A stretch of DNA of 64,000 nucleotides from Mycobacteriales bacterium (GCA_036379355.1 DASVGV010000081.1:6923-70922), one strand, 5' to 3'. Shown: positions 1 through 64,000, counted from the stretch's first letter. Program-made: numbers and translations. Notes: generated by a model not told the origin, from the letters alone.

Positions 1-715
1 CCTGGTGGTGGAGGCTCGAGGCAAGGCTGATCCGGCGGACGCCGTGAGCGGCGAGGTCGCTGATCGACAGTCCGCCGGGCCGGGCCATCGCGTTCACCGG
101 TCCCGGGATGTCGGCGACGGCGGCGTCGACCTGGTCGAGCCGGGACATGGCGATGGGGTAGACGCAGTCTGCGCCGGCCTCCAGGTAGAGACGGCCGCGC
201 CGAGCCACCTCGTCACGGGTCTCCTGCTCGTCGCCGATCGCACGGATGAAGGCGTCGACGCGGGCGTTGACGACCACGTGCACGCCCGCGGAGGCGGCGG
301 CCGCACGGACGGCGTTCAGGTACGCAGCCTGCCGGTCGGCGTCGACGAGGCCTCCGCTCCCGTGATGGTCGCTGTCCTCGAGGTTGCACCCGACCGCGCC
401 GGCGGCGAGCAGCCGGTCGACGAGTTCATCGGGCGCGAGGCCGAATCCAGCCTCCAGGTCGGCGGTGACCGGACTGGAGACCGCACGGCAGATGCGTGCC
501 AGCCAGTCGAACACCAGGTCCGGGTCGGTCGAGTCGTCGTCGGCGACACCGAGCACGGCTGCAACCGCACGGCTGGAGGTCGCAACGAACCCGAACCCGG
601 CGGCCTCGACCGCCGCGGCTGACGCGGCGTCCCACACGTTGGCCAGCAGCAGCGGGGGGCCGGCGTGGTGCGCCGCGAGGAGTGACCGCGCGGCGGCCGC
701 GAGATCCGTGCTCAC
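1..715 (-). CDS. isocitrate lyase/PEP mutase family protein (2-methylisocitrate lyase-like); 3' end lies outside the window
   Basis: My own minus-strand translation from GTG at 715 gives 'VSTDLAAAARSLLAAHHAGPPLLLANVWDAASAAAVEAAGFGFVATSS...VTADLEAGFG...GCNLEDS...GADCVYP'. The frame stays open to position 1, so it is absent from the ORF track. The + ORF 5..622 is its antisense shadow. Confidence 0.7.
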   Translation of the reverse strand, partial: MSTDLAAAARSLLAAHHAGPPLLLANVWDAASAAAVEAAGFGFVATSSRAVAAVLGVADDDSTDPDLVFDWLARICRAVSSPVTADLEAGFGLAPDELVDRLLAAGAVGCNLEDSDHHGSGGLVDADRQAAYLNAVRAAAASAGVHVVVNARVDAFIRAIGDEQETRDEVARRGRLYLEAGADCVYPIAMSRLDQVDAAVADIPGPVNAMARPGGLSISDLAAHGVRRISLASSLHHQ

Positions 716-810
716 CGGGCGTCGTGCCTCATGCCGCGAGCGTACGACCCGGTCCTATCCTCGATGCGGCGTCCCTGGCCGAACCGGCCGTTGCCTCAGG
801 AGGTCCGACG

Positions 811-1191
811 ATGGCCGTGCATCTGGACCACACGATCGTGCACAGCCGGGACAAGCACGCGTCCGCCGCATTCCTGGCGCGCATCCTCGGCCTCGCCCCG
901 CCCGTGACGGTCGGGCATTTCGTCGCCGTCGAGACAGGCAACGGCGTGTCCCTCGACTACGACGACGCGAGCGACGTACGGCCGCAGCACTATGCGTTCC
1001 TCGTCGACGAGGACGAGTTCGACGCGATCTTCGACCGCGTGAAGGCCGACGACGTCGCCTACTTCGCCGACTCGGGCCACCGGCGGCGCGGCGAGATCAA
1101 CACCAGGGACGGCGGGCGCGGCTTCTACTTCTGCGACCCGGACGGGCACAACCTGGAGGTGCTCACCCGGTCGTACGACTCCGCAGCCTGA
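811..1191 (+). CDS. VOC (glyoxalase/bleomycin-resistance/dioxygenase) family protein
   Basis: This is the 3' part of ORF 496..1191. An ATG at 811 is preceded by AGGAGG (799-804). The 'MAVHLDHTIVHSRDK...HYAFLVDEDEFD...FYFCDPDGHNLEV' pattern is typical of small VOC proteins. The upstream part of the ORF is Arg/Pro-rich junk. Confidence 0.8.
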   Translation: MAVHLDHTIVHSRDKHASAAFLARILGLAPPVTVGHFVAVETGNGVSLDYDDASDVRPQHYAFLVDEDEFDAIFDRVKADDVAYFADSGHRRRGEINTRDGGRGFYFCDPDGHNLEVLTRSYDSAA

Positions 1192-1195
1192 CCGG

Positions 1196-2572
1196 TCACG
1201 ACCCGATCCACACGGTCTTGAGGTTGCAGAACTCGCGGATGCCGTGCGCCGACAGCTCCCGGCCGTACCCGGAGGCCTTGACGCCCCCGAACGGCAGCTC
1301 CGGGTACGACGTGGTGTTGCCGTTGACGAACACCATGCCCGCGTCCAGGTCGCGGACGAAACGGTCGCGCTCGGCCGGATCGTTCGTCCAGGCGTTGGCA
1401 CCGAGGCCGAAGTCCGTGGCGTTCGCGACCTCGATTGCCGCGTCGATGTCGTCGACCTCGAGCACGATGGCGACCGGTCCGAACGCCTCCTCCCGGTAGA
1501 TCCGCATCTCCTCGGTGACGTCGGTCAGCACGGTCGGCGGATAGAACCAGCCGGGACCGTCCAGCCGCTTACCCCCGCACCGCACGGTGGCGCCGCGCTC
1601 GACCGCGTCGGCGACGAGCTCCTCGATGTCGTCGCGGCCGGCCTCGGACGAGAGCGGGCCCACGTCGGTGTCCGCGTCCATCGGATCGCCGACGCGCGCC
1701 GCGGACATGCGGGCGACGAACCGGTCGGTGAAGTCCTTCGCGACGTCGCGGTGGACGATGAACCGCTTAGCGTTGATGCAGGACTGGCCGTTGTTGAGCA
1801 GCCGGGCGTCGACACCCACCTGCGCGGCTGCGTCGAGGTCGGCGGACGGCATGACGACGAACGGGTCACTTCCTCCGAGCTCGAGCACCGTGCGCTTGAC
1901 CACCTCGCCGGCGATGGACGCGACCGACGACCCGGCCGGACCGCTGCCGGTCAGCGTGGCCGCGACGACCCGGTCGTCACGGAGCACCCGCTCGACCTTG
2001 CTGGAGGAGATGAGCAGCGTCTGGAAGGCACCGGCCGGGAAGCCTGCCGACTCGAACAGCTCCTGCATGAACAGCGCGGTCTGCGGCACGTTCGAGGCGT
2101 GCTTGAGCAGACCGACGTTGCCGGCCATCAGCGCCGGGGCAGCGAAGCGCATGGCCTGCCAGAGCGGGAAGTTCCAGGGCATGACGGCCAGCACCGGCCC
2201 GAGCGGCTGCCAGGTGGCATACGCCTTCGTGGCGCCGACGGCGTCCGCGTCTGCCGGCTCGTCGGCGAGGTAGGCCGGCGCGTGCTCGGCGTAGAAGCGG
2301 CAGCAGGTCGCACATTTGCCGACCTCGGCCTTGGCGGCAGCCAGCGTCTTGCCCATCTCGCTGGTCATCATCCGGGCGACCTCGTCGGCGCGGTCGTCCA
2401 GGATGTCCGCGGCCGCGCGCAGCCAGGCCGCGCGCTCGTCGAAGGAGGTGCGTCGGTACGCGGTGAAGGTCCGCGCCGCGCTCGCCAGTTTCTCGTCGAG
2501 ATCGGCGTCGGTCAGCTCGGAGAACTCGCGCAGGGTCGCGCCGGTTGTGGGATTGACTGAGGTGATGGCCAT
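1196..2572 (-). CDS. NAD(P)-dependent aldehyde dehydrogenase, succinate-semialdehyde dehydrogenase-like
   Basis: 458-aa ORF with ALDH motifs 'LELGGSDP' (catalytic Glu) and 'NNGQSCINAKRF' (catalytic Cys), plus 'PFGGVKASGYGRE' near the C-terminus. Confidence 0.9.
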   Translation of the reverse strand: MAITSVNPTTGATLREFSELTDADLDEKLASAARTFTAYRRTSFDERAAWLRAAADILDDRADEVARMMTSEMGKTLAAAKAEVGKCATCCRFYAEHAPAYLADEPADADAVGATKAYATWQPLGPVLAVMPWNFPLWQAMRFAAPALMAGNVGLLKHASNVPQTALFMQELFESAGFPAGAFQTLLISSSKVERVLRDDRVVAATLTGSGPAGSSVASIAGEVVKRTVLELGGSDPFVVMPSADLDAAAQVGVDARLLNNGQSCINAKRFIVHRDVAKDFTDRFVARMSAARVGDPMDADTDVGPLSSEAGRDDIEELVADAVERGATVRCGGKRLDGPGWFYPPTVLTDVTEEMRIYREEAFGPVAIVLEVDDIDAAIEVANATDFGLGANAWTNDPAERDRFVRDLDAGMVFVNGNTTSYPELPFGGVKASGYGRELSAHGIREFCNLKTVWIGS

Positions 2573-2581
2573 GTCTGGCCC

Positions 2582-4066
2582 TTACCCCCTTTGCGTCACC
2601 AGGTGTCGCGAGGAGCGCCCGTCTTTGGAGTGCTTGTTCGTGTACATCCTCTCGTCCGCCCGTGCGAGGAGGCGGGCGGCCGGCTCGTGACGGTCCCAGA
2701 CCGCGAGCCCGATCGAGACGCCGACGTCTTCCGGGGTGGTGGCCTCGAGTCGCTCGACGACGTGGCGAGCCACCTCGTCGTCGGCGGCCTCGAGGATGAT
2801 CGCGAACTCGTCGCCGCCCAGGCGGCCGAGCGTGTCGACGTCGCGAATCGCCTGGCTCCACGCGGCACTGACGCGTTCGAGCAGATCGTCGCCTGCGGCG
2901 TGGCCCAGCGTGTCGTTGACGGTCTTGAACCCGTCGAGGTCCAGCAGGAGCACGCTGAGCGGGCTGCGATGACGAATGCTGCGGGCCAGCGCGTCGTCGA
3001 GCTTCTCGTGCCACCCGCGCCGGTTGGGCAGCCCCGTCAGGTCGTCGGTGGTCGCCTGGCGCGACAGCTGGCCGACGAGCTCGGCGCGGGTCAGCGCGGC
3101 CGCCCCCGCGTGCGCGAACACGTCCAGCAGCTGCACCTCGTACCCCTGGAACCCGCGGGGGACGGTCGACCACACCGCCAGGACGGCGCGGACCGCGCCG
3201 CCGTCGCGAAGCGGCACCATGATCAGCGTCCGAGCGCCAATCAGGCGGCAGGCGTCCCGGGCGACGCGGCTGTCGCTCTCGCTGTCCTCGCACAGGAGCG
3301 TCTCCCCGCCGCGAAAGCAGGCCCCGGCGAGGCTGCGGAGGGCTTGGTAGCGCGCGCCCACCAGGTCCGGGGAGGCGGTGCCCGCCACGGCTCGGCACAC
3401 GATGTCGTCCCCGTCCAGCACCTGGACGCAGGCGGCGTCGGACTCGGCCACGGTCAGGGCGCAGGCCGCGATCAGCCCGGGCACGTTCCCGGCGTCTGCG
3501 TTGCTCGTCGACAGAGCCGTCTGGGCGCGGACCAGACGGTCGAGGCCGGCCGACCGGCGGACCGCGGACGTACGGGCGGCGCGCTCCCGGGCGACCACTC
3601 GCAGGATGACCCAGCCGACCACGGCGGCGACGATCGTCCAGAGCAGGGCCGCGCGCCAGCTGGTCGCGGGATACAGCGGCTTGCCGACCAGCAGGACCGG
3701 CGTGGCGAACACCAGCCCGGTGGCGACGGTGACGGCGGCCACGGCCCGGCGGCTGCCCACCAGGGCGACCCACACGACCGGCAGGACGACCAGCGGCCCG
3801 TATCCGGACGCGTTCCCGCCCTGGGCCTGGCGCAGGAGGGCGATGACGCCGTCGACGGCGATCGGCAGCAGCGGCAACGGTGCGACCAGGAGGCGCTCAC
3901 GCGGTGCGACCGCCGCGGCGCAGCTCACGACGGCCGCGATCACCCCGGCGACGATCACCAGGGCCCAGTCGGTGTCGGACAGGCGCAGGCCGGTCGCGAG
4001 CAGCGCGAGCGCGCTGATGCCGACGAACGGCGCGACGGCGCCTACCCGCGTTCGCGAGGGGCTCAC
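2582..4066 (-). CDS. membrane-anchored GAF-GGDEF diguanylate cyclase
   Basis: 494 aa. The N-terminal ~170 aa contain several hydrophobic helices, followed by a central GAF-like region. The C-terminus has an intact 'RLGGDEFAIIL' active site, with an RxxD I-site ('RDVD') five residues upstream. Confidence 0.88.
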   Translation of the reverse strand: MSPSRTRVGAVAPFVGISALALLATGLRLSDTDWALVIVAGVIAAVVSCAAAVAPRERLLVAPLPLLPIAVDGVIALLRQAQGGNASGYGPLVVLPVVWVALVGSRRAVAAVTVATGLVFATPVLLVGKPLYPATSWRAALLWTIVAAVVGWVILRVVARERAARTSAVRRSAGLDRLVRAQTALSTSNADAGNVPGLIAACALTVAESDAACVQVLDGDDIVCRAVAGTASPDLVGARYQALRSLAGACFRGGETLLCEDSESDSRVARDACRLIGARTLIMVPLRDGGAVRAVLAVWSTVPRGFQGYEVQLLDVFAHAGAAALTRAELVGQLSRQATTDDLTGLPNRRGWHEKLDDALARSIRHRSPLSVLLLDLDGFKTVNDTLGHAAGDDLLERVSAAWSQAIRDVDTLGRLGGDEFAIILEAADDEVARHVVERLEATTPEDVGVSIGLAVWDRHEPAARLLARADERMYTNKHSKDGRSSRHLVTQRG

Positions 4067-4112
4067 CGGTGGATCTTCGGCGCAAATCGGACGCAGGTTG
4101 AGCGCGGCACGC

Positions 4113-6026
4113 TCAGACCGGCGCTCCCCACCGCCGGGCCGGTCCCGACGCCGACCGCAAGTGGTACGGCACGCTGATCACGATCACCCCCGGCTCGAAC
4201 AGCAGCCGGCCCTTGAGGCGCATGGCGCTCTGGTTGTGCAGGATCTGCTCCCACCAGTGACCGACGACGTACTCGGGCAGGAACACCGTGACGACGTCGC
4301 GCGGGCTCGCGCGATGCAGGTCGCGCAGGTACGTCACCGCCGGTCTGGTGATCTCCCGGTACGGGGAGTCCAGGACGCGCAGCGGGACGTCGACGCCGCG
4401 GCTGTGCCAGTCCCGGACGAGCCGGTCGGTGTCGGCGTGGTCGATGTCGACGGTGAGCGCTTCGAGGGTGAACGGCCGGGTGGACTGCGCGAAGGCAAGG
4501 GCGGCCAGCGTCGGCTGGTGGAGCGTCGAGACGAGGACGACCGCGTGGTTGCGGGCCGGGAGGATCGGGGTCGCCGACTCCGGTACGGCCAGCTCCTGGG
4601 TCACCGCGTCGTAGTGATGGCGGATGCGGCGCATCGTCACGAACAGGGTGACCATCGCCAGCAGCGCCAGCCAGGCGCCGTGCTCCACCTTCGTCGCCAC
4701 GACGATCACCAGCACGACGGCGGTGGCGGCGGCCCCCAGCAGGTTGACCGCCTGCGCGCGGCGAATCCGGCCCCGCCCGGAGGACGGGGTGGCGGCAAGG
4801 AGCCGGCCCCAGTGCCTGACCATGCCGTACTGGCTGAGGGTGAAGGAGGTGAAGACGCCGATGATGTACAGCTGGATCAGCCGGTCGATGTTGGCGTCGA
4901 AGCCGACGATCAGGGCGATCGCAACCCCGGCCAGCAGCAGGATGCCGTTGCTGAACACGAGCCGGTCGCCGCGGTTGTGCAGCTGCCGCGGCAGGTAGCG
5001 GTTCTCCGCGAGAATGCTGGCCAGCGTCGGAAAGCCGGAGAACGCGGTGTTGGCGGCCAGGATCAGGATCGCGGCGGTGGCCGCCTGGAACAGCACGTAG
5101 AGCGCCGAGCTGCGGCCCCAGACCGCGGCGGCGAGCTGGCTGATGACGGACGGCGACCCGGACGGGTACGCGCGCGCGTGGGTCTCGACGGCGAGCACGG
5201 TGATTCCCACGAACATCGTGACGGCCAGCGTCCCCATCGCGACGAGGGTGCGCGCCGCGTTGCGGCTCTTCGGCGGCCGGAACCCCGGCACCCCGTTGCT
5301 GATCGCCTCCACTCCCGTCAGGGCGGTGCAGCCGGACGAGAACGCCCGCAGCGCCAGGAAGACCGTGGCAAGTCCGCCGACCCCGACGCTGCGGTGCAGC
5401 GGTTCGTGCGCGCCTGCGGCCTGCGGCAGATGCCCGAACCACGCGTGGCCGAGCGCGCATGCGAAGAGCAGGAACACGCCCAGGATGAAGGCGTAGGTCG
5501 GGACCGCGAAGGCCCGGCCGCTCTCGCGCACGCCGCGCAGGTTGGCCAGGGCGATGCCGGCGACTGCTGCCACCGACAGCAGCACCGCGTGCCGCGTCAG
5601 CGACGGCGCCGCGGACGTGATCGCCGCGACGCCGGCGACCACGGACACCGCGACGGTCATCACGTAGTCGACCAGAAGCGCCGATGCGGCGGTCAGGGCG
5701 GCCGCCGGGCCGAGGTTGTCGAGACTGACGACGAAGGCCCCGCCTCCCGACGGGTACGCGTAGCAGGTCTGCCGGTACGACGCGACGACGACGACCAGGA
5801 GCAGCGCGACGGCGGCGGCGACCGGCTTGGACATCGAGAGGTACGCGACCCCACCCAGGCCGCTGACGAGCAGGATCTCCTCGGTCGCGTACGCCACCGA
5901 GGAGATCGGGTCGGAGCAGAAGATCGGCAGTGCGAGCCACTTGGGCAGCAGCGTCTCGCCCAGCTGGTTGCTCCGCAGCGGGCGTCCGACCACCGCCCGC
6001 TTGACCGCATCGACGGCGATCGCCAT
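4113..6026 (-). CDS. APC-superfamily permease with a long soluble C-terminal domain
   Basis: 637 aa. The N-terminal motif is 'LALPIFCSDPISSVAYATEEILLV', followed by about 12 hydrophobic segments and then a ~200-aa non-membrane tail. ATG at 6026. Confidence 0.85.
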   Translation of the reverse strand: MAIAVDAVKRAVVGRPLRSNQLGETLLPKWLALPIFCSDPISSVAYATEEILLVSGLGGVAYLSMSKPVAAAVALLLVVVVASYRQTCYAYPSGGGAFVVSLDNLGPAAALTAASALLVDYVMTVAVSVVAGVAAITSAAPSLTRHAVLLSVAAVAGIALANLRGVRESGRAFAVPTYAFILGVFLLFACALGHAWFGHLPQAAGAHEPLHRSVGVGGLATVFLALRAFSSGCTALTGVEAISNGVPGFRPPKSRNAARTLVAMGTLAVTMFVGITVLAVETHARAYPSGSPSVISQLAAAVWGRSSALYVLFQAATAAILILAANTAFSGFPTLASILAENRYLPRQLHNRGDRLVFSNGILLLAGVAIALIVGFDANIDRLIQLYIIGVFTSFTLSQYGMVRHWGRLLAATPSSGRGRIRRAQAVNLLGAAATAVVLVIVVATKVEHGAWLALLAMVTLFVTMRRIRHHYDAVTQELAVPESATPILPARNHAVVLVSTLHQPTLAALAFAQSTRPFTLEALTVDIDHADTDRLVRDWHSRGVDVPLRVLDSPYREITRPAVTYLRDLHRASPRDVVTVFLPEYVVGHWWEQILHNQSAMRLKGRLLFEPGVIVISVPYHLRSASGPARRWGAPV

Positions 6027-6118
6027 CAGCCCTCACTTGCCGTGATCCTCGGGGCAGAGTTCCTGTCCCGTAACGGCTTCGACGCTAGGCAGTGCGGAAG
6101 CACGGTGGCGCGCTGGAG

Positions 6119-6148
6119 GCCGTCAAGATCTGCCGCCGCGCCGTCAAG
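6119..6148. repeat. perfect 9-bp direct repeat GCCGTCAAG (6119-6127 and 6140-6148), 21-bp period, in a divergent promoter region
   Basis: Read directly in the 174-nt intergenic region between the permease start (6026, -) and the kinase start (6201, +). It is a candidate OmpR/KdpE-type regulator site. Confidence 0.3.
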
Positions 6149-6200
6149 GTTTCGTCAGTGCCTCTGGTCGTGGCCCACCACGTGCACGTTCCCTGGACGG

Positions 6201-7985
6201 GTGGCTCTCGCTCGCCTGCGCGTCTCGCTGCCGATCGCGCCCGTGGCCGCCGGGTACGTGCTGCCCGCAGGCGCGGCGACCCTCCTCGTCCTCGGCGCGG
6301 TCGCCGCACAGACGCACCCGAGCGGCGCGGTGGTCCTCGCGGTCGCCGCCGTGGTCGTCGGCGGGTGCGCTGTGGCGGGAACCGCCTCCGGTGCGGCGGT
6401 TGCGGCGGTGATCGGCTGGCTGACCGTGAGCGGGTTCTCGCGCGCCCCGTACGCAGAGTTGCAGCCGCGCGGCCCGACGGTGGTCTTCGTGCTCGCCGCC
6501 GCGGCGGTCGCCGGCTCTGCCACGGGCTACGGCCTGCGCGCGGTCGCCGCGTCGGCCGTGCGCGGGAGCACACTGAGCGGCATGCCCCTGCCGGGTCGCG
6601 TCGGCGCGTCGCTCGGCCGCGCCCGCCAGCTGACCGGCCTCCTGCTCGCCGCGGTGGCTCTTCCCGCCCTCACGGCAGGTCTGGTCGCCGCGCGGACCTC
6701 GCTGCGCCTGGTCGACGACCTGCTGCTGTACCTCCTGGTCGTCGTGATCGTCACCCTCGTCGGCGGCTTCTGGCCGGCCGTGCTGGCGGCGGTCGCAGCG
6801 GGACTGCTGCTCAACTGGTTCTTCGTCCTGCCGCTGCACACGTTCGCCGTCGACCAGTGGCAGAACCTGCTGGCGTTGCTGCTGTTCGTGGCGGTCGCCG
6901 TTGCGGTGAGCAGCGCCGTGCACCTTGCCGCTCGCCGGCAGGAGCAGGCGCACGCCTCGGGGCGCGAGACCGAGACGCTCCTCGACCTCGCGCAGACGGT
7001 GCTCGCGGGTGCCGACACCCCGGCGCAGGTCCTTGCGCATCTGCGTCAGACCCTCGGTCTGCCGGGCGACCTGTCCGAGCGGTCCGGGGACCGGTGGGCG
7101 ACGGTGGCGACCGCCGGTGACGTGGACCTCGCCGACGTGACGACCGTGGGCATTCGCGACGGGTTGTTGCTGCGCGTCTCCGGTGCAGGTCCCCACCACG
7201 AGCGGCTGCTCGCCGCCTTCGCCGCGCAGGCCGCGGCAGCGCTCGACCGCGATCGGCTGCGGGCGCAGGCCGCGCAGGCGGAGGCGCTCGCCGCCGGCAA
7301 CCGGATGCGCACCGCCCTGCTCTCGGCGGTGAGCCACGACCTGCGGACCCCGCTGGCGTCGGTGAAGGCGGCCGTCAGCAGCCTGCGCCAGGACGACATC
7401 TCGTGGTCGCCGGCCGACGAGCGGGAGCTGCTGGCGACGATCGAGGAGTCCGCCGACCGCCTCGACGCGCTGGTCGGCAACCTGCTGGACATGAGCCGCC
7501 TGCAGACCGGCGCGCTGCATCCGTACCTGCGGCCGACCTCGCTGGAGGAGGTAGTTCCGCTGGCGCTCGCCGGCCTGGACGGAGCCGGTCGGGTCCTGCT
7601 CGAGCTGCCGGACGACCTGCCGCTGGTCCTCACCGACCCCGGCCTGCTCGACCGCGTGCTCGGCAACCTGCTGGCCAACGCGCTGCGGTTCTCCCCGGCG
7701 GACCGGCCCCCGGAGGTCGGCGCGAACGTCGGCGACGACCGCGTCGTGCTCACGGTCACCGACCACGGCCCCGGCGTCGCACCCTCCGCCCGTGAGCGGA
7801 TCTTCGAGCCGTTCCAGCGCCTGGGCGACGCAGGAGCCGGAGTCGGGCTGGGACTGGCTGTCGCCAAAGGTTTCTGCGACGCCATGGGCGTGCCGATCGA
7901 GGTGGACGAGACAGCGGGCGGCGGGCTGACGGTCGCTCTGTCGCTCCGGGTCGCCCCCGCTGCCGTGCCGGCCGGTGCCGCGTGA
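6201..7985 (+). CDS. KdpD-like sensor histidine kinase lacking the N-terminal KdpD/Usp sensor module (TM/DUF4118-like + HisKA + HATPase_c)
   Basis: This is the 3' portion of ORF 3378..7985. KdpD-type membrane motif 'LLLYLLVVVIVTLVGGFWPAVLAAVAAGLLLNWFFVLPLHTF', H-box 'SAVSHDLRTPLASV', N-box 'LLANALRF' and G-box 'GLGLAVAKG'. I took the start as GTG 6201; 6243 is an alternative. Confidence 0.82.
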   Translation: MALARLRVSLPIAPVAAGYVLPAGAATLLVLGAVAAQTHPSGAVVLAVAAVVVGGCAVAGTASGAAVAAVIGWLTVSGFSRAPYAELQPRGPTVVFVLAAAAVAGSATGYGLRAVAASAVRGSTLSGMPLPGRVGASLGRARQLTGLLLAAVALPALTAGLVAARTSLRLVDDLLLYLLVVVIVTLVGGFWPAVLAAVAAGLLLNWFFVLPLHTFAVDQWQNLLALLLFVAVAVAVSSAVHLAARRQEQAHASGRETETLLDLAQTVLAGADTPAQVLAHLRQTLGLPGDLSERSGDRWATVATAGDVDLADVTTVGIRDGLLLRVSGAGPHHERLLAAFAAQAAAALDRDRLRAQAAQAEALAAGNRMRTALLSAVSHDLRTPLASVKAAVSSLRQDDISWSPADERELLATIEESADRLDALVGNLLDMSRLQTGALHPYLRPTSLEEVVPLALAGLDGAGRVLLELPDDLPLVLTDPGLLDRVLGNLLANALRFSPADRPPEVGANVGDDRVVLTVTDHGPGVAPSARERIFEPFQRLGDAGAGVGLGLAVAKGFCDAMGVPIEVDETAGGGLTVALSLRVAPAAVPAGAA

Positions 7986-8656
7986 CGTCCGTGCTCGTGG
8001 TCGACGACGAGCCGGCGATCGTGCGGGCGCTGCGGATCAACCTGTCGGCGCGCGGGTACGAGGTGCACACCGCCGTGGACGGAGCGTCCGGACTCGCCGC
8101 GACCGCCAAGCACCGGCCGGACGTGGTGATCCTCGATCTCGGCTTGCCGGACCTGGACGGGACCGACGTCATCGCCGGCATCCGCGGCTGGAACAGCGCA
8201 CCCATCCTGGTGCTGTCCGCGCGCGGCCACGAGGAGGCCAAGGTGGCCGCGCTCGACGCCGGCGCCGACGACTACGTCACCAAGCCGTTCGGCATGGACG
8301 AGCTGCTGGCCCGGCTCCGCGCCGCCGTCCGCCGGGCAGCACCTGCCGAGGACGAGCCCACGGTGACTGTCGCCGACTTCAGCGTCGACCTCGCTGCCAA
8401 GCGGGTCGTGCGCGACGGCGTACCCGTGCGGCTCACGCCCACCGAGTGGCAGCTGCTCGAGGTCCTCGTCCGGCAGCCGGGCCGGCTCGTGACGGGACGG
8501 CAGCTGCTGCAGGAGGTCTGGGGGTCGGCGTACGGGTCCGAGACGCACTACCTGCGCGTCTACGTCGCCCAGTTGCGGCGCAAGCTCGAACCGGACCCGG
8601 CGAAGCCCCGCTACCTGCTCACCGAACCCGGGATGGGCTACCGATTCCAGCCCTGA
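7982..8656 (+). CDS. OmpR-family response regulator, KdpE-like
   Basis: 224 aa. Receiver 'VLVVDDEP...DVVILDLGLPDLDG...SARG..KV.ALDAGADDYVTKPF' plus a winged-helix C-terminus 'THYLRVYVAQLRRKLE...GMGYRF'. GTGA overlap with the kinase stop. Confidence 0.92.
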   Translation: MTSVLVVDDEPAIVRALRINLSARGYEVHTAVDGASGLAATAKHRPDVVILDLGLPDLDGTDVIAGIRGWNSAPILVLSARGHEEAKVAALDAGADDYVTKPFGMDELLARLRAAVRRAAPAEDEPTVTVADFSVDLAAKRVVRDGVPVRLTPTEWQLLEVLVRQPGRLVTGRQLLQEVWGSAYGSETHYLRVYVAQLRRKLEPDPAKPRYLLTEPGMGYRFQP

Positions 8657-9085
8657 CTAGCCTGTCACGGGGGTCAGCCCGGCGCCGGAAATGCCTGCCA
8701 CGGCAGCGATCTCGTCGTTGTCGGAGGTGTCGCCGGAGACGCCGACCGAGCCGACCGTATGCCCCGTGCCGTCCTGCACGAGCACTCCGCCGGGTACGGG
8801 GATCAGCGCCCCGCCGACGGCAGCCGTTGCCGCCGCGATGAACGCCGGCTGCTGCTCGGCGCGCGCCATCAGCGCGCGCGAGCCCATCCCCAGCGCGAGC
8901 GCGCCGTGGGCCTTTCCGTACGCGATCTCGAAGCGCTGGTTCGACGACCCGTCCTCGCGCTCGAACGCCGTGACGTGCCCGCCGGCGTCGAGGACGACCA
9001 CCGAGAGCGGCGCGAAGCCGTGGTCCCGGCCGGCCGCGCGCGCCGCGGCCACGATCGTCCGGGCGGTTTCCAGGGTGAGGGTCAT
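8657..9085 (-). CDS. glcG: GlcG/HbpS-like (DUF336) putative heme-binding protein
   Basis: 142 aa with '[15 protein letters not shown]...[13 protein letters not shown]...[14 protein letters not shown]', typical of the GlcG family. It is the last gene of the glcD-glcB string and has a 4-nt overlap with glcB. Confidence 0.8.
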
Positions 9086-11265
9086 CGGTCGGCTCCGGTC
9101 TGCTTGGCGCGCGCTCGGTGGGCATGCAGCAGCGGCTCGGTGTACCCGGACGGCTGCGCGCGACCGTGCACGATCAGGTCACGGGCGGCCCGGAACGCCT
9201 CGCCGTCGTAGTCCGGGCCCAGGGGTGTGTACGCGGGGTCGCCGGCGTTCTGCCGGTCGACGAGGTCGGCGGCCTTGCGCAGGATCGCGTCGACACGCTC
9301 CTGGTCGACGACGCCGTGGTGCAGCCAGTTCGCGATGTGCTGCGAGGAGATGCGGCAGGTGGCGCGGTCCTCCATCAGGTTGACACCGTGGATGTCCGGC
9401 ACCTTGGAACAGCCGACGCCCTGGTCGATCCAGCGCACGACGTACCCCAGGATGCCCTGCGCGTTGTTCTCGACCTCGGCGTCGATCTCCCCTGCGTCCC
9501 AGGGCCTGTCCAGGTCGACCGGGATCGTCAGCAACGTGTCCAGGTCGGCTCTCGGGCCGCCGGAGGCGATCTCGTGCTGCCGGCGGGCCACGTCGACGCG
9601 GTGGTAGTGCGTCGCGTGGAGGGTGGCGGCGGTCGGGGACGGGACCCACGCGCACGAGGCGCCCGCCGCGGGCTGCGCGCCCTTCTGCGCCAGCATGTCG
9701 TGCATCGCGTCCGGCGCCGCCCACATGCCCTTCCCGACCTGTGCCCGCCCCCGAAGTCCGCAGGCCAGGCCCACATCGACGTTCCAGTCCTCGTACGCGC
9801 CGATCCAGGGCTGGGACCGCATCGCCGCCTTGCGGACCATCGGCCCGGCCTCCATCGAGGTGTGGATCTCGTCGCCGGTGCGGTCGAGGAAGCCGGTGTT
9901 GATGAACGCGACCCGCCCCGCGGCGGCCCGGATGCACTCGGCGAGGTTGACGGTCGTACGCCTCTCCTCGTCCATGATGCCGATCTTGACCGTGTTCCGG
10001 GCCAGGCCGAGGACCTCCTCGACCACGGTGAAGGTCTCGTCGGCGAACGCCACCTCGGCGGGCCCGTGCATCTTGGGCTTGACCACGTAGACCGAACCGG
10101 CCGGCGAGTTGGCGTGCGATCCGCCGGGCCCGATGTCGACCAGCGCGCACGTGACCGTGACGAGCGCGTCCAGCAGGCCCTCCGGGATCTCCCGCCCGTC
10201 GGCGTCGAGCACCGCCGGCGTGGTCATCAGGTGACCGACGTTGCGTGCCAGCAGCAGGGCATGCGGTCGCAGCGCCACGGGGGTGCCGCCGGGACCCGCG
10301 ACCGTCCGCGGCGGGGTGAGCCGCCGGGTGAACGTGCGTCCCGCCTTGTCGACGGGGGCCGCGAGCTCGCCGGTCAGCAGCCCGAGCCACGTGCGGTAGC
10401 AGTCCACCTTGTCGGCGGCGTCGACCGCCGCGACCGAGTCCTCGAAGTCGACGATGGTGGTGACCGCCGCCTCCAGCACGACGTCGCTGACCCCGGCATC
10501 GTCGGCGGCGCCGACGTCGGTTCTCGGGTCGATGACGATCTCGATCCCCAGTCCGTGGTGGGTGAGCAGCACGCTCGACGGGGCACCGGCTTCGCCCAGA
10601 TGCCCGGTGAAGACGGCCGGATCGGCGAGCTCCGCCAAGCCGCCGGAACGCTGCCCGACCTCGAGCCGCCCGTCACGCACGCGGTACCCGGTGGCCGCCG
10701 CATGGGTCCCATGACGCAACGGCACGACGGCGTCGAGGAAGTCCCGCGTCCAGGCAACGACCTGGCCACCCCGCTCCGGGTCGTACGGTCCCGCCGGCGG
10801 CGGGCTGCCCAACGCGTCCGTGCCGTACAGCGCGTCGTACAGCGAGCCCCACCGGGCGTTGGCCGCGTTCAGCGCGTACCGCGCGTTCGACGCCGGGACC
10901 ACCAGCTGCGGCCCGGCAGTTACCGAGATCTCCGGGTCGACATCGGAGGTGTCGATCGCGAACGGCGGCCCGGGTTGTACGAGATAGCCGATCTCAGCGA
11001 GGAACGCGCGGTACGCGGCGACGTCCTGCGGTTGCCCGCCGCGCGCGCGGTGCCAGTCGTCGATCAGCGTCTGCAGGCGTTCCCGCTCGGCCAGCAGCTC
11101 GCGGTTGGGTTCGGCCAGCCGGGACACGAGCAGCGCCAGTCCGGACCAGAAGGTGTCGGGGGCGACACCAGCCGCCGGAAGTGCTTCTGCCTCGACGAAG
11201 GCGGCGAGTCGCTCGTCGACGGCGAGACCGCTCCGGGAGACGCGCCGGGGGTCGGGGCTGCTCAC
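9082..11265 (-). CDS. glcB: malate synthase G
   Basis: 727 aa, which is the malate synthase G size class, with long collinear similarity by eye ('...[26 protein letters not shown]...[14 protein letters not shown]...'). Confidence 0.93.
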
Positions 11266-12632
11266 GCGAAGATCACTCCAGGGTTGAGGATGCCGAGCGG
11301 GTCGAGTGCCTGCTTGATGCGCTGTGAGATCTCCAGCACGTCCGGACCGACCTGGCTCTCGAGCCAGGGCCGCTTGAGGCGTCCGACACCGTGTTCCCCG
11401 GTGATGGTCCCGTCGAGGCCGATGGCGAGTTCCATGATCTCGCCGAAGGCGCGTTCCGCCTGCAGCGTCTGGTCCGCCTGCATCGGGTCGAACACGATGA
11501 GCGGGTGGGTGTTGCCGTCGCCCGCATGGGCGACGAGCGCGATGGTCACGCCTCGGTCCGCCGCAATGCGTTCGATGCCCGTGACGAGCTCGGGGAGGCG
11601 GGGAAGCGGCACGCCGACGTCCTCGAGCAGGAGCCGTCCCCGTGCCTCGAGGGCGGTGATGGCGACGCGGCGGGCATGCAGGAACTGCTCGCCCTCGGCC
11701 TCGTCGGCCGTGGCGTGGATCTCGACCGCCCCGTTCTCGCGGCAGGCGTCCCGGATCGCGTCCAGGTCCGCGGGGTTACCCGTGTCCGTGCGCGCCATCA
11801 GCATGGCCGCACAGGAACGGTCCAGCCCCATGTGCACGGCGTCCTCGACAGCGTTGACGGTGGTGCGGTCCATGTACTCGAGCATGGACGGGCGGGTACG
11901 CGCGGTGATGTCGAGCACCGCACGGACCGCGTCCTCGGTCGCCGCGAACCACGTCACGAGCGTGTGCGCCGCCGGGGCCGCGGGCAGCAGCCGGAGCGTC
12001 ACCTCGGTGATCACCCCGAGGGTTCCCTCGCTCCCGACGAACAGCTTGGTCAGGGACAGGCCGGCCACGTCCTTGAGCCGCGGGCCGCCGAGCCGGACGG
12101 CTCGCCCGTCGGCGAGGACGACCTCCAGGCCGAGGACGTAGTCGGTGGTGACGCCGTACTTCACGCAGCACAGCCCGCCGGCGTTGGTCGCGATGTTGCC
12201 CCCGATGGAGCAGATCTCCGTCGACGACGGGTCCGGCGGGTACCACAGCCCCTCCGCGGCCGCTGCCCGCTTGACCTCCGCGTTGAGCAGGCCGGGTTGG
12301 GTGACAGCGACACGGGTCGCGCGGTCGACGACGATGCGGCGCATCCGCTCGGTCGAGATCACGATGCCGTCCGCTATCCCGGAGGAACCCCCGGAGAGGC
12401 TGGTGCCGGCGCCGCGGGGGACGACCGGGACGCGGTGCGCTCCGGCCCACCGCAGCGCCTCCTGCACGTGCTGCGTGCACTCCGCGCGGACGACGGCGAG
12501 CGGGCGCTGGGCATTCGGGTCCTGGGCCCGGTCCCACCGGTAGGCGTCGAGGCCGTCCGGATCGGTGAGCACCACGCCAGCGGGGAGCGCGGCGGCCAGC
12601 GCCGCAACCGGAGCCGTCGCCTCGACCGTCAT
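11262..12632 (-). CDS. FAD-linked oxidase, glycolate oxidase GlcD-like subunit / D-lactate dehydrogenase family
   Basis: 456 aa. FAD-binding PCMH domain '[14 protein letters not shown]' and C-terminal '[13 protein letters not shown]...[10 protein letters not shown]'. 4-nt overlap with glcB. No glcE or glcF is seen. Confidence 0.88.
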
Positions 12633-12725
12633 GCCATCCCTGCCTCCGACCCGGCGTACCCGAGCCGGTCACCGCAGTCTGCCATCGGTGCGGTTCGCCC
12701 GGATTCAGCCGGGTAGCGCGTTCCC

Positions 12726-14669
12726 ATGGGCCAGAACGTCGCGCAGAAGCTGATCGAGCCCCACCTGGTCTCCGGGGAGATGACGCCGGGCACCGAGATC
12801 GCGCTCGCGGTGGACCAGACCCTCACGCAGGACGCCACGGGCACCATGGTGATGCTCGAGCTCGAGGCGCTCGGCCTGGACCGGGTAAGGACCGAGCTGT
12901 CGGTCCAGTACGTCGACCACAACCTGCTGCAGACCGACAGCAAGAACCCTGACGACCACCTGTTCCTGCGCTCGGCCTGCCGGCGGTTCGGCCTGTGGTT
13001 CTCCAAGCCCGGCAACGGCGTCTCGCACCCGGTGCACATGCAGCGGTTCGGCGTGCCAGGCAAGACCATGATCGGCTCGGACAGCCACACCTGTGCCGGC
13101 GGCTCGCTCGGCATGCTGGCGATCGGGGTCGGCGGCCTCGAGGTGGCGATGGCGATGGCCGGGGACCCGCTCTACCTGCAGATGCCCGAGATCTGGGGTG
13201 TCGAGCTGACGGGCTCGCTGCCGCCGTGGGTGTCCGCCAAGGACGTGATCCTCGAGATGCTCCGTCGGCACGGTGTGAAGGGTGGCGTGAACCGGATCAT
13301 CGAGTACCACGGCGAAGGCCTGGACCATCTGACCGCCATGGACCGGCACGTCATCGCGAACATGGGCGCCGAGCTGGGGGCGACCACCACGGTGTTCCCG
13401 TCCGACGACGCCGTCCGCACGTTCCTCGCCCGCGAGGGTCGCGAGGACGACTACTCCGAGCTGGTGGCCGACCCCGACGCGACCTACGACGTCACCGACG
13501 CGATCGATCTCGGGGCGCTGGAGCCGCTCATCGCGAAGCCGTCCAGTCCCGGCAACGTGGTGCCCGTACGAGAGGTGGCCGGCGAGGACGTGTTCCAGGT
13601 GGTGGTGGGGTCGTCGGCGAACCCCGGCCTGCGCGACTTCGCGATGGTCGCCGAGATCGTGCGGGGCGCGCAGAGCAGCGACCAGGTCTCCTTCGACATC
13701 AACCCCACGTCGCGGCAGATTCTCGAAGACCTGTCGAAGGGGGGCTGGCTGTTCGACCTGATCTCCGCCGGTGCGCGGATCCACCAGTCCGGCTGCATGG
13801 GCTGCATCGGCATGGGTCAGGCACCGGCGACCGGGCGCAACAGCCTGCGGACCATGCCGCGCAACTTCCCGGGCCGCTCGGGGTCGGACGACGACGCGGT
13901 ATGGCTCTGCTCGCCCGAGACGGCGGCCGCCGCGGCCCTGACCGGGGTGATCACCGACCCTCGCGAGCTGCCCGATCGGCTCGGCATCGACTACCCGGAT
14001 CTCGACCTGTCCGCGCCCACGCACGTCAACACCTCGATGCTCGTCGCCCCGCTGCCCCCGGAAGAGGCTGCGGGCGAGCAGCTGGTGAAGGGGCCCAACA
14101 TCGCGTCGCTGCCGGACTTCGACGCGCTGCCCGACCGGCTCGAGGCGCCGGTGGAGCTGAAGGTCGGCGACAACATCTCCACCGACGAGATCCTCCCGGC
14201 CGGGGCTCGGGTGCTGCCGCTGCGCAGCAACATCCCGGCGATCTCGCAGTTCGTGTTCACCCAGGTCGACCGCGAGTACGCCGGGCGGGTCGCCGACCAG
14301 GACGGGCCGCACGCCATCGTGGCCGGCGAGAACTACGGGCAGGGCTCGTCCCGCGAGCACGCGGCCATCGCCCCGCGCTACCTCGGCCTCCGCGTGGTGG
14401 TGGCGAAGTCGTTCGCCCGCATCCACTGGCAGAACCTCGCCAACTTCGGGATCCTCCCGCTCCGGTTCGACGACCCGGCGGACTACGACGCGCTGGAGCA
14501 GGGTGCCTCGCTCTGCCTCGGCGGGCTGCGCGAGGGGCTCGCGGTCGGCGAGCCGCTGCGCGCCACCGCGGACGGCCGCGACATCACGCTGCGGCACGAC
14601 CTGTCCGCGCGGCAGGTCGAGATGGTGCTCGCCGGCGGCCGGATCCCGATGACCGCCGCCCGTACCTGA
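12726..14669 (+). CDS. aconitase-family hydratase (about 650-aa class, catalytic plus swivel domains)
   Basis: 647 aa. Fe-S ligand motifs 'IGSDSHTCAGG' and 'SGCMGCIGMGQ', and swivel-domain 'ENYGQGSSREHAA'. Confidence 0.88.
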   Translation: MGQNVAQKLIEPHLVSGEMTPGTEIALAVDQTLTQDATGTMVMLELEALGLDRVRTELSVQYVDHNLLQTDSKNPDDHLFLRSACRRFGLWFSKPGNGVSHPVHMQRFGVPGKTMIGSDSHTCAGGSLGMLAIGVGGLEVAMAMAGDPLYLQMPEIWGVELTGSLPPWVSAKDVILEMLRRHGVKGGVNRIIEYHGEGLDHLTAMDRHVIANMGAELGATTTVFPSDDAVRTFLAREGREDDYSELVADPDATYDVTDAIDLGALEPLIAKPSSPGNVVPVREVAGEDVFQVVVGSSANPGLRDFAMVAEIVRGAQSSDQVSFDINPTSRQILEDLSKGGWLFDLISAGARIHQSGCMGCIGMGQAPATGRNSLRTMPRNFPGRSGSDDDAVWLCSPETAAAAALTGVITDPRELPDRLGIDYPDLDLSAPTHVNTSMLVAPLPPEEAAGEQLVKGPNIASLPDFDALPDRLEAPVELKVGDNISTDEILPAGARVLPLRSNIPAISQFVFTQVDREYAGRVADQDGPHAIVAGENYGQGSSREHAAIAPRYLGLRVVVAKSFARIHWQNLANFGILPLRFDDPADYDALEQGASLCLGGLREGLAVGEPLRATADGRDITLRHDLSARQVEMVLAGGRIPMTAART

Positions 14670-14720
14670 CGCCGTCCGGACCGTCTCGTCCCGGGTGCGG
14701 CACACGGTCACAATGGCGGC

Positions 14721-17183
14721 GTGAGCGTCGCCGCCGTCCCCACACCGAGAGACGGCGGCCGCGTGCCGTTGCTGTCGGTGCAGGGGCTGGACGCCCACTA
14801 CGGGCCGCGGCAGGTGCTGGCGGGCGTCGACCTGGATGTGTACGCCGGCGAGATCGTCGCGCTCGCCGGGGAGAACGGGGCAGGCAAGTCGACGCTCGTG
14901 CGGTGCATTGCCGGCGACCTGGCGCCGGCGTCGGGAAGCATCCTTCTCGACGGTGAGCGAATCCGCTTGGGACGCACGGCGATCGCTCGCCGGGGAGTAG
15001 CGGTCGTCTGGCAGGACCTGGCGCTGTGCGAGAACCTCGATGTGGCGGCCAACCTGTTGCTCGGACGCGAGCGCCCGCGCCTGCTGCTGTCCGACGCACG
15101 GTTCCACGCGGCGGCCGCCGCGTTGCTGCAGTCGCTGGACATTCCGATCACGGACACGGCTCGGCCCGTCGCGGCCCTGTCGGGTGGGCAGCGCCAGCTC
15201 GTCGCGGTGGCACGGGCGATGCGGGACCGGCCACGACTGCTGATCCTCGACGAACCCACCGCGTCCTTGGGCGTCGTGGAGTCCAGACAGGTCGAACGGC
15301 TCATCCGCAGGCTGCGTTACGAGGGAACGACGATCGTGCTCGTCTCGCACGACATCGACCAGATGTTCCGCCTGTCCGACCGCATCAGCGTGCTCCGGCA
15401 CGGGCGGCTGGTCGCGGACGAGCAGACGGCCCTGCGGCATCCGGACGAGATCGTGGCCTTGATGTCGGGCCAGCCCGTCGACTCCTCCCCGCGCCGCCAG
15501 CTGGACCGGCTGCACAGCCTCGTCGGAGAGCTCACGTCGACGGCGCCGTCGTCCAGCCTGCCCGTGATCTTGTCGGCGCTCGGGACGGCGCTCGCCGCCG
15601 ACAACCTGTGCATCCACCTGCTCGACGGCGACCGGTTGCGGCTGACCGCGGCGGTGGGCATGCCGGCGCAGCTGATGGCGGCCTGGCGGGACCTGCCGAG
15701 CGGCCTGGCCGGCGGGCCGGTAGGAGCGGCCGCGGAGCGTGACGCGACGGTCATCGACCACGACGTACGGTCCGCCCAGACGTGGGCCCCCTTCCGCGCC
15801 ATCGCCGAGGATGCCGGGATCCGCAGCTCGTGGGCCGTACCGGTCACCGGAAGCGGGGGGCTCGTCGGGGTGATCACCGTGTTCCGGCGCAACCTGGGCA
15901 CCCCGCACCGCGACGAGCTCGCGCTCGTGACCCTCTATGCCGGGTACGCCGCGAGCACGGCCGAACGCGACGGGCTGCTCGGTGAGGTCACCGCACGCAA
16001 CCGGGTGCTGGAGACGATCCGCGTCGTGCTCGAGCAGCTGGCGGTGTCCGTGCCGCTGTCGGCCGGGCTCGATGTGGCGATCGACACCCTCCGCGGTGGG
16101 CTCGCCGCCGAGGAGGTCGCACTGATCTCCCGGTCGGGCGGTGACCCGCGGTGCCGCGGCTGGTCGGGCGCCAGCCCGGACGGCGTGCGACCCAGCCGTT
16201 CGGTGCTGGCCGCATGCCAGGCCGACGCGGCGCGGCCGTCGGCGGAAGCCGTTCGGGCGGTACGCACCCCGTCGCACCGGGCGCTGGTCGCGGACGTCCC
16301 GGCCCCGGGCGGGCCGCTCGCGCTGGTCGCGGTCTGGCCGCACGACCCCGTACCGGAGGGGGACGGGGCGCCGCCGGACGCGCACGCCCTCCTCGAGGAC
16401 GCCGCGCGTTCCCTGCAGCTCGCGCTCGAACGAGAGACGTCCGAACGTGCCCATCGCGAAGCGGCAGCGCTGCGCCGTTCCCAGGACCTTCAGCGCGACT
16501 TCCTCTCCCGCCTCAGTCACGAGCTGCGCACGCCGCTGACCGCGATCCATGGGTACGCGGACACGCTGTTGCAGTCGGACGTCATCTGGGACCCCGAGTC
16601 GCAGCGGCGTTTCCTGGAGCGGATCACGGCCGAGTCGGCGCGGCTCGGCCGGCTGGTCGGCGATCTGCTGGACCTGTCCGCGATCGACTCCGACACCCTG
16701 CGCCTGCAACGAGACTGGTGCGACGTGGCCCTGGTCGTCGACGCCGCCCGGGCCTGCCTGCCCATGGGCAGCCTCGGCCGGGTCCACGTCCGGTGTGCCG
16801 AGCTGCCTGCAGTCTGGGCCGACCACGATCGCCTCGAGCAGGTGCTGGTGAACCTGATGGACAACGCGATCCGGCACAACCCCGGCGGGACCACCGTCCG
16901 TGTCGCGGCGTCGGCGACAGATCGCGGAGCGGTCAGGATCACGGTGACGGACGATGGGGTGGGCCTGCCGGAAGGGATCGACGGCCCCGACGGGGGACGA
17001 CTGCGCGGCCCCACCTCCGGCGCGGGCCTCGGGCTCTCCATCTGCCGGGCGATCGTGGTCGCCCACGGCGGCAGCTTGCGTGCCCGACGGCGCGCGCACG
17101 GGACGTGCTGGGAGATCTGCCTGCCGGTCAACGGCCGCGCGGACGAGGCGAGTGCGGCGAACGGGACCGTCGACAGTGGCTGA
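14721..17183 (+). CDS. soluble hybrid protein: ABC-transporter ATPase domain + two GAF-like regions + HisKA/HATPase_c histidine kinase
   Basis: 820 aa with no hydrophobic segments. The ABC domain has Walker A 'GENGAGKST' (nt 14868-14894), Q-loop 'VVWQDLAL', signature 'LSGGQRQ', Walker B 'LLILDEPT' and H-loop 'VLVSHD'. Then come GAF-like 'SSWAVPVTGSGGLVGVITVF', H-box 'RLSHELRTPLTAIHGY' (His codon 16518-16520), 'NLMDNAIRHN', 'DDGVGLP' and 'GAGLGLSICRAIV'. An alternative start is GTG 14763. Confidence 0.85.
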   Translation: MSVAAVPTPRDGGRVPLLSVQGLDAHYGPRQVLAGVDLDVYAGEIVALAGENGAGKSTLVRCIAGDLAPASGSILLDGERIRLGRTAIARRGVAVVWQDLALCENLDVAANLLLGRERPRLLLSDARFHAAAAALLQSLDIPITDTARPVAALSGGQRQLVAVARAMRDRPRLLILDEPTASLGVVESRQVERLIRRLRYEGTTIVLVSHDIDQMFRLSDRISVLRHGRLVADEQTALRHPDEIVALMSGQPVDSSPRRQLDRLHSLVGELTSTAPSSSLPVILSALGTALAADNLCIHLLDGDRLRLTAAVGMPAQLMAAWRDLPSGLAGGPVGAAAERDATVIDHDVRSAQTWAPFRAIAEDAGIRSSWAVPVTGSGGLVGVITVFRRNLGTPHRDELALVTLYAGYAASTAERDGLLGEVTARNRVLETIRVVLEQLAVSVPLSAGLDVAIDTLRGGLAAEEVALISRSGGDPRCRGWSGASPDGVRPSRSVLAACQADAARPSAEAVRAVRTPSHRALVADVPAPGGPLALVAVWPHDPVPEGDGAPPDAHALLEDAARSLQLALERETSERAHREAAALRRSQDLQRDFLSRLSHELRTPLTAIHGYADTLLQSDVIWDPESQRRFLERITAESARLGRLVGDLLDLSAIDSDTLRLQRDWCDVALVVDAARACLPMGSLGRVHVRCAELPAVWADHDRLEQVLVNLMDNAIRHNPGGTTVRVAASATDRGAVRITVTDDGVGLPEGIDGPDGGRLRGPTSGAGLGLSICRAIVVAHGGSLRARRRAHGTCWEICLPVNGRADEASAANGTVDSG

Positions 17184-17871
17184 CCAGACGCGGGTCCTGC
17201 TGGTCGAGGACGACCCCAACATCGTCGACCTCATCCGTGCGAACCTCGCCGTCCGCGGCTTCGACACGGTGGTCTCGACCGATGGTGTCCGGGCCCTCGC
17301 CCTGCTCGAGTCCGCGCGGCCGGACCTGGTGCTGCTCGACCTGATGCTCCCCGGCGTGGACGGGATGGAGCTGTGCCGTCAGATGCGGGAGCGCTCGTCG
17401 GTCGGGATCATCGTCGTGTCGGCGCGCCGGGCCGAGCACGACAAAGTCAGCGCCCTGCACGTCGGCGCCGACGACTACATGACCAAGCCGTTCAGCATCG
17501 AGGAGCTGCTCGCACGGATCGCGGCGACACTGCGTCGCAGCCGTCCGGTCACCTCACCCGAACCGCCCGCGTCCGTGGTCGTCGTCGGCGACGTCGAGAT
17601 CGACCTGGCCCGGCGGCGGGTGCTGCGCGGCGGGCAGGACGTGCACCTCACGCCGACCGAGTTCGCGCTGCTGCGCGAGCTGGCGGTCGACCGGGGCAGC
17701 CTGCTCAGCCATGCCGACCTGCTTCGCCGTGTGTGGGGTGTCGGCTACCAGACCGAGACCGAGTACGTCCGCGTCTACGTTCGGCGGCTGCGCGCCAAGC
17801 TCGAGGTCGACGGGGCGCCGCCGCTGATCATCACCCACCCGCGGGCGGGCTACCGCCTCGCGGCCGAATGA
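17176..17871 (+). CDS. OmpR-family response regulator
   Basis: This is the 3' part of ORF 16954..17871. GTG 17176 overlaps the kinase stop (17181-17183) by 8 nt. Motifs are 'RVLLVEDDPNIVDL...DLVLLDLMLPGVDG...HVGADDYMTKPF' plus winged helix 'EYVRVYVRRLRAKLE...GYRL'. Confidence 0.9.
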   Translation: MADQTRVLLVEDDPNIVDLIRANLAVRGFDTVVSTDGVRALALLESARPDLVLLDLMLPGVDGMELCRQMRERSSVGIIVVSARRAEHDKVSALHVGADDYMTKPFSIEELLARIAATLRRSRPVTSPEPPASVVVVGDVEIDLARRRVLRGGQDVHLTPTEFALLRELAVDRGSLLSHADLLRRVWGVGYQTETEYVRVYVRRLRAKLEVDGAPPLIITHPRAGYRLAAE

Positions 17872-17892
17872 GGCCGCGCGGACTCGTACCGC

Positions 17893-17931
17893 GTTTACGG
17901 ATTGTTTCTCCCGGCGGCCCGATGTTTACGG
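17893..17931 (+). promoter_or_regulatory. direct repeats GTTTACGG (17893-17900), GTTTCTC (17904-17910), GTTTACGG (17924-17931) upstream of the sugar ABC operon
   Basis: Read directly in the relatively AT-rich 165-nt leader between the regulator stop and the SBP start. The spacings are 11 and 20 nt, in phase with the helix and typical of OmpR-type tandem sites. A weak hairpin, CGCGG-N7-CCGCG (17877-17893), immediately precedes the repeats. Confidence 0.35.
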
Positions 17932-18036
17932 GGCGTTCATGGGCCGCGGTCGTACGGTCCGCGTGCAGCCCTGCTGCGCCGGCTCGACGGCGTTCGACCT
18001 CGGCCGGTCCGGACAGACCGTATCCAGGAGGAACCC

Positions 18037-19248
18037 GTGGTTCTGACCAACAAGCGTGTGGCCATGTCGGCCGCGGCGTTGCTCGCCGCCGGGCTCGCCG
18101 TGACCGCCTGCGGCAGCAGCTCGTCCAGCTCCAAGACGAAGCCCAGCAGCGGCGGCTCGTCGTCGACGGCCTCGGCACCCGCCCTGTCGGCAACCTCGTT
18201 CACGCGCGACTTCTCGGCGATGGCCCAGCTCAAGTCGATCGCCGCCGCGGGCAAGGGTTCGGTCGGCATCATCCTGCCGGACACGACGTCCTCGGCTCGG
18301 TACGCCGAATTCGACGCGCCCTACCTCACGAAGGCCTTCGAGGCAGCCGGTCTGAGCTCTTCTCAGGTCAGCGTGAAGAACGCACAGGGCAGCGACAACA
18401 CGTTCGTCACCGACGCTCAGGCCGACATCACGAACGGCGCGTCGGTCCTGCTCATCGACCCGGAGGACGCGGGCACCGGAGCGCGGGTTCAGCAGTACGC
18501 CGCGCAGCACGGCGTGACGGTCATCGACTACGACCGCATCACCCAGGGCAAGTACTACATCTCCTTCGACAACGTCCAGGTCGGCAAGCTCATCGGTCAG
18601 GGCTTCGCCAGCTGCGTCACCGACTGGGGCGTGAAGTCCCCGGTCCTGATCAAGATGGTCGGTGACCCGACGGACAACAACGCCACCCTGTTCGCGCAGG
18701 GCTACGACTCGGTGATCTCCGCGAACCCGTCGTGGAAGGTCGCCGCCTCACCCGCCGGGACATGGACGCCGTCGGTGGCCCTCACCGAGTTCCAGCAGGC
18801 GTACACCGCGCACCCGGACGTGAACTCCGCGATCATCCCGAACGACGAGAACGCGGCGCCGATCATCAGCTACCTGAAGAACCGCGGCATCAAGCCGAAG
18901 ACGTTCCCGATCACCGGCCAGGACGCCACGCTCGTCGGCCTGCAGAACATCCTGTCCGGCTACCAGTGCGGCACCGCGTACAAGCCGATCTACCTGGAGG
19001 CGCAGGCGGCCGCCGCCGTCGCGCTGTACGCGCGAGCCGGGCAGCAGCCGCCGGCAGCGTTGCTGAACGGGTCGACGGCCAACCCCAACGACAACAACAA
19101 CCAGATGCCCTCGGTGCTGCTGACGCCCGAGTGGGTCACGACGAAGAACATGAACGACACGGTCATCAAGGACCAGTTCGTTCCTGCCAGCCAGCTCTGC
19201 ACGGCGGCCTACGCTGCGGCATGCACGGCAGCGGGGATCAGCAGCTGA
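18037..19248 (+). CDS. sugar ABC transporter substrate-binding lipoprotein (CUT2/XylF-RbsB type)
   Basis: This is the 3' part of ORF 17902..19248. GTG 18037 lies after AGGAGG (18026-18031). It has a lipobox 'LAVTAC' and a Ser-rich linker. The periplasmic-binding fold is indicated by 'GSVGIILPDTTSSARY...VLLIDPED...VTVIDYDR'. Confidence 0.88.
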   Translation: MVLTNKRVAMSAAALLAAGLAVTACGSSSSSSKTKPSSGGSSSTASAPALSATSFTRDFSAMAQLKSIAAAGKGSVGIILPDTTSSARYAEFDAPYLTKAFEAAGLSSSQVSVKNAQGSDNTFVTDAQADITNGASVLLIDPEDAGTGARVQQYAAQHGVTVIDYDRITQGKYYISFDNVQVGKLIGQGFASCVTDWGVKSPVLIKMVGDPTDNNATLFAQGYDSVISANPSWKVAASPAGTWTPSVALTEFQQAYTAHPDVNSAIIPNDENAAPIISYLKNRGIKPKTFPITGQDATLVGLQNILSGYQCGTAYKPIYLEAQAAAAVALYARAGQQPPAALLNGSTANPNDNNNQMPSVLLTPEWVTTKNMNDTVIKDQFVPASQLCTAAYAAACTAAGISS

Positions 19249-19250
19249 GG

Positions 19251-20093
19251 ATGGCGACGGACGCCACGGCGGGAGCCCGGTCCGCGGACCGGGCTCCCGC
19301 ATCCTCCTCGGCCGGCGGTGCTGCTTCCGGTACGCCGCTGCTGCGCCTGTCCAAGATCGGCAAGAGCTTCGGTCCCGTCCAGGCGCTGGCGGACATCGAC
19401 CTGGAGGTCTACCCCGGTGAGGTGCTCGCGCTGGTGGGCGACAACGGGGCCGGCAAGTCGACCCTGATCAAGACCATCTCCGGCATCTGGTCACCGGACA
19501 GCGGCCAGGAGTTCTGGGACGGCCGGCAGGTGCACATCCGGCACCCCCGCGACGCCGCCGCACTCGGTATCGCGACGATGTACCAGGACTTGGCGCTGGC
19601 GGACAACCTCGACATCGTCGAGAACATGTTCCTGGGGCGGGAGACCGTGCGTGCCGGCCTGCTGGACGAGACATCGATGGAGCTGTCCGCACGCCGCACG
19701 CTGTCGGACCTGTCCGTGACGACCGTTCGGTCCATCCGCCAGCCGGTGGGCTCGCTGTCCGGCGGGCAGCGCCAGGCGGTCGCCGTCGCGCGGGCCGTGC
19801 TCGAGGAAGCCAAGCTCGTGATCATGGACGAGCCGACCGCAGCGCTGGGCGTGTCCCAGACCGCGATGGTGCTCGATCTCGTGCGCAGCCTCAGCGAGCG
19901 CGGGGTGGCCGTCCTGCTGATCTCGCACAACCTCAACGACGTGTTCGCCGTGGCGGACCGGCTGGCGGCGCTCTACCTCGGCCGGCTCGCCGGAACGGCA
20001 CGCATCGCCGACATCGACAGCCAGCAGGCGGTGGCGCTCATCACGACGGGGTCTCTCACCCCGGTGGGGGCGCATTCCGCCAGGAAGGACTGA
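19251..20093 (+). CDS. sugar ABC transporter ATP-binding protein, single nucleotide-binding domain (about 280 aa)
   Basis: This is the 3' part of ORF 18732..20093. ATG 19251 lies 2 nt after the SBP stop. There is one Walker A 'GDNGAGKST', '[22 protein letters not shown]', one 'LSGGQRQ', 'LVIMDEPT' and 'LLISHN'. Confidence 0.9.
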   Translation: [280 protein letters not shown]

Positions 20094-20098
20094 CCGCC

Positions 20099-21430
20099 AT
20101 GTCGATGCCTCCCTCCCAGGCCGAGCTGCCGGCCGAGTCCACGCCCACCGACGTCGGCTTCGTCGACGAGGCCGCGGCGGGCTCGCCGGACCGGTTCGCC
20201 GTCAACGAGCTGACGGCGAACTCGTTCGTCGAGTACGCACGCGCGCTGGGCAAGCGCATCCGCAGCGGTGAGAGCGGTGCGCTGCCGGTCGTCATCGGCC
20301 TCGTGGTCATCGTGGCGATCTTCCAGTCACAGAACTCCAAGTTCCTGTCCACCGGCAACCTGACCAACCTGATCGAGCAGTCCGGCGTGTTCGTCATCCT
20401 CGGGATGGCGGAGGTCTTCGTCCTGCTGCTGGCCGAGATCGACCTGTCCGTCGGGTACGTCGGCGCGGTGGGCGCGACCGTCACCGCCGAGCTGGCGACG
20501 AACCCGCACAACGTCAACTGGTTCCTGGCCTGTCTGGCCGGCCTGGGTGTGTGCGCGGTCATCGGTGCGGTCCAAGGGTTGCTCATCACGCGGCTCGGCC
20601 TGCCGTCCTTCGTCGTGACCCTGGCGGGTCTGCTCGGCTTCGAAGGGGTGCTGCTCTACCTCATCCAGCACGACAAGGCGGCTACCGGCGGCACGATCCC
20701 GGTCACGAACAAGGTGATCAACGACATCATCAACGGCTCGTTGTCGAACACCGTGGGCTGGATCGTGATGGTCATCGTGGTGGTCGCGTACGGCGCCATC
20801 AGCGTCCTGCAGAACCGCCGGCGCCGCGCGAGCGGGCTCGTGACTGCGCCGCTCGCGCTCGTCGCCATCAAGGTCGGCGCGGTGGCGGTCGTCGGCGTCG
20901 TGCTCGTGCTCGTCTGCAATGCCAACCGCGGCCTGGGGCTGACCAAGCTCGAAGGGGTGCCGTGGATCGTGCCGATCCTGCTGGTGCTGCTGGTCGTCTA
21001 CTCGGTGCTGCTCGGGCGCACCCGGTTCGGCCGCTACCTGTACGCGATCGGGGGCAACGCCGAGGCAGCCCGCCGTGCGGGCATCAGCCTGAAGACCATC
21101 CGGCTGTTCGCATTCGTCCTGTGCAGCGTCACCTCCGGCCTCGGCGGCATCGTCTACCTGTCCCAGCTGGGGTCCATCTCCAGCAACGTCGACGGCGGCA
21201 ACCTCGTGCTGTACGCCATCGCCGCCGCCGTCATCGGCGGCACCAGCCTGTTCGGCGGGCGCGGCAAGATGATCCACGCGCTCCTGGGCGGCCTCATCAT
21301 CGCCGCGGTCTACAACGGCATGGGCCTGATCGGGCTGAGCGCGGCCGCGCAGTTCATGGTCACGGCGCTGGTCCTGCTGGCGGCCGTCACGGTCGACGCC
21401 GTCTCCCGCCGCGGCCGGACCAGCGCCTGA
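20099..21430 (+). CDS. sugar ABC transporter permease (XylH/RbsC-type, with a ~60-aa cytoplasmic N-terminal extension)
   Basis: 443 aa with multiple hydrophobic helices. Motifs typical of CUT2 permeases are 'GMAEVFVLLLAEIDLSVGY' and 'GRYLYAIGGNAEAARRAGI'. Confidence 0.9.
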   Translation: MSMPPSQAELPAESTPTDVGFVDEAAAGSPDRFAVNELTANSFVEYARALGKRIRSGESGALPVVIGLVVIVAIFQSQNSKFLSTGNLTNLIEQSGVFVILGMAEVFVLLLAEIDLSVGYVGAVGATVTAELATNPHNVNWFLACLAGLGVCAVIGAVQGLLITRLGLPSFVVTLAGLLGFEGVLLYLIQHDKAATGGTIPVTNKVINDIINGSLSNTVGWIVMVIVVVAYGAISVLQNRRRRASGLVTAPLALVAIKVGAVAVVGVVLVLVCNANRGLGLTKLEGVPWIVPILLVLLVVYSVLLGRTRFGRYLYAIGGNAEAARRAGISLKTIRLFAFVLCSVTSGLGGIVYLSQLGSISSNVDGGNLVLYAIAAAVIGGTSLFGGRGKMIHALLGGLIIAAVYNGMGLIGLSAAAQFMVTALVLLAAVTVDAVSRRGRTSA

Positions 21431-21454
21431 GCGGGCCCCTATCCTGAGCGCACG

Positions 21455-22303
21455 GTGACGCGGCCGCGGCGAGGAGGTGCCTGGGTGGTGGACCCGGAGG
21501 AGCCGAACGCCGCGGAGCGCCGACGCTGGAACGACGAGCGCTGGACCGAGCGCTGGCCCAAGCGCGAGGCGCTGACCGGCGCGGTCACCGGAGTGCTGCT
21601 CGACGGGCTGGGCCCTGTCGCGGGCCAGCGGCTGCTCGACGTGGGGGCCGGCGGGGGAGGCACGAGCATCGCGGCCGGCCGCCTCGTCGGCGACGGAGCC
21701 GTGGTCGGCGCCGACATCTCCGCGCCGCTGGTGCGCTTCGCCCGTGACCGTGCGGCCGCCGCGCGGGCGGTCAACGTCTCCTTCGTCGTGGCGGACGTGC
21801 AGTGCGACACCGTTCCCGGTGGGCCCTTCGACGCGGCGCTCAGCCAGTTCGGGGTCATGTTCTTCGACGAGCCGAGTGTCGCCTTCGCGAACATCAGAAA
21901 TCAGCTCGTGCCGGGTGGCCGGCTCGCGTTCGCCTGCTGGCAGCCGCCCGAGCGCAACCCCTGGTTCGTCGGTCCGATGCTGGCCGAGTACCTGCCGCCT
22001 CCTCCGCCGCCCGCACCGGGGAAGAGCCCGACAGGACCGTTCAGCCTGAGCGATCCGGACCACACGCGGAACGTGCTGGCGGCGGCGGGCTGGCGCGACA
22101 TCGCGCACCGGGGCCACGAGGTCGTCGTGACCGTCGACCGGTCGGCCCTCGCGGACGACGACACGTTCGCGTCGCTCGACCTGCCCGCCGCGGGTGTCGA
22201 GCAGGCCCGGCGCGACGTCGACGCGCGGCTCGACCGGCTGCGCGACGCCGACGGCCGCATGCGGGCCCCGCTGGCCTTCTGGGTCGTCACTGCCACCGCC
22301 TGA
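21455..22303 (+). CDS. class I SAM-dependent methyltransferase
   Basis: 282 aa. Motif I 'LLDVGAGGGGTS' is followed by 'VGADIS' and 'PGGRLAF'. It contains a 'LPPPPPPAPG' poly-proline run. The start is uncertain; I used GTG 21455. Confidence 0.78.
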   Translation: MTRPRRGGAWVVDPEEPNAAERRRWNDERWTERWPKREALTGAVTGVLLDGLGPVAGQRLLDVGAGGGGTSIAAGRLVGDGAVVGADISAPLVRFARDRAAAARAVNVSFVVADVQCDTVPGGPFDAALSQFGVMFFDEPSVAFANIRNQLVPGGRLAFACWQPPERNPWFVGPMLAEYLPPPPPPAPGKSPTGPFSLSDPDHTRNVLAAAGWRDIAHRGHEVVVTVDRSALADDDTFASLDLPAAGVEQARRDVDARLDRLRDADGRMRAPLAFWVVTATA

Positions 22304-22323
22304 CGTCCCGACCTGGAGGCACT

Positions 22324-23631
22324 GTGCAGGACCGTTCGCCCCGGCCCGGTTCGCTGGAGCCGATCGAGACGGCGTCCGTCGACGAGCTGCGGGCGCTGCA
22401 GCTCGACCGCATGCAGTGGTCGCTGGCCCATGCGTACGAGAACGTCGCGCACTACCGGCGTGCCTTCGACGCGGCCGGTGTCCACCCGTCGGATCTGCGG
22501 ACGCTGGCGGACCTGTCCCGATTCCCGTTGACCAGCAAGGACGACCTGCGCGCCGGCTACCCGTTCGGCATGTTCGCCGTGCCGCGCGAGCAGGTGGTGC
22601 GCATCCACGCCTCGTCGGGGACGACGGGGCGCCCCACGGTGGTCGGCTACACGGAGCGGGACATCCGTACCTGGGCGGCGCTGATGGCCCGGTCCATCCG
22701 TGCGTCGGGCGGCCGCCCCGGCGACATCGTGCACGTGGCGTACGGCTACGGGCTGTTCACCGGTGGGCTCGGTGCGCACTACGGCGCAGAAGCGTTGGGC
22801 TGCACGGTGATCCCGGTGTCCGGCGGGATGACCGAGCGTCAGGTCACGCTGATCCGGGACTTCGCCCCCGACGTGATCATGGTGACGCCGTCGTACATGC
22901 TGGCGATCGTCGACGAGATGGAGCGGCAGGGCATCGACCCGCGATCCAGCTCCCTCGCGGTCGGCATCTTCGGCGCTGAGCCCTGGACGAACGACATGCG
23001 CGGGGAGATGGAGAGCCGGCTCGACATGCACGCGGTCGACATCTACGGGCTGTCCGAGGTGATGGGGCCCGGCGTCGCCAACGAGTGCGTCGAGACCAAG
23101 GACGGGCTGCACGTCTGGGAGGACCACTTCTACCCCGAGGTCATCGACCCGGATACGGGTGCGGTGCTGGCCGACGGCGAGCGTGGCGAGCTGGTGTTCA
23201 CGTCGCTGACCAAGGAGGCGATGCCGGTCGTCCGCTACCGGACGCGCGACCTGACGCGCCTGCTGCCCGGGACGGCCCGCACCATGCGCCGCATGGAGAA
23301 GGTCACCGGACGTACCGACGACATGATCATCCTGCGTGGCGTCAACCTGTTCCCCACCCAGATCGAAGAGCTGATCCTGCGCGTTCCCGCTCTCTCACCG
23401 CACTTCCAGTGCGTTCTGCATCGGACCGGTCCGCTCGACGAGCTGACCGTGCGCGTCGAACGCCGCCCGGACGTCCCGCCGTCCGGCGCCGAAGCCGCCG
23501 GCCGGGAGCTGACCGCGCTGGTGAAGGGCGCCATCGGCGTCTCGGTCGCCGTCGACGTGCAGGAGCCGGGGCACGTAGAGCGGTCGGCGGGGAAGATGCG
23601 CCGCGTCGTCGACGAGCGTCCGCGGAGGTGA
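22324..23631 (+). CDS. phenylacetate-CoA ligase family (PaaK-like adenylate-forming enzyme)
   Basis: This is the 3' part of ORF 21802..23631. GTG 22324 lies after GGAGG. Motifs are 'RIHASSGTTGRPTVV', 'YGLSEVMGPGV' and 'VRYRTRDLT...GRTDDMIILRGVNLFPTQIE'. Confidence 0.85.
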   Translation: MQDRSPRPGSLEPIETASVDELRALQLDRMQWSLAHAYENVAHYRRAFDAAGVHPSDLRTLADLSRFPLTSKDDLRAGYPFGMFAVPREQVVRIHASSGTTGRPTVVGYTERDIRTWAALMARSIRASGGRPGDIVHVAYGYGLFTGGLGAHYGAEALGCTVIPVSGGMTERQVTLIRDFAPDVIMVTPSYMLAIVDEMERQGIDPRSSSLAVGIFGAEPWTNDMRGEMESRLDMHAVDIYGLSEVMGPGVANECVETKDGLHVWEDHFYPEVIDPDTGAVLADGERGELVFTSLTKEAMPVVRYRTRDLTRLLPGTARTMRRMEKVTGRTDDMIILRGVNLFPTQIEELILRVPALSPHFQCVLHRTGPLDELTVRVERRPDVPPSGAEAAGRELTALVKGAIGVSVAVDVQEPGHVERSAGKMRRVVDERPRR

Positions 23632-23656
23632 GGCCGCGGCCTGAGAGGCTGCTGCG

Positions 23657-25786
23657 GTGACCATCCGCGGCATCGCCTACGGCGGCGACTACAACCCCGA
23701 GCAGTGGCCCCGAGAGGTGTGGGCCGAGGACGTGGCGCTGATGCAGCGTGCCGGGGTCAACCTCGTCACGGTCGGCGTGTTCGCCTGGTCCCGGATCCAG
23801 TCCGGTCCGGGGCAGTTCGACCTGGGGTGGATCGACGAGGTCCTGGACCTGTTGTACGACGGCGGGATACGGGTCGACCTGGCCACGGCCACCGCCTCGC
23901 CGCCGTCCTGGCTGGTCGCGGCCCACCCCGAGATGCTGCCGGTCCGCGCCGACGGAGTGCGCCTGGGACCCGGTTCGCGCCAGCACTTCTGCCCGAGCTC
24001 ACCTGCCTACCGGGCGGCGGCCCTCGAGCTGGTCGCGGTCCTGGCCGACCGGTACCGCGACCATCCGGCGCTCGAGCTCTGGCACATCGGCAACGAGTAC
24101 GGCTGCCACGTCCCCGCCTGCCACTGCGAGGTCTCGCAGACGGCGTTCCGGGCGTGGCTGCGAGCACGCTACGGCGACGACCTGGCCGCGCTGAACTCCG
24201 CCTGGGGCACCGACTTCTGGAGCCAGCGGATCACGGCCTGGGACGAGATCCGCACGCCGGCCGCCGCCCCGACATTCCTGAACCCCACGCTGCAGCTGGA
24301 CTTCGCGCGCTTCTCGTCCGGCGAGCTGCTCGGCTGCTACCGCGCCGAACGGGACGTGCTCGCCGCGCGGTCGCCGGGAATGCCCGCGACCACCAACCTC
24401 ATGACGTTCTTCCGGCCGGTCGACTCCTGGTCGTTCGCCCCGTACATGGACGTCCAGTCGGTGGACTGCTACCCGGACCCGGCCGACCCGGCGGCGCACC
24501 TGACCATGGCAGCCGCCGGCGACATCACCCGGTCGCTGGGTGGCGGGCAGCCCTGGATCCTCATGGAGCAGGCGCCCGCCGCCGTGAACTGGCGGTTCGT
24601 CAACGTTCCCAAGGCCCCGGGCCAGCTCCGCGAGCTGTCGCTGACGGCGGTCGCCCGCGGCAGCGACGGCATCCTCCAGTTCCAGTGGCGCGCCTCGGTC
24701 GCCGGAGCGGAGAAGTTCCACTCGGGGATGGTGCCGCACGCCGGCACCGACACCCGGGTGTTCCGGGAGGTCGAAGCCCTCGGGCGTGACCTTGCCGCGC
24801 TGGCTCCGGTGGCCGGGACCCGCGTGACCGCCGACGTCGCGATCCTGCTCGACTGGGAGAGCTGGTGGGCGCTGGAGCTCGAGGCGCACCCGAGCGGCTA
24901 CGTGTGGTGGGTGATCACCTTCCAGCACCTGTACGCCGCGCTGTTCGACGCCCACGTCACCGTCGACGTGGCCCATCCCGCGGCCGACCTCAGCGGCTAC
25001 CGGCTGGTCATCGCCCCGCACATCTACCTGGTCAGCGACGCGGCCGCGGAGAACCTCACGACGTTCGTACGATCGGGCGGAACCGCTCTGGTGACGTACT
25101 TCTCGGGCATCGTCGACCCGGACGACCACGTCCGGCCCGGCAGCTACCCGGCGCCGTGGAAGGACCTGCTCGGCCTGCACGTCGAGGAGCACTGGCCGCT
25201 GGCCGAGGGAGCCACCGACCTTCTCGGCGGCACCCTCGCCGGCCCGTCCGCGAGCGCTTCGCTGTGGCGGGAACAGGTGCACCTGCACGGCGCGGAGCCG
25301 CTGCTGACCTTCGGGTCCGCGCCGCTCGCGGGTTCGCCCGCCGCCACCCGGCACGCGTACGGCGACGGGCTGGCGGTCTACCTGGCCACCTGGCCGGACC
25401 GGGAGACGCTCGCCTCGCTGCTGGCGTGGACGTGCGAGCGGGCGCGCGTGCGACCGGTCCTGGACGCGCCCGCGGGAGTCGAGGCGGTCCGCCGCGGCGA
25501 CGTGCTCTTCCTGATCAACCACACCGCGGAACCCACCGCCGTGGACCTCCCGGAGCCGGGCCGCGACCTGCTGTCCGGACGGTCCCTGTCCGGCCGGATC
25601 ACGCTCGCGCCACGGGACGCCGTGGCGCTCGTCGGTGTTGCCGACGTGCCGGCAGACCTCGTGGGCACCGTGCACGGGGACGGACCCGTGGCGGGCGCCG
25701 CCGGTGACCTGCGCCGCCGCATCGAGGACCTGCCCGACGGGCGCCGCCGCACCTCCTACCGGCGCGGGCTCGACCGCCGGCCGTGA
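23657..25786 (+). CDS. GH42 beta-galactosidase
   Basis: 709 aa with 'GGDYNPEQWPREVW..D..LM..AGVNLVTVGVFAWS' and the acid/base motif 'WHIGNEYG'. 4-nt overlap with galT. Confidence 0.9.
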   Translation: MTIRGIAYGGDYNPEQWPREVWAEDVALMQRAGVNLVTVGVFAWSRIQSGPGQFDLGWIDEVLDLLYDGGIRVDLATATASPPSWLVAAHPEMLPVRADGVRLGPGSRQHFCPSSPAYRAAALELVAVLADRYRDHPALELWHIGNEYGCHVPACHCEVSQTAFRAWLRARYGDDLAALNSAWGTDFWSQRITAWDEIRTPAAAPTFLNPTLQLDFARFSSGELLGCYRAERDVLAARSPGMPATTNLMTFFRPVDSWSFAPYMDVQSVDCYPDPADPAAHLTMAAAGDITRSLGGGQPWILMEQAPAAVNWRFVNVPKAPGQLRELSLTAVARGSDGILQFQWRASVAGAEKFHSGMVPHAGTDTRVFREVEALGRDLAALAPVAGTRVTADVAILLDWESWWALELEAHPSGYVWWVITFQHLYAALFDAHVTVDVAHPAADLSGYRLVIAPHIYLVSDAAAENLTTFVRSGGTALVTYFSGIVDPDDHVRPGSYPAPWKDLLGLHVEEHWPLAEGATDLLGGTLAGPSASASLWREQVHLHGAEPLLTFGSAPLAGSPAATRHAYGDGLAVYLATWPDRETLASLLAWTCERARVRPVLDAPAGVEAVRRGDVLFLINHTAEPTAVDLPEPGRDLLSGRSLSGRITLAPRDAVALVGVADVPADLVGTVHGDGPVAGAAGDLRRRIEDLPDGRRRTSYRRGLDRRP

Positions 25787-26760
25787 GCGAGCGCCGGTAC
25801 GACCCGACCGCCGCCGAGTGGGTGACGTTCGCCTCGCACCGGCAGGACCGCACCTTCCAACCGGCCGCCGAGCACTGCCCGCTGTGCCCGCAGCGCCCGG
25901 GTGGGCCGCCGACCGAGGTCGGTCCCGAGCCGTTCGACATGGCGGTCTTCGACAACAGGTTTCCCTCGTACCAGCCGAATCCGCCCGATCCTGATGTCGC
26001 CGGCGACGACCTGCTCCAGGTACGACGGTCGTACGGCCGGTGCGAGGTGGTCGTCTACACGCCGGACCACGAGGGCTCGCTCGCCGGTCTCGGCACCGCG
26101 GGTGCGCGGACGCTCGTCGACGTCTGGACCGACCGCTCGCGCATCCTCGGGGCGGATCCGGCGGTCGCCTACGTGCTTCCGTTCGAGAACCGCGGCGCGA
26201 CCGTCGGGGTGACTCTGCCCCACCCGCACGGCCAGATCTACGCCTACCCGGAGATCCCGCCGCGCCCGGCCCGCGAGCTGGCGGCCGCCGCGACCCACTA
26301 CCGCGCAACGGGCCGCTGCGTGCACTGCGACGTACGGGAGCGCGAGGAGTCCCTCGGCCTCCGCGTGGTCGCGCGCGCCGACGGCTGGGTGGCGTCGGTG
26401 CCGTTCTGGGCGCGCTTCCCGTACGAGCTGCAGCTGCTGGCGCGCCGACACCGACCGTCGCTCGACGGTCTCGAGGATGCCGAGCGGGACGGGCTGGCCG
26501 ACCTGCTGGTACGGGTGCTCGGCGGCTACGACCGGCTGTTCGGCTTCCCGCTTCCGTACGTGCTCGGGGTCTACCAGGCGCCGACCGATGGAGGTCGCTG
26601 GGACCCGGTCAGCCACCTGCGGGTCTCCATCTGCCCGCCGCACCGCGCCGCCGACCGGTTGAAGTACCTCGCCGGGTCCGAGCTCCTGGCCGGCGCATTC
26701 CTCACCGACGTCGCGCCGGAGGCGGCCGCCGCCACCCTGCGGGCCGTGGTCGAGACATGA
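25783..26760 (+). CDS. galT: galactose-1-phosphate uridylyltransferase
   Basis: 325 aa with the zinc site 'HCPLCP' and the active site 'LPHPHGQIYAYP'. Confidence 0.92.
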   Translation: MSERRYDPTAAEWVTFASHRQDRTFQPAAEHCPLCPQRPGGPPTEVGPEPFDMAVFDNRFPSYQPNPPDPDVAGDDLLQVRRSYGRCEVVVYTPDHEGSLAGLGTAGARTLVDVWTDRSRILGADPAVAYVLPFENRGATVGVTLPHPHGQIYAYPEIPPRPARELAAAATHYRATGRCVHCDVREREESLGLRVVARADGWVASVPFWARFPYELQLLARRHRPSLDGLEDAERDGLADLLVRVLGGYDRLFGFPLPYVLGVYQAPTDGGRWDPVSHLRVSICPPHRAADRLKYLAGSELLAGAFLTDVAPEAAAATLRAVVET

Positions 26761-27896
26761 CGGCGGGGGACGCCGGCGCGGGCGCGCCGTTCCGTGCGGC
26801 GTACGGCCGGGAGCCCGACGTGGTGTGGCGATGTCCCGGGCGGGTCAACCTCATCGGCGACCACACCGACCACCAGGGCGGCCTCGCGCTCCCGTTGGCG
26901 ATCGACCGGTACGTCACCGTGGCGGTGGCGAGGCGGGCGGACGGCGTGGTGCGGGTCCGCTCCGCCGACTTCCCGCACGAGGTACGGGGCCCCGTGTCCG
27001 AGCGACCGGAGTCCGGGGGCTGGGCCGCGTACGTGCTGGGGGCGGCCTGGCTGCTGCACCGGCGCGGGGCGCCGGGCGACGGCGCCGACGTGTTCGTGTC
27101 CTCGACCGTGCCGGTCGGCGCGGGCCTGTCGTCGAGCGCCGCCGTCACCTGCGCCTCCGTGCGCGCGCTGGCCGACCTCAGCGGCGTGCGGCTCGACCTG
27201 GCCGAGGTGGCGCGCGTCGCCCAGCAGGTGGAGACCGACGTCGTCGGTGCACCCGTCGGTCTGCTGGACCAGACCGCGGTCCTGTTCGCGGCCGCCGGAA
27301 CGGCCCTGCTGCTGGACTTCGCCACCGGTGGCCGCGAGACAGTGCCGCTGCCCGGCGACCCGTGGCGGCTGGTCGTCGTCGACACGCGGGTGTCGCACGC
27401 CCACGCCGGAGGGGAGTACGCGGACCGCCGCCGGCTCCTCGACGAGGCCCGCCAACGGCTGGCCGTCGCGAGCCTCTCCGACCTCGGCCCGGCGGACGTC
27501 GACCGTGACCGCGGCGCGCTCGGGTCCGCGTACCGCGCGGTGCGGCACGTCGTCACCGAGAACGACCGTGTCCGCCGTACCGCAGATGCCCTGCGGCGCA
27601 GAAACTTCCGGGAGGTTGGCGCGCTCATGGTGCAGTCTCACGAGTCGCTGCGCGACGACCTGGAGGTCTCCTGCCCCGAGCTCGACCTGGCGGTCGGCGT
27701 GGCGCTGGACGCCGGCGCGGCCGGCGCGCGCATGACCGGCGGGGGGTTCGGCGGTTCCGCCATCGTGCTGGCCACCTCCGACGTCGGGGAGCAGCTGACC
27801 TCCGCGCTGGACCGCGCCTTTGCGGCGGCGGGCTTCGCGGCGCCGGCCGCCTTCCCGGTGGCCGCCGTCGACGGCGCGCGCCTCCTGACCGACTGA
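26757..27896 (+). CDS. galK: galactokinase
   Basis: This is the 3' part of ORF 26040..27896, with an ATGA overlap with galT. It has the signature 'PGRVNLIGDHTDHQGG', GHMP motif 'VPVGAGLSSSAA' and 'GGGFGGSAI'. Confidence 0.92.
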   Translation: MTAGDAGAGAPFRAAYGREPDVVWRCPGRVNLIGDHTDHQGGLALPLAIDRYVTVAVARRADGVVRVRSADFPHEVRGPVSERPESGGWAAYVLGAAWLLHRRGAPGDGADVFVSSTVPVGAGLSSSAAVTCASVRALADLSGVRLDLAEVARVAQQVETDVVGAPVGLLDQTAVLFAAAGTALLLDFATGGRETVPLPGDPWRLVVVDTRVSHAHAGGEYADRRRLLDEARQRLAVASLSDLGPADVDRDRGALGSAYRAVRHVVTENDRVRRTADALRRRNFREVGALMVQSHESLRDDLEVSCPELDLAVGVALDAGAAGARMTGGGFGGSAIVLATSDVGEQLTSALDRAFAAAGFAAPAAFPVAAVDGARLLTD

Positions 27897-27941
27897 CGCG
27901 CTCCCGGCGGCGCCCCGGCCGCACGTGTACGGTCGCGCGTC

Positions 27942-30371
27942 GTGCGCCTGACCCTGCCGCGATTCGGAATCGGACTGCTCGTCGCGGCGATGGGAGTGAC
28001 GGGACTTGCCGCGTGCTCGACCTCGAACGCGTCCCCCGGTCCGAGCGCGAACAGCGTCACCATCACCAGGGACAGCGCCGGCATCCCGCACATCACCGCG
28101 GGCAGCTTCACCGCGCTCGGGTACGGCGAGGCGATGGCGTTTGCGGCCGACAACCTCTGCACGTTCGCCGACGACGTCGTCACGGTGAACGGTGAGCGCT
28201 CGAAGTACTTCGGGCCGACGGGCCTCAGCCTCAACTACTCGGCCGGCACCAGCAACAGCAACCTGGACTCGGACTTCTTCTGGCAGGAGGTGAAGGCCAG
28301 CGGGCTCATGCAGAGGCAGATGCACCAGCCGCCGCCGATCGGCCCGTTGCCGCAGGTGCTCGACCTCTACCAGGGGTTCGTCGCGGGCTACAACGCCTAC
28401 CTGGCGGCCGGTGACCTGAAGGACCCCACCTGCGCCGGCAAGCCGTGGGTGCGGCCGATCACGCTCGACGACATGTTCCTGCGCGGCTACCAGATCGCGA
28501 CCGAGGCCTCCAGTCAGCAGTTCATCACTCGCGAGGTGAACGCGGCCCCGCCCGCTATCGAGCCCACGACCGGCGGCGCCGCCTACGTCACTCCGGCCGC
28601 GGCACCGGAGGGCGGTGTCGACCTGGCGGCGCTGCACAGCGAGCTCGCGACCAGCGGCGCGGACCTCCAGGGGTCGAACGGCATCGGCATCGGGTCGCAG
28701 GACACCGCGGCAGGCGACGGGATGGTGCTGGCCAACCCGCACTTCCCGTGGCGCGGCACCGAGCGGTTCTGGATGGCCCAGCTGACCGTGCCCGGCCAGT
28801 ACGACGTGGAAGGCGGGACCCTCGAAGGCTTCCCGCTCATCGGCATCGGCTTCAACCAGCATCTGGCCTGGACCCACACCGTCTCGACCAGCTCGCGGTT
28901 CACCCTCTACCAGCTGACCCTCGTCCCCGGCGACCCCACCAGCTATCTCGTCGACGGCACGCCGCACACGATGACCACCCGGACGGTCAGCGTCGACACC
29001 GGCCACGGAACCGAGAGCCATACCTTCTACCTGACCCAGTGGGGTCCGCTCATCGACCTGCCGGAGGCCGGCTACCACTGGACGACGACCACCGCGTACG
29101 CGCTCGCGGACTCGACCGCCGACGACACGTTCCGGGCGGCGGACCAGTACCTGCGCATGGGCCAGGCGACCTCCGTCGCGAGCCTGCTGGCAGTCGAGTC
29201 CCACTTCCTCGCGATCCCGACGTTCAACACCATCGCGGCGGACGACACCGGTCACGCGCTCTACGCGGACGTCGGCAACACCCCGAACGTGCCGCAGTCG
29301 CTGATCGACGCGTGCCTGCCCCAGGGCGCCGCGCAGCTCGTGTTCTCCGTCGGCGGCGTGGTGACCCTCGACGGGTCCCGCTCGGCATGCGCCTGGGCCG
29401 ACGACCCGGGCACTCCCGTGCCCGGGATCTTCAGCGCCGCGCACGAGCCGCACACGATCCGGACCGACTACGTCGAGAACTCCAACGACTCGTACTGGCT
29501 CGCGAACCCCAGTGCGCCGTTCCCGGCGTTCTCGCCGATCATCGGGAAGACCGGCACCGAGCAGGGCCTGCGCACCCGCTCGGGCAACGAGATGATCGCG
29601 CAGCGGGTGGCCGGCACCGACGGGCTGGGCCCGCCGAAGTTCACCGTCCCCACCCTGCAGAAGATGTGGGAGAGCGACCAGTCGCTGGAGGCGCAGCTGG
29701 TGCTGCCCGCGCTCGTCGGCGCCTGCCGGGCGACGCCGTCGGCGAAGGACTCCCACGGCGACACGGTGGACCTGGCGGCGGCCTGCTCCGCACTGGCGGG
29801 CTACAACGGGACCGGTCACCTGGACGCCCATGGCGGCTGGTTGTTCTCCGAGTGGTCGGCGTACGCACCCTCGTCCGGTTTCTGGTCCGACGCGTTCGAC
29901 CCCGCGCATCCCCTCACGACGCCGTCGCACCTGAACACCGCCAACCCGGCGATCCTGCGGGCCCTCGCGGACGCCGTCGTGAACCTGCAGGAGAACCACA
30001 TCCCCCTGGACGCCACCTACGGCGACGTGCAGCACGCGACCCGCAACGGGACGGCCATTCCTGTCCCGGGATGCGACACCGGCTGCTTCAACGCCATCTA
30101 CGCCGCGGACGGCCAGGGCGGACCGCTGAGCGCGGCGCCGTACGGCGAGGTCGTCGACGGCTCCTCGCTCGTCATGACCACCGAGCTGACCCGCTCCGGC
30201 CCCGTGTCGCAGGGGATCCTCACGTACTCGCAGGCCACCAACCCCACGTCACCCTGGTACGCGAACATGACCACGCTGTACTCGCAGGGCCGGTGGGTGA
30301 ACCTCCCGTACACCTCCGCTCAGCTGGCCCAGGACCGCGGCGCGAGAACGGTGACGCTCACGCTGCCGTAG
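27942..30371 (+). CDS. penicillin/AHL acylase family Ntn-hydrolase, lipoprotein
   Basis: 809 aa. It has a lipobox 'GLAAC', an alpha-subunit start 'ITRDSAGIPHI', and a predicted autoprocessing nucleophile in 'LQGSNGIGIGS...VLANPHFPW'. Confidence 0.88.
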   Translation: MRLTLPRFGIGLLVAAMGVTGLAACSTSNASPGPSANSVTITRDSAGIPHITAGSFTALGYGEAMAFAADNLCTFADDVVTVNGERSKYFGPTGLSLNYSAGTSNSNLDSDFFWQEVKASGLMQRQMHQPPPIGPLPQVLDLYQGFVAGYNAYLAAGDLKDPTCAGKPWVRPITLDDMFLRGYQIATEASSQQFITREVNAAPPAIEPTTGGAAYVTPAAAPEGGVDLAALHSELATSGADLQGSNGIGIGSQDTAAGDGMVLANPHFPWRGTERFWMAQLTVPGQYDVEGGTLEGFPLIGIGFNQHLAWTHTVSTSSRFTLYQLTLVPGDPTSYLVDGTPHTMTTRTVSVDTGHGTESHTFYLTQWGPLIDLPEAGYHWTTTTAYALADSTADDTFRAADQYLRMGQATSVASLLAVESHFLAIPTFNTIAADDTGHALYADVGNTPNVPQSLIDACLPQGAAQLVFSVGGVVTLDGSRSACAWADDPGTPVPGIFSAAHEPHTIRTDYVENSNDSYWLANPSAPFPAFSPIIGKTGTEQGLRTRSGNEMIAQRVAGTDGLGPPKFTVPTLQKMWESDQSLEAQLVLPALVGACRATPSAKDSHGDTVDLAAACSALAGYNGTGHLDAHGGWLFSEWSAYAPSSGFWSDAFDPAHPLTTPSHLNTANPAILRALADAVVNLQENHIPLDATYGDVQHATRNGTAIPVPGCDTGCFNAIYAADGQGGPLSAAPYGEVVDGSSLVMTTELTRSGPVSQGILTYSQATNPTSPWYANMTTLYSQGRWVNLPYTSAQLAQDRGARTVTLTLP

Positions 30372-30521
30372 CCGGCTGGCGCCACCCGGCGACGTGCGCG
30401 ATATCGCCCGGGTTCGACCGGATGACCGGCTTGCCCTGCTTCATAGGTTTCCGCTGTCTCGTCAGCAGAGGGACCGGGGGTACCCGTTCCCTCCGCGACG
30501 GTCGTGTGCGAGATTCGAGGG

Positions 30522-33092
30522 ATGGACTCCCCGGATGTGGACGCGGTTGTCGTGGGCGCCGGCTTCGCCGGCCTCTATCTCCTCCATCGCTTGCGGCAGC
30601 AAGGGTTCTCCGCCGTCGTGTTCGACGAAGCGGACGACGTCGGCGGCACCTGGTACTGGAACCGTTATCCCGGTGCGCGCTGCGACATCCCGACCACCGA
30701 CTACACATTCGGGTTCGACCCGGAGCTCGAGAAGGCCTGGACGTGGTCGGAGAAGTACGCGACGCAGCCGGAGATCCTGCGCTACCTCCAGTTCGTCGCC
30801 GACCGGTACGACCTGCGCCGCGACATCCGCTTCTCGACCCGGTTCGAGTCCGGGACCTGGGACGAGGACGCCTCGCTCTGGCACGTGACCACCAGCGCCG
30901 GTGAGCCGCTCACCTGCCGCCACCTGATCATGGCCACGGGCTGCCTGTCGGTCCCCAAGTCGCACGACATCCCGGGCCAGGACTCCTTCGCCGGGGACAC
31001 CTACGTGACCGGCCGGTGGCCGCACGAGGGCGTCGACTTCACCGGCAAGCGGGTCGCTGTCATCGGCACCGGGTCGTCGGGGATCCAGTCCATCCCGCTG
31101 ATCGCGAAGCAGGCGGCGCAGCTGACCGTCTTCCAGCGCACACCGAACTTCTCCGTACCGGCCTTCAACGGTCCGCCACCGGCCGACCGCCTGGAGCAGA
31201 TCGCCGCGGACCGGGAGGCCTACCGCGAGTCGGCGAAGTACTCCCGGGGTGGCGTGCCCCGCGAGCTCACGGAGGTCATGGGCGTGACCGCGCCGCCGGA
31301 CGTGCGCCGCGAGCGGTTCGAGCAGGCCTGGAAGGAAGGAGAGCTGTTCTCGATCCTCGGCGTGTTCGCCGACCAGGGTGTGAGCCTCGACTCCAACCAG
31401 ATCGTGGCCGAGATGATTCGCGAGAAGATCCGCGAGCGGGTCAAGGACCCGGCGACCGCGGATGCGCTCTGCCCCACCAGCCACCCGTTCGGCACGAAGC
31501 GGCCCTGTCTCGACAGCGGCTACTTCGAGACCTACAACCTGCCGCACGTCCGGCTGGTCGACCTGCGCAGCCAGCCGATCACGGCCATCACGGAGACCGG
31601 CATCGAGACCAGCGCCGAGTCGTTCGAGCTGGACGCGATCGTCTTTGCGACGGGTTTCGACGCCATGACCGGCGCCCTCGTGTCGGTCGACATCACCGGC
31701 CGCGACGGCGTCAGCCTGCGCGACGCGTGGGCGGACGGGCCGAACACCTACCTCGGTCTCATGACCGTCGGGTTCCCGAACCTGTTCATGATCACCGGAC
31801 CGGGCAGCCCGTCGGTGCTGTCGAACATGGCCGTGTCGATCGAGCAGCACACCGAGTGGGTGACCGACTGCCTGGCCGACCTGCGCAAGGACGGCTTCGA
31901 GACCATCGAGCCGACGCCCACGGCGCAGGCCGGCTGGGAGCAGCACGCCGCCGACTGCGCGGCGCTGACCCTCCACCCGCTGGCGGACTCCTGGTACATG
32001 GGCGCGAACGTGCCCGGCAAGCCCCGGGTGCTCTACCCGTACATCGGCGGGGTCGACACCTACCGCCGCGCCTGCGAGGACGTCAGAGCGCAGGGCTACC
32101 TCGGCATGCGCCGGTCCGGACCGGCCGGTACGCAGGTCAACGACGGAGTGGTCCGGCGGGTGCAGCCGGACGTGACGATGGTGCTCGAGCTCATGGCCCA
32201 GATGAACCTGCCGCCGCTGCACTCGATGTCGGTCCCCGAGGCGCGCGCGTTCTACGACGCCATGGGCGCCCAGAGCCCCCCCGGTCCGGAGGTCGGGCAG
32301 GTTCTCGACGGCGAGCTGCCCGGGGCCACCGGGCCGCTCGCCTACCGGCTCTACCGGCCGGCGACGGGCGGTCCGCACCCGGTCGTCGTCTACTTCCACG
32401 GCGGCGGCTGGGTGCTCGGCAGCGCGACGGCCGACGACGCCCTGTGCCGCGACCTGTGCGCCCGCTCGGGAGCGATCTTCGTCTCCGTCGACTACCGGCA
32501 CGCCCCCGAAGCGCGCTTCCCTGCCGCCGCGGACGATGCGCTCGCCGCGGTGCGGTGGGTCGGCGACCACGCCGACGAGCTCGGCGGCTCGCCCGGCGGG
32601 CTGGTCGTGGCCGGCTGGAGCGCCGGCGGCAACCTCGCCGCGGTGGTCACCCAGCGGGTCCGGGACGAGGGCGGTCCCCGCCTGGCCGGCCAGCTCCTCC
32701 TCTGCCCGGTCACCGACAGCGACCTGACCCGAGCCTCGTACGTCGAGAACGGCGAGGGGTTCGCGCTGGAGAAGGCGACGATGGAGTGGTTCTGGGACCA
32801 CTACGCCGACGCGGCCGACCGCACGGACCCGAGGGCCGCGCCGATCCGCGGTGACCTCGCCGGGCTGCCCCCGGCCGTCGTCATCACCTGCGAGTTCGAC
32901 CCGCTGCGGGACGAGGGCGAGGCCTACGCCGCCGCCCTCACCGCGGCGGGCGTCTCCGTGCAGCACATCCGCGCCCGCGGCCACGTGCACACCTCGATCC
33001 CGCAGGTCGGCATCGTGCTGTCCGGTGCGCCCGTGCGGGAGGAGATGGCGGCCGCCCTCCGGTCGCTGCTGCCCGCGCCGGTTCCGGCCTGA
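30522..33092 (+). CDS. natural fusion: type I Baeyer-Villiger (flavin) monooxygenase + HSL-family alpha/beta-hydrolase esterase
   Basis: The N-terminal ~540 aa carry 'GAGFAG', '[18 protein letters not shown]', '[12 protein letters not shown]', 'GTGSSG' and 'ATGFD'. The C-terminal ~290 aa carry 'VVYFHGGGW', the nucleophile elbow 'GWSAGG' (Ser codon 32619-32621), 'DPLRDEG' and 'GHVH'. The start is ATG 30522 or GTG 30504. Confidence 0.88.
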
Positions 33093-33106
33093 CGCCGGGT
33101 ACGCAG

Positions 33107-34732
33107 ATGGCGGCGGACGTCGTCGTCTTCACCGGCGGACCGATCCTCACCCTCGACGGTCCGGCGCCGACGTACGCCGAGGCGGTCGTCGTCGAGGGCG
33201 GCCTGATCGGCTTCGTCGGCGAGGCGGACGAGGCGCGCCGCCGGTTCCCCGGGGCCGCGATCCGCGACCTGCACGGCCACGCGCTGCTGCCGGGCTTCGT
33301 CGACGCGCACAGCCACCTCCTGGGCGGCATCGACCTCGTCCAGCAGGTCAACGTCGCCGGGGCCCCGATGGGGCCGTGCCGGGACATCGGCGACGTCGTG
33401 GCGGCACTCGCGCGGCACCGCGACGAAGCGGCCGTCCCGGCAGGGCAGTGGATCGTGGGCTGGGGCTACGACCCCGACACGCTCGCCGAGCGACGCCCGA
33501 TCACCCGGCTCGACCTCGACGACGCGTTCCCCGCCCACCCGGTGCTGCTCCATCACGTCTCCTGGCACGGGGCGGTACTCAACGGCGTCGGCCTCGCGCG
33601 AGCCGGGATCGGCGCCGGGACGCCCACGCCGGCCGGCGGCGTGATCGCTCGCCTGCCGGGCTCCGACGAGCCGTCCGGTCTGCTCATGGAAGCCGCCATG
33701 CTGCCGGCCCTGGCGGCGCTCCCGCGCCCCGACCTCGACGAGCGGCTGGCCCGCCTCGACGCCGTACAGCGGATGTACGCCGCGCAGGGCTACACGCACG
33801 CGCAGGACGGGCTGACCGGCACCGACGACCTGCGTCTGTTGCAACGGGCCGCGCGCGAGGGTCGGCTGTTCCTCGACGTCGTGGCGCTCGCCTCCTTCGC
33901 GGAGACCGACGCGTGGCTCGGCAGCCCCGACTTCCCGATCGGCGGGTACGACGGTCACTTCCGCATCGCCGGGATGAAGGCGCTCGCCGACGGTTCGCCG
34001 CAGGGGCGGACCGCCTACCTCACCGAGCCGTACCTGACCGAGGGGCCCGGCGGCCAGCACGCATGGCGCGGCGAGCCGATCGTGCCCGCCGACCAGCTCG
34101 CCGCGCTGGTCGCCCGCGTGCTGTCGGCCGGCGTGCAGGTGTTCGTGCACGCAAACGGCGACGCCGCCGTCGACGACGTCCTCGCGGCCGTGCGCGGCGC
34201 CGGTGTCAGCGCGGCCGACGACCGGCGCACCGTGATGATCCACTCCCAGGTCCAGCGTCCGGACCAGCTCGAGGACTACGTGCGGCTCGGCATCTGCCCG
34301 AGCTACTTCTCCAACCACTGCTTCTTCTGGGGCGACGTGCACCGGACGAACCTCGGCCCGGAGCGGGCGGAGGGGATCAGCCCGCTGCGGTCGGCCGCCG
34401 CGGCCGGTCTGAGGGTGTCCAACCACTGCGACTTCCCCGTGACGCCGCTGGACCCGTTCCACCAGCTGTGGACCGCGATGGCGCGGACGACCCGCAGCGG
34501 TCTGGTGCTCGGACCGCACGAGCGGATCGACGGGTACGCGGCGCTCCAGGCGCTGACCAGCGGCGCGGCGTACCAGGTGTTCGAGGAGGACCGCAAGGGC
34601 CGGATCGCGCCCGGCCTCTTGGCCGACCTGGTGGTCCTGTCCGCCGACCCGCTTGCCGCGGGCGTCGACGCCATCCGCGACGTGACCGTCCTGGAGACGA
34701 TCAAGGAAGGCGTGACCGTCCACACCGCCTGA
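33107..34732 (+). CDS. amidohydrolase family (Amidohydro_3-type metal-dependent hydrolase)
   Basis: 541 aa. The N-terminal 'LLPGFVDAHSHLLGG' is the metal-binding HxH motif, followed by 'VFVHANGDAA', 'IHSQV' and 'SNHCDFPV'. Confidence 0.85.
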   Translation: MAADVVVFTGGPILTLDGPAPTYAEAVVVEGGLIGFVGEADEARRRFPGAAIRDLHGHALLPGFVDAHSHLLGGIDLVQQVNVAGAPMGPCRDIGDVVAALARHRDEAAVPAGQWIVGWGYDPDTLAERRPITRLDLDDAFPAHPVLLHHVSWHGAVLNGVGLARAGIGAGTPTPAGGVIARLPGSDEPSGLLMEAAMLPALAALPRPDLDERLARLDAVQRMYAAQGYTHAQDGLTGTDDLRLLQRAAREGRLFLDVVALASFAETDAWLGSPDFPIGGYDGHFRIAGMKALADGSPQGRTAYLTEPYLTEGPGGQHAWRGEPIVPADQLAALVARVLSAGVQVFVHANGDAAVDDVLAAVRGAGVSAADDRRTVMIHSQVQRPDQLEDYVRLGICPSYFSNHCFFWGDVHRTNLGPERAEGISPLRSAAAAGLRVSNHCDFPVTPLDPFHQLWTAMARTTRSGLVLGPHERIDGYAALQALTSGAAYQVFEEDRKGRIAPGLLADLVVLSADPLAAGVDAIRDVTVLETIKEGVTVHTA

Positions 34733-34784
34733 GTGCAAGGCGTGCGCCGTCGTCACCTTTCCGGCGCGGAGCCGTTGAGGCGAC

Positions 34785-36614
34785 GTGATCGGACAAAGCG
34801 GACAGGGAAGGCGCGCCCGGCGGGTGCGACGGCCGGTGAGCCGGGCGCGGCGCGCGGCGCTGCTCTCGGTGGCCGGCGCGACCGTGCTGGCCGGGCTCGT
34901 CTGCCTGACGCCGGCGCTCGCGTCGACCGCCCCCCCGGCGGGCGGCACGGCGACCGAGAACCTCCGCGTCACGGTGTCCGACGGCGTCTCCCTGCAGGCC
35001 ACCGTCACCGGCGCCGCGCCGCTTGCTCCGCGCCCGACCATCGTCGAGTTCAGCCCGTACGGCAACGGGAGCGGAACGTTCACGCCGGGCCCGGCGTACA
35101 ACTTCCTGCTGGTGCAGATCCGCGGGACCGGCTCGAGCGACGGCAGCTTCGACGCGCTCGGACCCCGAACCCAGCTCGACGTCCAGCAGGTACTTCAGTG
35201 GGCCTGCCACGCCCCGTTCAGCGACGGCACGCTCGGCCTCAACGGCTTCTCCGCGAGCGCGATCACGATCTACAACTCGCTGCACCTGTCCCTGCCCTGC
35301 GTCAAGGCGGCGCTGCTGAAGTCCGGGACCTACTCCCTCTACCGCGACCTGCTCTGGCCGGGCGGGGTGAGCAACTTCGTGCCCGGGGTCGGCGTCGCGG
35401 GCCTGATCGCCGGCCCGGCCCTCGAGCAGGGACCCGACCGGCTTCAGCGCGCACCGCTCACGTCGGTGACGACGGCCACCGGCCTCGCGACCGCCGACCT
35501 GTCGGCGATCGAGCACCCGACCCTCGACGCGTGGTGGCAGCAGCGGCAGTTCCAGGGCGACGTCAACCACCTGCCGATCCTCATGATCGACGGGTTCTTC
35601 GACGTCGAGTCCCGCGGCGCCTTCCAGGCCTACCAGGAGCTGCGGGGCGACGGCGCGCACCTTCTGGTTGTCGGCGGTCACGACGGCGCTCCGGCCGGCA
35701 CCGACGACGGCAATGCCGAGGCCGAGGCGTGGTTCGACCACTACCTGCGGGGCGTCGACAACGGGGTCACCCGCCAGCCCGCCGTGCAGCTGCTGCTGGC
35801 GAAGGGCGACCGCGTCCAGTACCTGAACGGCGCGTTCGAGCGCACCAGCGGCACCGACTGGCCGCTGCCCGGGACGCACTGGGTCCCGCTGGCGCTGTCA
35901 CCCGCGCGCAGCGGCACCGCGCACTCGCTCAACGACGGGACGCTGACCGCCGGGACGCCGGCGGCCGCGACCACCGAGTCGTACCCGGCCGTCGCCTCCC
36001 TTCCGACGGCGACCGATGTGCCGAACGCCGCGATCGTCGGTGCGGCGGGCCTGAACCAGCTGTTCGCCGCGCTGCCGGCGCTCGACGAGATGAACGTCGC
36101 CGAGCCACAGGGCCTGTCTTTCACGACCGCGCCGCTGCGCCAGGACGTGCAGTCCGCCGGGCCGCTCGACCTCGACGTCCCGCTCTCGACCACCACACCG
36201 GGTGCAGCGATCTGGGCGGTGCTCTGCGATGTCGCGCCGGACGGCACCTCGCACCCGCTCACCGTCGGGCGCCTCTCGACGGCGTACCCCGACCTCGACC
36301 CGAGCAGGTCCCTGTACGACCCGGTGACCGGTGATCTCGTCCAGCCGTACGGCGTGTACGACGCGAAGACGCCGCCGGCCGTCGGCCAGACGCGCCTCTA
36401 TCACGTCGAGTTCTGGCCGGTAGGCAACGACTTCCAGGCCGGCCACCGGATCCGCCTGGACATCATCGGCGCCTCGGGGGCCTCGACCCTCGCCGTCCCG
36501 GGCGTCAACTCGGTGCTCGTCGGCGCGGGCAGCGGCGCCCGGCTCCAGATGCCGGTCCTGCCCGGCAGCGACCTGCTCGCCGCTCTCGGCGCCGGCCCGT
36601 CCGACCCGAACTGA
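34785..36614 (+). CDS. CocE/NonD-family (S15 X-Pro dipeptidyl-peptidase-like) hydrolase, exported
   Basis: 609 aa. An Arg-rich signal 'SRARRAALLSVAGATVLAG...ALAS' is possibly Tat. Other motifs are 'IVEFSPYG', 'LVQIRGTGSSDGSF' and 'LNGFSASA'. Alternative starts are 34824 and 34836. Confidence 0.8.
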   Translation: MIGQSGQGRRARRVRRPVSRARRAALLSVAGATVLAGLVCLTPALASTAPPAGGTATENLRVTVSDGVSLQATVTGAAPLAPRPTIVEFSPYGNGSGTFTPGPAYNFLLVQIRGTGSSDGSFDALGPRTQLDVQQVLQWACHAPFSDGTLGLNGFSASAITIYNSLHLSLPCVKAALLKSGTYSLYRDLLWPGGVSNFVPGVGVAGLIAGPALEQGPDRLQRAPLTSVTTATGLATADLSAIEHPTLDAWWQQRQFQGDVNHLPILMIDGFFDVESRGAFQAYQELRGDGAHLLVVGGHDGAPAGTDDGNAEAEAWFDHYLRGVDNGVTRQPAVQLLLAKGDRVQYLNGAFERTSGTDWPLPGTHWVPLALSPARSGTAHSLNDGTLTAGTPAAATTESYPAVASLPTATDVPNAAIVGAAGLNQLFAALPALDEMNVAEPQGLSFTTAPLRQDVQSAGPLDLDVPLSTTTPGAAIWAVLCDVAPDGTSHPLTVGRLSTAYPDLDPSRSLYDPVTGDLVQPYGVYDAKTPPAVGQTRLYHVEFWPVGNDFQAGHRIRLDIIGASGASTLAVPGVNSVLVGAGSGARLQMPVLPGSDLLAALGAGPSDPN

Positions 36615-36712
36615 CGCGAGAACAATTCGGTACTAGTCGGACAGTCCGCCGCGTGTCAGGGTGGAGGGGCCGGCGCACGACGACGTGAACCGGGACGGCG
36701 GAAGGCGGCCGC

Positions 36713-39061
36713 ATGACCATCCAGGAGGCGGTGCACCCCGACCCGGAGCCGCGGGCCGGGATCGGCCGCCGGCGTTTCCTCGGCTACGTGCTCGCCGCGC
36801 CCGTGCTGACGGTGGCGGCGCGATGGACGCTGGACACACCCGCCGCGCGCGCGGCCACCCCCACCGGCGGCGTCCCGTCCGGACCCCAGCTGTCGGACAC
36901 GGTCGACCTCAACGACCTGCTCACCGATGCCACCCTTCCCACCGCGAACCTCATCACCGTCGTGGTGAACACCGACGGCACCGCGTCGTTCGCCCTGCCG
37001 CGCGCCGAGAGCGGCCAGGGCATCACCACGTCCAGCGCGATGCTCATCGCCGAGGAGCTCGACCTGCCTCTCGACAAGATCATCATGACGCTCGCGGACG
37101 CCCGCCCCGAGCTGGTGTTCAACCAGTTCACGGCCGGGTCGAACACGACGATCTCGACGTACACGCCGATCCGGGTGGCGGCCGCGCTCGCGCGGCAGCG
37201 GCTGCTGGAGGCAGCCGCCGTCGAGCTCGGCGACGAGGTCACGAACCTGCGGACCAGCCTCGGCTCGGTGATCTCCTCGACCGGCCGCTCCGTCTCGTAC
37301 GGCGCCCTTGCTGCCCAGGCGGCGAGTGCCACCGTCCAGGCGCAGGCGGTGACGTTGAAGGACCCGTCCGACTTCACCGTGATCGGCACCCCGCAGAACC
37401 GCATCGACGCGCTGGCGGCGGTCACCGGGCAGAAGCAGTACGCGATGGATCTCGACGTCGCGGGCGCCCTGCCCACCATGGTCTGCCGCGCCCCCACCCT
37501 CAACGGCACCGTCCAGGCCGTGCGCAACTCCGCGCAGGTGAAGGGGATGCCGGGCATCACCGACGTCGCCGTCATCCCGACAGGGGTCGCGGTCCGGGGT
37601 GCCACGTTCGGCCAGGTCATCGACGCGGTCCGCGCCCTGGACGTCTCGTGGGGCCCCGGCAACGTCGACGGCGAGTCCGACGGCACCGTGCTCGCAGCGC
37701 TGCAGGCCGCGGAGCTGCCGATGGCGGTGCCGAAGGTGCCGGCCCTGGCGACGACGCTCGACGCCCGGTTCACCTTCTACTGGCGCAGCAACAGCGCCCT
37801 CGAACCGCAGACCGCCGTCGCCGACGTGCGCGCCGGCTCGGCCGAGGTCTGGTCGGCGATGCAGAGCCCGATCCTCACCCAGCAGACGGTGGCCACCGCC
37901 CTGGGCCTGCCGGTCAGTGCGGTCACGGCGCACGTCGTCCAGGCCGGTGGGGCGTTCGGCCGGCGGATGTTCAGCAACGTGGTGGTCGAGGCGGCGCAGA
38001 TCTCGAAGGCCGTCGGCAAGCCGGTCAAGCTGATGTGGGACCGCACCGCCGAGTTCCGCTACGGCCGCGTCCACCCGATGTGCACGTCGCGAGTCCGCGC
38101 GACGGTCCTCGGCGGCAACGTCCTCAGCTTCGAGCAGCGGCACACCAGCGTGGCCACCGACTACACGCAAGGGTTCGGCGAGATCCTCTCCTCGACCGCC
38201 GGCAAGCTGCCCGAAGGCGACTTCCTCGGCTACTCCCAGACCGTGTTCGAGACGACGACGAACGTGCCCTACAACGTCGGTGTCGTCAGCCAGCTGCTCA
38301 ACGAGATCTTCCAGTACGACACGTTCCACAGCGGCAGCGTGCGCAACCTCTACAACCCCGAGGTCGTCACCGCCGTCGAGCTGATGGTCGACCAGATCGC
38401 CCGCGTGGTGGGCAAGGACCCGTACGCGCTGCGCCGTTCGCTCGTGAAGGACCCCCGCGCCGGCGCGGTCCTGGACGCCGTGGCCAAGGCCGGCGCGTGG
38501 GGCCGGTCCATGCCGGCGAACACCGCCCAGGGCATCGCGATCCACACCGAGTACAAGGGCGCCACCGCCTGCCTCGTCGAGCTCGACAACACCCCTGCCA
38601 CCGTCCGCCGCACGATCCGTGACGCAGTCACCGGGCCGCGGGTCACCAAGGTGGTCTTCGCCATCGACGCCGGCTTGCCGATCAACCCGCGCGGCCTGGA
38701 GGCCCAGATGATGGGCGGTGTCAACTCGGCCATCGGCCAGGTGCTGACCGAGAGCCTGCACCTGCAGGACGGGCACTTCCTGGAAGGCAGCTGGGACAAC
38801 TACTTCTACACGCGGCAGTGGAACGCGCCGCCCGACCTGCAGGTCATCGTGATGCCGCCGACGACGGGGGAGCCCGGAGGCGCGGGCGAGTTCGGCGTCG
38901 CCGCCGCGAAGGCGGCCGTCGCCTGCGCCTACGCCCGCGCGACCGGCTCGCTCCCGACGTCGTTCCCCGTCAACCACGACGGCCCGCTCGCGTTCACGCC
39001 GTACCCGACCGTGCCGTCGATGCCGCAGTCACCCACCGACGGCCTGGACCACGCCTACTAG
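36713..39061 (+). CDS. molybdopterin-dependent oxidoreductase, xanthine dehydrogenase/aldehyde oxidase family large subunit (IorB-like), Tat signal
   Basis: 782 aa with a twin-arginine signal 'GRRRFLGYVLAAPVLTVAA', 'AESGQGITTSSAMLIAEEL' and 'QAGGAFGRR'. Confidence 0.85.
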   Translation: MTIQEAVHPDPEPRAGIGRRRFLGYVLAAPVLTVAARWTLDTPAARAATPTGGVPSGPQLSDTVDLNDLLTDATLPTANLITVVVNTDGTASFALPRAESGQGITTSSAMLIAEELDLPLDKIIMTLADARPELVFNQFTAGSNTTISTYTPIRVAAALARQRLLEAAAVELGDEVTNLRTSLGSVISSTGRSVSYGALAAQAASATVQAQAVTLKDPSDFTVIGTPQNRIDALAAVTGQKQYAMDLDVAGALPTMVCRAPTLNGTVQAVRNSAQVKGMPGITDVAVIPTGVAVRGATFGQVIDAVRALDVSWGPGNVDGESDGTVLAALQAAELPMAVPKVPALATTLDARFTFYWRSNSALEPQTAVADVRAGSAEVWSAMQSPILTQQTVATALGLPVSAVTAHVVQAGGAFGRRMFSNVVVEAAQISKAVGKPVKLMWDRTAEFRYGRVHPMCTSRVRATVLGGNVLSFEQRHTSVATDYTQGFGEILSSTAGKLPEGDFLGYSQTVFETTTNVPYNVGVVSQLLNEIFQYDTFHSGSVRNLYNPEVVTAVELMVDQIARVVGKDPYALRRSLVKDPRAGAVLDAVAKAGAWGRSMPANTAQGIAIHTEYKGATACLVELDNTPATVRRTIRDAVTGPRVTKVVFAIDAGLPINPRGLEAQMMGGVNSAIGQVLTESLHLQDGHFLEGSWDNYFYTRQWNAPPDLQVIVMPPTTGEPGGAGEFGVAAAKAAVACAYARATGSLPTSFPVNHDGPLAFTPYPTVPSMPQSPTDGLDHAY

Positions 39062-39069
39062 GAGCGCCC

Positions 39070-39552
39070 GTGCCCACCCACTCGTTCACCCTCAACGGCA
39101 AGGCGGTCACCGTCGACTGCGACGACGACCTGCGGCTGCTGTGGGTGCTGCGCGACCTGCTCGGCGTGCACGGGCCCAAGTACGGCTGCGGGCTCGACGT
39201 CTGCAAGGCGTGCACCTCGCACGTCGACGGCGAGGCGTTCAACCCGTGCTCGGTCCCGGTCAAGGACGTCGAGGGCCGGGAGATCACCACGATCGAGGGA
39301 CTGCCCGCGACGGTGGGGAAGGCCCTGCACCCGATGCAGCAGGCCTGGCTCGACCGCGACGTGCCGCAGTGCGGCTACTGCCAACCCGGCCAGATCATGG
39401 CTGCGGTCGCGAAGGTGCAGGAGGTCCGCGCGGCCGGCGGCGACATCACCGCGCTCGACGACGCGGCGTTCGACGAGATCCGCAACATCTGCCGCTGCGG
39501 CACCTACCAGCGCATCCGCGAGGCCACCATCGCCGGCGCTCAGGGCATGTAG
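39070..39552 (+). CDS. (2Fe-2S)-binding small subunit (IorA/CoxS-like)
   Basis: This is the 3' part of ORF 38818..39552. GTG 39070 lies after AGGAG (39060-39064). Motifs are 'GCGLDVCKACT', 'QCGYCQPGQIM' and 'NICRCGTY'. There is no signal peptide. Confidence 0.88.
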   Translation: MPTHSFTLNGKAVTVDCDDDLRLLWVLRDLLGVHGPKYGCGLDVCKACTSHVDGEAFNPCSVPVKDVEGREITTIEGLPATVGKALHPMQQAWLDRDVPQCGYCQPGQIMAAVAKVQEVRAAGGDITALDDAAFDEIRNICRCGTYQRIREATIAGAQGM

Positions 39553-39563
39553 GCGCCCACGCG

Positions 39564-40367
39564 TCAGCGCCCCTGCCAGGTGGGCTCGCGCTTGGCCAGG
39601 AACGCGGTGATCCCCTCCTGCGCGTCGCAGGTCACCGCGTTCGCCGCCATCGTCCGGCCCATGAGCTCGTACGCCCGATCCTGCGGCTCGTCGATCTGCC
39701 GGTAGAACGCCTCCTTGCCGATCTTCACGGTGAGCGGGCTGGCGACGGCGACCTGCCGGGCCAGGTCGAGGGCGGCGTCCAGCACCTGGTCGGCCGGGAC
39801 GACGGCGTTGACGAGGCCCCACTCGGCCGCGGTCCGCGCGTCGATCGCCCGGCCGGTGAGCAGCATCTCCATCGCCCGCTTCCGGCCGATGTTCCTCGAC
39901 AGGGCGACCATCGGGGTCGAGCAGAAGAGTCCGATCCGTACGCCAGGGGTGGCGAAGGTCGCGGTCTCCGCGGCCACCGCGAGGTCGCACGTCGCGACGA
40001 GCTGGCAGCCGGCCGCCGTCGCGATCCCCTGCACGGCCGCGACCACCGGCTGCGGGATGCGCTGGACCGTCTGCATCAGCTCGGTGCAGGCGTCGAACGT
40101 CTGCTGCTGGTCGTCCTGGGTCCGGTCGACGAGCTCGCGCAGGTCGTGGCCGGAGGAGAACGCCGGGCCGCTCGCCGCCAGCACGATGCTGTGCACCTCG
40201 GGCCGCTCCGCCTGCTGCGCCAGCGTGGCGGTCAGGTCGCGCATCATCGCCAGCGACAGCGCGTTGCGGCTGCGGGGCTGGTCGAGGGTGACGACGACCG
40301 CAGGGAGCCGGTCGTCCACGCGCACGTTGACGGTTCGTACGGGGGTCTCGCCGAGCGTGTCGGTCAT
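39564..40367 (-). CDS. enoyl-CoA hydratase/isomerase (crotonase) family
   Basis: I trimmed the start to ATG 40367 ('MTDTLGETPV...'). Motifs are 'VLAASGPAFSSGHDL', 'PVVAAVQGIATAAGCQL' and 'EGITAFLAKREP'. Confidence 0.88.
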   Translation of the reverse strand: MTDTLGETPVRTVNVRVDDRLPAVVVTLDQPRSRNALSLAMMRDLTATLAQQAERPEVHSIVLAASGPAFSSGHDLRELVDRTQDDQQQTFDACTELMQTVQRIPQPVVAAVQGIATAAGCQLVATCDLAVAAETATFATPGVRIGLFCSTPMVALSRNIGRKRAMEMLLTGRAIDARTAAEWGLVNAVVPADQVLDAALDLARQVAVASPLTVKIGKEAFYRQIDEPQDRAYELMGRTMAANAVTCDAQEGITAFLAKREPTWQGR

Positions 40368-40422
40368 AGCAGCATCATGCGCCGAGGCGAGACGCTGCCG
40401 CGGGCCCACGTATCGTCGGGGC

Positions 40423-41439
40423 GTGGCCACGGGTGAGGTGAGGGACCGGCTGGACCGGCCGGTGCGCGATCTCCGCCTGTCGGTCACCGACCGGTGCAAC
40501 TTCCGCTGCACGTACTGCATGCCGCGCGAGGTCTTCGGGCCGGACCATGCGTTCCTGTCCCGCGAGGAGATCCTCAGCTACGAGGAGTTCACCCGTCTCG
40601 TCCGCGTGTTCGTCGGACTGGGGGTCCGGAAGGTCCGCCTCACCGGCGGCGAGCCGCTGCTGCGGCGCGACCTCGAGACGCTGGTGGAGATGATCGCGGC
40701 GGTGCCGGGCGTCGAGGACCTGGCGCTCACGACGAACGGCTCCCTCCTCGCGGCGCGGGCCGCCTCGCTGCGGGCCGCCGGGCTGCATCGCGTGACGGTC
40801 AGCCTCGACAGCGTCGACCCGGTCGTCTTCCGGGCGATGGCCGACGTGCGGCTCCCGCTCGCGGTCGTGCTCGACGGCATCGCCGCGGCGGCCGAGGCCG
40901 GCTTCGCCCCGGTCAAGCTGAACGCCGTCATCCGCCGGGGCGTCAACGACGCGGGCGTGCCCGACCTCGTCGAGTACGCCCGCCAGAACGGTCACACCCT
41001 GCGCTTCATCGAGTTCATGGACGTCGGGACCACCAACCACTGGGTGCACGACGAGGTGGTCGCCGCCGACGAGATCATCGCCCGGGTCGGCGCCCTCCAC
41101 CCGCTCGAGCAGGTGGCCCCGGCCCGCCGCGGCGAGGTTGCCAAGCGCTGGCGGTACGTCGACGGCCGGGGGGAGATCGGCGTGATCTCCTCGGTGACAC
41201 AGCCGTTCTGCGGCGACTGCACGCGCGCGCGGATCACCTCGACGGGCGAGCTGTTCACCTGCCTGTTCGGAGCCGTCGGCACCGACCTGCGCGGGCTGCT
41301 GCGCGGCGGCGCGTCCGACGAGGACCTGCGTGCGGCCGTCAGCGGGGTCTGGTCCGCCCGGGAGGATCGGTACTCCGAGCTGCGCAGCACAGCGGGGGGG
41401 GAGCGCCCCCGCGCGGAGATGTCCTACCTGGGCGGCTGA
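40423..41439 (+). CDS. moaA: GTP 3',8-cyclase MoaA (radical SAM, molybdenum cofactor biosynthesis)
   Basis: This is the 3' part of ORF 39715..41439. It has 'LRLSVTDRCNFRCTYCMP', 'LTGGEPLLR' and the C-terminal cluster 'FCGDCTRARITSTG'. The start is GTG 40423 or 40438. Confidence 0.9.
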   Translation: MATGEVRDRLDRPVRDLRLSVTDRCNFRCTYCMPREVFGPDHAFLSREEILSYEEFTRLVRVFVGLGVRKVRLTGGEPLLRRDLETLVEMIAAVPGVEDLALTTNGSLLAARAASLRAAGLHRVTVSLDSVDPVVFRAMADVRLPLAVVLDGIAAAAEAGFAPVKLNAVIRRGVNDAGVPDLVEYARQNGHTLRFIEFMDVGTTNHWVHDEVVAADEIIARVGALHPLEQVAPARRGEVAKRWRYVDGRGEIGVISSVTQPFCGDCTRARITSTGELFTCLFGAVGTDLRGLLRGGASDEDLRAAVSGVWSAREDRYSELRSTAGGERPRAEMSYLGG

Positions 41440-41457
41440 CGGCTCCGGACGCCGGGG

Positions 41458-42585
41458 TCAGTCCCCGTCCGGCGCGGTCCGCAGGCCGGCCGACCACTTC
41501 TCCTCGATGCGGCCCACGCGCCAGACGGCCAGGGCGATCACCCAGGTCACGACGAACAGGCCCGCGATGACGAACCCTAGGGTGTTGAGGTCGGCGTTCT
41601 GCAGGTCGCTCCAGAACTGTCCGGTCACCCCGAGCTGCTGCGAGAGCAGGCCCAGCAGCTCGACGCCGCCGATGACCACGGCGACGAGGACCGACAGCGC
41701 GGTGATCGTGATGTTGTAGAACACCTTGCGTACGGGCCGGGAGAAGGCCCAGCCGTAGGCGAAGTTCATGAACGTGCCGTCGATCGTGTCGAACAGGCAC
41801 ATGCCCGCGGCGAACAGCAGGGGCAGGGCGAGGATCGCGTACCAGGGCAGGGCGCTGGCGGCCCCGGCCGCCGCCAGGACCAGCAGCGCGACCTCGGTGG
41901 CGGTGTCGAACCCGAGGCCGAACAGCAGGCCCACGGCGTACATCTGACCGGGCCTGGTGATCGACCGCATGATCGGCCGCAGCAGCCGGTTCAGGAGGCC
42001 CCGGGTCGCGAGGTGCTCCTCGAGCGTCTCCTCGTCGTACCGGCCGCGGCGCATGTCGCGGAAGACGCGCAGGATGCCGACGAGGATCACCACGTTGATC
42101 GCCGCGATGGCGAGCAGGAACGTGCCGGAGACGCCGGTGCCGATGAGGCCGGTGTAGTGGTGCAGTCTCGAGTCACCGTTCTCGACCGGGCCGACGACGG
42201 CCTTGACGCCGATCGACAGCAGGAACGCGAGCGCGAACACGATGGTGGAGTGGCCGAGGGAGAACCAGAACCCCACCGACAGCGGGCGCCGTCCGTCGTG
42301 CATCAGCTTCCGCGTGGTGTTGTCGATGGCGGCGATGTGGTCGGCGTCGAAGGCATGGCGCATGCCCAGGGTGTAGGCCGTGACGCCGATCCCGACGCCG
42401 TACGTCTTCGCGCCGAGGGACAGGTGCTGGCCGGCCACCAGCGCGACGACCAGCCAGCCGACGACGTTCAGCGCAACGATCACCGCCGCCATCGCGCCGA
42501 GCCGCGACCACTCGCGGCGGCTCAGGCCGGTACGCACGCGGGTGAGCACGCCGACCGCCGGCCGGGCGGGGGCAGGCGCGGTCAT
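41458..42585 (-). CDS. HoxN/HupN/NixA-family nickel/cobalt permease (NiCoT)
   Basis: It carries the signature 'RHAFDADHIAAIDNTTR', 'LGHSTIV' and 'GLGFDTATE'. I placed the start at ATG 42585 ('MTAPAP...'); the ORF track begins at TTG 42606. Confidence 0.88.
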   Translation of the reverse strand: MTAPAPARPAVGVLTRVRTGLSRREWSRLGAMAAVIVALNVVGWLVVALVAGQHLSLGAKTYGVGIGVTAYTLGMRHAFDADHIAAIDNTTRKLMHDGRRPLSVGFWFSLGHSTIVFALAFLLSIGVKAVVGPVENGDSRLHHYTGLIGTGVSGTFLLAIAAINVVILVGILRVFRDMRRGRYDEETLEEHLATRGLLNRLLRPIMRSITRPGQMYAVGLLFGLGFDTATEVALLVLAAAGAASALPWYAILALPLLFAAGMCLFDTIDGTFMNFAYGWAFSRPVRKVFYNITITALSVLVAVVIGGVELLGLLSQQLGVTGQFWSDLQNADLNTLGFVIAGLFVVTWVIALAVWRVGRIEEKWSAGLRTAPDGD

Positions 42586-42604
42586 GTTGCGAGTATGTCG
42601 CAAC
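42586..42604. promoter_or_regulatory. perfect palindrome GTTGCGA-N5-TCGCAAC abutting the NiCoT start codon
   Basis: Read directly. It fills most of the 25-nt gap between the stop of ORF 42611..42967 and ATG 42585. No Shine-Dalgarno motif is visible in that gap. Confidence 0.35.
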
Positions 42605-42610
42605 AACGGA

Positions 42611-42967
42611 TCACGCGGTCGTGTCGCTCCGCCGGCGGCTGCGCAGCCATGTGACTGCCGGTGGACCGATCAGCAGGGCGACACCGCCGGCTCCAGTCCC
42701 GATCGTCGTGTATCGCCTGTCCGCCAGCGTGTTTCGGCAGTCGTGCAGGGCCCGCTCGCCCGCTGCGGCCAGCCGTTGCGGCGGCTCGCCGATCGCTCCG
42801 GCGACGAAGTGCGCGAAGCGGATCGACTCCTCGATGTTCGCCAGGCGCGGGGACACGACGCTGCCGCAGGAGACGCCGTCCGCCGCGGCGCTGCTGAACA
42901 GGGCGGTGCCGGCGAAGGCCAGCAGGGCGAGGCCGAGGACCGCCGTGACGATCCGCAGCAGGCCCAT
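42611..42967 (-). CDS. hypothetical small membrane protein (2 predicted TM helices, 2 Cys)
   Basis: 118 aa. ATG 42967 is preceded on the minus strand by GGGAGGA with a 7-nt spacer. It has an N-terminal helix 'LLRIVTAVLGLALLAFAG' and a C-terminal helix 'GAGGVALLIGPPAV'. Third-position GC bias is consistent with coding. Confidence 0.55.
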   Translation of the reverse strand: MGLLRIVTAVLGLALLAFAGTALFSSAAADGVSCGSVVSPRLANIEESIRFAHFVAGAIGEPPQRLAAAGERALHDCRNTLADRRYTTIGTGAGGVALLIGPPAVTWLRSRRRSDTTA

Positions 42968-43067
42968 CGCGGCATCCTCCCGCAGCGGGCCGAAGGTCGG
43001 TCCGCCGGTGGCTGCCGGCAGTTCTCTCGCCGCGCCCGCCGCGCCGGCGCGGTGTTACCTTCGCGAC

Positions 43068-43718
43068 GTGGATGCCGCGGCCGTCGCGCGCGGCCGGACG
43101 GTACGCGCGCTGCTCTTCGGTGCGGTGACCACGTCGGCGGCGGTCCTCGCGCACTGGTCCGGCTCGGGCATGACTGCCCCACTGGGCGTGGTGGCCGCGG
43201 GCTTCGCGGTGGCAACGCTCGTCGGATGGCGGCTGGTACCCCGCCGCCGGGCCCGCTCGGTCGTCCTGGCGTCGGTCGGCCTCCAGGTCGCCCTGCACGC
43301 CGCGTTCGCCGCCGGCATGGCGGCCGGCGGCATGCGGGTCATGTCCCTGCTCCTGTGCCAGGCGGGACACGTCCAGGGTGTCCGCGTCGACGCGCCGCCC
43401 GGGTTCCTCGCGCCGCAGCACGGCCTGCTGGCGATGACGGTCGGCCTGCCGGGCCTGCCGATGCTCCTCGCCCACGTGGTCGCTGGCGCTGTCTCCGGCG
43501 GCTGGCTGTACGCCGTCGACCACCTGGGCCGGGCGCTCGCCGCCGTCGCCCACGCCGTGCTGCGCTCGGCGCTGCCGGCGGTGCCGGCCGCCGGGACGAT
43601 CGCGTACCGCCCGCCGGCGCCGCGCCCGGGCCGCCGCCGGCGCGCCATTGCCGACACGTGCGACGAGGTGCGGGCGGGATGCGGCCGCCGCGGGCCCCCG
43701 GCCCTCGCGTCCTGCTGA
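43068..43718 (+). CDS. hypothetical polytopic membrane protein (about 4 TM, His/Met-containing helices)
   Basis: This is the 3' part of ORF 42621..43718 from GTG 43068. Hydrophobic segments include 'ALLFGAVTTSAAVLAHW', 'LGVVAAGFAVATLVGW', 'VVLASVGLQVALHAAFAAGM' and 'LPMLLAHVVAGAVSGGW'. I recognise no family. Confidence 0.5.
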   Translation: MDAAAVARGRTVRALLFGAVTTSAAVLAHWSGSGMTAPLGVVAAGFAVATLVGWRLVPRRRARSVVLASVGLQVALHAAFAAGMAAGGMRVMSLLLCQAGHVQGVRVDAPPGFLAPQHGLLAMTVGLPGLPMLLAHVVAGAVSGGWLYAVDHLGRALAAVAHAVLRSALPAVPAAGTIAYRPPAPRPGRRRRAIADTCDEVRAGCGRRGPPALASC

Positions 43719-43806
43719 CCTCGTCCGGGACCGGTGACGGTCCATCACGCGGAGCGCCGCGACGGCCAGACCCGTCGCCGCCCGCATCACCTCAGGAGCA
43801 TTCCTC

Positions 43807-44469
43807 ATGTCACGTTCTGTTTCGACGCGCCCGCGGGGCGCGAGCCGCTTCGCCCGCCGGGTGGCGGTGCTGGCCGCGGCCGCGGGCCTCGCGGTCCTCG
43901 CCACCGCCTGCGGTTCCGGCAGCGGCGGGCTCACCGCAGTCCAGCTCGGGAAGCCGGAGGCCATCCCGGCCCAGACCTTCACCGACACGGCGGGCCAGCC
44001 CTACGACCTCCAGCAGCAGGCCAAGGGCAAGCTCACGCTGGTCTACTTCGGCTACACCAACTGCCCCGACGTGTGCCCGACGACGATGGCCGACATCGGT
44101 ACGGCGCTGCGCTCGCTGCCGGCCAGCACCCAGAAGAAGGTGCAGGTCGTGTTCGTCACCAGCGACCCCGGACGGGACACCCCGCCGAAGATCCGGGCCT
44201 GGCTGGACCACTTCGACCAGGGCCTCGCCAACCCCTTCGTGGGCCTGCGCACGACCGTGCCGGCCGTGGACGCGTTCGGCCAGAAGCTCGGCATCCCGCT
44301 CGAGCCGCCGGTGATCAAGCAGGACGGTACGGAGGACGTCTACGAGGTCACCCACGGGGCCGCCGTGCTGATCTTCGCGCCGAAGACCGCCACGGCCGAC
44401 TACACGTGGCTGCCCGGAGCCACCGCGCAGCAGTACGCCCACGACATCAAGCACTTCGTGTCCTCGTAG
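43807..44469 (+). CDS. SCO1/SenC-family copper chaperone (thioredoxin fold), lipoprotein
   Basis: 220 aa with a lipobox 'LATAC', the copper-binding motif 'YTNCPDVCP' and a conserved His in 'EVTHGAAV'. Confidence 0.9.
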   Translation: MSRSVSTRPRGASRFARRVAVLAAAAGLAVLATACGSGSGGLTAVQLGKPEAIPAQTFTDTAGQPYDLQQQAKGKLTLVYFGYTNCPDVCPTTMADIGTALRSLPASTQKKVQVVFVTSDPGRDTPPKIRAWLDHFDQGLANPFVGLRTTVPAVDAFGQKLGIPLEPPVIKQDGTEDVYEVTHGAAVLIFAPKTATADYTWLPGATAQQYAHDIKHFVSS

Positions 44470-44475
44470 CGCCGT

Positions 44476-44506
44476 CGGGTGCCCGCCGCCACGCGGCGGG
44501 CACCCG
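44476..44506. terminator. bidirectional stem-loop (13-bp perfect stem CGGGTGCCCGCCG / CGGCGGGCACCCG, 5-nt loop) between convergent genes
   Basis: Read directly between the SCO stop (44469) and the amidase stop (44512). Confidence 0.6.
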
Positions 44507-44511
44507 AGCGG

Positions 44512-45912
44512 TCAGGCGGCGTAGGGCGGGACGGTGTACCCGCCCAGCAGCTGCTCGAGCCGGGCCGCGACGGCGAGCGCCGTCCGGTCCCGGTGCGAGC
44601 CGGCGATGACCTGGACGCCGATCGGCAGGCCGTCGCGCGACGTGCCGACCCGGACCACGGTGACCGGCAGGCCGACGACGCCCGCGTACCCGAGCCAGCA
44701 GCCGGCCACGATCGTGGGCACGGCGGCCCCGTCCACGTCGACGGTCCGTTCGAGAACGGACCGGTCGTCGTGGGGAACCGCGGGTGTCGGCCAGGCCGGT
44801 GCGAGCAGCACGTCGTGGTCGGCGTACCAGTCGCGCCACCGGCGCTGCAGGGCAACGCGGGCGGTGTCGTGGCGGAGCCAGGCGATGGCGGTACCGCCGG
44901 CGGTGTCGTCCTCGCCGGAGGTCGCGTCGACGCCGCCGGGCGTGCCGGAGAGCGCCATCGCGGCGGTGATGAGCGGCATGAACTGCGCGGCTGCCTCCCC
45001 CAGCGACACCGGCGGCGCCCCGTCGTCCACCCGGGCGCCGTCGCCCGCCAGCGCGGCGGCCGCGGCATGTACGGCGGCCCGGACCTCCTGGGACACGGGG
45101 AAGTCGGCGTCGTCGGTGAGCACCGAGACCCGCCACGGCGCCGGCGCCGGGTCGGGGAGCCGCAGCGACCAGCCGTGCTCGGGCTCCTCCGGGCCGGCAA
45201 GCACCGCCAGCAGCAGGTCGAGGTCCGCGACCGTGCGGGCGAGGGGGCCGACGACGTTGATGTCGGCGACCGTCGTACCCCCGCCGAGGTGGGCGACGTA
45301 CCCGCGCTGCGGGACGACGCCGAACGTCGGCTTGTGCCCGGCGATGCCGCAGAAGTTCGACGGCACCCGGATGGAGCCGCCGATGTCGGTCCCGACCTCG
45401 AACGCGGTCAGGCCGGTCGCGACGGCCGCGGCGGCGCCGCCCGACGAGCCGCCGGGGGTGCGGGCGAGGTCCCAGGGGTTGTTGGTGGTTCCGTACACGC
45501 CGCCCGCGGTCTGGTAGTCGCCCGACCAGCGCGGCAGGTTGGTCTTGCCGAAGATCACCGCACCGGCCGCGCGGACGCGGGCGACCGCCGCCGCGTCCTC
45601 GGTGGGGACGCGGTCGGCGAGCTCGACCGCCCCGCCGGTCGTCGTGAGGCCGGCCGTGTCGAGGGCGTCCTTGATCGTGCACGGCAACCCGTGCAGGGGC
45701 CCGAGCCAGCGGTCGTGCGCGGCCTGCTCGTCGCAGTGCGCCGCGACCTGCATCGCGCGGTCGGCATCGAGGGTCACCACGGCGTTCAGGTCACCGTTCA
45801 GCCGGTCGACCCGGTCGAGGTACGCGGTGAGCAGCTCGCGGCTGGACACCTGCTTGCTGCGTACGAGGGCTTGGAGGGCGGTGGCGCTCTGTACGGGAAG
45901 GTCGCTGGCCAT
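44512..45912 (-). CDS. amidase (amidase-signature family)
   Basis: It has 'GLPCTIKDA' (catalytic Lys), 'GGSSGGAAAAVA' and 'GTDIGGSIRVPS'. I trimmed the start to ATG 45912 ('MASDLPVQS'); the ORF track starts at 45933. Confidence 0.88.
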   Translation of the reverse strand: MASDLPVQSATALQALVRSKQVSSRELLTAYLDRVDRLNGDLNAVVTLDADRAMQVAAHCDEQAAHDRWLGPLHGLPCTIKDALDTAGLTTTGGAVELADRVPTEDAAAVARVRAAGAVIFGKTNLPRWSGDYQTAGGVYGTTNNPWDLARTPGGSSGGAAAAVATGLTAFEVGTDIGGSIRVPSNFCGIAGHKPTFGVVPQRGYVAHLGGGTTVADINVVGPLARTVADLDLLLAVLAGPEEPEHGWSLRLPDPAPAPWRVSVLTDDADFPVSQEVRAAVHAAAAALAGDGARVDDGAPPVSLGEAAAQFMPLITAAMALSGTPGGVDATSGEDDTAGGTAIAWLRHDTARVALQRRWRDWYADHDVLLAPAWPTPAVPHDDRSVLERTVDVDGAAVPTIVAGCWLGYAGVVGLPVTVVRVGTSRDGLPIGVQVIAGSHRDRTALAVAARLEQLLGGYTVPPYAA

Positions 45913-46007
45913 CGCCCCACCCTGGCACGGCACCAGGCGGCCGGTGGCCGTGTCAGGATGCCGCCAGCCCGAGGCCGGTCGGGCCGGGCGCGGAGGGAGG
46001 CCGGTTC

Positions 46008-47267
46008 GTGCCGGAACGGCGGAAGGCAGGGAGATCCCTGCGTTGCGGGCGGTGGCTGTTGCGTCGGGTGGTGCCGGTCGCCGTGGCCGTCCTCGCCGCG
46101 GCGGCGTGCGGCAGCTCGGCGGCGCCCGCGGGTGGTGGGGCGACGAAGACCGGGGACGACGTCCCGGCGGTCGCGCACCTCGGGCCGCGGTCGTTCGCCG
46201 GTGCCGGGCCGTTCTCCGTCGGCGTGACCACGCTGACGCTGCCCGGCGACAAGGCGCCGGTCGAGGTCTGGTATCCCGCCACGGCGGCGGCGGTGGCCGG
46301 GACGCCGACGGTCAGCTACAACGTCGAGGACTACCTGCCCGCGGCGCTCCGGAAGCTGTTCCCGGCGGGCTTCCAGGGCGGCGTCTACCCCACCGACGCG
46401 CACCGGGACGTGCCGGTCGCCGCCGGCCGGTTCCCGCTGGTCGCGTTCACCCACGGCTACTCGGGGTTCCGCACCCAGTCGACCTTCCTGACCACGCACC
46501 TCGCCTCCTGGGGCTTCGTGGTCGCCGCGCCGGACCTGCTCGACAACGACCTGACGGCCGTGCTGAGCGGGACCAAGGCGGCGGGGTCCGCCGCCGACAT
46601 CGCCGAGGTGCGCGACACGATCACGCTGATGGCTCAGCAGAGCGGCGCGCCGACGGGCCGGTTCGCCGGGCACGTGGACCTGTCCCGCGTTGCGGCGATC
46701 GGCCACTCGCTGGGCGGCGCGGCCTCCGAGGCGGTGGCGTCCGTCGACCCCCGGGTGACCACGTTCATCGGGATGGCCGGCGCGACCGTCGGCTCGTTCG
46801 GCCAGGCCTCCTCGGGCCCCGGCAGCGCGGTGCCGGCCAAGCCCGGGATGCTCCTGGTCGGAACGGCGGACCAGGTGGCGAGCCCGGCGGGTATCGCGGC
46901 CGCGTACACCGCCATGCAGGCGCCCAAGCGCCTGGTCACCCTGCGGGACTTCGGCCACCTCGTGTTCGCCGACATCTGCCAGATCGGTACGGGCAAGGGC
47001 GGGCTCGCCGGCATGGCGCAGGCGGCCGGCCTGCCCCTGCCGGGCAACCTCGAGAAGCTGGCGACCGACGGGTGCAGCCCGCCCGACGCCCCGGTCACGA
47101 CCGCGTGGCCGGTGATCCGGCAGGCCGTGACCGCGCAGCTGCGGCACGTCTTCGGCTTCGACCGGACCGACGCCGGGCTGGCCGGGCTGACGGCGGCCTA
47201 CCCGCAGGTCGTGGCGGTCGACACCACCGCGGCCGCCGCTCCGTCGCCCGCGGTCAGCCCGGGCTGA
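46008..47267 (+). CDS. alpha/beta-hydrolase lipoprotein (PAF-acetylhydrolase/dienelactone-hydrolase-like serine hydrolase)
   Basis: 419 aa with a lipobox 'LAAAAC', 'PLVAFTHGYSG' and the nucleophile elbow 'AIGHSLGG'. Confidence 0.78.
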   Translation: MPERRKAGRSLRCGRWLLRRVVPVAVAVLAAAACGSSAAPAGGGATKTGDDVPAVAHLGPRSFAGAGPFSVGVTTLTLPGDKAPVEVWYPATAAAVAGTPTVSYNVEDYLPAALRKLFPAGFQGGVYPTDAHRDVPVAAGRFPLVAFTHGYSGFRTQSTFLTTHLASWGFVVAAPDLLDNDLTAVLSGTKAAGSAADIAEVRDTITLMAQQSGAPTGRFAGHVDLSRVAAIGHSLGGAASEAVASVDPRVTTFIGMAGATVGSFGQASSGPGSAVPAKPGMLLVGTADQVASPAGIAAAYTAMQAPKRLVTLRDFGHLVFADICQIGTGKGGLAGMAQAAGLPLPGNLEKLATDGCSPPDAPVTTAWPVIRQAVTAQLRHVFGFDRTDAGLAGLTAAYPQVVAVDTTAAAAPSPAVSPG

Positions 47268-48519
47268 TGCCGGTGTCGGCCAGCGCGTCCAGGGTCGGGG
47301 TGGGCACGGCCGCAGCCCCCTCGGCGCGGGCGAGGAGCAGGCCGGCCACGGTGGCGACCAGCGCCAGCGCGCTGACGAACGCGGCGTAGTAGATCCCCGC
47401 GTCGTGCAGCCCGATGTGGGTCGTGATGACGCCGACGACGATGACCGGCACGCTGAACGAGAGGTACGCGACGAGATAGATGGTGCCGATCAGGGCGCCC
47501 CGTTCGTGCGGCGCCGCCAGGTTCGACAGGTGGCGGAACGCACCGAGGAAGCTGGCGCCGAACCCGATGCCGGTGGCGGCGGTCGCCACGAAGAACCAGG
47601 TCGCGCTGCCGGCCAGCATGGTCGCGAGGGTGACGGCCGCGCCCACCGCGAGGACGGCGCTCCCACCGATCATGGCGTGATGCGGCGAGCGCCGCTGGAT
47701 GAGCACGGTGACGATGGCGCCGGTGCTGGTCAGCGCGAAGATGACCAGCCCACCCCAGACGGCGTCGCTCGAGTGCGCCAGGTCCTCGGCGATGGACGGG
47801 CCGAGGGAGAAGTACAGGCCGCCGAGCGACCACGAGGCGATCAGCGCCGGCAGCGCCGCGACGAACGCGCGCCGCGCCGGCCGCGGGATGCCCGCGTTCG
47901 GTCGCAACGCGCCGAGGTGCAGGGTGCGTCGCGCACCGGGCTCCGGAATGACGAGCACGGAGATCAGGCCGACGAGGGACGACCCCAGCAGCAGCCAGAA
48001 CACCAGGTGGGTGGGGGCGGGCCCGTACTGGATCACCGCGCCGGCTCCGAGCGCCGCCACGGCGAGGGCGGCGCTGGAGCCGCCGCTGTTGACCGTGGCG
48101 CCGAGCGTCGGCCGGTCCGCGGGCGCGAGCTCGAGCAACGCCGCCCCGAGCGCACCGACACCCGCCCCGGTGGCGATGCCCTGCAGGCTGCGGGCGGCGA
48201 ACAGCGCTCCGATGCCGTGGGCGTCGAGGAACAGCACGGCGGCGCCCGCCTCGGCGGCGAGCGACAGCGCGATCATCGGCCGGCGGCCGACGTAGTCCGA
48301 CAGCGAACCGGCGAACAGCAGCACCACCAGCAGCGCGCCCGCGTACACCGCGAAGACCTCGGTGAGGGAGATCGCCGAGAAGTGCCAGGCCTGCTGGTAG
48401 ACGCCGTACAAGGGGGAGACGACGGCCGAGCCGCCGAGGACGATGCCCAGGAGGACGACCGTCCACCAGAAGGCCCCGGCGTTGCGCAGCCGTGCGGCTC
48501 CGATCGTGGCCGCCGTCAC
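47254..48519 (-). CDS. MFS transporter
   Basis: 421 aa with about 12 hydrophobic helices and the MFS loop motif 'GSLSDYVGRRP'. Confidence 0.88.
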   Translation of the reverse strand: MTAATIGAARLRNAGAFWWTVVLLGIVLGGSAVVSPLYGVYQQAWHFSAISLTEVFAVYAGALLVVLLFAGSLSDYVGRRPMIALSLAAEAGAAVLFLDAHGIGALFAARSLQGIATGAGVGALGAALLELAPADRPTLGATVNSGGSSAALAVAALGAGAVIQYGPAPTHLVFWLLLGSSLVGLISVLVIPEPGARRTLHLGALRPNAGIPRPARRAFVAALPALIASWSLGGLYFSLGPSIAEDLAHSSDAVWGGLVIFALTSTGAIVTVLIQRRSPHHAMIGGSAVLAVGAAVTLATMLAGSATWFFVATAATGIGFGASFLGAFRHLSNLAAPHERGALIGTIYLVAYLSFSVPVIVVGVITTHIGLHDAGIYYAAFVSALALVATVAGLLLARAEGAAAVPTPTLDALADTGISPG

Positions 48520-48677
48520 CGCCTGGACCCTCCTCGCCGCACGACGGGTGCCAACCCGTCGCGGCGGGCGCGCTATTCCGCCCTGCGCCGGCGCGCGCCG
48601 GGGGTGGGGCTGGCACGACCGCAGGTTCGGGGGGTGGCGCCCTCGCCGCCGGCGCCGCCGCGCGCCAGGCTGAACCC

Positions 48678-50000
48678 ATGATCGAGGCCAGCTCCCCGGC
48701 CGCGCGCGCCCCGCGCCGCGTCCCCGCGTTCTTCACCGCGCTGCTCACGCGGCGCACCTGGGCAGAGCTGCTGTACGCGCTGGTCGGCCTGCCGCAGGGC
48801 GTCTTCGGATTCGTGTTCGTCGTCGTGACGACGAGCCTGTCGCTGGGCCTGATCGTCACCTTCGTCGGCCTGCCGCTCCTGGCCGCCAGCGGACTGGTGG
48901 CCCGGTGGATCGGCTGGCAGTGGCGGGAGGGGACCAACGCCTTCCTCGGCTGGGACACGCCGGCGCCCCGTCGGTTCCGCAGCGGGCGAGGGCTGTTCGG
49001 CTGGCTCGGCGCGTGTCTGGTGGACGGCACCGCGTGGCGAGCCCGCATCTACCTCCTGCTCAAGCTCCCGCTGGGCATCGCGTCCTTCGTCACCGCTGTC
49101 GTCTGCTACGTCGACGGGCTGGGGTTCCTGACGTACGGGATCTGGTACCGCTGGCTGCCGTGCACCACCGACGACGGGGTCTGCCACCGTGCCGCCACGC
49201 TGTGGGGCGGGTACTACGTCGACTCCGCGCCGCGCATCCTCTGGGTGGCCGCCGTGGGCCTGCTCCTGCTGCTCGTCGGACCCTGGGCGGTTCGCCTCGT
49301 GCTGTTCGTCGACCGGGTGGCGGTCGGAGCGCTGCTCGGCCCGTCGTGGAACGCGACGCGGGTCGAGGAGCTGGAGCAGACGCGCGCCCACGCCGTGGAC
49401 GACGCGGCGGCGACACTGCGGCGCATCGAGCGCGACCTGCACGACGGGACGCAAGCCCGGTTGGTTGCGCTGGCCATGAACGTCGGCCTGGCCAAGGAGA
49501 AGCTGGCCGAGGGCGCCGACCCCGCGGACGCGGCGGAGCTCCTGGACCGGGCCCACCGCACCGCCAAGGAGGCGATCACCGAGGTCCGCGACCTGGCCCG
49601 CGGCATCCATCCGGCGGTGCTGGACGCCGGCCTGGACACGGCGCTCACGACCCTGGCCGCGCAGAGCGCCGTACCCGTACGGCTGACCACGCGCCTCACC
49701 GCACGGGCGACGCCCGCGATCGAGACGATCGCGTACTTCTGCGCCGCGGAGCTGGTCACCAACGTGGCCAAGCACAGTGGGGCGATCAGCGCGGCGCTCG
49801 ACGCGCGCACGGCCGGCGGCCGGCTGCGGCTGCAGGTCTCCGACGACGGTTCCGGCGGCGCGCAGGTCGGGGCGGGTACGGGGCTCAGCGGCCTGCACGA
49901 GCGGGTCCGCGCGGTCGACGGCATGCTGACCGTCCACAGTCCGGTCGGCGGGCCGACCGTGGTCACCGTCGACCTCCCTCTCCAGTCGGGAGCGTCGTGA
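48678..50000 (+). CDS. NarL-type sensor histidine kinase (membrane 'sensor' domain + HisKA_3 + HATPase_c)
   Basis: This is the 3' part of ORF 48492..50000 from ATG 48678. It has 'RIERDLHDGTQARL' (H-box), 'ELVTNVAKHS', and 'DDGSGGA' followed by 'GTGLSGLHERV'. Confidence 0.88.
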   Translation: MIEASSPAARAPRRVPAFFTALLTRRTWAELLYALVGLPQGVFGFVFVVVTTSLSLGLIVTFVGLPLLAASGLVARWIGWQWREGTNAFLGWDTPAPRRFRSGRGLFGWLGACLVDGTAWRARIYLLLKLPLGIASFVTAVVCYVDGLGFLTYGIWYRWLPCTTDDGVCHRAATLWGGYYVDSAPRILWVAAVGLLLLLVGPWAVRLVLFVDRVAVGALLGPSWNATRVEELEQTRAHAVDDAAATLRRIERDLHDGTQARLVALAMNVGLAKEKLAEGADPADAAELLDRAHRTAKEAITEVRDLARGIHPAVLDAGLDTALTTLAAQSAVPVRLTTRLTARATPAIETIAYFCAAELVTNVAKHSGAISAALDARTAGGRLRLQVSDDGSGGAQVGAGTGLSGLHERVRAVDGMLTVHSPVGGPTVVTVDLPLQSGAS

Positions 50001-50644
50001 TGCGGGTGATGATCGCGGAGGACAGCGCGATCCTGCGGGACGGCCTGACCCAGCTGCTCGTCGACCGGGGCCACGAGGTCGCCGCCGCCGTCGCGGACGG
50101 AGACGCGCTCCGGGCCGCCGTCGCGGCGGACCCGCCGGACGTCTGTGTCGTCGACATCCGGATGCCGCCGTCGTTCACCGACGAGGGACTGCGCGCGGCG
50201 ATCGCGTTGCGCCGCGAGCACCCGGACGTCGGCGTCCTGGTCTTCTCCCAGTACGTCGAGACCCGGTACGCCGCCGAGCTGCTCGCCGGCTCGACGCGCG
50301 GGGTGGGCTACCTGCTCAAGGACCGCGTCGCCGACGTCCGCGAGTTCGTCGAGGCCCTTGCCCGGGTGGCGGCCGGCGGAACCGCACTCGACCCCGAGGT
50401 GGTCGCGCAGTTGCTGCACGCCAGCCGCCGGGTCGACGCACTTGCGGCGCTGACCCCGCGGGAGCGGGAGGTGCTCTCCGCCATGGCGGAGGGCCGCTCC
50501 AATGCCGGCATCGCCGCGGCTCTCGTCGTCAGCGAGCGGGCGGTGGAGAAGCACGTGGCGAGCATCCTGGTGAAGCTCGGCCTGCCGCCGTCGGACACCG
50601 ACAACCGCCGGGTGCTCGCCGTCCTGCGCTACCTGGAGTCTTGA
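50000..50644 (+). CDS. NarL/LuxR-family response regulator
   Basis: It has 'MRVMIAEDSAILR...DVCVVDIRMPP' plus the HTH 'LTPREREVLSAMAEGRSNAGIAAALVVSERAVEKHV'. The start could be GTG 49997 or ATG 50000; both overlap the kinase stop. Confidence 0.88.
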   Translation: MRVMIAEDSAILRDGLTQLLVDRGHEVAAAVADGDALRAAVAADPPDVCVVDIRMPPSFTDEGLRAAIALRREHPDVGVLVFSQYVETRYAAELLAGSTRGVGYLLKDRVADVREFVEALARVAAGGTALDPEVVAQLLHASRRVDALAALTPREREVLSAMAEGRSNAGIAAALVVSERAVEKHVASILVKLGLPPSDTDNRRVLAVLRYLES

Positions 50645-50710
50645 ACCGGCCGGCCGGGGTGCCGTACGCTCGGCGTCCCGTCCACCCCTGCGAGCGATCA
50701 GGGCCGAGAC

Positions 50711-51583
50711 ATGACAGCGCACGCCACCGTCGCGGAGATCTCGCGGTGCCCGGTCAAGTCGATGCTCGGCGAGCAGCCCGATGTCGCCACCCTCACCGAG
50801 TCCGGCATCGCCGGCGACCGCGCCTGGGCGCTGGTCGACACCCAGACCGGCAAGATCGCCAGCGCCAAGACCCCGCGGCTGTGGGCCGGGCTGCTCGCGC
50901 TGCGGGCGACCTACCCCGACGGGCAGGACGGGTACGGCAGCGTCCGGATCCAGGGCGGCGACGGCCGAGTCCTGCGCAGCGACGACCCCGACATCGACAC
51001 GGCGCTGAGCGCGCTCGTCGGGCGTGACGTGCGGCTCGAGTCCGGCCCCGCGGCGGACGGCACCTACGACGAGATGTGGCCGGACATCGAGGGGATGGCG
51101 CCGGCCGAGTTCGTCGCCAGCACGCGCAGCGGGTCGGAGCCCGGCGGCGAGCCGGTCAGCGCGCTGCCGATCGGCATGCTGGCACCGGGCACGTACCAGG
51201 ACGTCGCGCCGATCACGCTGATGACGACCGCGTCCCTGCGCGGCGCAGCCGCCCTGTACCCCGAGGGCCGGTGGGACCCGCGGCGGTTCCGGTCGAGCAT
51301 CCTCATCGACCACCCGGGCGACGAGCTGGTGGAGCAGGAGTGGGTCGGGCGCACCCTCCGCATCGGGACCGCGGTCCTGTCGGTCTTCGCGCCGACTCCC
51401 CGCTGCGTGATGATCACGCTCGACCAGCAGGACCTGCCCACCGACGCGGGACTGCTGCGGACACTGGCCAAGCACAACCGGCTCGAGGTCGCCGGCACCG
51501 GGCGGTTCGCCTGCCTCGGCGCCTACGCCACGGTGTCGCAGCCCGGCGAGATCCGGGTCGGGGACGACGTCGTCGTCGACTGA
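50711..51583 (+). CDS. MOSC domain-containing protein (with N-terminal beta-barrel)
   Basis: 290 aa with 'ISRCPVKSM', 'GIAGDRAWAL', and a C-terminal conserved Cys in 'PTPRCVMITLDQ'. Confidence 0.85.
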   Translation: MTAHATVAEISRCPVKSMLGEQPDVATLTESGIAGDRAWALVDTQTGKIASAKTPRLWAGLLALRATYPDGQDGYGSVRIQGGDGRVLRSDDPDIDTALSALVGRDVRLESGPAADGTYDEMWPDIEGMAPAEFVASTRSGSEPGGEPVSALPIGMLAPGTYQDVAPITLMTTASLRGAAALYPEGRWDPRRFRSSILIDHPGDELVEQEWVGRTLRIGTAVLSVFAPTPRCVMITLDQQDLPTDAGLLRTLAKHNRLEVAGTGRFACLGAYATVSQPGEIRVGDDVVVD

Positions 51584-51596
51584 GCGGTCGGCGTCG

Positions 51597-52115
51597 CTGC
51601 TCACGGTCGGGCACGGACGGCTGGATCGCGACGGCCTGGGGTCGCTGCTGGCCGGGGCCGGCGTCCAGCAGGTGGTCGACGTCCGCCGCTACCCGGGCAG
51701 CCGGGCGAACCCCGACGTGCACACCGATGCCCTGGCCGGCTGGCTGCCCGATCGCGGGATCGGCTACCGGTGGGAGGAGCGGCTCGGCGGGCGGCGGTCC
51801 CTGCCGCGGGGCGCGGCGTCCCCCGACCCGTGGTGGACGGTCGCGGCGTTCCGGGCGTACGCCGCCCACACCCGGACCGGCGAGTTCCGGGCCGCACTGG
51901 CTGCGGTCCTGGACGAGAGCGATGCGCTCGTGACGGCCGTGATGTGCAGCGAGAGCGTGTGGTGGCGCTGCCATCGGCGGCTCATCGCCGACGTCGCCGT
52001 GCTGGCGTACGGCCGGCCGGTCCGGCACCTGATGCCCGGCGGCCGGCTGACCGAGCATCGTCCGGCGGCCGGCGCGCGCGTGCGTCCGGACGGCCTCGTC
52101 GTCTGGGACGTCTGA
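51597..52115 (+). CDS. DUF488 domain-containing protein; probable non-canonical (CTG) start
   Basis: The ORF track starts at GTG 51672, but the same frame upstream reads 'LLTVGHGRLDRDGLGSLLAGAGVQQ' followed by VVDVRRYPGSR. That is the conserved DUF488 N-terminus ('TIGHS...LVDVR'). There is no ATG, GTG or TTG between the upstream stop and this motif. Confidence 0.6.
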   Translation: MLTVGHGRLDRDGLGSLLAGAGVQQVVDVRRYPGSRANPDVHTDALAGWLPDRGIGYRWEERLGGRRSLPRGAASPDPWWTVAAFRAYAAHTRTGEFRAALAAVLDESDALVTAVMCSESVWWRCHRRLIADVAVLAYGRPVRHLMPGGRLTEHRPAAGARVRPDGLVVWDV

Positions 52116-52131
52116 CCGGAGTTCTTGTCGC

Positions 52132-53370
52132 TCAGGCGTAGCGCGCGTCCTGGCCGGCGCTGGTGCGCCCGGCGCGCACCTCCGAGACAGCACCGGACAG
52201 GTCGGCGAGCAGGTCGTCGATCACATGGACGTGGTACGGCGAGAGCATCACGTGCAGGCCGCCGGGCTGGCGGTCGAGCCACCACCGCCGCTCCTCCAGC
52301 GAGTCGGCCACGGCGGCCATGTCGACCTCGTCGCTGGTGAACTGGAACACCGACGCGTCCGGCTTCGCGGTGAGCCGCAGGCCGTCGATCGCCTCGATGC
52401 CGGCGATGAGCCGCCGGGTCGCGTCCCGGACCGCCCGCGTCTTGGCGAGGTAGCCCTCCTCGCCGTGGTAGCGCAGCGCGGCCCAGGCGCCGGCGATCGG
52501 CGGCGCGGGACGGGTGCCGGCCGGGGTCGGCGACCCGTACAGCCCGCCGCCCCAGACCCCGTCGTCGAACCAGATGCGCTTGTACGACGTCTCCGCGTCG
52601 CGGAACGCGATCACCGAGGCACCCTTGAACGCGTACCCGTACTTGTGGATGTCGGCACTGATGCTCGTGACGTCCGGGACGCGAAAGTCCCACAGCGGCA
52701 GGGGTTCTCCGAGCCTCTCCCAGAACGGCAGCAGCAGTCCGCCGAGGCACGCGTCGACGTGGCAGAGCACACCCGCGTCGGCCGCCGCGGCGGCCACCTC
52801 CTCGACCGGGTCGATGACCCCGTACGGGTAGCACGGCGCACTGGCCACCACCATGATCGTGTCCGGTCCGATCGCGTCCTTCAGCGCGGCGGGATCCACG
52901 CGCAGGTCGTCCCGGAGGCCGACGCGGGTCTGCCGGACGCCCAGCAGGTGGCAGGCCTTGGCGAAGGCGGGGTGCGCGGTCTGACCGGTGACGATCTCCG
53001 GCTGCTCGATGCCCCGCTCGCGGGCGACGCTGCGGGCCACCTGCACCGCCACGAAGATCGACTCCGTACCGCCGGACGTCAGCCCGGCCCGTCCCGGCTG
53101 GCCGTGCAGCAGCCCGGCGACCATGTCGGACGCCTCGTGCTCGAGCCGGGCGAGGCTCGGGAAACGCAGGGGGTTCAGGGCGTTCTCGGCGAGGTACTCG
53201 CGGCTGACGCCGGCCAGCAGCTCCTCGAGCACCGGGTCGTCCGGGTGGTAGATCAGGCTGAAGATCCGCCCCTCGCGCCACGGCGCGTCGTCGTGCCGGT
53301 TGGCGCGCAGCGCGGCGAGGACGTCGTCGGGCGGCGTGCCCCGGGCGGGAAGGTCGTGTGCGTCGGCCAT
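52132..53370 (-). CDS. PLP-dependent group II decarboxylase/lyase (sphingosine-1-phosphate lyase-like)
   Basis: 412 aa with 'GGTESIFVAV', 'HVDACLGG', and the PLP lysine in 'SADIHKYGYAFKGASV'. Confidence 0.8.
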   Translation of the reverse strand: MADAHDLPARGTPPDDVLAALRANRHDDAPWREGRIFSLIYHPDDPVLEELLAGVSREYLAENALNPLRFPSLARLEHEASDMVAGLLHGQPGRAGLTSGGTESIFVAVQVARSVARERGIEQPEIVTGQTAHPAFAKACHLLGVRQTRVGLRDDLRVDPAALKDAIGPDTIMVVASAPCYPYGVIDPVEEVAAAAADAGVLCHVDACLGGLLLPFWERLGEPLPLWDFRVPDVTSISADIHKYGYAFKGASVIAFRDAETSYKRIWFDDGVWGGGLYGSPTPAGTRPAPPIAGAWAALRYHGEEGYLAKTRAVRDATRRLIAGIEAIDGLRLTAKPDASVFQFTSDEVDMAAVADSLEERRWWLDRQPGGLHVMLSPYHVHVIDDLLADLSGAVSEVRAGRTSAGQDARYA

Positions 53371-53404
53371 GGCGCGAGAGTACGGCCCGGGCCGCCGGCC
53401 GCTC

Positions 53405-54268
53405 TCAGCGCTGGTGTGCCTCGAGCACGCCGGCCGGGCCGAACAGCTCGGCGCGCCACTGGTCGAGCAGCTCGGGACTGCCGATCTGGTCGGGGTGGAA
53501 GCCGGGCCGCGTGTAGCTGCGGATCCGGCGGATCACGGCGGGGGACAGGAACGGCGAGTGCCGCAGGCCGGCGAGGCTGCGTACCAGCCGGATCGGGTTG
53601 TACGCGGCCCGGTCCTGCGCCAGCGACAGCAACGTGTGGATGACGACGGTCAGCACGAACGTGAGGTTGACCAGCCGCATCGTGCGGACGCGCACCTTCT
53701 CGCTGCCGCAGACCTCCTGGAACACGTCGAAGGCGACCGACTTGTGCTCGGACTCCTCGAGTGCGTGCCAGAGCAGCATCTCCCGGACCGACGACTCGCC
53801 GAGTACCTCGCGGGCCTTCGGGTTGCCCAGCAGGACCTCGGCGAGCGTCGCGGTGTAGTGCTCGAGCGCGGCGGTGATGCCCAGGCAGTACTCCGGCGGA
53901 TAGAGCTTCTCGTCCCGGGCGAGCCCCTTGCGGGTGAACCGGTCCACGCGCCGGGTCGGGTAGCCCATCTCCTGGAGCCGCTCGTTGAGCTCGCGGTGCT
54001 CCCGGCCGTGGGTGACCTCCTGGCCGATGAACCCGGCCACCTGCTGCTTGAGCTCGGGGTCGGTGATCTGGTCGGCGAAGTGCCGCACCGACCGGACGAA
54101 GAAGTCCTCGCCCTCGGGGAACAGCGCCGACAGCACCGCGACGACGTGGCTCATGACGAGGTCGCCCTGCACGAAGTGCCGGCGGCGGACCACGTCGGGG
54201 TAGGCGAAGTCCATGCGCCGGGTCCGGATGGTGCGGGCGGGGTAGTGCTGCGCGGTCGACGCGGTCAT
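53405..54268 (-). CDS. predicted metal-dependent hydrolase (PF10118-like)
   Basis: 287 aa with 'FPEGEDFFVRSVR', 'FIGQEVTHGREH', 'ALEHYTA' and 'ALEESEHKSVAFDV'. Confidence 0.78.
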   Translation of the reverse strand: MTASTAQHYPARTIRTRRMDFAYPDVVRRRHFVQGDLVMSHVVAVLSALFPEGEDFFVRSVRHFADQITDPELKQQVAGFIGQEVTHGREHRELNERLQEMGYPTRRVDRFTRKGLARDEKLYPPEYCLGITAALEHYTATLAEVLLGNPKAREVLGESSVREMLLWHALEESEHKSVAFDVFQEVCGSEKVRVRTMRLVNLTFVLTVVIHTLLSLAQDRAAYNPIRLVRSLAGLRHSPFLSPAVIRRIRSYTRPGFHPDQIGSPELLDQWRAELFGPAGVLEAHQR

Positions 54269-54314
54269 GGGGCCTCCATCTGCGCCGGGGCCCCCTCACG
54301 GGGCACCCGGTTCG

Positions 54315-54359
54315 TCCGGATAGATGGTATGACCCATGGTAACACCAAGTTGATCCGGA
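54315..54359. repeat. 45-bp imperfect palindrome (outer perfect arms TCCGGAT / ATCCGGA; inner arms ATGGTATGACC / GGTAACACCAA around CAT)
   Basis: Read directly in the locally AT-rich 119-nt gap between the acyl-CoA dehydrogenase stop (54388) and the hydrolase start (54268). Confidence 0.3.
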
Positions 54360-54387
54360 TGCCCAGGGACGGGCGCCGGGGGCGGGG

Positions 54388-55563
54388 CTACGGCCGCTCG
54401 GGCGGCGGCAGGCCGCCGCGGCGGACCAGCTGCTCGGCGATGACGGTGCGCTGGATCTCGTTGGTGCCCTCGCCGACGATCATGAGCGGCGCATCGCGGA
54501 AGTAGCGCTCCACGTCGAACTCCGTCGAGTAGCCGTAGCCGCCGTGGATGCGGACCGCGTCGACGGCGATGGCCAGGGCGGCCTCCGAGGCGAACAGCTT
54601 GGCCATGCCCGCCTCCAGGTCGCACCGCTCGCCGGCCTCCAGCCGCTCGGCCGCGAGCAGGACCAGCTGCCGAGCGGCAGTCAGGCGGGTGGCCATGTCG
54701 GCGAGGTAGTTGCCGATCGACTGGTGCTGCCAGATCGGCTTCCCGAACGCGGTGCGCTCCTGGGCGTAGCGCAGCGCGTCCTCGAACGCCGCCCGCCCCA
54801 CGCCGACCGCCCGCGCCGCGACCTGGATGCGCCCGGTCTCCAGACCGGTCATCATCTGCGCGAACCCGGCGCCCTCGGCGCCGCCGAGCACCGCGGCGCG
54901 GCCGGCGCGGTAGCCGTCGAAGTGCAGCTCGCAGCTCTCGACCCCCTTGTAGCCGAGCTTGGGCAGGTCGCGGGAGACCGTGAGCCCGTCACCCGGCTCG
55001 ACCAACAGGATGCTCATGCCGCGGTACGGGGGTTCGGCGTCCGGGTCGGTCTTGCACAGCAGCGCGATGAGGCCCGCCCGTCGCGCGTTGGTGATCCAGG
55101 TCTTGGTGCCGTGGACGAGGTAGCCGCTCCCGTCGCCGGTGGGGGTGGCCGTGGTCGTCATCGCCTGCAGGTCCGAGCCGCCGCCGGGCTCGGTCAGCGC
55201 CATGGTCGCCCGCAGCTCGCCGGTCGCCATCCGCGGCAGGTACTGCCGCCGCTGGGCCTCGGTGCCGAACTGCACCAGCAGCCGCGAGACGACGGTGTGG
55301 CCGCCCATGGCGCCGGCGAGGCTCATCCAGCCGCGGGCGAGCTCCTCGGTGACCAGCGCGAAGCACGGCACCGACACCTGCGCCTCCCCGTACGGCTCGG
55401 GGATCGCGAGCCCGAAGATCCCCAGCTGCTTCATCGTCTCGATCAGCGCTTCCGGGTACGTGTTCGCGTGCTCGAGGTCGCGCACGACGGGTCGCACGTC
55501 GCGGTCCACGAACGATCGCACGGTGGCGACGATCGACTGCTCGGTCGCGTCGAGGGGGGTCAT
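54388..55563 (-). CDS. acyl-CoA dehydrogenase
   Basis: 391 aa with 'ALTEPGGGSDL', 'GTKTWITN' and the C-terminal 'GEGTNEIQRTVIAEQL'. ATGA overlap with the upstream gene. Confidence 0.9.
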   Translation of the reverse strand: MTPLDATEQSIVATVRSFVDRDVRPVVRDLEHANTYPEALIETMKQLGIFGLAIPEPYGEAQVSVPCFALVTEELARGWMSLAGAMGGHTVVSRLLVQFGTEAQRRQYLPRMATGELRATMALTEPGGGSDLQAMTTTATPTGDGSGYLVHGTKTWITNARRAGLIALLCKTDPDAEPPYRGMSILLVEPGDGLTVSRDLPKLGYKGVESCELHFDGYRAGRAAVLGGAEGAGFAQMMTGLETGRIQVAARAVGVGRAAFEDALRYAQERTAFGKPIWQHQSIGNYLADMATRLTAARQLVLLAAERLEAGERCDLEAGMAKLFASEAALAIAVDAVRIHGGYGYSTEFDVERYFRDAPLMIVGEGTNEIQRTVIAEQLVRRGGLPPPERP

Positions 55564-56270
55564 ACGGTCGGGGTGAACTCGGCCAGGTTGGCGATGCCCA
55601 GCGTCTCTTCGATCGCGGCGACCCGCGCGACCATGTCGGTGAACGCATCCGGTCCGAACTGCCGCGCGGCCTCGGCCACGAAGGTGTCCGCGAGGGCGCG
55701 GAGCCGGCTCGCGGACAGCAGCTCGCGCAGGGCCGGGAACACGACCGTGTCCTCGCGCGCCTCGTGCGGCTCGTACATGCGGACGAACGCGGTGAGGTCG
55801 CTCGCCAGCTGAACGTTCGCCGCGGCGGTGAGGCTCGCCGCGCTCGTGGTGTCGAGGATGCGGGCGGTCAGCCGGCGGCCGCGGGCATGCTGGACGAGCA
55901 GGGTGTCGACGGTCGTGACGAGCTGCCCGGCCTGCCGGAGCGGGGGGAACACGTATGCCTCCTCCAGCCCCTCGTGGAAGCCCTCGATGTAGTCGTGGAT
56001 CATCGTGGCCCCGTCGTGGACGGCGGCCGTCGGGACCGGCCGCCCTGCGGCCTGTCGTTCGAGGACGTTCCGGTAGGTCAGCAGGATCCGCTTGAGCACG
56101 CCGTGCTCGCGCATCAGGTCCTCGCCCGGCGTCAGCTGCTTGGACGGGCCGGGCCCGCCGATCGCGAGGTTCGCGCCCTCGGTCGCCGCTGCCCCGACGA
56201 GCAGTCCGGACCCGCCGAGCAGGACGCCGCGACGGCTGACCCGCGGTGCCTCGTCGCCGGTGCGGCTCAC
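55560..56270 (-). CDS. hemerythrin-like (HHE cation-binding) domain protein with twin-arginine signal
   Basis: This is the 3' part of ORF 55560..56750 from GTG 56270. The signal is 'VSRRGVLLGGSGLLVGAAA'. His/Glu motifs are 'LMREHGVLKR', 'IEGFHEGLEE', 'LLVQHARG' and 'YEPHEAREDT'. Confidence 0.65.
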   Translation of the reverse strand: MSRTGDEAPRVSRRGVLLGGSGLLVGAAATEGANLAIGGPGPSKQLTPGEDLMREHGVLKRILLTYRNVLERQAAGRPVPTAAVHDGATMIHDYIEGFHEGLEEAYVFPPLRQAGQLVTTVDTLLVQHARGRRLTARILDTTSAASLTAAANVQLASDLTAFVRMYEPHEAREDTVVFPALRELLSASRLRALADTFVAEAARQFGPDAFTDMVARVAAIEETLGIANLAEFTPTV

Positions 56271-56758
56271 GAGGTCGGGAACGGGGGGGCGCCGTGCGGC
56301 ACCACCGGCGTGCCGTCCGGCCGCATCACGTACCAGTAGCCGCCGTTGAGGTCGAGCCCCTGCCCGACCACGTCCCCCGGGTTGATGTCGGCGGCGTACG
56401 TGTAGAGCGGCCAGCGGTTGTAGGTCACGACGGTCGACCCGTCGGGCGACTTGTCGGCGCCGAGGAGGGCGGCCTGCACACCGGGGCCGGCGTCCGCGGT
56501 CTTCCCGGCCGCGGTCTTCAGCGGCGGCCAGGTTCCGGCGCACGCGCCGGTGCACGTCACGCCGCGCTGCGCGTCGGGCACGAACATGTACAGGGTGTAG
56601 CCCTGGGCGTTGACCAGGATGGTTCCGAGCCCGCCGATCGTGGCCGTCCTGACGGTGGGCGGGGTCACCGGCTTCGACCCGCAGGCAGCGAGCAGGGTGA
56701 CGCACGCGGCAAGCAGGACGAGTGCTCGCAGCAGGGGCTTTCCGGTCCACCGCGCCAT
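56267..56758 (-). CDS. secreted-repeat lipoprotein (PF03640/COG4315-like)
   Basis: 163 aa with a lipobox 'LLAAC'. The repeat motifs are 'GYTLYMFVPD...CTGACAGTWPP' and 'RWPLYTYAAD'. GTGA overlap with the downstream gene. Confidence 0.78.
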   Translation of the reverse strand: MARWTGKPLLRALVLLAACVTLLAACGSKPVTPPTVRTATIGGLGTILVNAQGYTLYMFVPDAQRGVTCTGACAGTWPPLKTAAGKTADAGPGVQAALLGADKSPDGSTVVTYNRWPLYTYAADINPGDVVGQGLDLNGGYWYVMRPDGTPVVPHGAPPFPTS

Positions 56759-56874
56759 GACGGCGACGCTACCTGGCGGCGCGGCGGCGGGCGCGTTGCG
56801 CGGCGCCCGGAAGGGGGGTATGCAGGTGTGCGGTGCAGCGGCCGGGGTATCGACGCCGAGAGTCGGGGGTCGCC

Positions 56875-57111
56875 ATGAACCGCATTCCCTTCCGCCTCCA
56901 CGGAGGCGTCGTCACCGCCACCTTCCTCGTCACCTCACCGGCGCACACCCGGGTGCGTGCCGACCTCTACTGCTGCGGCGCGGACTTCCGAGACCTGCGG
57001 GTCGCCATGTTCGACTGGAAGTTCGTGGTGCGGACGAACGCCCGCGCGTGGCAGCGCTTCCGCCGGGTGTGCCGCGAGCAGCTGCTCCAGCTGGAGGTCG
57101 CCCCGATCTGA
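56875..57111 (+). CDS. hypothetical small basic protein (78 aa, 3 Cys)
   Basis: ATG 56875 lies inside ORF 56833..57111 and is preceded by GGGGG. Strong third-position GC bias supports coding ('MNRIPFRLHGGVVTATFLV...DLYCCGADF...FRRVCREQLL'). It ends 16 nt before the next gene. I recognise no family. Confidence 0.5.
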   Translation: MNRIPFRLHGGVVTATFLVTSPAHTRVRADLYCCGADFRDLRVAMFDWKFVVRTNARAWQRFRRVCREQLLQLEVAPI

Positions 57112-57127
57112 CGGTCAGGATGTGCCG

Positions 57128-57745
57128 GTGACCGTCGTCAGCGACGAGACGTTCGACGGGGACGACCGCGAGGGCGAGCACCTGGCCGGTGCGCGCTACG
57201 AGCGCTGCACCTTCCGGGGCGTCGACCTGACCGACGCGGCGGTGCAGGGCTGCGCGTTCGAGGCGTGCACCTTCCGGGACGTGCGCCTGGTCGGCAGCAC
57301 GCACACGGACACGGCATTCACGGGCTGCACGTTCACCGGCTGCTCGCTGCTCGGCGCGCACCTCACGGACTGCACGCTGACCGGCAGCCGACTGGTCGAC
57401 TGCGCCGTGCGCCGCCTGCACGTGGCCCGCGGCAACTGGGCCCTCGTCACCGTGACCGGCCGGACGCCGGGCAGCGGCGGCGACCTGCGCGACGCCGTCC
57501 TGACCGGCGTACGCCTGCGCGAGGCGGACCTGCGCCGCGTCGACCTGCGCGGCGCCACCGTCCGCGACTGCGACCTGTCCGCCGCGCTGCTCGCGGGCGC
57601 CGACCTGCGCGGCGCCGACCTGCGCGGCAGCGACCTCGGCGGGGCCGACCTGCGGGAGGCACAGCTCGGGGGAGCGACGGTGACGCCGCTCCAGGCGGTG
57701 GCTCTCGTGGAGTCCTGGGGTCTCGTCGTCGACGACCGGCCGTGA
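57128..57745 (+). CDS. pentapeptide-repeat protein (MfpA/Qnr-like)
   Basis: This is the 3' part of ORF 56957..57745. GTG 57128 lies 7 nt after AGGA; 57122 is an alternative. There are tandem A(D/N)LXX units, for example 'ADLRRVDLRGATVRDCDLSAALLAGADLRGADLRGSDLGGADLREAQL'. Confidence 0.85.
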   Translation: MTVVSDETFDGDDREGEHLAGARYERCTFRGVDLTDAAVQGCAFEACTFRDVRLVGSTHTDTAFTGCTFTGCSLLGAHLTDCTLTGSRLVDCAVRRLHVARGNWALVTVTGRTPGSGGDLRDAVLTGVRLREADLRRVDLRGATVRDCDLSAALLAGADLRGADLRGSDLGGADLREAQLGGATVTPLQAVALVESWGLVVDDRP

Positions 57746-57770
57746 CCGACCGGTACGGCGGCTGCCGGCG

Positions 57771-59276
57771 TCAGTGCGCGGCGGCGATGAGGTCGGGAGC
57801 CTCCGGGGCCGCGGCAGCGACGAGGTCGTACTCGCGCTTGGACCGGACCAGCGTGCCGACGACGATCGCGCCCCCGAAGAAGATCAGGGCCGCCACGACA
57901 AAGATCACGTGGTACGCGTGGACCGCGGCGGCCGCCTGCACGAGCGGGGTGACCGGGTGGTGCGAGGTGAGGTAGCCGCGCATCGCCGTGCCCACGATCG
58001 TCGACAGCAGTGCCGTGCCGATCGATCCGCTCACCTGCTGCATCGTGTTGACCATCGCCGACGCGACGCCGGCGTCCTGCGGCCGCACGCCGAGGATCGC
58101 CGAGTTGAACGCCGGGGCGAAGATGAGCCCGAAGCCGAGCCCGAGGATGACCAGCGTGGGCAAGATGTCGACCGTGTACGTGCTGCGGATGGGGAGGCGG
58201 ACCAGCAGCAGCATCCCGACGCCGCCCAGGATCATGCCGAGGAACATGAGCAGGCGCGGGCCGAACCGTGACAGCAGGAAGATGTTCGACGTCGTCGACG
58301 ACACCATGATCAGGGCTGTGAGCGGCAGGAACGCGATCCCGTTCTTGAGCGGTGAGTAGCCCGCGACGATCTGCAGGTAGAGCGTCAGGAACAGGAACAC
58401 GCCGAACACCGCGATGCCGGCGATGGCGACCGCGAGGTACGAGCCGCCGCGGGTGCGGTCCCAGACCACCCGCAGGGGCAGCAGCGGGTGGGCGACCCGG
58501 CGCTGCACGAGCACGAACGCCACGAGCAGCACCGCCCCGAGGGCGAGTGAGACGAGGGTCCCCGAGTCGGCCCAGCCGTCGGTGTCCGCGTGGGCGAAGC
58601 CGAACACGATCCCGAACAGACCGCCGGAGGCGAGCAGTGTGCCCGGGATGTCGAGCGTGCCCTGGTGCGGCTCGCGGTCGTGCAGGTAGAACCCGGCCCC
58701 GACGATCGCGAGCGCCGCGAACAGCAGGTTCACGAACAGGCACCAGCGCCAGTCGAGGTACGTCGTCAGCAGACCGCCGAGGACGAGGCCGAGCGCACCC
58801 CCGCCGCCGGCGACCGCGCCGAACACGCCGAAGGCCTTGTTGCGCTCGCTCGGGTCGGTGAACGTCACCGCCAGCACCGAGAGCGCGGCCGGCGCCAGCA
58901 GCGCACCGAACCCGCCCTGGAAGGCGCGAGCCGCCACGAGCATCCCGAACGAGGTCGCCGCGCCGCCGACGGCCGAGGCCACGGCGAACCCCACGAGACC
59001 GATGACGAAGCAGCGCTTGCGGCCGAACAGGTCCCCGATGCGGCCGCCGAGCAGCAGCAGGCTGCCGAACGTCAGCGCGTACGCGGTGATGATCCACTGG
59101 AAGTCCGCCTGCCCGAAGTGCAGGTCCTTCTGGGCGTCCGGCAGCGCGATGTTCACGATCGTCGCGTCGAGAACGACCATCAGCTGGGCGATGGCCACGG
59201 TCGCCAGCAGCAGCCAGCGGTGGTCGTCGCGGCCGGGAGAGGCGGTCTGGCCGCGCGGGGCGGGGCTGGTGGTCAT
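57771..59276 (-). CDS. MFS transporter, DHA2 (EmrB/QacA, 14-TMS) drug:H+ antiporter family
   Basis: I trimmed the start to ATG 59276 ('MTTSPAP...'). Motifs are 'MVVLDATIVNIALP', 'LGGRIGDLFGRKR' and 'WRWCLFVN'. Confidence 0.88.
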   Translation of the reverse strand: MTTSPAPRGQTASPGRDDHRWLLLATVAIAQLMVVLDATIVNIALPDAQKDLHFGQADFQWIITAYALTFGSLLLLGGRIGDLFGRKRCFVIGLVGFAVASAVGGAATSFGMLVAARAFQGGFGALLAPAALSVLAVTFTDPSERNKAFGVFGAVAGGGGALGLVLGGLLTTYLDWRWCLFVNLLFAALAIVGAGFYLHDREPHQGTLDIPGTLLASGGLFGIVFGFAHADTDGWADSGTLVSLALGAVLLVAFVLVQRRVAHPLLPLRVVWDRTRGGSYLAVAIAGIAVFGVFLFLTLYLQIVAGYSPLKNGIAFLPLTALIMVSSTTSNIFLLSRFGPRLLMFLGMILGGVGMLLLVRLPIRSTYTVDILPTLVILGLGFGLIFAPAFNSAILGVRPQDAGVASAMVNTMQQVSGSIGTALLSTIVGTAMRGYLTSHHPVTPLVQAAAAVHAYHVIFVVAALIFFGGAIVVGTLVRSKREYDLVAAAAPEAPDLIAAAH

Positions 59277-59728
59277 GCGTTTCCCCTCATCGTGTGGGAC
59301 TCGACGCCGTCGGCGAGACGGGCGAGAAGCCGGCGCAGCTGCTGGATGTCCGCGGTGGTCCAGTCGGCGAACAGCTCGGCGAAGTGGGCGTCGCGGTGCG
59401 CGAACGCCTCGTCGACGAGCGGCTCGGCCTCGGCCCGGAGCGCGAGGACGGTGGCGCGGCCGTCGGCCGGGTCGGCCCGCCGTTCCACCAGCCCGTCGTG
59501 CACCAGCTCCGCGACCTGCCGGCTGACGGTCGAGGCGTCGGAGTGCACGGCCTCGGCGAGGGCGCCCGTCCGCATCGGGCCCTGACGGCGCAGCGGCATG
59601 AGCAGCATCAGCCGCGTCGCCTCGTCGTCGCCGAGCACCTGGGCCTTGGCGCGCGAGACGCACCGCGTGAGCCGCAGCAGATCGTCGGCGACGGCAGCGA
59701 TGTCGCGCGTGCGCACAGAGAGCTCCAT
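59273..59728 (-). CDS. MarR-family transcriptional regulator
   Basis: 151 aa with a winged HTH 'MRTGALAEAVHSDASTVSRQVAELVHDGLVERRADPADGR'. ATGA overlap with the pump gene. Confidence 0.88.
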   Translation of the reverse strand: MELSVRTRDIAAVADDLLRLTRCVSRAKAQVLGDDEATRLMLLMPLRRQGPMRTGALAEAVHSDASTVSRQVAELVHDGLVERRADPADGRATVLALRAEAEPLVDEAFAHRDAHFAELFADWTTADIQQLRRLLARLADGVESHTMRGNA

Positions 59729-59830
59729 TACGTGTATGGATCAACTACTTGTACGAGTCAACCATCCGGTCGGCGGACCGTCCACCGGAAATCGTGTGAC
59801 CTCGGTCGCGCTCGCTCGTTGGACCGCTTT

Positions 59831-62242
59831 GTGCCGTCCCTGCGCCGCTCGTGCCCAGCCCTGACCCTCCCCGTCCTCGCGGCGGCCCTGCTCACCGCCG
59901 CTGCCCTGGCCGTGCCGGTCTCCTCCCGCGCGGCGGTCGCCGCCCAGCGCCCACTGCCGGTGAGTGCGCCCCCCGCCGGTATGCCGTCCGGCGCCCCGCC
60001 CGCGGCCACCGCGGCGGAGCCCGCGCTCCCCGCTCCGCCGGCCTCCGTCTGGCCGTTCGGCGAGACGTGGTCGCGCACCGAGGGCAGCGGGGACGAGGCC
60101 CGTGGCGCCGACTTCTGGACCGACTTCGTCTACGACGACCACGGTGCCGGGTTCTTCGGCCTGCCGATCGGCCAGGACTCCTCGATCAGCGACCTGGCCC
60201 CGACGCAGGGCGTCTACAGCTACCCGACGGCCGCGGCCCACGACAACGGGGCCGACATCTTCCGTACGGCGGTCGGCATCGACAGCCGGGCGACGTACTG
60301 GCGGGTCGACTGGAACACGCTCGCCGACCCGTCCGTCCCCGCCGCCGAGTGGGTCTGGGACGACGGCACCGGTTCGGCGACGGAGCCCTGGCCGGCGAAC
60401 GCCGGCGTGTCCAGCACCGGCGTCGCGCACGCCCTGTTCGTCTCCAGCCGCGGGGCGTGGCTGATCGATCCGGCGACCGGGGCGCGTACGGACGTGTCGG
60501 CGGGACTCACGGTGGACGCGAGCAGCAGGTCGTTCGTGGTCCGCATCCCGCGCGCCACGCTTCCGGTCTCCGGCAGCATCCGGCTCCGGATGGGCGCCGG
60601 CATCGCGAACGCGGACGGCACCGCGTTCGCCGCGCCGACCAAGCCGGTGCCCTCCGAGGCGGTGCTGAGCGCGCTGGGCCCGGCCGGCGCGCCGACGTTC
60701 ACGGACAACCTCATGAACGTCACCTACCGCTCGTACGCGCAGGAGCCGCCGGTCTACACCGGCACGGCGGTGAGCGACCGGGTGCTCGCCGCGCTCGACA
60801 CGGTCCTGACCACCGGCGTCCTGGACCAGCTCGGCGCGGACGGGGGGACGCGGATCGTCCAGGGCAACTTCTGGGACGAGGACCACCAGGCGGACGCCCT
60901 CGCCAGCGGCGACGTGTCCGCCTTCGCGCACACGATCACCTGGTCGCACCTGCTGGCACACGACTCGGTGCCGGCACCCACCCCGACCGGCTACTCGAAC
61001 CGCTGGTACGTGAGCCCGCTCGACCTCGGTCAGGGCGTCGTCCCCAACGCCAGCGGGTCGCCCTCGGACGCCGCCGGCGACCTGCGGCCGAACTACCTCG
61101 GGCGCGTCCAGCCGTACGCCGTGTACGTCCCGTCCGGCTACACCGGGCGGGCGCCGACGAAGCTCACCTTCGTCCTGCACTCGCTCGGCGTGAACCTCAA
61201 CCAGTACGGCGCGCTGAACCCGCAACTGCTCCAGGAACTGTGCCAGGACCGCGACTCGATCTGCGCCACGACCGAGGGGTTCGGCCCGGACGGCTGGTAC
61301 TTCGACGAGGCCGAGGCCGACTACTGGCACGTCTGGCACGCGCTGGCCACGTCGTACCGCCTCGACCCGAACCGGACGGTCGTCGGCGGCTACTCGATGG
61401 GCGGCTGGGCGGCGTACAAGCTGGGGCTCGAGCACCCCGACCTGTACGCGCAGGCGTTCGCGCTGGAGGGCCCACCGACGTGCGGTGTCGAGGTCGCCGG
61501 GCCGGTGCGCGAGTCCGCCGGGAGCGGCCACTGCGACGCCGACGGGCTGTCCCAGCCGCTCCTGGCCAGCGCCCGCTGGCTGCCGTACTCGTTCACCCAG
61601 GGCGTGGCCGACGAGCTCGTACCCGTCACCTCGGGACTTCAGCAGTACCAGGCGTTCAACGCGTTGGGCTACCGCTACCACTTCTTCCTCTACCCGACCG
61701 AGGACCACCTGGTGTACGCGACGCAGGACCGGTTCGCGGACGTGGTGGCCAGCATCGGAACCGGCACGCGCACGCTCGACCCCGGGCACGTGACGCTGGA
61801 CTGGTACCCGGACCTCACCGTCCCGAGCCTCGGCATCGGGGCCACCACGGCGTACTGGGTCTCGGGGCTGGCCGCGCGGTCGACCACTCCGGGCGAGGTC
61901 GCCACCGTCGACGCCACGTCCGCGGGCATCCCGGACCCGGCGGTCACGGTGCACCGCTCCGGACCCACACCGGTGACGGCGCCGACGCCCGGGACCCGCT
62001 TCGACCTGGCGTGGACCGCGGGCTCGCGGCCGGCGGCACGCGACGCCCTGGCCCTGTTGCTGACCGACGTGGCCGACCTGACCGTCGACGCGCACCGCGC
62101 CGGGCTCTCGTGCCCGGCCGTCACGGTCACGACGGACGGTCCGACCGTGCTGCACCTGACCGGCCTGCGGGACGGGGACCGGACCCTCGAGGTGAGCGCG
62201 GGCACCCACACGTTCGACGCCTGCACCAGCGGGCGCCGCTGA
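59831..62242 (+). CDS. large secreted two-module protein: unknown ~400-aa N-terminal module + alpha/beta-hydrolase module
   Basis: This is the 3' part of ORF 59294..62242 from GTG 59831. The signal is 'PSLRRSCPALTLPVLAAALLTAAALAVPVSSRA'. The hydrolase part has 'YAVYVPSGY...LTFVLHSLG' and the nucleophile elbow 'GGYSMGGWAA'. Confidence 0.7.
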   Translation: MPSLRRSCPALTLPVLAAALLTAAALAVPVSSRAAVAAQRPLPVSAPPAGMPSGAPPAATAAEPALPAPPASVWPFGETWSRTEGSGDEARGADFWTDFVYDDHGAGFFGLPIGQDSSISDLAPTQGVYSYPTAAAHDNGADIFRTAVGIDSRATYWRVDWNTLADPSVPAAEWVWDDGTGSATEPWPANAGVSSTGVAHALFVSSRGAWLIDPATGARTDVSAGLTVDASSRSFVVRIPRATLPVSGSIRLRMGAGIANADGTAFAAPTKPVPSEAVLSALGPAGAPTFTDNLMNVTYRSYAQEPPVYTGTAVSDRVLAALDTVLTTGVLDQLGADGGTRIVQGNFWDEDHQADALASGDVSAFAHTITWSHLLAHDSVPAPTPTGYSNRWYVSPLDLGQGVVPNASGSPSDAAGDLRPNYLGRVQPYAVYVPSGYTGRAPTKLTFVLHSLGVNLNQYGALNPQLLQELCQDRDSICATTEGFGPDGWYFDEAEADYWHVWHALATSYRLDPNRTVVGGYSMGGWAAYKLGLEHPDLYAQAFALEGPPTCGVEVAGPVRESAGSGHCDADGLSQPLLASARWLPYSFTQGVADELVPVTSGLQQYQAFNALGYRYHFFLYPTEDHLVYATQDRFADVVASIGTGTRTLDPGHVTLDWYPDLTVPSLGIGATTAYWVSGLAARSTTPGEVATVDATSAGIPDPAVTVHRSGPTPVTAPTPGTRFDLAWTAGSRPAARDALALLLTDVADLTVDAHRAGLSCPAVTVTTDGPTVLHLTGLRDGDRTLEVSAGTHTFDACTSGRR

Positions 62243-62309
62243 CCGCGCGTCGGCCGCGACCGGCCGACGTACGCTGACCGGGCCCGATCACCCGGCGGAC
62301 GGAGCGGCC

Positions 62310-62828
62310 ATGGGCCTGACCCGACTGAACCATGCCGTGCTCTACGTCCGTGACGTCGAGCTCAGTGCCGGCTTCTACCGCGACGTGCTCGGTTTCCGTA
62401 CCGTCCAGGCTCTTCCGGGCGCCGCGTTCCTGCGCGCCCCGGACTCCACCAACGACCACGACCTCGGGCTGTTCGCGATCGGTCCGGCGGCGCCGTCCGA
62501 GGCCGGCCGAGGACGGGTGGGCCTCTACCACCTGGCCTGGGAGGTGGACACGCTGGCCACGCTCGCGAGCCTGGCCGACCGGCTGGCGGACGCCGGAGCG
62601 CTCGTCGGTGCCAGCGACCACGTCACCACCAAGTCGCTGTACGCCCACGACCCCGACGGGCTCGAGTTCGAGGTGTGCTGGATCGTCCCCGCCGACCGGC
62701 TCGGCGAGCTGCCGCCCGCGGCCGACCGGCCCCCGGCGCCGCTGCCCCTCGACCTGCCGGGGGAGATCGCGCGCTACGGAGCGGAGACCCGAGGCGGCGT
62801 GGGCGTGTCGGTGCCAGCGGCGATCTGA
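62310..62828 (+). CDS. VOC family protein (glyoxalase/extradiol dioxygenase-like)
   Basis: 172 aa with 'LNHAVLYVRDVELSAGFYRDVLGF', 'HLAWEV' and 'SLYAHDPDGLEFEV'. Confidence 0.85.
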   Translation: MGLTRLNHAVLYVRDVELSAGFYRDVLGFRTVQALPGAAFLRAPDSTNDHDLGLFAIGPAAPSEAGRGRVGLYHLAWEVDTLATLASLADRLADAGALVGASDHVTTKSLYAHDPDGLEFEVCWIVPADRLGELPPAADRPPAPLPLDLPGEIARYGAETRGGVGVSVPAAI

Positions 62829-62893
62829 GCGGGCCCCCGCGGCATCGCACTCCGGACGTGCGCCGCCCCCGATGATGCGGCTACCGTCAGGAC

Positions 62894-63250
62894 GTGCTCG
62901 CGCTGCTGGGAACGCGCCGCTGGATCGGCGGGCTGCTGTTCGCGCTCGCCTTCGCGGTGGTCTGCTCCCTGCTCGGCCGGTGGCAGTGGGACGAGAGCCA
63001 GGCACCGCACGGCGACCTGCAGAACCTGGCGTACGCCTTCAACTGGTGGCTCTTCGCCGCCGTCGGCCTCGGCATCTACGGCAAGGCGCTGCGCGACGAG
63101 GCCCGCCGGGTAGCGGACCCGTCCGCCCGTCCCGTCGGCCTCGCCGGCGTGCCGCTCACCGAGCGTGCGCCGATCGAGGAGACGCAGGACGACGAGGTCG
63201 ACGCGTGGAACGCGTGGCTCGCGGAGCTGAACACGAAGGCACGGCAGTGA
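62894..63250 (+). CDS. hypothetical small membrane protein (2 TM)
   Basis: 118 aa with 'WIGGLLFALAFAVVCSLLGRWQW' and 'FNWWLFAAVGLGIYG'. GTGA overlap with the next gene. Confidence 0.6.
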   Translation: MLALLGTRRWIGGLLFALAFAVVCSLLGRWQWDESQAPHGDLQNLAYAFNWWLFAAVGLGIYGKALRDEARRVADPSARPVGLAGVPLTERAPIEETQDDEVDAWNAWLAELNTKARQ

Positions 63251-63669
63251 CGGCGCCGACCACGCCGGTGCGGATGCGCGCCGACTGGCTCCTGCGCACC
63301 TACCGCACCCTCGCGTACATCACGGGGGTGTTCCTGCCGATCCTGTTCGGCGGCGCGATCTACGGGCTGGCGACCCGGGCGTCCGGCGAGACGTGGAAGC
63401 AGGCCGCCGGCCGGCCCACTGTCGTGGAGATCATCGGACCGCTGCACGGCTTCCTCTACATCGCCCTGGTGATCTGCGTGGGCCTGCTGATGATCCGCGA
63501 GCGGTGGAACCCGGTGTTCGCGGTGCCGGTGGCGCTGGCCGGCACGATCCCGTTCCTGTCGTTCGTCGCCGAGCACTTCGTCACGCGGCGAGTACGGGCT
63601 CGTCGAACTGCTCCGGAGACGGCGGCGCCGGGGCTCGAGACGACCGGTGGCGCCAGCCGTCGAGGGTGA
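63247..63669 (+). CDS. DUF3817-like membrane protein
   Basis: This is the 3' part of ORF 62332..63669 from GTG 63247. Motifs are 'LRTYRTLAYITGVFL', 'GPLHGFLYIALVI' and 'AGTIPFLSFVAEH'. Confidence 0.65.
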   Translation: MTAPTTPVRMRADWLLRTYRTLAYITGVFLPILFGGAIYGLATRASGETWKQAAGRPTVVEIIGPLHGFLYIALVICVGLLMIRERWNPVFAVPVALAGTIPFLSFVAEHFVTRRVRARRTAPETAAPGLETTGGASRRG

Positions 63670-64000
63670 GCACGATCAGCGCGACCCAGACCAGGCAGAA
63701 CCCGACCAGCTCGGACGTCGGCAGCGGCTCGTGCCGGATCCCGACGCCGACCCCGAGCTGCAGGACCGGCGTGAGGTACTGCAGCAGGCCGAGCTGGGAA
63801 AGCGGCAACCGGCTCGCCGCCCCGGCGAAGAACAGCAACGGCACGGCGGTCACGGCACCCGCGGACACCAGGAGCCAGGCGTGCCCGGCGCCGTGGCCGG
63901 CGAACGTCCCGTCTCCGGTGGTGTTCAGAGCGACCAGTACCACGACCCACGGCACGGTGAGGACACCGGCCTCCACGAACAGCCCGTCCAGCGCGGGCAC
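63581..64000 (-). CDS. EamA/RarD-family transporter; 5' end lies outside the window
   Basis: This is the 139-aa C-terminal part, with 'LLFFAGAASRLPLSQLGLLQYLTPVLQL' and 'LVGFCLVWVALIVLT'. The frame is open to position 64000. Confidence 0.7.
   Translation of the reverse strand: MPALDGLFVEAGVLTVPWVVVLVALNTTGDGTFAGHGAGHAWLLVSAGAVTAVPLLFFAGAASRLPLSQLGLLQYLTPVLQLGVGVGIRHEPLPTSELVGFCLVWVALIVLTLDGWRHRSSRAPAPPSPEQFDEPVLAA

Follow-up and report, generated by a model that had tools for sequence, protein, structure and literature searches.

The window, a 64,000-nucleotide stretch of DNA from a metagenome-assembled Mycobacteriales genome, encodes a protein that, by its domain content, is a soluble class-I (HisKA) histidine kinase. 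The N-terminal input of this kinase is, judged by its motifs and profile matches, a complete CUT2/XylG-type ABC nucleotide-binding domain (NBD) with intact catalytic motifs. By gene content and order, the locus is a self-contained five-gene module made up of the kinase, a response regulator, a sugar-binding lipoprotein, an ATPase and a permease (Table 1), and the kinase probably switches on the adjoining sugar importer. Searches of the literature and the PDB returned no characterised member, paper or solved structure of an NBD-fused kinase architecture, in agreement with an earlier note on this DNA, made from the sequence alone, which knew of no characterised member. The architecture has already been annotated automatically, as 'ATP-binding cassette domain-containing protein' at NCBI and as 'histidine kinase/ABC-type ... 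ATPase subunit' at JGI, so the family is unstudied rather than unseen.

Table 1 Features of the kinase-importer locus, with positions counted from the first nucleotide of the window.
Feature	Position	Strand	Basis
Kinase gene, NBD-GAF-(GAF-like)-HisKA-HATPase_c, 820 aa, GTG start, TGA stop	14721..17183	+	ORF, Pfam
ABC NBD, residues 17-250	14769..15470	+	Pfam ABC_tran, E 6.5e-32
NBD Walker A GENGAGKST, residues 50-58	14868-14894	+	read in translation
NBD Q-loop Q98	15012-15014	+	read in translation
NBD signature LSGGQ, residues 153-157	15177-15191	+	read in translation
NBD Walker B LLILD177 and E178	15237-15254	+	read in translation
NBD H-loop H210	15348-15350	+	read in translation
NBD-GAF1 linker helix, residues 257-271 (PRRQLDRLHSLVGEL)	15489..15533	+	conservation, predicted helix
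GAF domain 1 (GAF1), residues 276-420	15546..15980	+	Pfam GAF_2, GAF
Second small alpha/beta sensor-like domain, residues ~440-545	16038..16355	+	AlphaFold2 model
Signalling helix and DHp (HisKA), residues 554-659	16380..16697	+	Pfam HisKA, E 8e-19
HATPase_c, residues 665-805, N/G1/G2 boxes	16713..17135	+	Pfam, E 2e-20
OmpR/PhoB-type response regulator, 231 aa	17176..17871	+	Pfam Response_reg, Trans_reg_C
Predicted regulator operator, four direct hexamers GTTTAC-n5-GTTTCT-n14-GTTTAC-n5-GTTCAT	17893..17940	+	pattern conservation
-10-like TACGGT after predicted operator	17953-17958	+	sequence
Sugar-binding lipoprotein (Peripla_BP_4, XylF/ChvE-like)	18038..19248	+	Pfam; XylF and ChvE NCBIfam matches below cut-off
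Transporter ATPase, 280 aa, single NBD, half-size CUT2/XylG type	19251..20093	+	Pfam, NCBIfam
Permease (BPD_transp_2, GguB/XylH-like), 443 aa, ~12 hydrophobic segments	20099..21430	+	Pfam, NCBIfam, hydropathy

Domain composition of the kinase

Translation of the kinase gene gave one unbroken ORF of 820 codons. The DNA is high in GC and carries an antisense shadow ORF of 1520 aa over the same region, so ORF length alone does not prove a kinase gene. Pfam domains were found in the order ABC_tran (residues 34-181), GAF_2/GAF (280-412), HisKA (591-657) and HATPase_c (701-803), and an identical protein is held at NCBI (P0001) as 'MAG TPA: ATP-binding cassette domain-containing protein [Mycobacteriales bacterium]'.

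The ABC_tran match (111.4 bits; cut-off 25) extends over positions 2-137 of the 137-position profile, the domain was modeled by AlphaFold2 with pLDDTs of 85-95, and Foldseek matched it to the transporter NBDs CbiO, LptB and MalK. Its best NCBIfam matches were the CUT2 ATPases YtfR, AraG, XylG and RbsA, and since only the N-terminal halves of these match, the NBD stays below their whole-protein cut-offs. Conservation was read from alignments of 20 and of 59 kinase homologues; across the 59, the catalytic motifs are invariant except for signature G155 (at least 90% conserved). Within the kinase, conservation is highest in the NBD, whose mean identity to the window is 65.8% (kinase core, 59.6%; GAF region, 50.9%), level with that of the transporter's own ATPase (66.5%). 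A stretch spanning the Q-loop and helical subdomain, VVWQDLALCxNLDVxxNLLLGRE, is largely invariant within the fusion family and near-identical in both the neighbouring ATPase and an unrelated Arthrobacter XylG-type ATPase, while the second helix of this subdomain has a conserved sequence that differs between the paralogues ('SDxRFHAAAA' in the kinase, 'EVSMELTAK' in the ATPase). The NBD shares 43% identity with the adjoining ATPase and 44-48% with unrelated half-size CUT2 ATPases, which rules out a recent copy of the adjoining gene. Walker A, the Q-loop, the Walker B glutamate, the H-loop and, with some variation, the signature persist even in relatives of only 35-45% identity. Signature variants occur in some relatives, namely LNDARRQ (L074), LAGGERQ (Streptomyces), and LSGGRRQ and LSGGERQ (P0248, P0267), and may weaken ATP-sandwich dimerisation in these proteins.

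The NBD-GAF junction (residues 240-275) is conserved and includes invariant residues. The linker helix within it holds seven of these in the homologue alignments (R258, Q260, L261, R263, L264, L267 and L271) and follows a heptad-like pattern (L261/L264/V268/L271), from which we infer a coiled coil; residues 257-271 are predicted to be helical, but with low pLDDT in the AlphaFold2 monomer model. GAF1 was recognised well above threshold (GAF_2, 44.3 bits against 28.6; GAF, 37.3 against 22.4; E 2.7e-11 for residues 280-412) and modeled with a pLDDT of ~90. H299, W322 and W371 are among its invariant residues, conservation of C297 reaches at least 90%, and the domain may add an intracellular ligand input. 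The following ~440-545 region is the most variable part of the kinase and contains indels. Among 12 members it gave no Pfam match at E values up to 10, and it had no profile similarity to GAF1 (hhalign probability 0.2%). Modeled alone, it adopts a confident alpha/beta fold (AlphaFold2 pLDDT 86.8) whose best PDB fold matches, to Roadblock/MglB, fRMsr and GAF, are weak (E 0.002-0.04, TM ~0.5).

The kinase core scores best against the PnpS and PhoR models. HisKA reaches 67.9 bits (cut-off 26.9) and contains the phospho-acceptor His600 in the H-box SH600ELRTP (codon 16518-16520), with the stretch H600-ELRTPLTAI invariant across the homologue alignments and two long helices (554-617 and 625-659) in the AlphaFold2 model. 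HATPase_c reaches 73.7 bits (cut-off 26.4), with N711, N715, D744, G746, G748, G769 and G771 invariant and G767 at least 90% conserved. For the whole kinase, the domain arrangement was modeled with low confidence (pTM 0.40), as was the linker; in Foldseek searches, residues from ~270 on align with full-length bacteriophytochromes. No transmembrane segment was found in the kinase, as its highest 19-residue Kyte-Doolittle mean is 1.65, within the first GAF helix, compared to a peak of 2.86 and 12 hydrophobic segments for the neighbouring permease on the same scale. The regulator gene begins with a GTG at 17176 and the kinase TGA lies at 17181-17183, producing an 8-nt overlap. The best NCBIfam matches of the regulator, MtrA and PhoB, are both under cut-off, and related loci carry a regulator at 69-86% identity.

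Most of the description given in the earlier note was thereby reproduced. The single uninterrupted frame, the full NBD motif set, the canonical kinase core with its H-box histidine codon and N and G boxes, the overlapping OmpR-type regulator, the lack of a transmembrane segment and the binding protein-ATPase-permease operon downstream of the kinase/regulator pair all held, and the Pfam combination it had expected, ABC_tran (PF00005), GAF (PF01590/PF13185), HisKA (PF00512) and HATPase_c, was found on one polypeptide. Of the two GAF-like regions it described, the first stands as a Pfam GAF domain, while the second is no GAF by sequence and has weak fold matches.

Recurrence of the fusion and its linkage to sugar importers

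At least 120 full-length homologues of the kinase, at 57-78% identity, have the same Pfam architecture, and the single-ORF fusion recurs in hundreds of metagenome proteins, ~160 GTDB species and two cultured Streptomyces. From the ~160 GTDB species genomes with a relative, 80 loci were kept for comparison; in 71 of these, Walker A and the H-box lie within one stop-to-stop ORF, and a query spanning the NBD-GAF junction was matched end to end at every locus (80/80). These data bear on whether the fusion could be two genes, one for an ABC ATPase and one for a GAF-kinase, run together by a missed stop or frameshift, as the earlier note had considered. An artefact of this kind would fit the origin of the window in a metagenome-assembled genome, the frequency of long spurious ORFs in high-GC DNA and the frame breaks seen in a few related loci (L032, L043 and L058). 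Against this, hundreds of assemblies made independently, in different projects and on different platforms, carry the ORF unbroken, as do Streptomyces isolate genomes, and the junction residues are conserved, some invariantly, besides the unbroken match of the junction-spanning query. An artefact is thus refuted for practical purposes by the homologous loci, its remaining probability being negligible, and the fusion is, on its recurrence, genuine and selected rather than an assembly error.

The linkage to a CUT2-type transporter raised in the earlier note proved to be conserved across genomes. Regulator, binding protein, ATPase and permease genes were all present in 58 of the 59 loci whose downstream sequence extends for at least 6.8 kb, with the same gene order and strand in 57 of the 58, and no further conserved neighbouring gene was found around the kinase loci. 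The sole locus without regulator and transporter is L032, where the kinase gene is broken too. Among distant relatives, one on a contig of 44% GC adjoins a CUT2 importer with a half-size ATPase, whereas the CUT2 importers adjoining L086 and L088 (contigs) and L090 (Streptomyces sp. NPDC050997) have a tandem ATPase of 501-520 aa. Every complete locus retains a separate transporter ATPase. One relative (P0171/L085) lacks the NBD and consists of a GAF-GAF-kinase with a regulator.

The neighbouring genes are assigned to CUT2 (TC 3.A.1.2) by their combination of a Peripla_BP_4 binding protein and a BPD_transp_2 permease. In canonical CUT2 systems the ATPase (RbsA/XylG form) contains two fused, non-identical NBDs in ~500 aa. 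The window importer departs from this with its 280-aa, single-NBD ATPase, a half-size form also present in Arthrobacter, where an operon of ROK regulator, binding protein, ATPase and permease encodes an ATPase 54% identical to that of the window. The binding protein probably starts at GTG 18038, after the ribosome-binding site AGGAGGA, and has the lipobox LAVTAC. The window permease contains the coupling motif RYLYAIGGNAEAARRAGI (residues 312-329; also given as GGNAEAARRAGI), and the motif, RYxYAIGGNxEAARRAGI/V, is essentially invariant among the permeases of related loci.

The predicted operator, with direct hexamers phased at 11 bp, lies 5' of the importer genes. In its strict form the pattern occurs in 48 of 65 spacers between regulator and binding protein, nowhere else in 2.36 Mb, and once in the window; a relaxed form matched 61/65 spacers with two matches elsewhere, and a TAnnnT hexamer follows 11-12 nt downstream of it in 57 of the 61. 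The same layout is found in the distant relatives L083, L086, L088 and L090. As this conserved hexamer array precedes the importer genes, the importer is the likely regulatory target.

Possible routes of signalling through the NBD

The NBD pair of the kinase most likely docks on the permease, or otherwise reads the importer's ATP cycle, and would relay this state to the kinase core. Following the docking proposal, the kinase would act as a dimer whose two NBDs form the usual ATP-sandwich pair, and this pair would dock on the coupling helices of the CUT2 permease, replacing the transporter's own ATPase subunits. Docking of substrate-loaded binding protein on the outside would lead to NBD closure and ATP hydrolysis inside, and the change in distance between the NBD C-termini would reach the DHp by way of the linker helix and GAF spine, setting the balance between kinase and phosphatase activity; phosphorylated regulator would then bind the hexamer array and activate the importer operon. 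In such a scheme the transporter itself could inform a kinase with no membrane or extracellular part about the availability of sugar outside the cell or about transport activity, and the lack of a transmembrane segment leaves the kinase no other route to an outside signal. Signalling by a permease-docked NBD pair, combined with activation of the importer operon by the regulator, is our best explanation overall, held tentatively at somewhat under an even chance. The more specific statement that, for signalling, the kinase dimer takes the place of the transporter ATPase, with its NBDs plugged into the CUT2 permease and sugar-loaded binding protein driving kinase output, is possible, with the balance of probability leaning against it.

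In MalK, MetN and ModC, C-terminal domains hang under the NBD dimer and point away from the membrane; a C-terminal GAF-kinase extension would for this reason not block docking. Indirect evidence for docking is that the Q-loop region of the kinase and the coupling motif of the permease are both conserved; the linkage, moreover, persists across importer subtypes. Counted against it were that Q-loop conservation could serve ATP hydrolysis or folding rather than permease contact, the motif being a general subfamily signature; that kinase and ATPase would dock differently if the second helix of the helical subdomain touches the permease; and that the NBD resembles unrelated CUT2 ATPases at least as much as it does the adjoining one. 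Synteny alone does not demonstrate docking, because any importer-regulating two-component system would show it, and since complete loci all retain their ATPase, the kinase would have to compete with it.

Alternatively, the NBD could be a purely cytoplasmic ATP switch that closes on ATP and reopens after hydrolysis with no permease contact. The kinase would then sense the ATP/ADP level or receive a hydrolysis-timed reset, a specific signal (imported sugar or metabolite) would bind GAF1, and the module would still regulate the adjoining importer. Such a switch agrees with the complete and invariant ATP-binding and hydrolysis motifs, with a conserved linker helix that runs into a GAF1 bearing invariant residues of its own, with a helical-subdomain helix unlike that of the transporter ATPase and with the retention of that ATPase at every locus, and the NBD-less relative indicates that the GAF-kinase chassis can stand alone. 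However, it leaves unexplained why the input should be a CUT2-type NBD specifically and why the partner is constantly a CUT2 importer, even across subtypes. In addition, the part that touches the permease in genuine transporters is conserved as strictly as the catalytic residues, and a link to one sugar importer would be unexpected for a general energy sensor. We consider a purely cytoplasmic ATP switch unlikely, if still a serious contender.

It is improbable that the NBD engages the transporter ATPase instead of the permease, or acts on the transporter as an effector. The first could take the form of a mixed NBD dimer with the half-size ATPase, and the second of post-translational control of transport in parallel to transcriptional control. 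A mixed dimer is sterically plausible given 43% identity and a nearly identical signature, DEPTAxLGV (Walker B/D-loop) and Q-loop region, and two non-identical NBDs are what canonical CUT2 ATPases combine by fusion. A related precedent is MalK, which sequesters MalT. The effector version has a precedent in KdpD, a kinase whose N-terminal P-loop domain exerts post-translational control over its transporter, the KdpFABC pump (PMC11018627). Conversely, the tandem ATPases at L086, L088 and Streptomyces L090 already supply both NBDs in one chain, which argues against a simple heterodimer as a general mechanism; dimerisation of the kinase would bring its own two NBDs close, favouring a homodimer; and the Arthrobacter transporter of the same type works without such a kinase, using a ROK regulator instead.

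Comparison with known transporter-coupled systems

Signalling from a transporter to a kinase through separate proteins has precedents in PstSCAB-PhoU-PhoR (PMC9239213, PMC12301784) and BceAB-BceS (PMC4513084, PMC10314905). In Pst-PhoU-PhoR/PhoB, and in mycobacterial SenX3-RegX3 with PhoU, a kinase lacking a ligand-binding outer domain reads an external nutrient, as the window kinase may do, and the readout is the state of an ABC importer, that of its ATPase PstB included (PMC9239213, PMC12301784). The window proteins resemble this system in their best-scoring models (PnpS/PhoR for the kinase core, MtrA/PhoB for the regulator), and the predicted regulator site resembles a pho box in its direct repeats phased at 11 bp, which would replace the -35 element. 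However, the ATPase, the adaptor PhoU and the kinase are separate in Pho and PhoR is membrane-anchored with a PAS domain, whereas the window NBD is covalently part of a soluble kinase in a system without PhoU whose importer is a CUT2 sugar system. In the 'flux-sensing' BceAB-BceS system the conformational cycle of the transporter sets the kinase, and the kinase induces the transporter (PMC4513084, PMC10314905), similar to what is proposed here. BceS, an intramembrane kinase, differs in having two membrane helices and in binding the permease BceB, with the ATPase BceA separate, and Bce systems serve export of, or protection against, peptide antibiotics, whereas the window kinase carries the NBD itself. 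A Bce-type module was rejected, as the window kinase has no membrane segment and the permease is of the BPD_transp_2 rather than the FtsX-like type.

KdpD likewise has an N-terminal P-loop NTPase and then a GAF domain ahead of the DHp of a histidine kinase. Its gene adjoins those of the transporter under its control, and the pump is a target of the N-terminal domain (PMC11018627, PMC2714519). In contrast to the window kinase, this N-terminal domain belongs to the KdpD family (PF02702) and is no ABC NBD, a Usp domain and four membrane helices are present, and the partner is a P-type ATPase. KdpD identity was rejected, as the KdpD N-terminal and Usp domains were absent from the Pfam matches at E values up to 0.1 and no membrane segment was found. 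Two-component control of sugar ABC importers in which a periplasmic binding-protein fold senses first is represented by XylFII-LytS, ChvE-VirA and LuxP-LuxQ (PMC8050422). In those systems the kinase sits in the membrane and is contacted by the binding protein on its extracellular domain; the window kinase lacks both extracellular and membrane parts, which would leave the permease as the only path for any signal from the binding protein.

Actinobacterial XylFGH-type CUT2 importers share the Peripla_BP_4 binding protein, the 280-aa single-NBD ATPase and the BPD_transp_2 permease with the window, the Arthrobacter ATPase sharing 54% identity with that of the window and 45% with the NBD of the kinase, but they are regulated by a ROK-family repressor/activator, and neither a kinase nor an additional NBD is present. 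DosS/DosT and bacteriophytochrome-type kinases are similar in being soluble dimers with tandem GAF-like domains and long helices to the DHp. They differ in that DosS/DosT have HisKA_3, a NarL-type regulator and haem binding, phytochromes bind bilin, and no NBD stands in front. A DosS/DosT type was rejected, as the window DHp is HisKA (PF00512) and the regulator output is an OmpR-type Trans_reg_C.

Overall, the kinase is a natural, uncharacterised fusion in which the engine domain of a transporter may feed a signalling kinase directly. If the docking proposal is true, it would constitute an 'ABC transceptor' readout in one polypeptide, a natural covalent version of Pst-PhoU-PhoR and BceAB-BceS.

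Domain composition and spread of the fusion

Pfam searches placed ABC_tran, GAF, HisKA and HATPase_c domains in one polypeptide, as the earlier note had expected of a fusion between an ABC nucleotide-binding domain (NBD) and a histidine kinase, and the open frame, the NBD motifs and the histidine codon were likewise found as that note had described them; N and G boxes were also present in the translation. The domain matches are strong, but length by itself is weak evidence for a gene here because both the kinase gene and the aconitase-family gene upstream are covered by a 1520-aa antisense ORF, most likely one of the shadow ORFs that abound in high-GC DNA. In a 19-residue hydropathy scan the kinase peaked at a mean of 1.65, within the first helix of GAF1 (residues 276-420), versus 2.86 and 12 hydrophobic segments in the adjacent permease, so the kinase is soluble and the proposed absence of a transmembrane segment holds. 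Two GAF-like regions had also been proposed, the first of which was recognized by Pfam, whereas the sequence of the second (about residues 440-545) gave no GAF assignment, and a second GAF domain was rejected at the level of sequence. This region is predicted to adopt a small alpha/beta fold, whose similarity to Roadblock/MglB, fRMsr and GAF folds is weak. The protein genuinely belongs to both the ABC NBD and HisKA kinase families and contains one true GAF domain.

Coordinates of features in the window, in the kinase (residue numbers) and at related loci (locus numbering).
Feature	Position	Strand	Remarks
ORF	9118-12141	+	1007 aa
ORF	12145-12543	+	132 aa
Aconitase-family gene	12726-14669	+	647 aa; ends 51 nt upstream of kinase start
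Antisense ORF	12705-17267	-	1520 aa
Kinase ORF	14721-17183	+	820 codons, single open frame, GTG start
ABC_tran	residues 34-181		Pfam E 6.5e-32
Walker A GENGAGKST	residues 50-58		read in translation
Q-loop Gln; H-loop His	Q98; H210		read in translation
Signature LSGGQ	residues 153-157		read in translation
Walker B LLILD, then Glu	D177; E178		read in translation
GAF_2/GAF	residues 280-412		Pfam E 2.7e-11
HisKA	residues 591-657		Pfam E 8e-19
H-box SH600ELRTP	His codon 16518-16520	+	read in translation
HATPase_c	residues 701-803		Pfam E 2e-20
Regulator start; kinase stop	GTG 17176; TGA 17181-17183	+	8-nt overlap
Hexamer array GTTTAC-n5-GTTTCT-n14-GTTTAC-n5-GTTCAT	17893-17940	+	regulator to binding-protein spacer
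-10-like TACGGT	12 nt past array	+	array plus hexamer 17893-17958
Binding protein start	GTG 18038 (most likely); gene 18038-19248	+	ribosome-binding site AGGAGGA ahead; lipoprotein signal LAVTAC
ATPase gene	19251-20093	+	280 aa; begins 2 nt past binding-protein stop
Permease gene	20099-21430	+	begins 5 nt past ATPase stop; coupling helix at residues 312-329
L032 eroded module copy	9410-11990		MAG MFD00008.bin.2.170
L074 kinase	58-2388		Nocardioidaceae MAG
L083 module	1861-8609		metagenome contig, 44.5% GC
L083 operator layout			TTTCAC-n5-TTTCAT-n14-TTTCAT-n5-TTTCAC, then TATAGT
P0171 gene	L085 827-2584		585 aa; contig 2.9 kb
Tandem-ATPase relative L086	3860-10668
Tandem-ATPase relative L088	1735-7645
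Tandem-ATPase relative L090	9001-16005		Streptomyces sp. NPDC050997

The NBD carries a catalytically complete set of motifs and is under strong selection. In an alignment of 59 homologues its catalytic residues were nearly all invariant (G155 at least 90% conserved), as was much of the stretch VVWQDLALCxNLDVxxNLLLGRE, which extends over the Q-loop and the helical subdomain's first helix, the region that accepts the permease coupling helix in real transporters. A conserved linker helix (residues 257-271) joins the NBD to GAF1, with R258, Q260, L261, R263, L264, L267 and L271 invariant, and heptad-like spacing suggests that it may form a dimeric coiled coil. AlphaFold2 modeling of the kinase (59 sequences; mean pLDDT 80, pTM 0.40) gave confident individual domains and a low-confidence linker and domain arrangement. 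When this model was used as a Foldseek query, the NBD resembled the transporter NBDs CbiO, LptB and MalK, and the rest of the kinase resembled full-length bacteriophytochromes with their GAF-PHY-kinase spine.

An identical protein is present in NCBI as 'MAG TPA: ATP-binding cassette domain-containing protein [Mycobacteriales bacterium]', alongside full-length homologues that form at least 120 clusters, are 57-78% identical and bear the same Pfam set. A GTDB scan of one genome per species, queried with residues 196-470 across the NBD-GAF junction, identified 160 relatives, and the junction was matched end to end in the best 80 loci. Walker A and H-box lay within one stop-to-stop ORF in 71 of these 80, the others showing contig-end cuts, minor motif variants or frame breaks. 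An assembly artefact as the source of the fusion is excluded for practical purposes. All 80 kept loci belong to metagenome-assembled genomes (MAGs), largely from soil, peat and fen and nearly all labelled Actinomycetota (Mycobacteriales/Frankiales, 'Streptosporangiaceae', Solirubrobacterales and Acidimicrobiales). No cultured organism appeared among the cluster-member names for ten homologues; two cultured carriers, Streptomyces sp. NPDC050997 (GCA_040660135.1, contig JBFAGK010000006.1, around 260.8-267.9 kb) and Streptomyces spongiae, surfaced only when a divergent family member served as query. Over its full length the Streptomyces protein shares 46% identity with the window kinase. One kinase copy was found on each of two contigs (L024 and L027) of the Streptosporangiaceae MAG DATIXO01, and some genomes may carry two paralogous modules.

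Importer linkage and a predicted operator

Regulator, binding protein, ATPase and permease genes accompany the kinase in 58 of the 59 informative loci (those whose sequence extends 6.8 kb or more downstream), 57 of which retain the gene order and strand of the window. The kinase is obligatorily linked to an importer of the CUT2 (sugar ABC importer) family with a conserved candidate operator ahead of it, which answers the earlier question of whether the architecture neighbors CUT2-type transporters in other genomes; the overlap between the kinase and OmpR-type regulator genes was confirmed in the DNA. Eight loci (e.g., L020-L022) carry a pair of permease genes, and their binding protein is more divergent. 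The single exception, L032, lacks the regulator and transporter genes and has its kinase in two frames with the Walker A variant GENGVGKT, although its flanks hold sigma-factor and riboflavin genes that match their counterparts in sister genomes. This fits an eroded copy in which the module is decaying as a unit, and the frame breaks could be sequencing errors.

When all ORFs of 150 aa or more in the surrounding 10 kb or so were clustered, no other gene proved to be conserved around the module and no catabolic neighbor pointed to the sugar; only lineage-specific housekeeping genes emerged, for example those for riboflavin and an ECF sigma factor. Neither the upstream aconitase-family gene nor the downstream methyltransferase of the window is conserved at related loci; the former adjoins the module in the window only and is probably unrelated to it, as it is not kept beside the module in any other locus. 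Further upstream, the 1007-aa and 132-aa ORFs matched no Pfam family with E values up to 0.001 and may or may not be real genes in this high-GC DNA.

Between the regulator and binding-protein genes lie four GTTnAC-like hexamers arranged as direct repeats with 11-bp phasing. The strict pattern was found in 48 of 65 such spacers, once in the window, and nowhere else in 2.36 Mb of flanking sequence on both strands; relaxing the spacings by one base raised this to 61 of 65, with 2 matches elsewhere. A TAnnnT hexamer, usually TAnGGT, follows 11-12 nt downstream of the array in 57 of the 61, and the array layout recurs in the low-GC relative, the tandem-ATPase relatives and Streptomyces. Direct repeats with this phasing beside a -10 element, in place of a -35, are typical of OmpR/PhoB-type activators. 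The array and -10-like hexamer, an addition to the original finding, are probably the regulator operator and importer promoter, and given this activator-type layout the importer operon is very likely the predicted target of the regulator. Scanning 14400-21700 for sigma-70 promoters and intrinsic terminators returned no sites, as expected in high-GC Actinomycetota.

Relation to transporter ATPases and distant relatives

Mean identities relative to the window, calculated over 53 loci, were 75.1% for the regulator, 66.5% for the transporter ATPase, 65.8% for the kinase NBD, 62.3% for the binding protein, 59.6% for the kinase core, 57.0% for the permease and 50.9% for the GAF region of the kinase. 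Origin of the NBD as a recent duplicate of the adjacent ATPase was ruled out, since the two are 43% identical, compared with 44-48% between the NBD and unrelated CUT2 ATPases of half size that are encoded on actinomycetotal and rhizobial plasmids and chromids; judged by sequence, there is thus nothing out of the ordinary about the NBD within this ATPase subfamily. The same three importer genes occur with a ROK regulator on an Arthrobacter replicon, and the ATPase encoded there shares 54% identity with its window counterpart and 45% with the kinase NBD. The window importer is of the actinobacterial XylFGH-like kind.

Distant members, with sensor regions 35-45% identical, still carry the NBD motifs and adjoin a CUT2 importer. 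Because the same five-gene module, with the half-size ATPase type, and the operator layout occur in the low-GC organism represented by L083, the kinase family may extend beyond high-GC Actinomycetota. The tandem-ATPase relatives (L086, L088 and L090) adjoin a canonical CUT2 importer whose ATPase consists of two fused NBDs (501-520 aa), in a gene order unlike that of the window. In the Nocardioidaceae kinase L074, the signature reads LNDARRQ versus LSGGQRQ and a deletion follows Walker A, with the Q-loop stretch intact; it is possible that ATP-sandwich dimerization is weakened there and the putative permease-contact region retained.

Possible modes of sensing

How information passes from ABC transporters to kinases is still debated, and phosphate sensing by Pst/PhoU/PhoR and flux sensing by BceAB/BceS involve weak interactions among several proteins. 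For the kinase described here we tentatively favor, at slightly less than an even chance, a model in which the kinase dimer would offer two NBDs that close upon ATP and dock onto the coupling motif of the permease (RYxYAIGGNxEAARRAGI/V), which is invariant in related loci. The binding protein would drive NBD closure, and this change would be passed to the DHp domain by way of the linker helix and GAF spine. Docking would explain the CUT2-type NBD input, a linkage that survives changes of importer subtype, and external sugar sensing without an outer domain. Covariation between NBD groove and permease coupling helix was uninformative across 58 gene triplets because both are essentially invariant. 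The interpretation given in the earlier note is partly supported: the fusion is genuine and the CUT2 linkage conserved, the data are compatible with docking, and by sequence there is a single recognizable GAF domain.

As its main rival, the NBD could be a cytosolic ATP-gated switch, with GAF1 sensing imported sugar. We consider this less likely, but it is favored by the NBD-less relative P0171. In that protein the kinase core is preceded by the linker helix and both sensor domains, a regulator gene comes next, and the 826 nt ahead of the P0171 gene contain nothing NBD-like. The kinase-specific helix SDxRFHAAAA, located where the ATPase has EVSMELTAK, and the retention of a separate ATPase at every locus also point to such a switch. 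Pairing of the NBD with the transporter ATPase in a mixed dimer, or a role as effector comparable to that of the KdpD N-terminal domain (PMC11018627), fits poorly with the tandem-ATPase relatives and appears improbable.

The docking model resembles PstSCAB-PhoU-PhoR (PMC9239213, PMC12301784) and BceAB-BceS (PMC4513084, PMC10314905), although those systems use separate proteins whereas the NBD here is covalently fused to the kinase. Defining features of Bce-type, KdpD-type and DosS-type kinases were looked for and were absent, so the kinase belongs to none of these types. Searches of the PDB by sequence and by fold found no solved protein joining an NBD to a histidine kinase, and full-text literature, in which subscription journals are mostly uncovered so that absence is not proof, held no account of such a fusion; a match on a Ser/Thr kinase with a MalT-like domain was irrelevant. 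Databases already annotate the architecture automatically.

The architecture is moderately surprising to a specialist, and its conserved linkage and operator lend it coherence; we rate it as a two-component sensor whose input domain is of a new class, and as transporter-coupled sensing in covalent form. A transporter-type NBD and a soluble kinase in one protein provide a simpler system for measuring ATP binding, NBD closure and kinase output together, and a single adjacent CUT2 importer with a recognizable operator makes permease dependence cleanly testable. The family resides mainly in uncultured soil and peat Actinomycetota, and its cultured Streptomyces carriers make experiments possible and docking directly testable. 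If docking is true, the NBD would represent a new input-domain class for two-component systems and a route by which a cytosolic kinase senses an extracellular nutrient; should it prove to be no more than an ATP-gated switch, it would remain unusual as an energy-linked input to a kinase.
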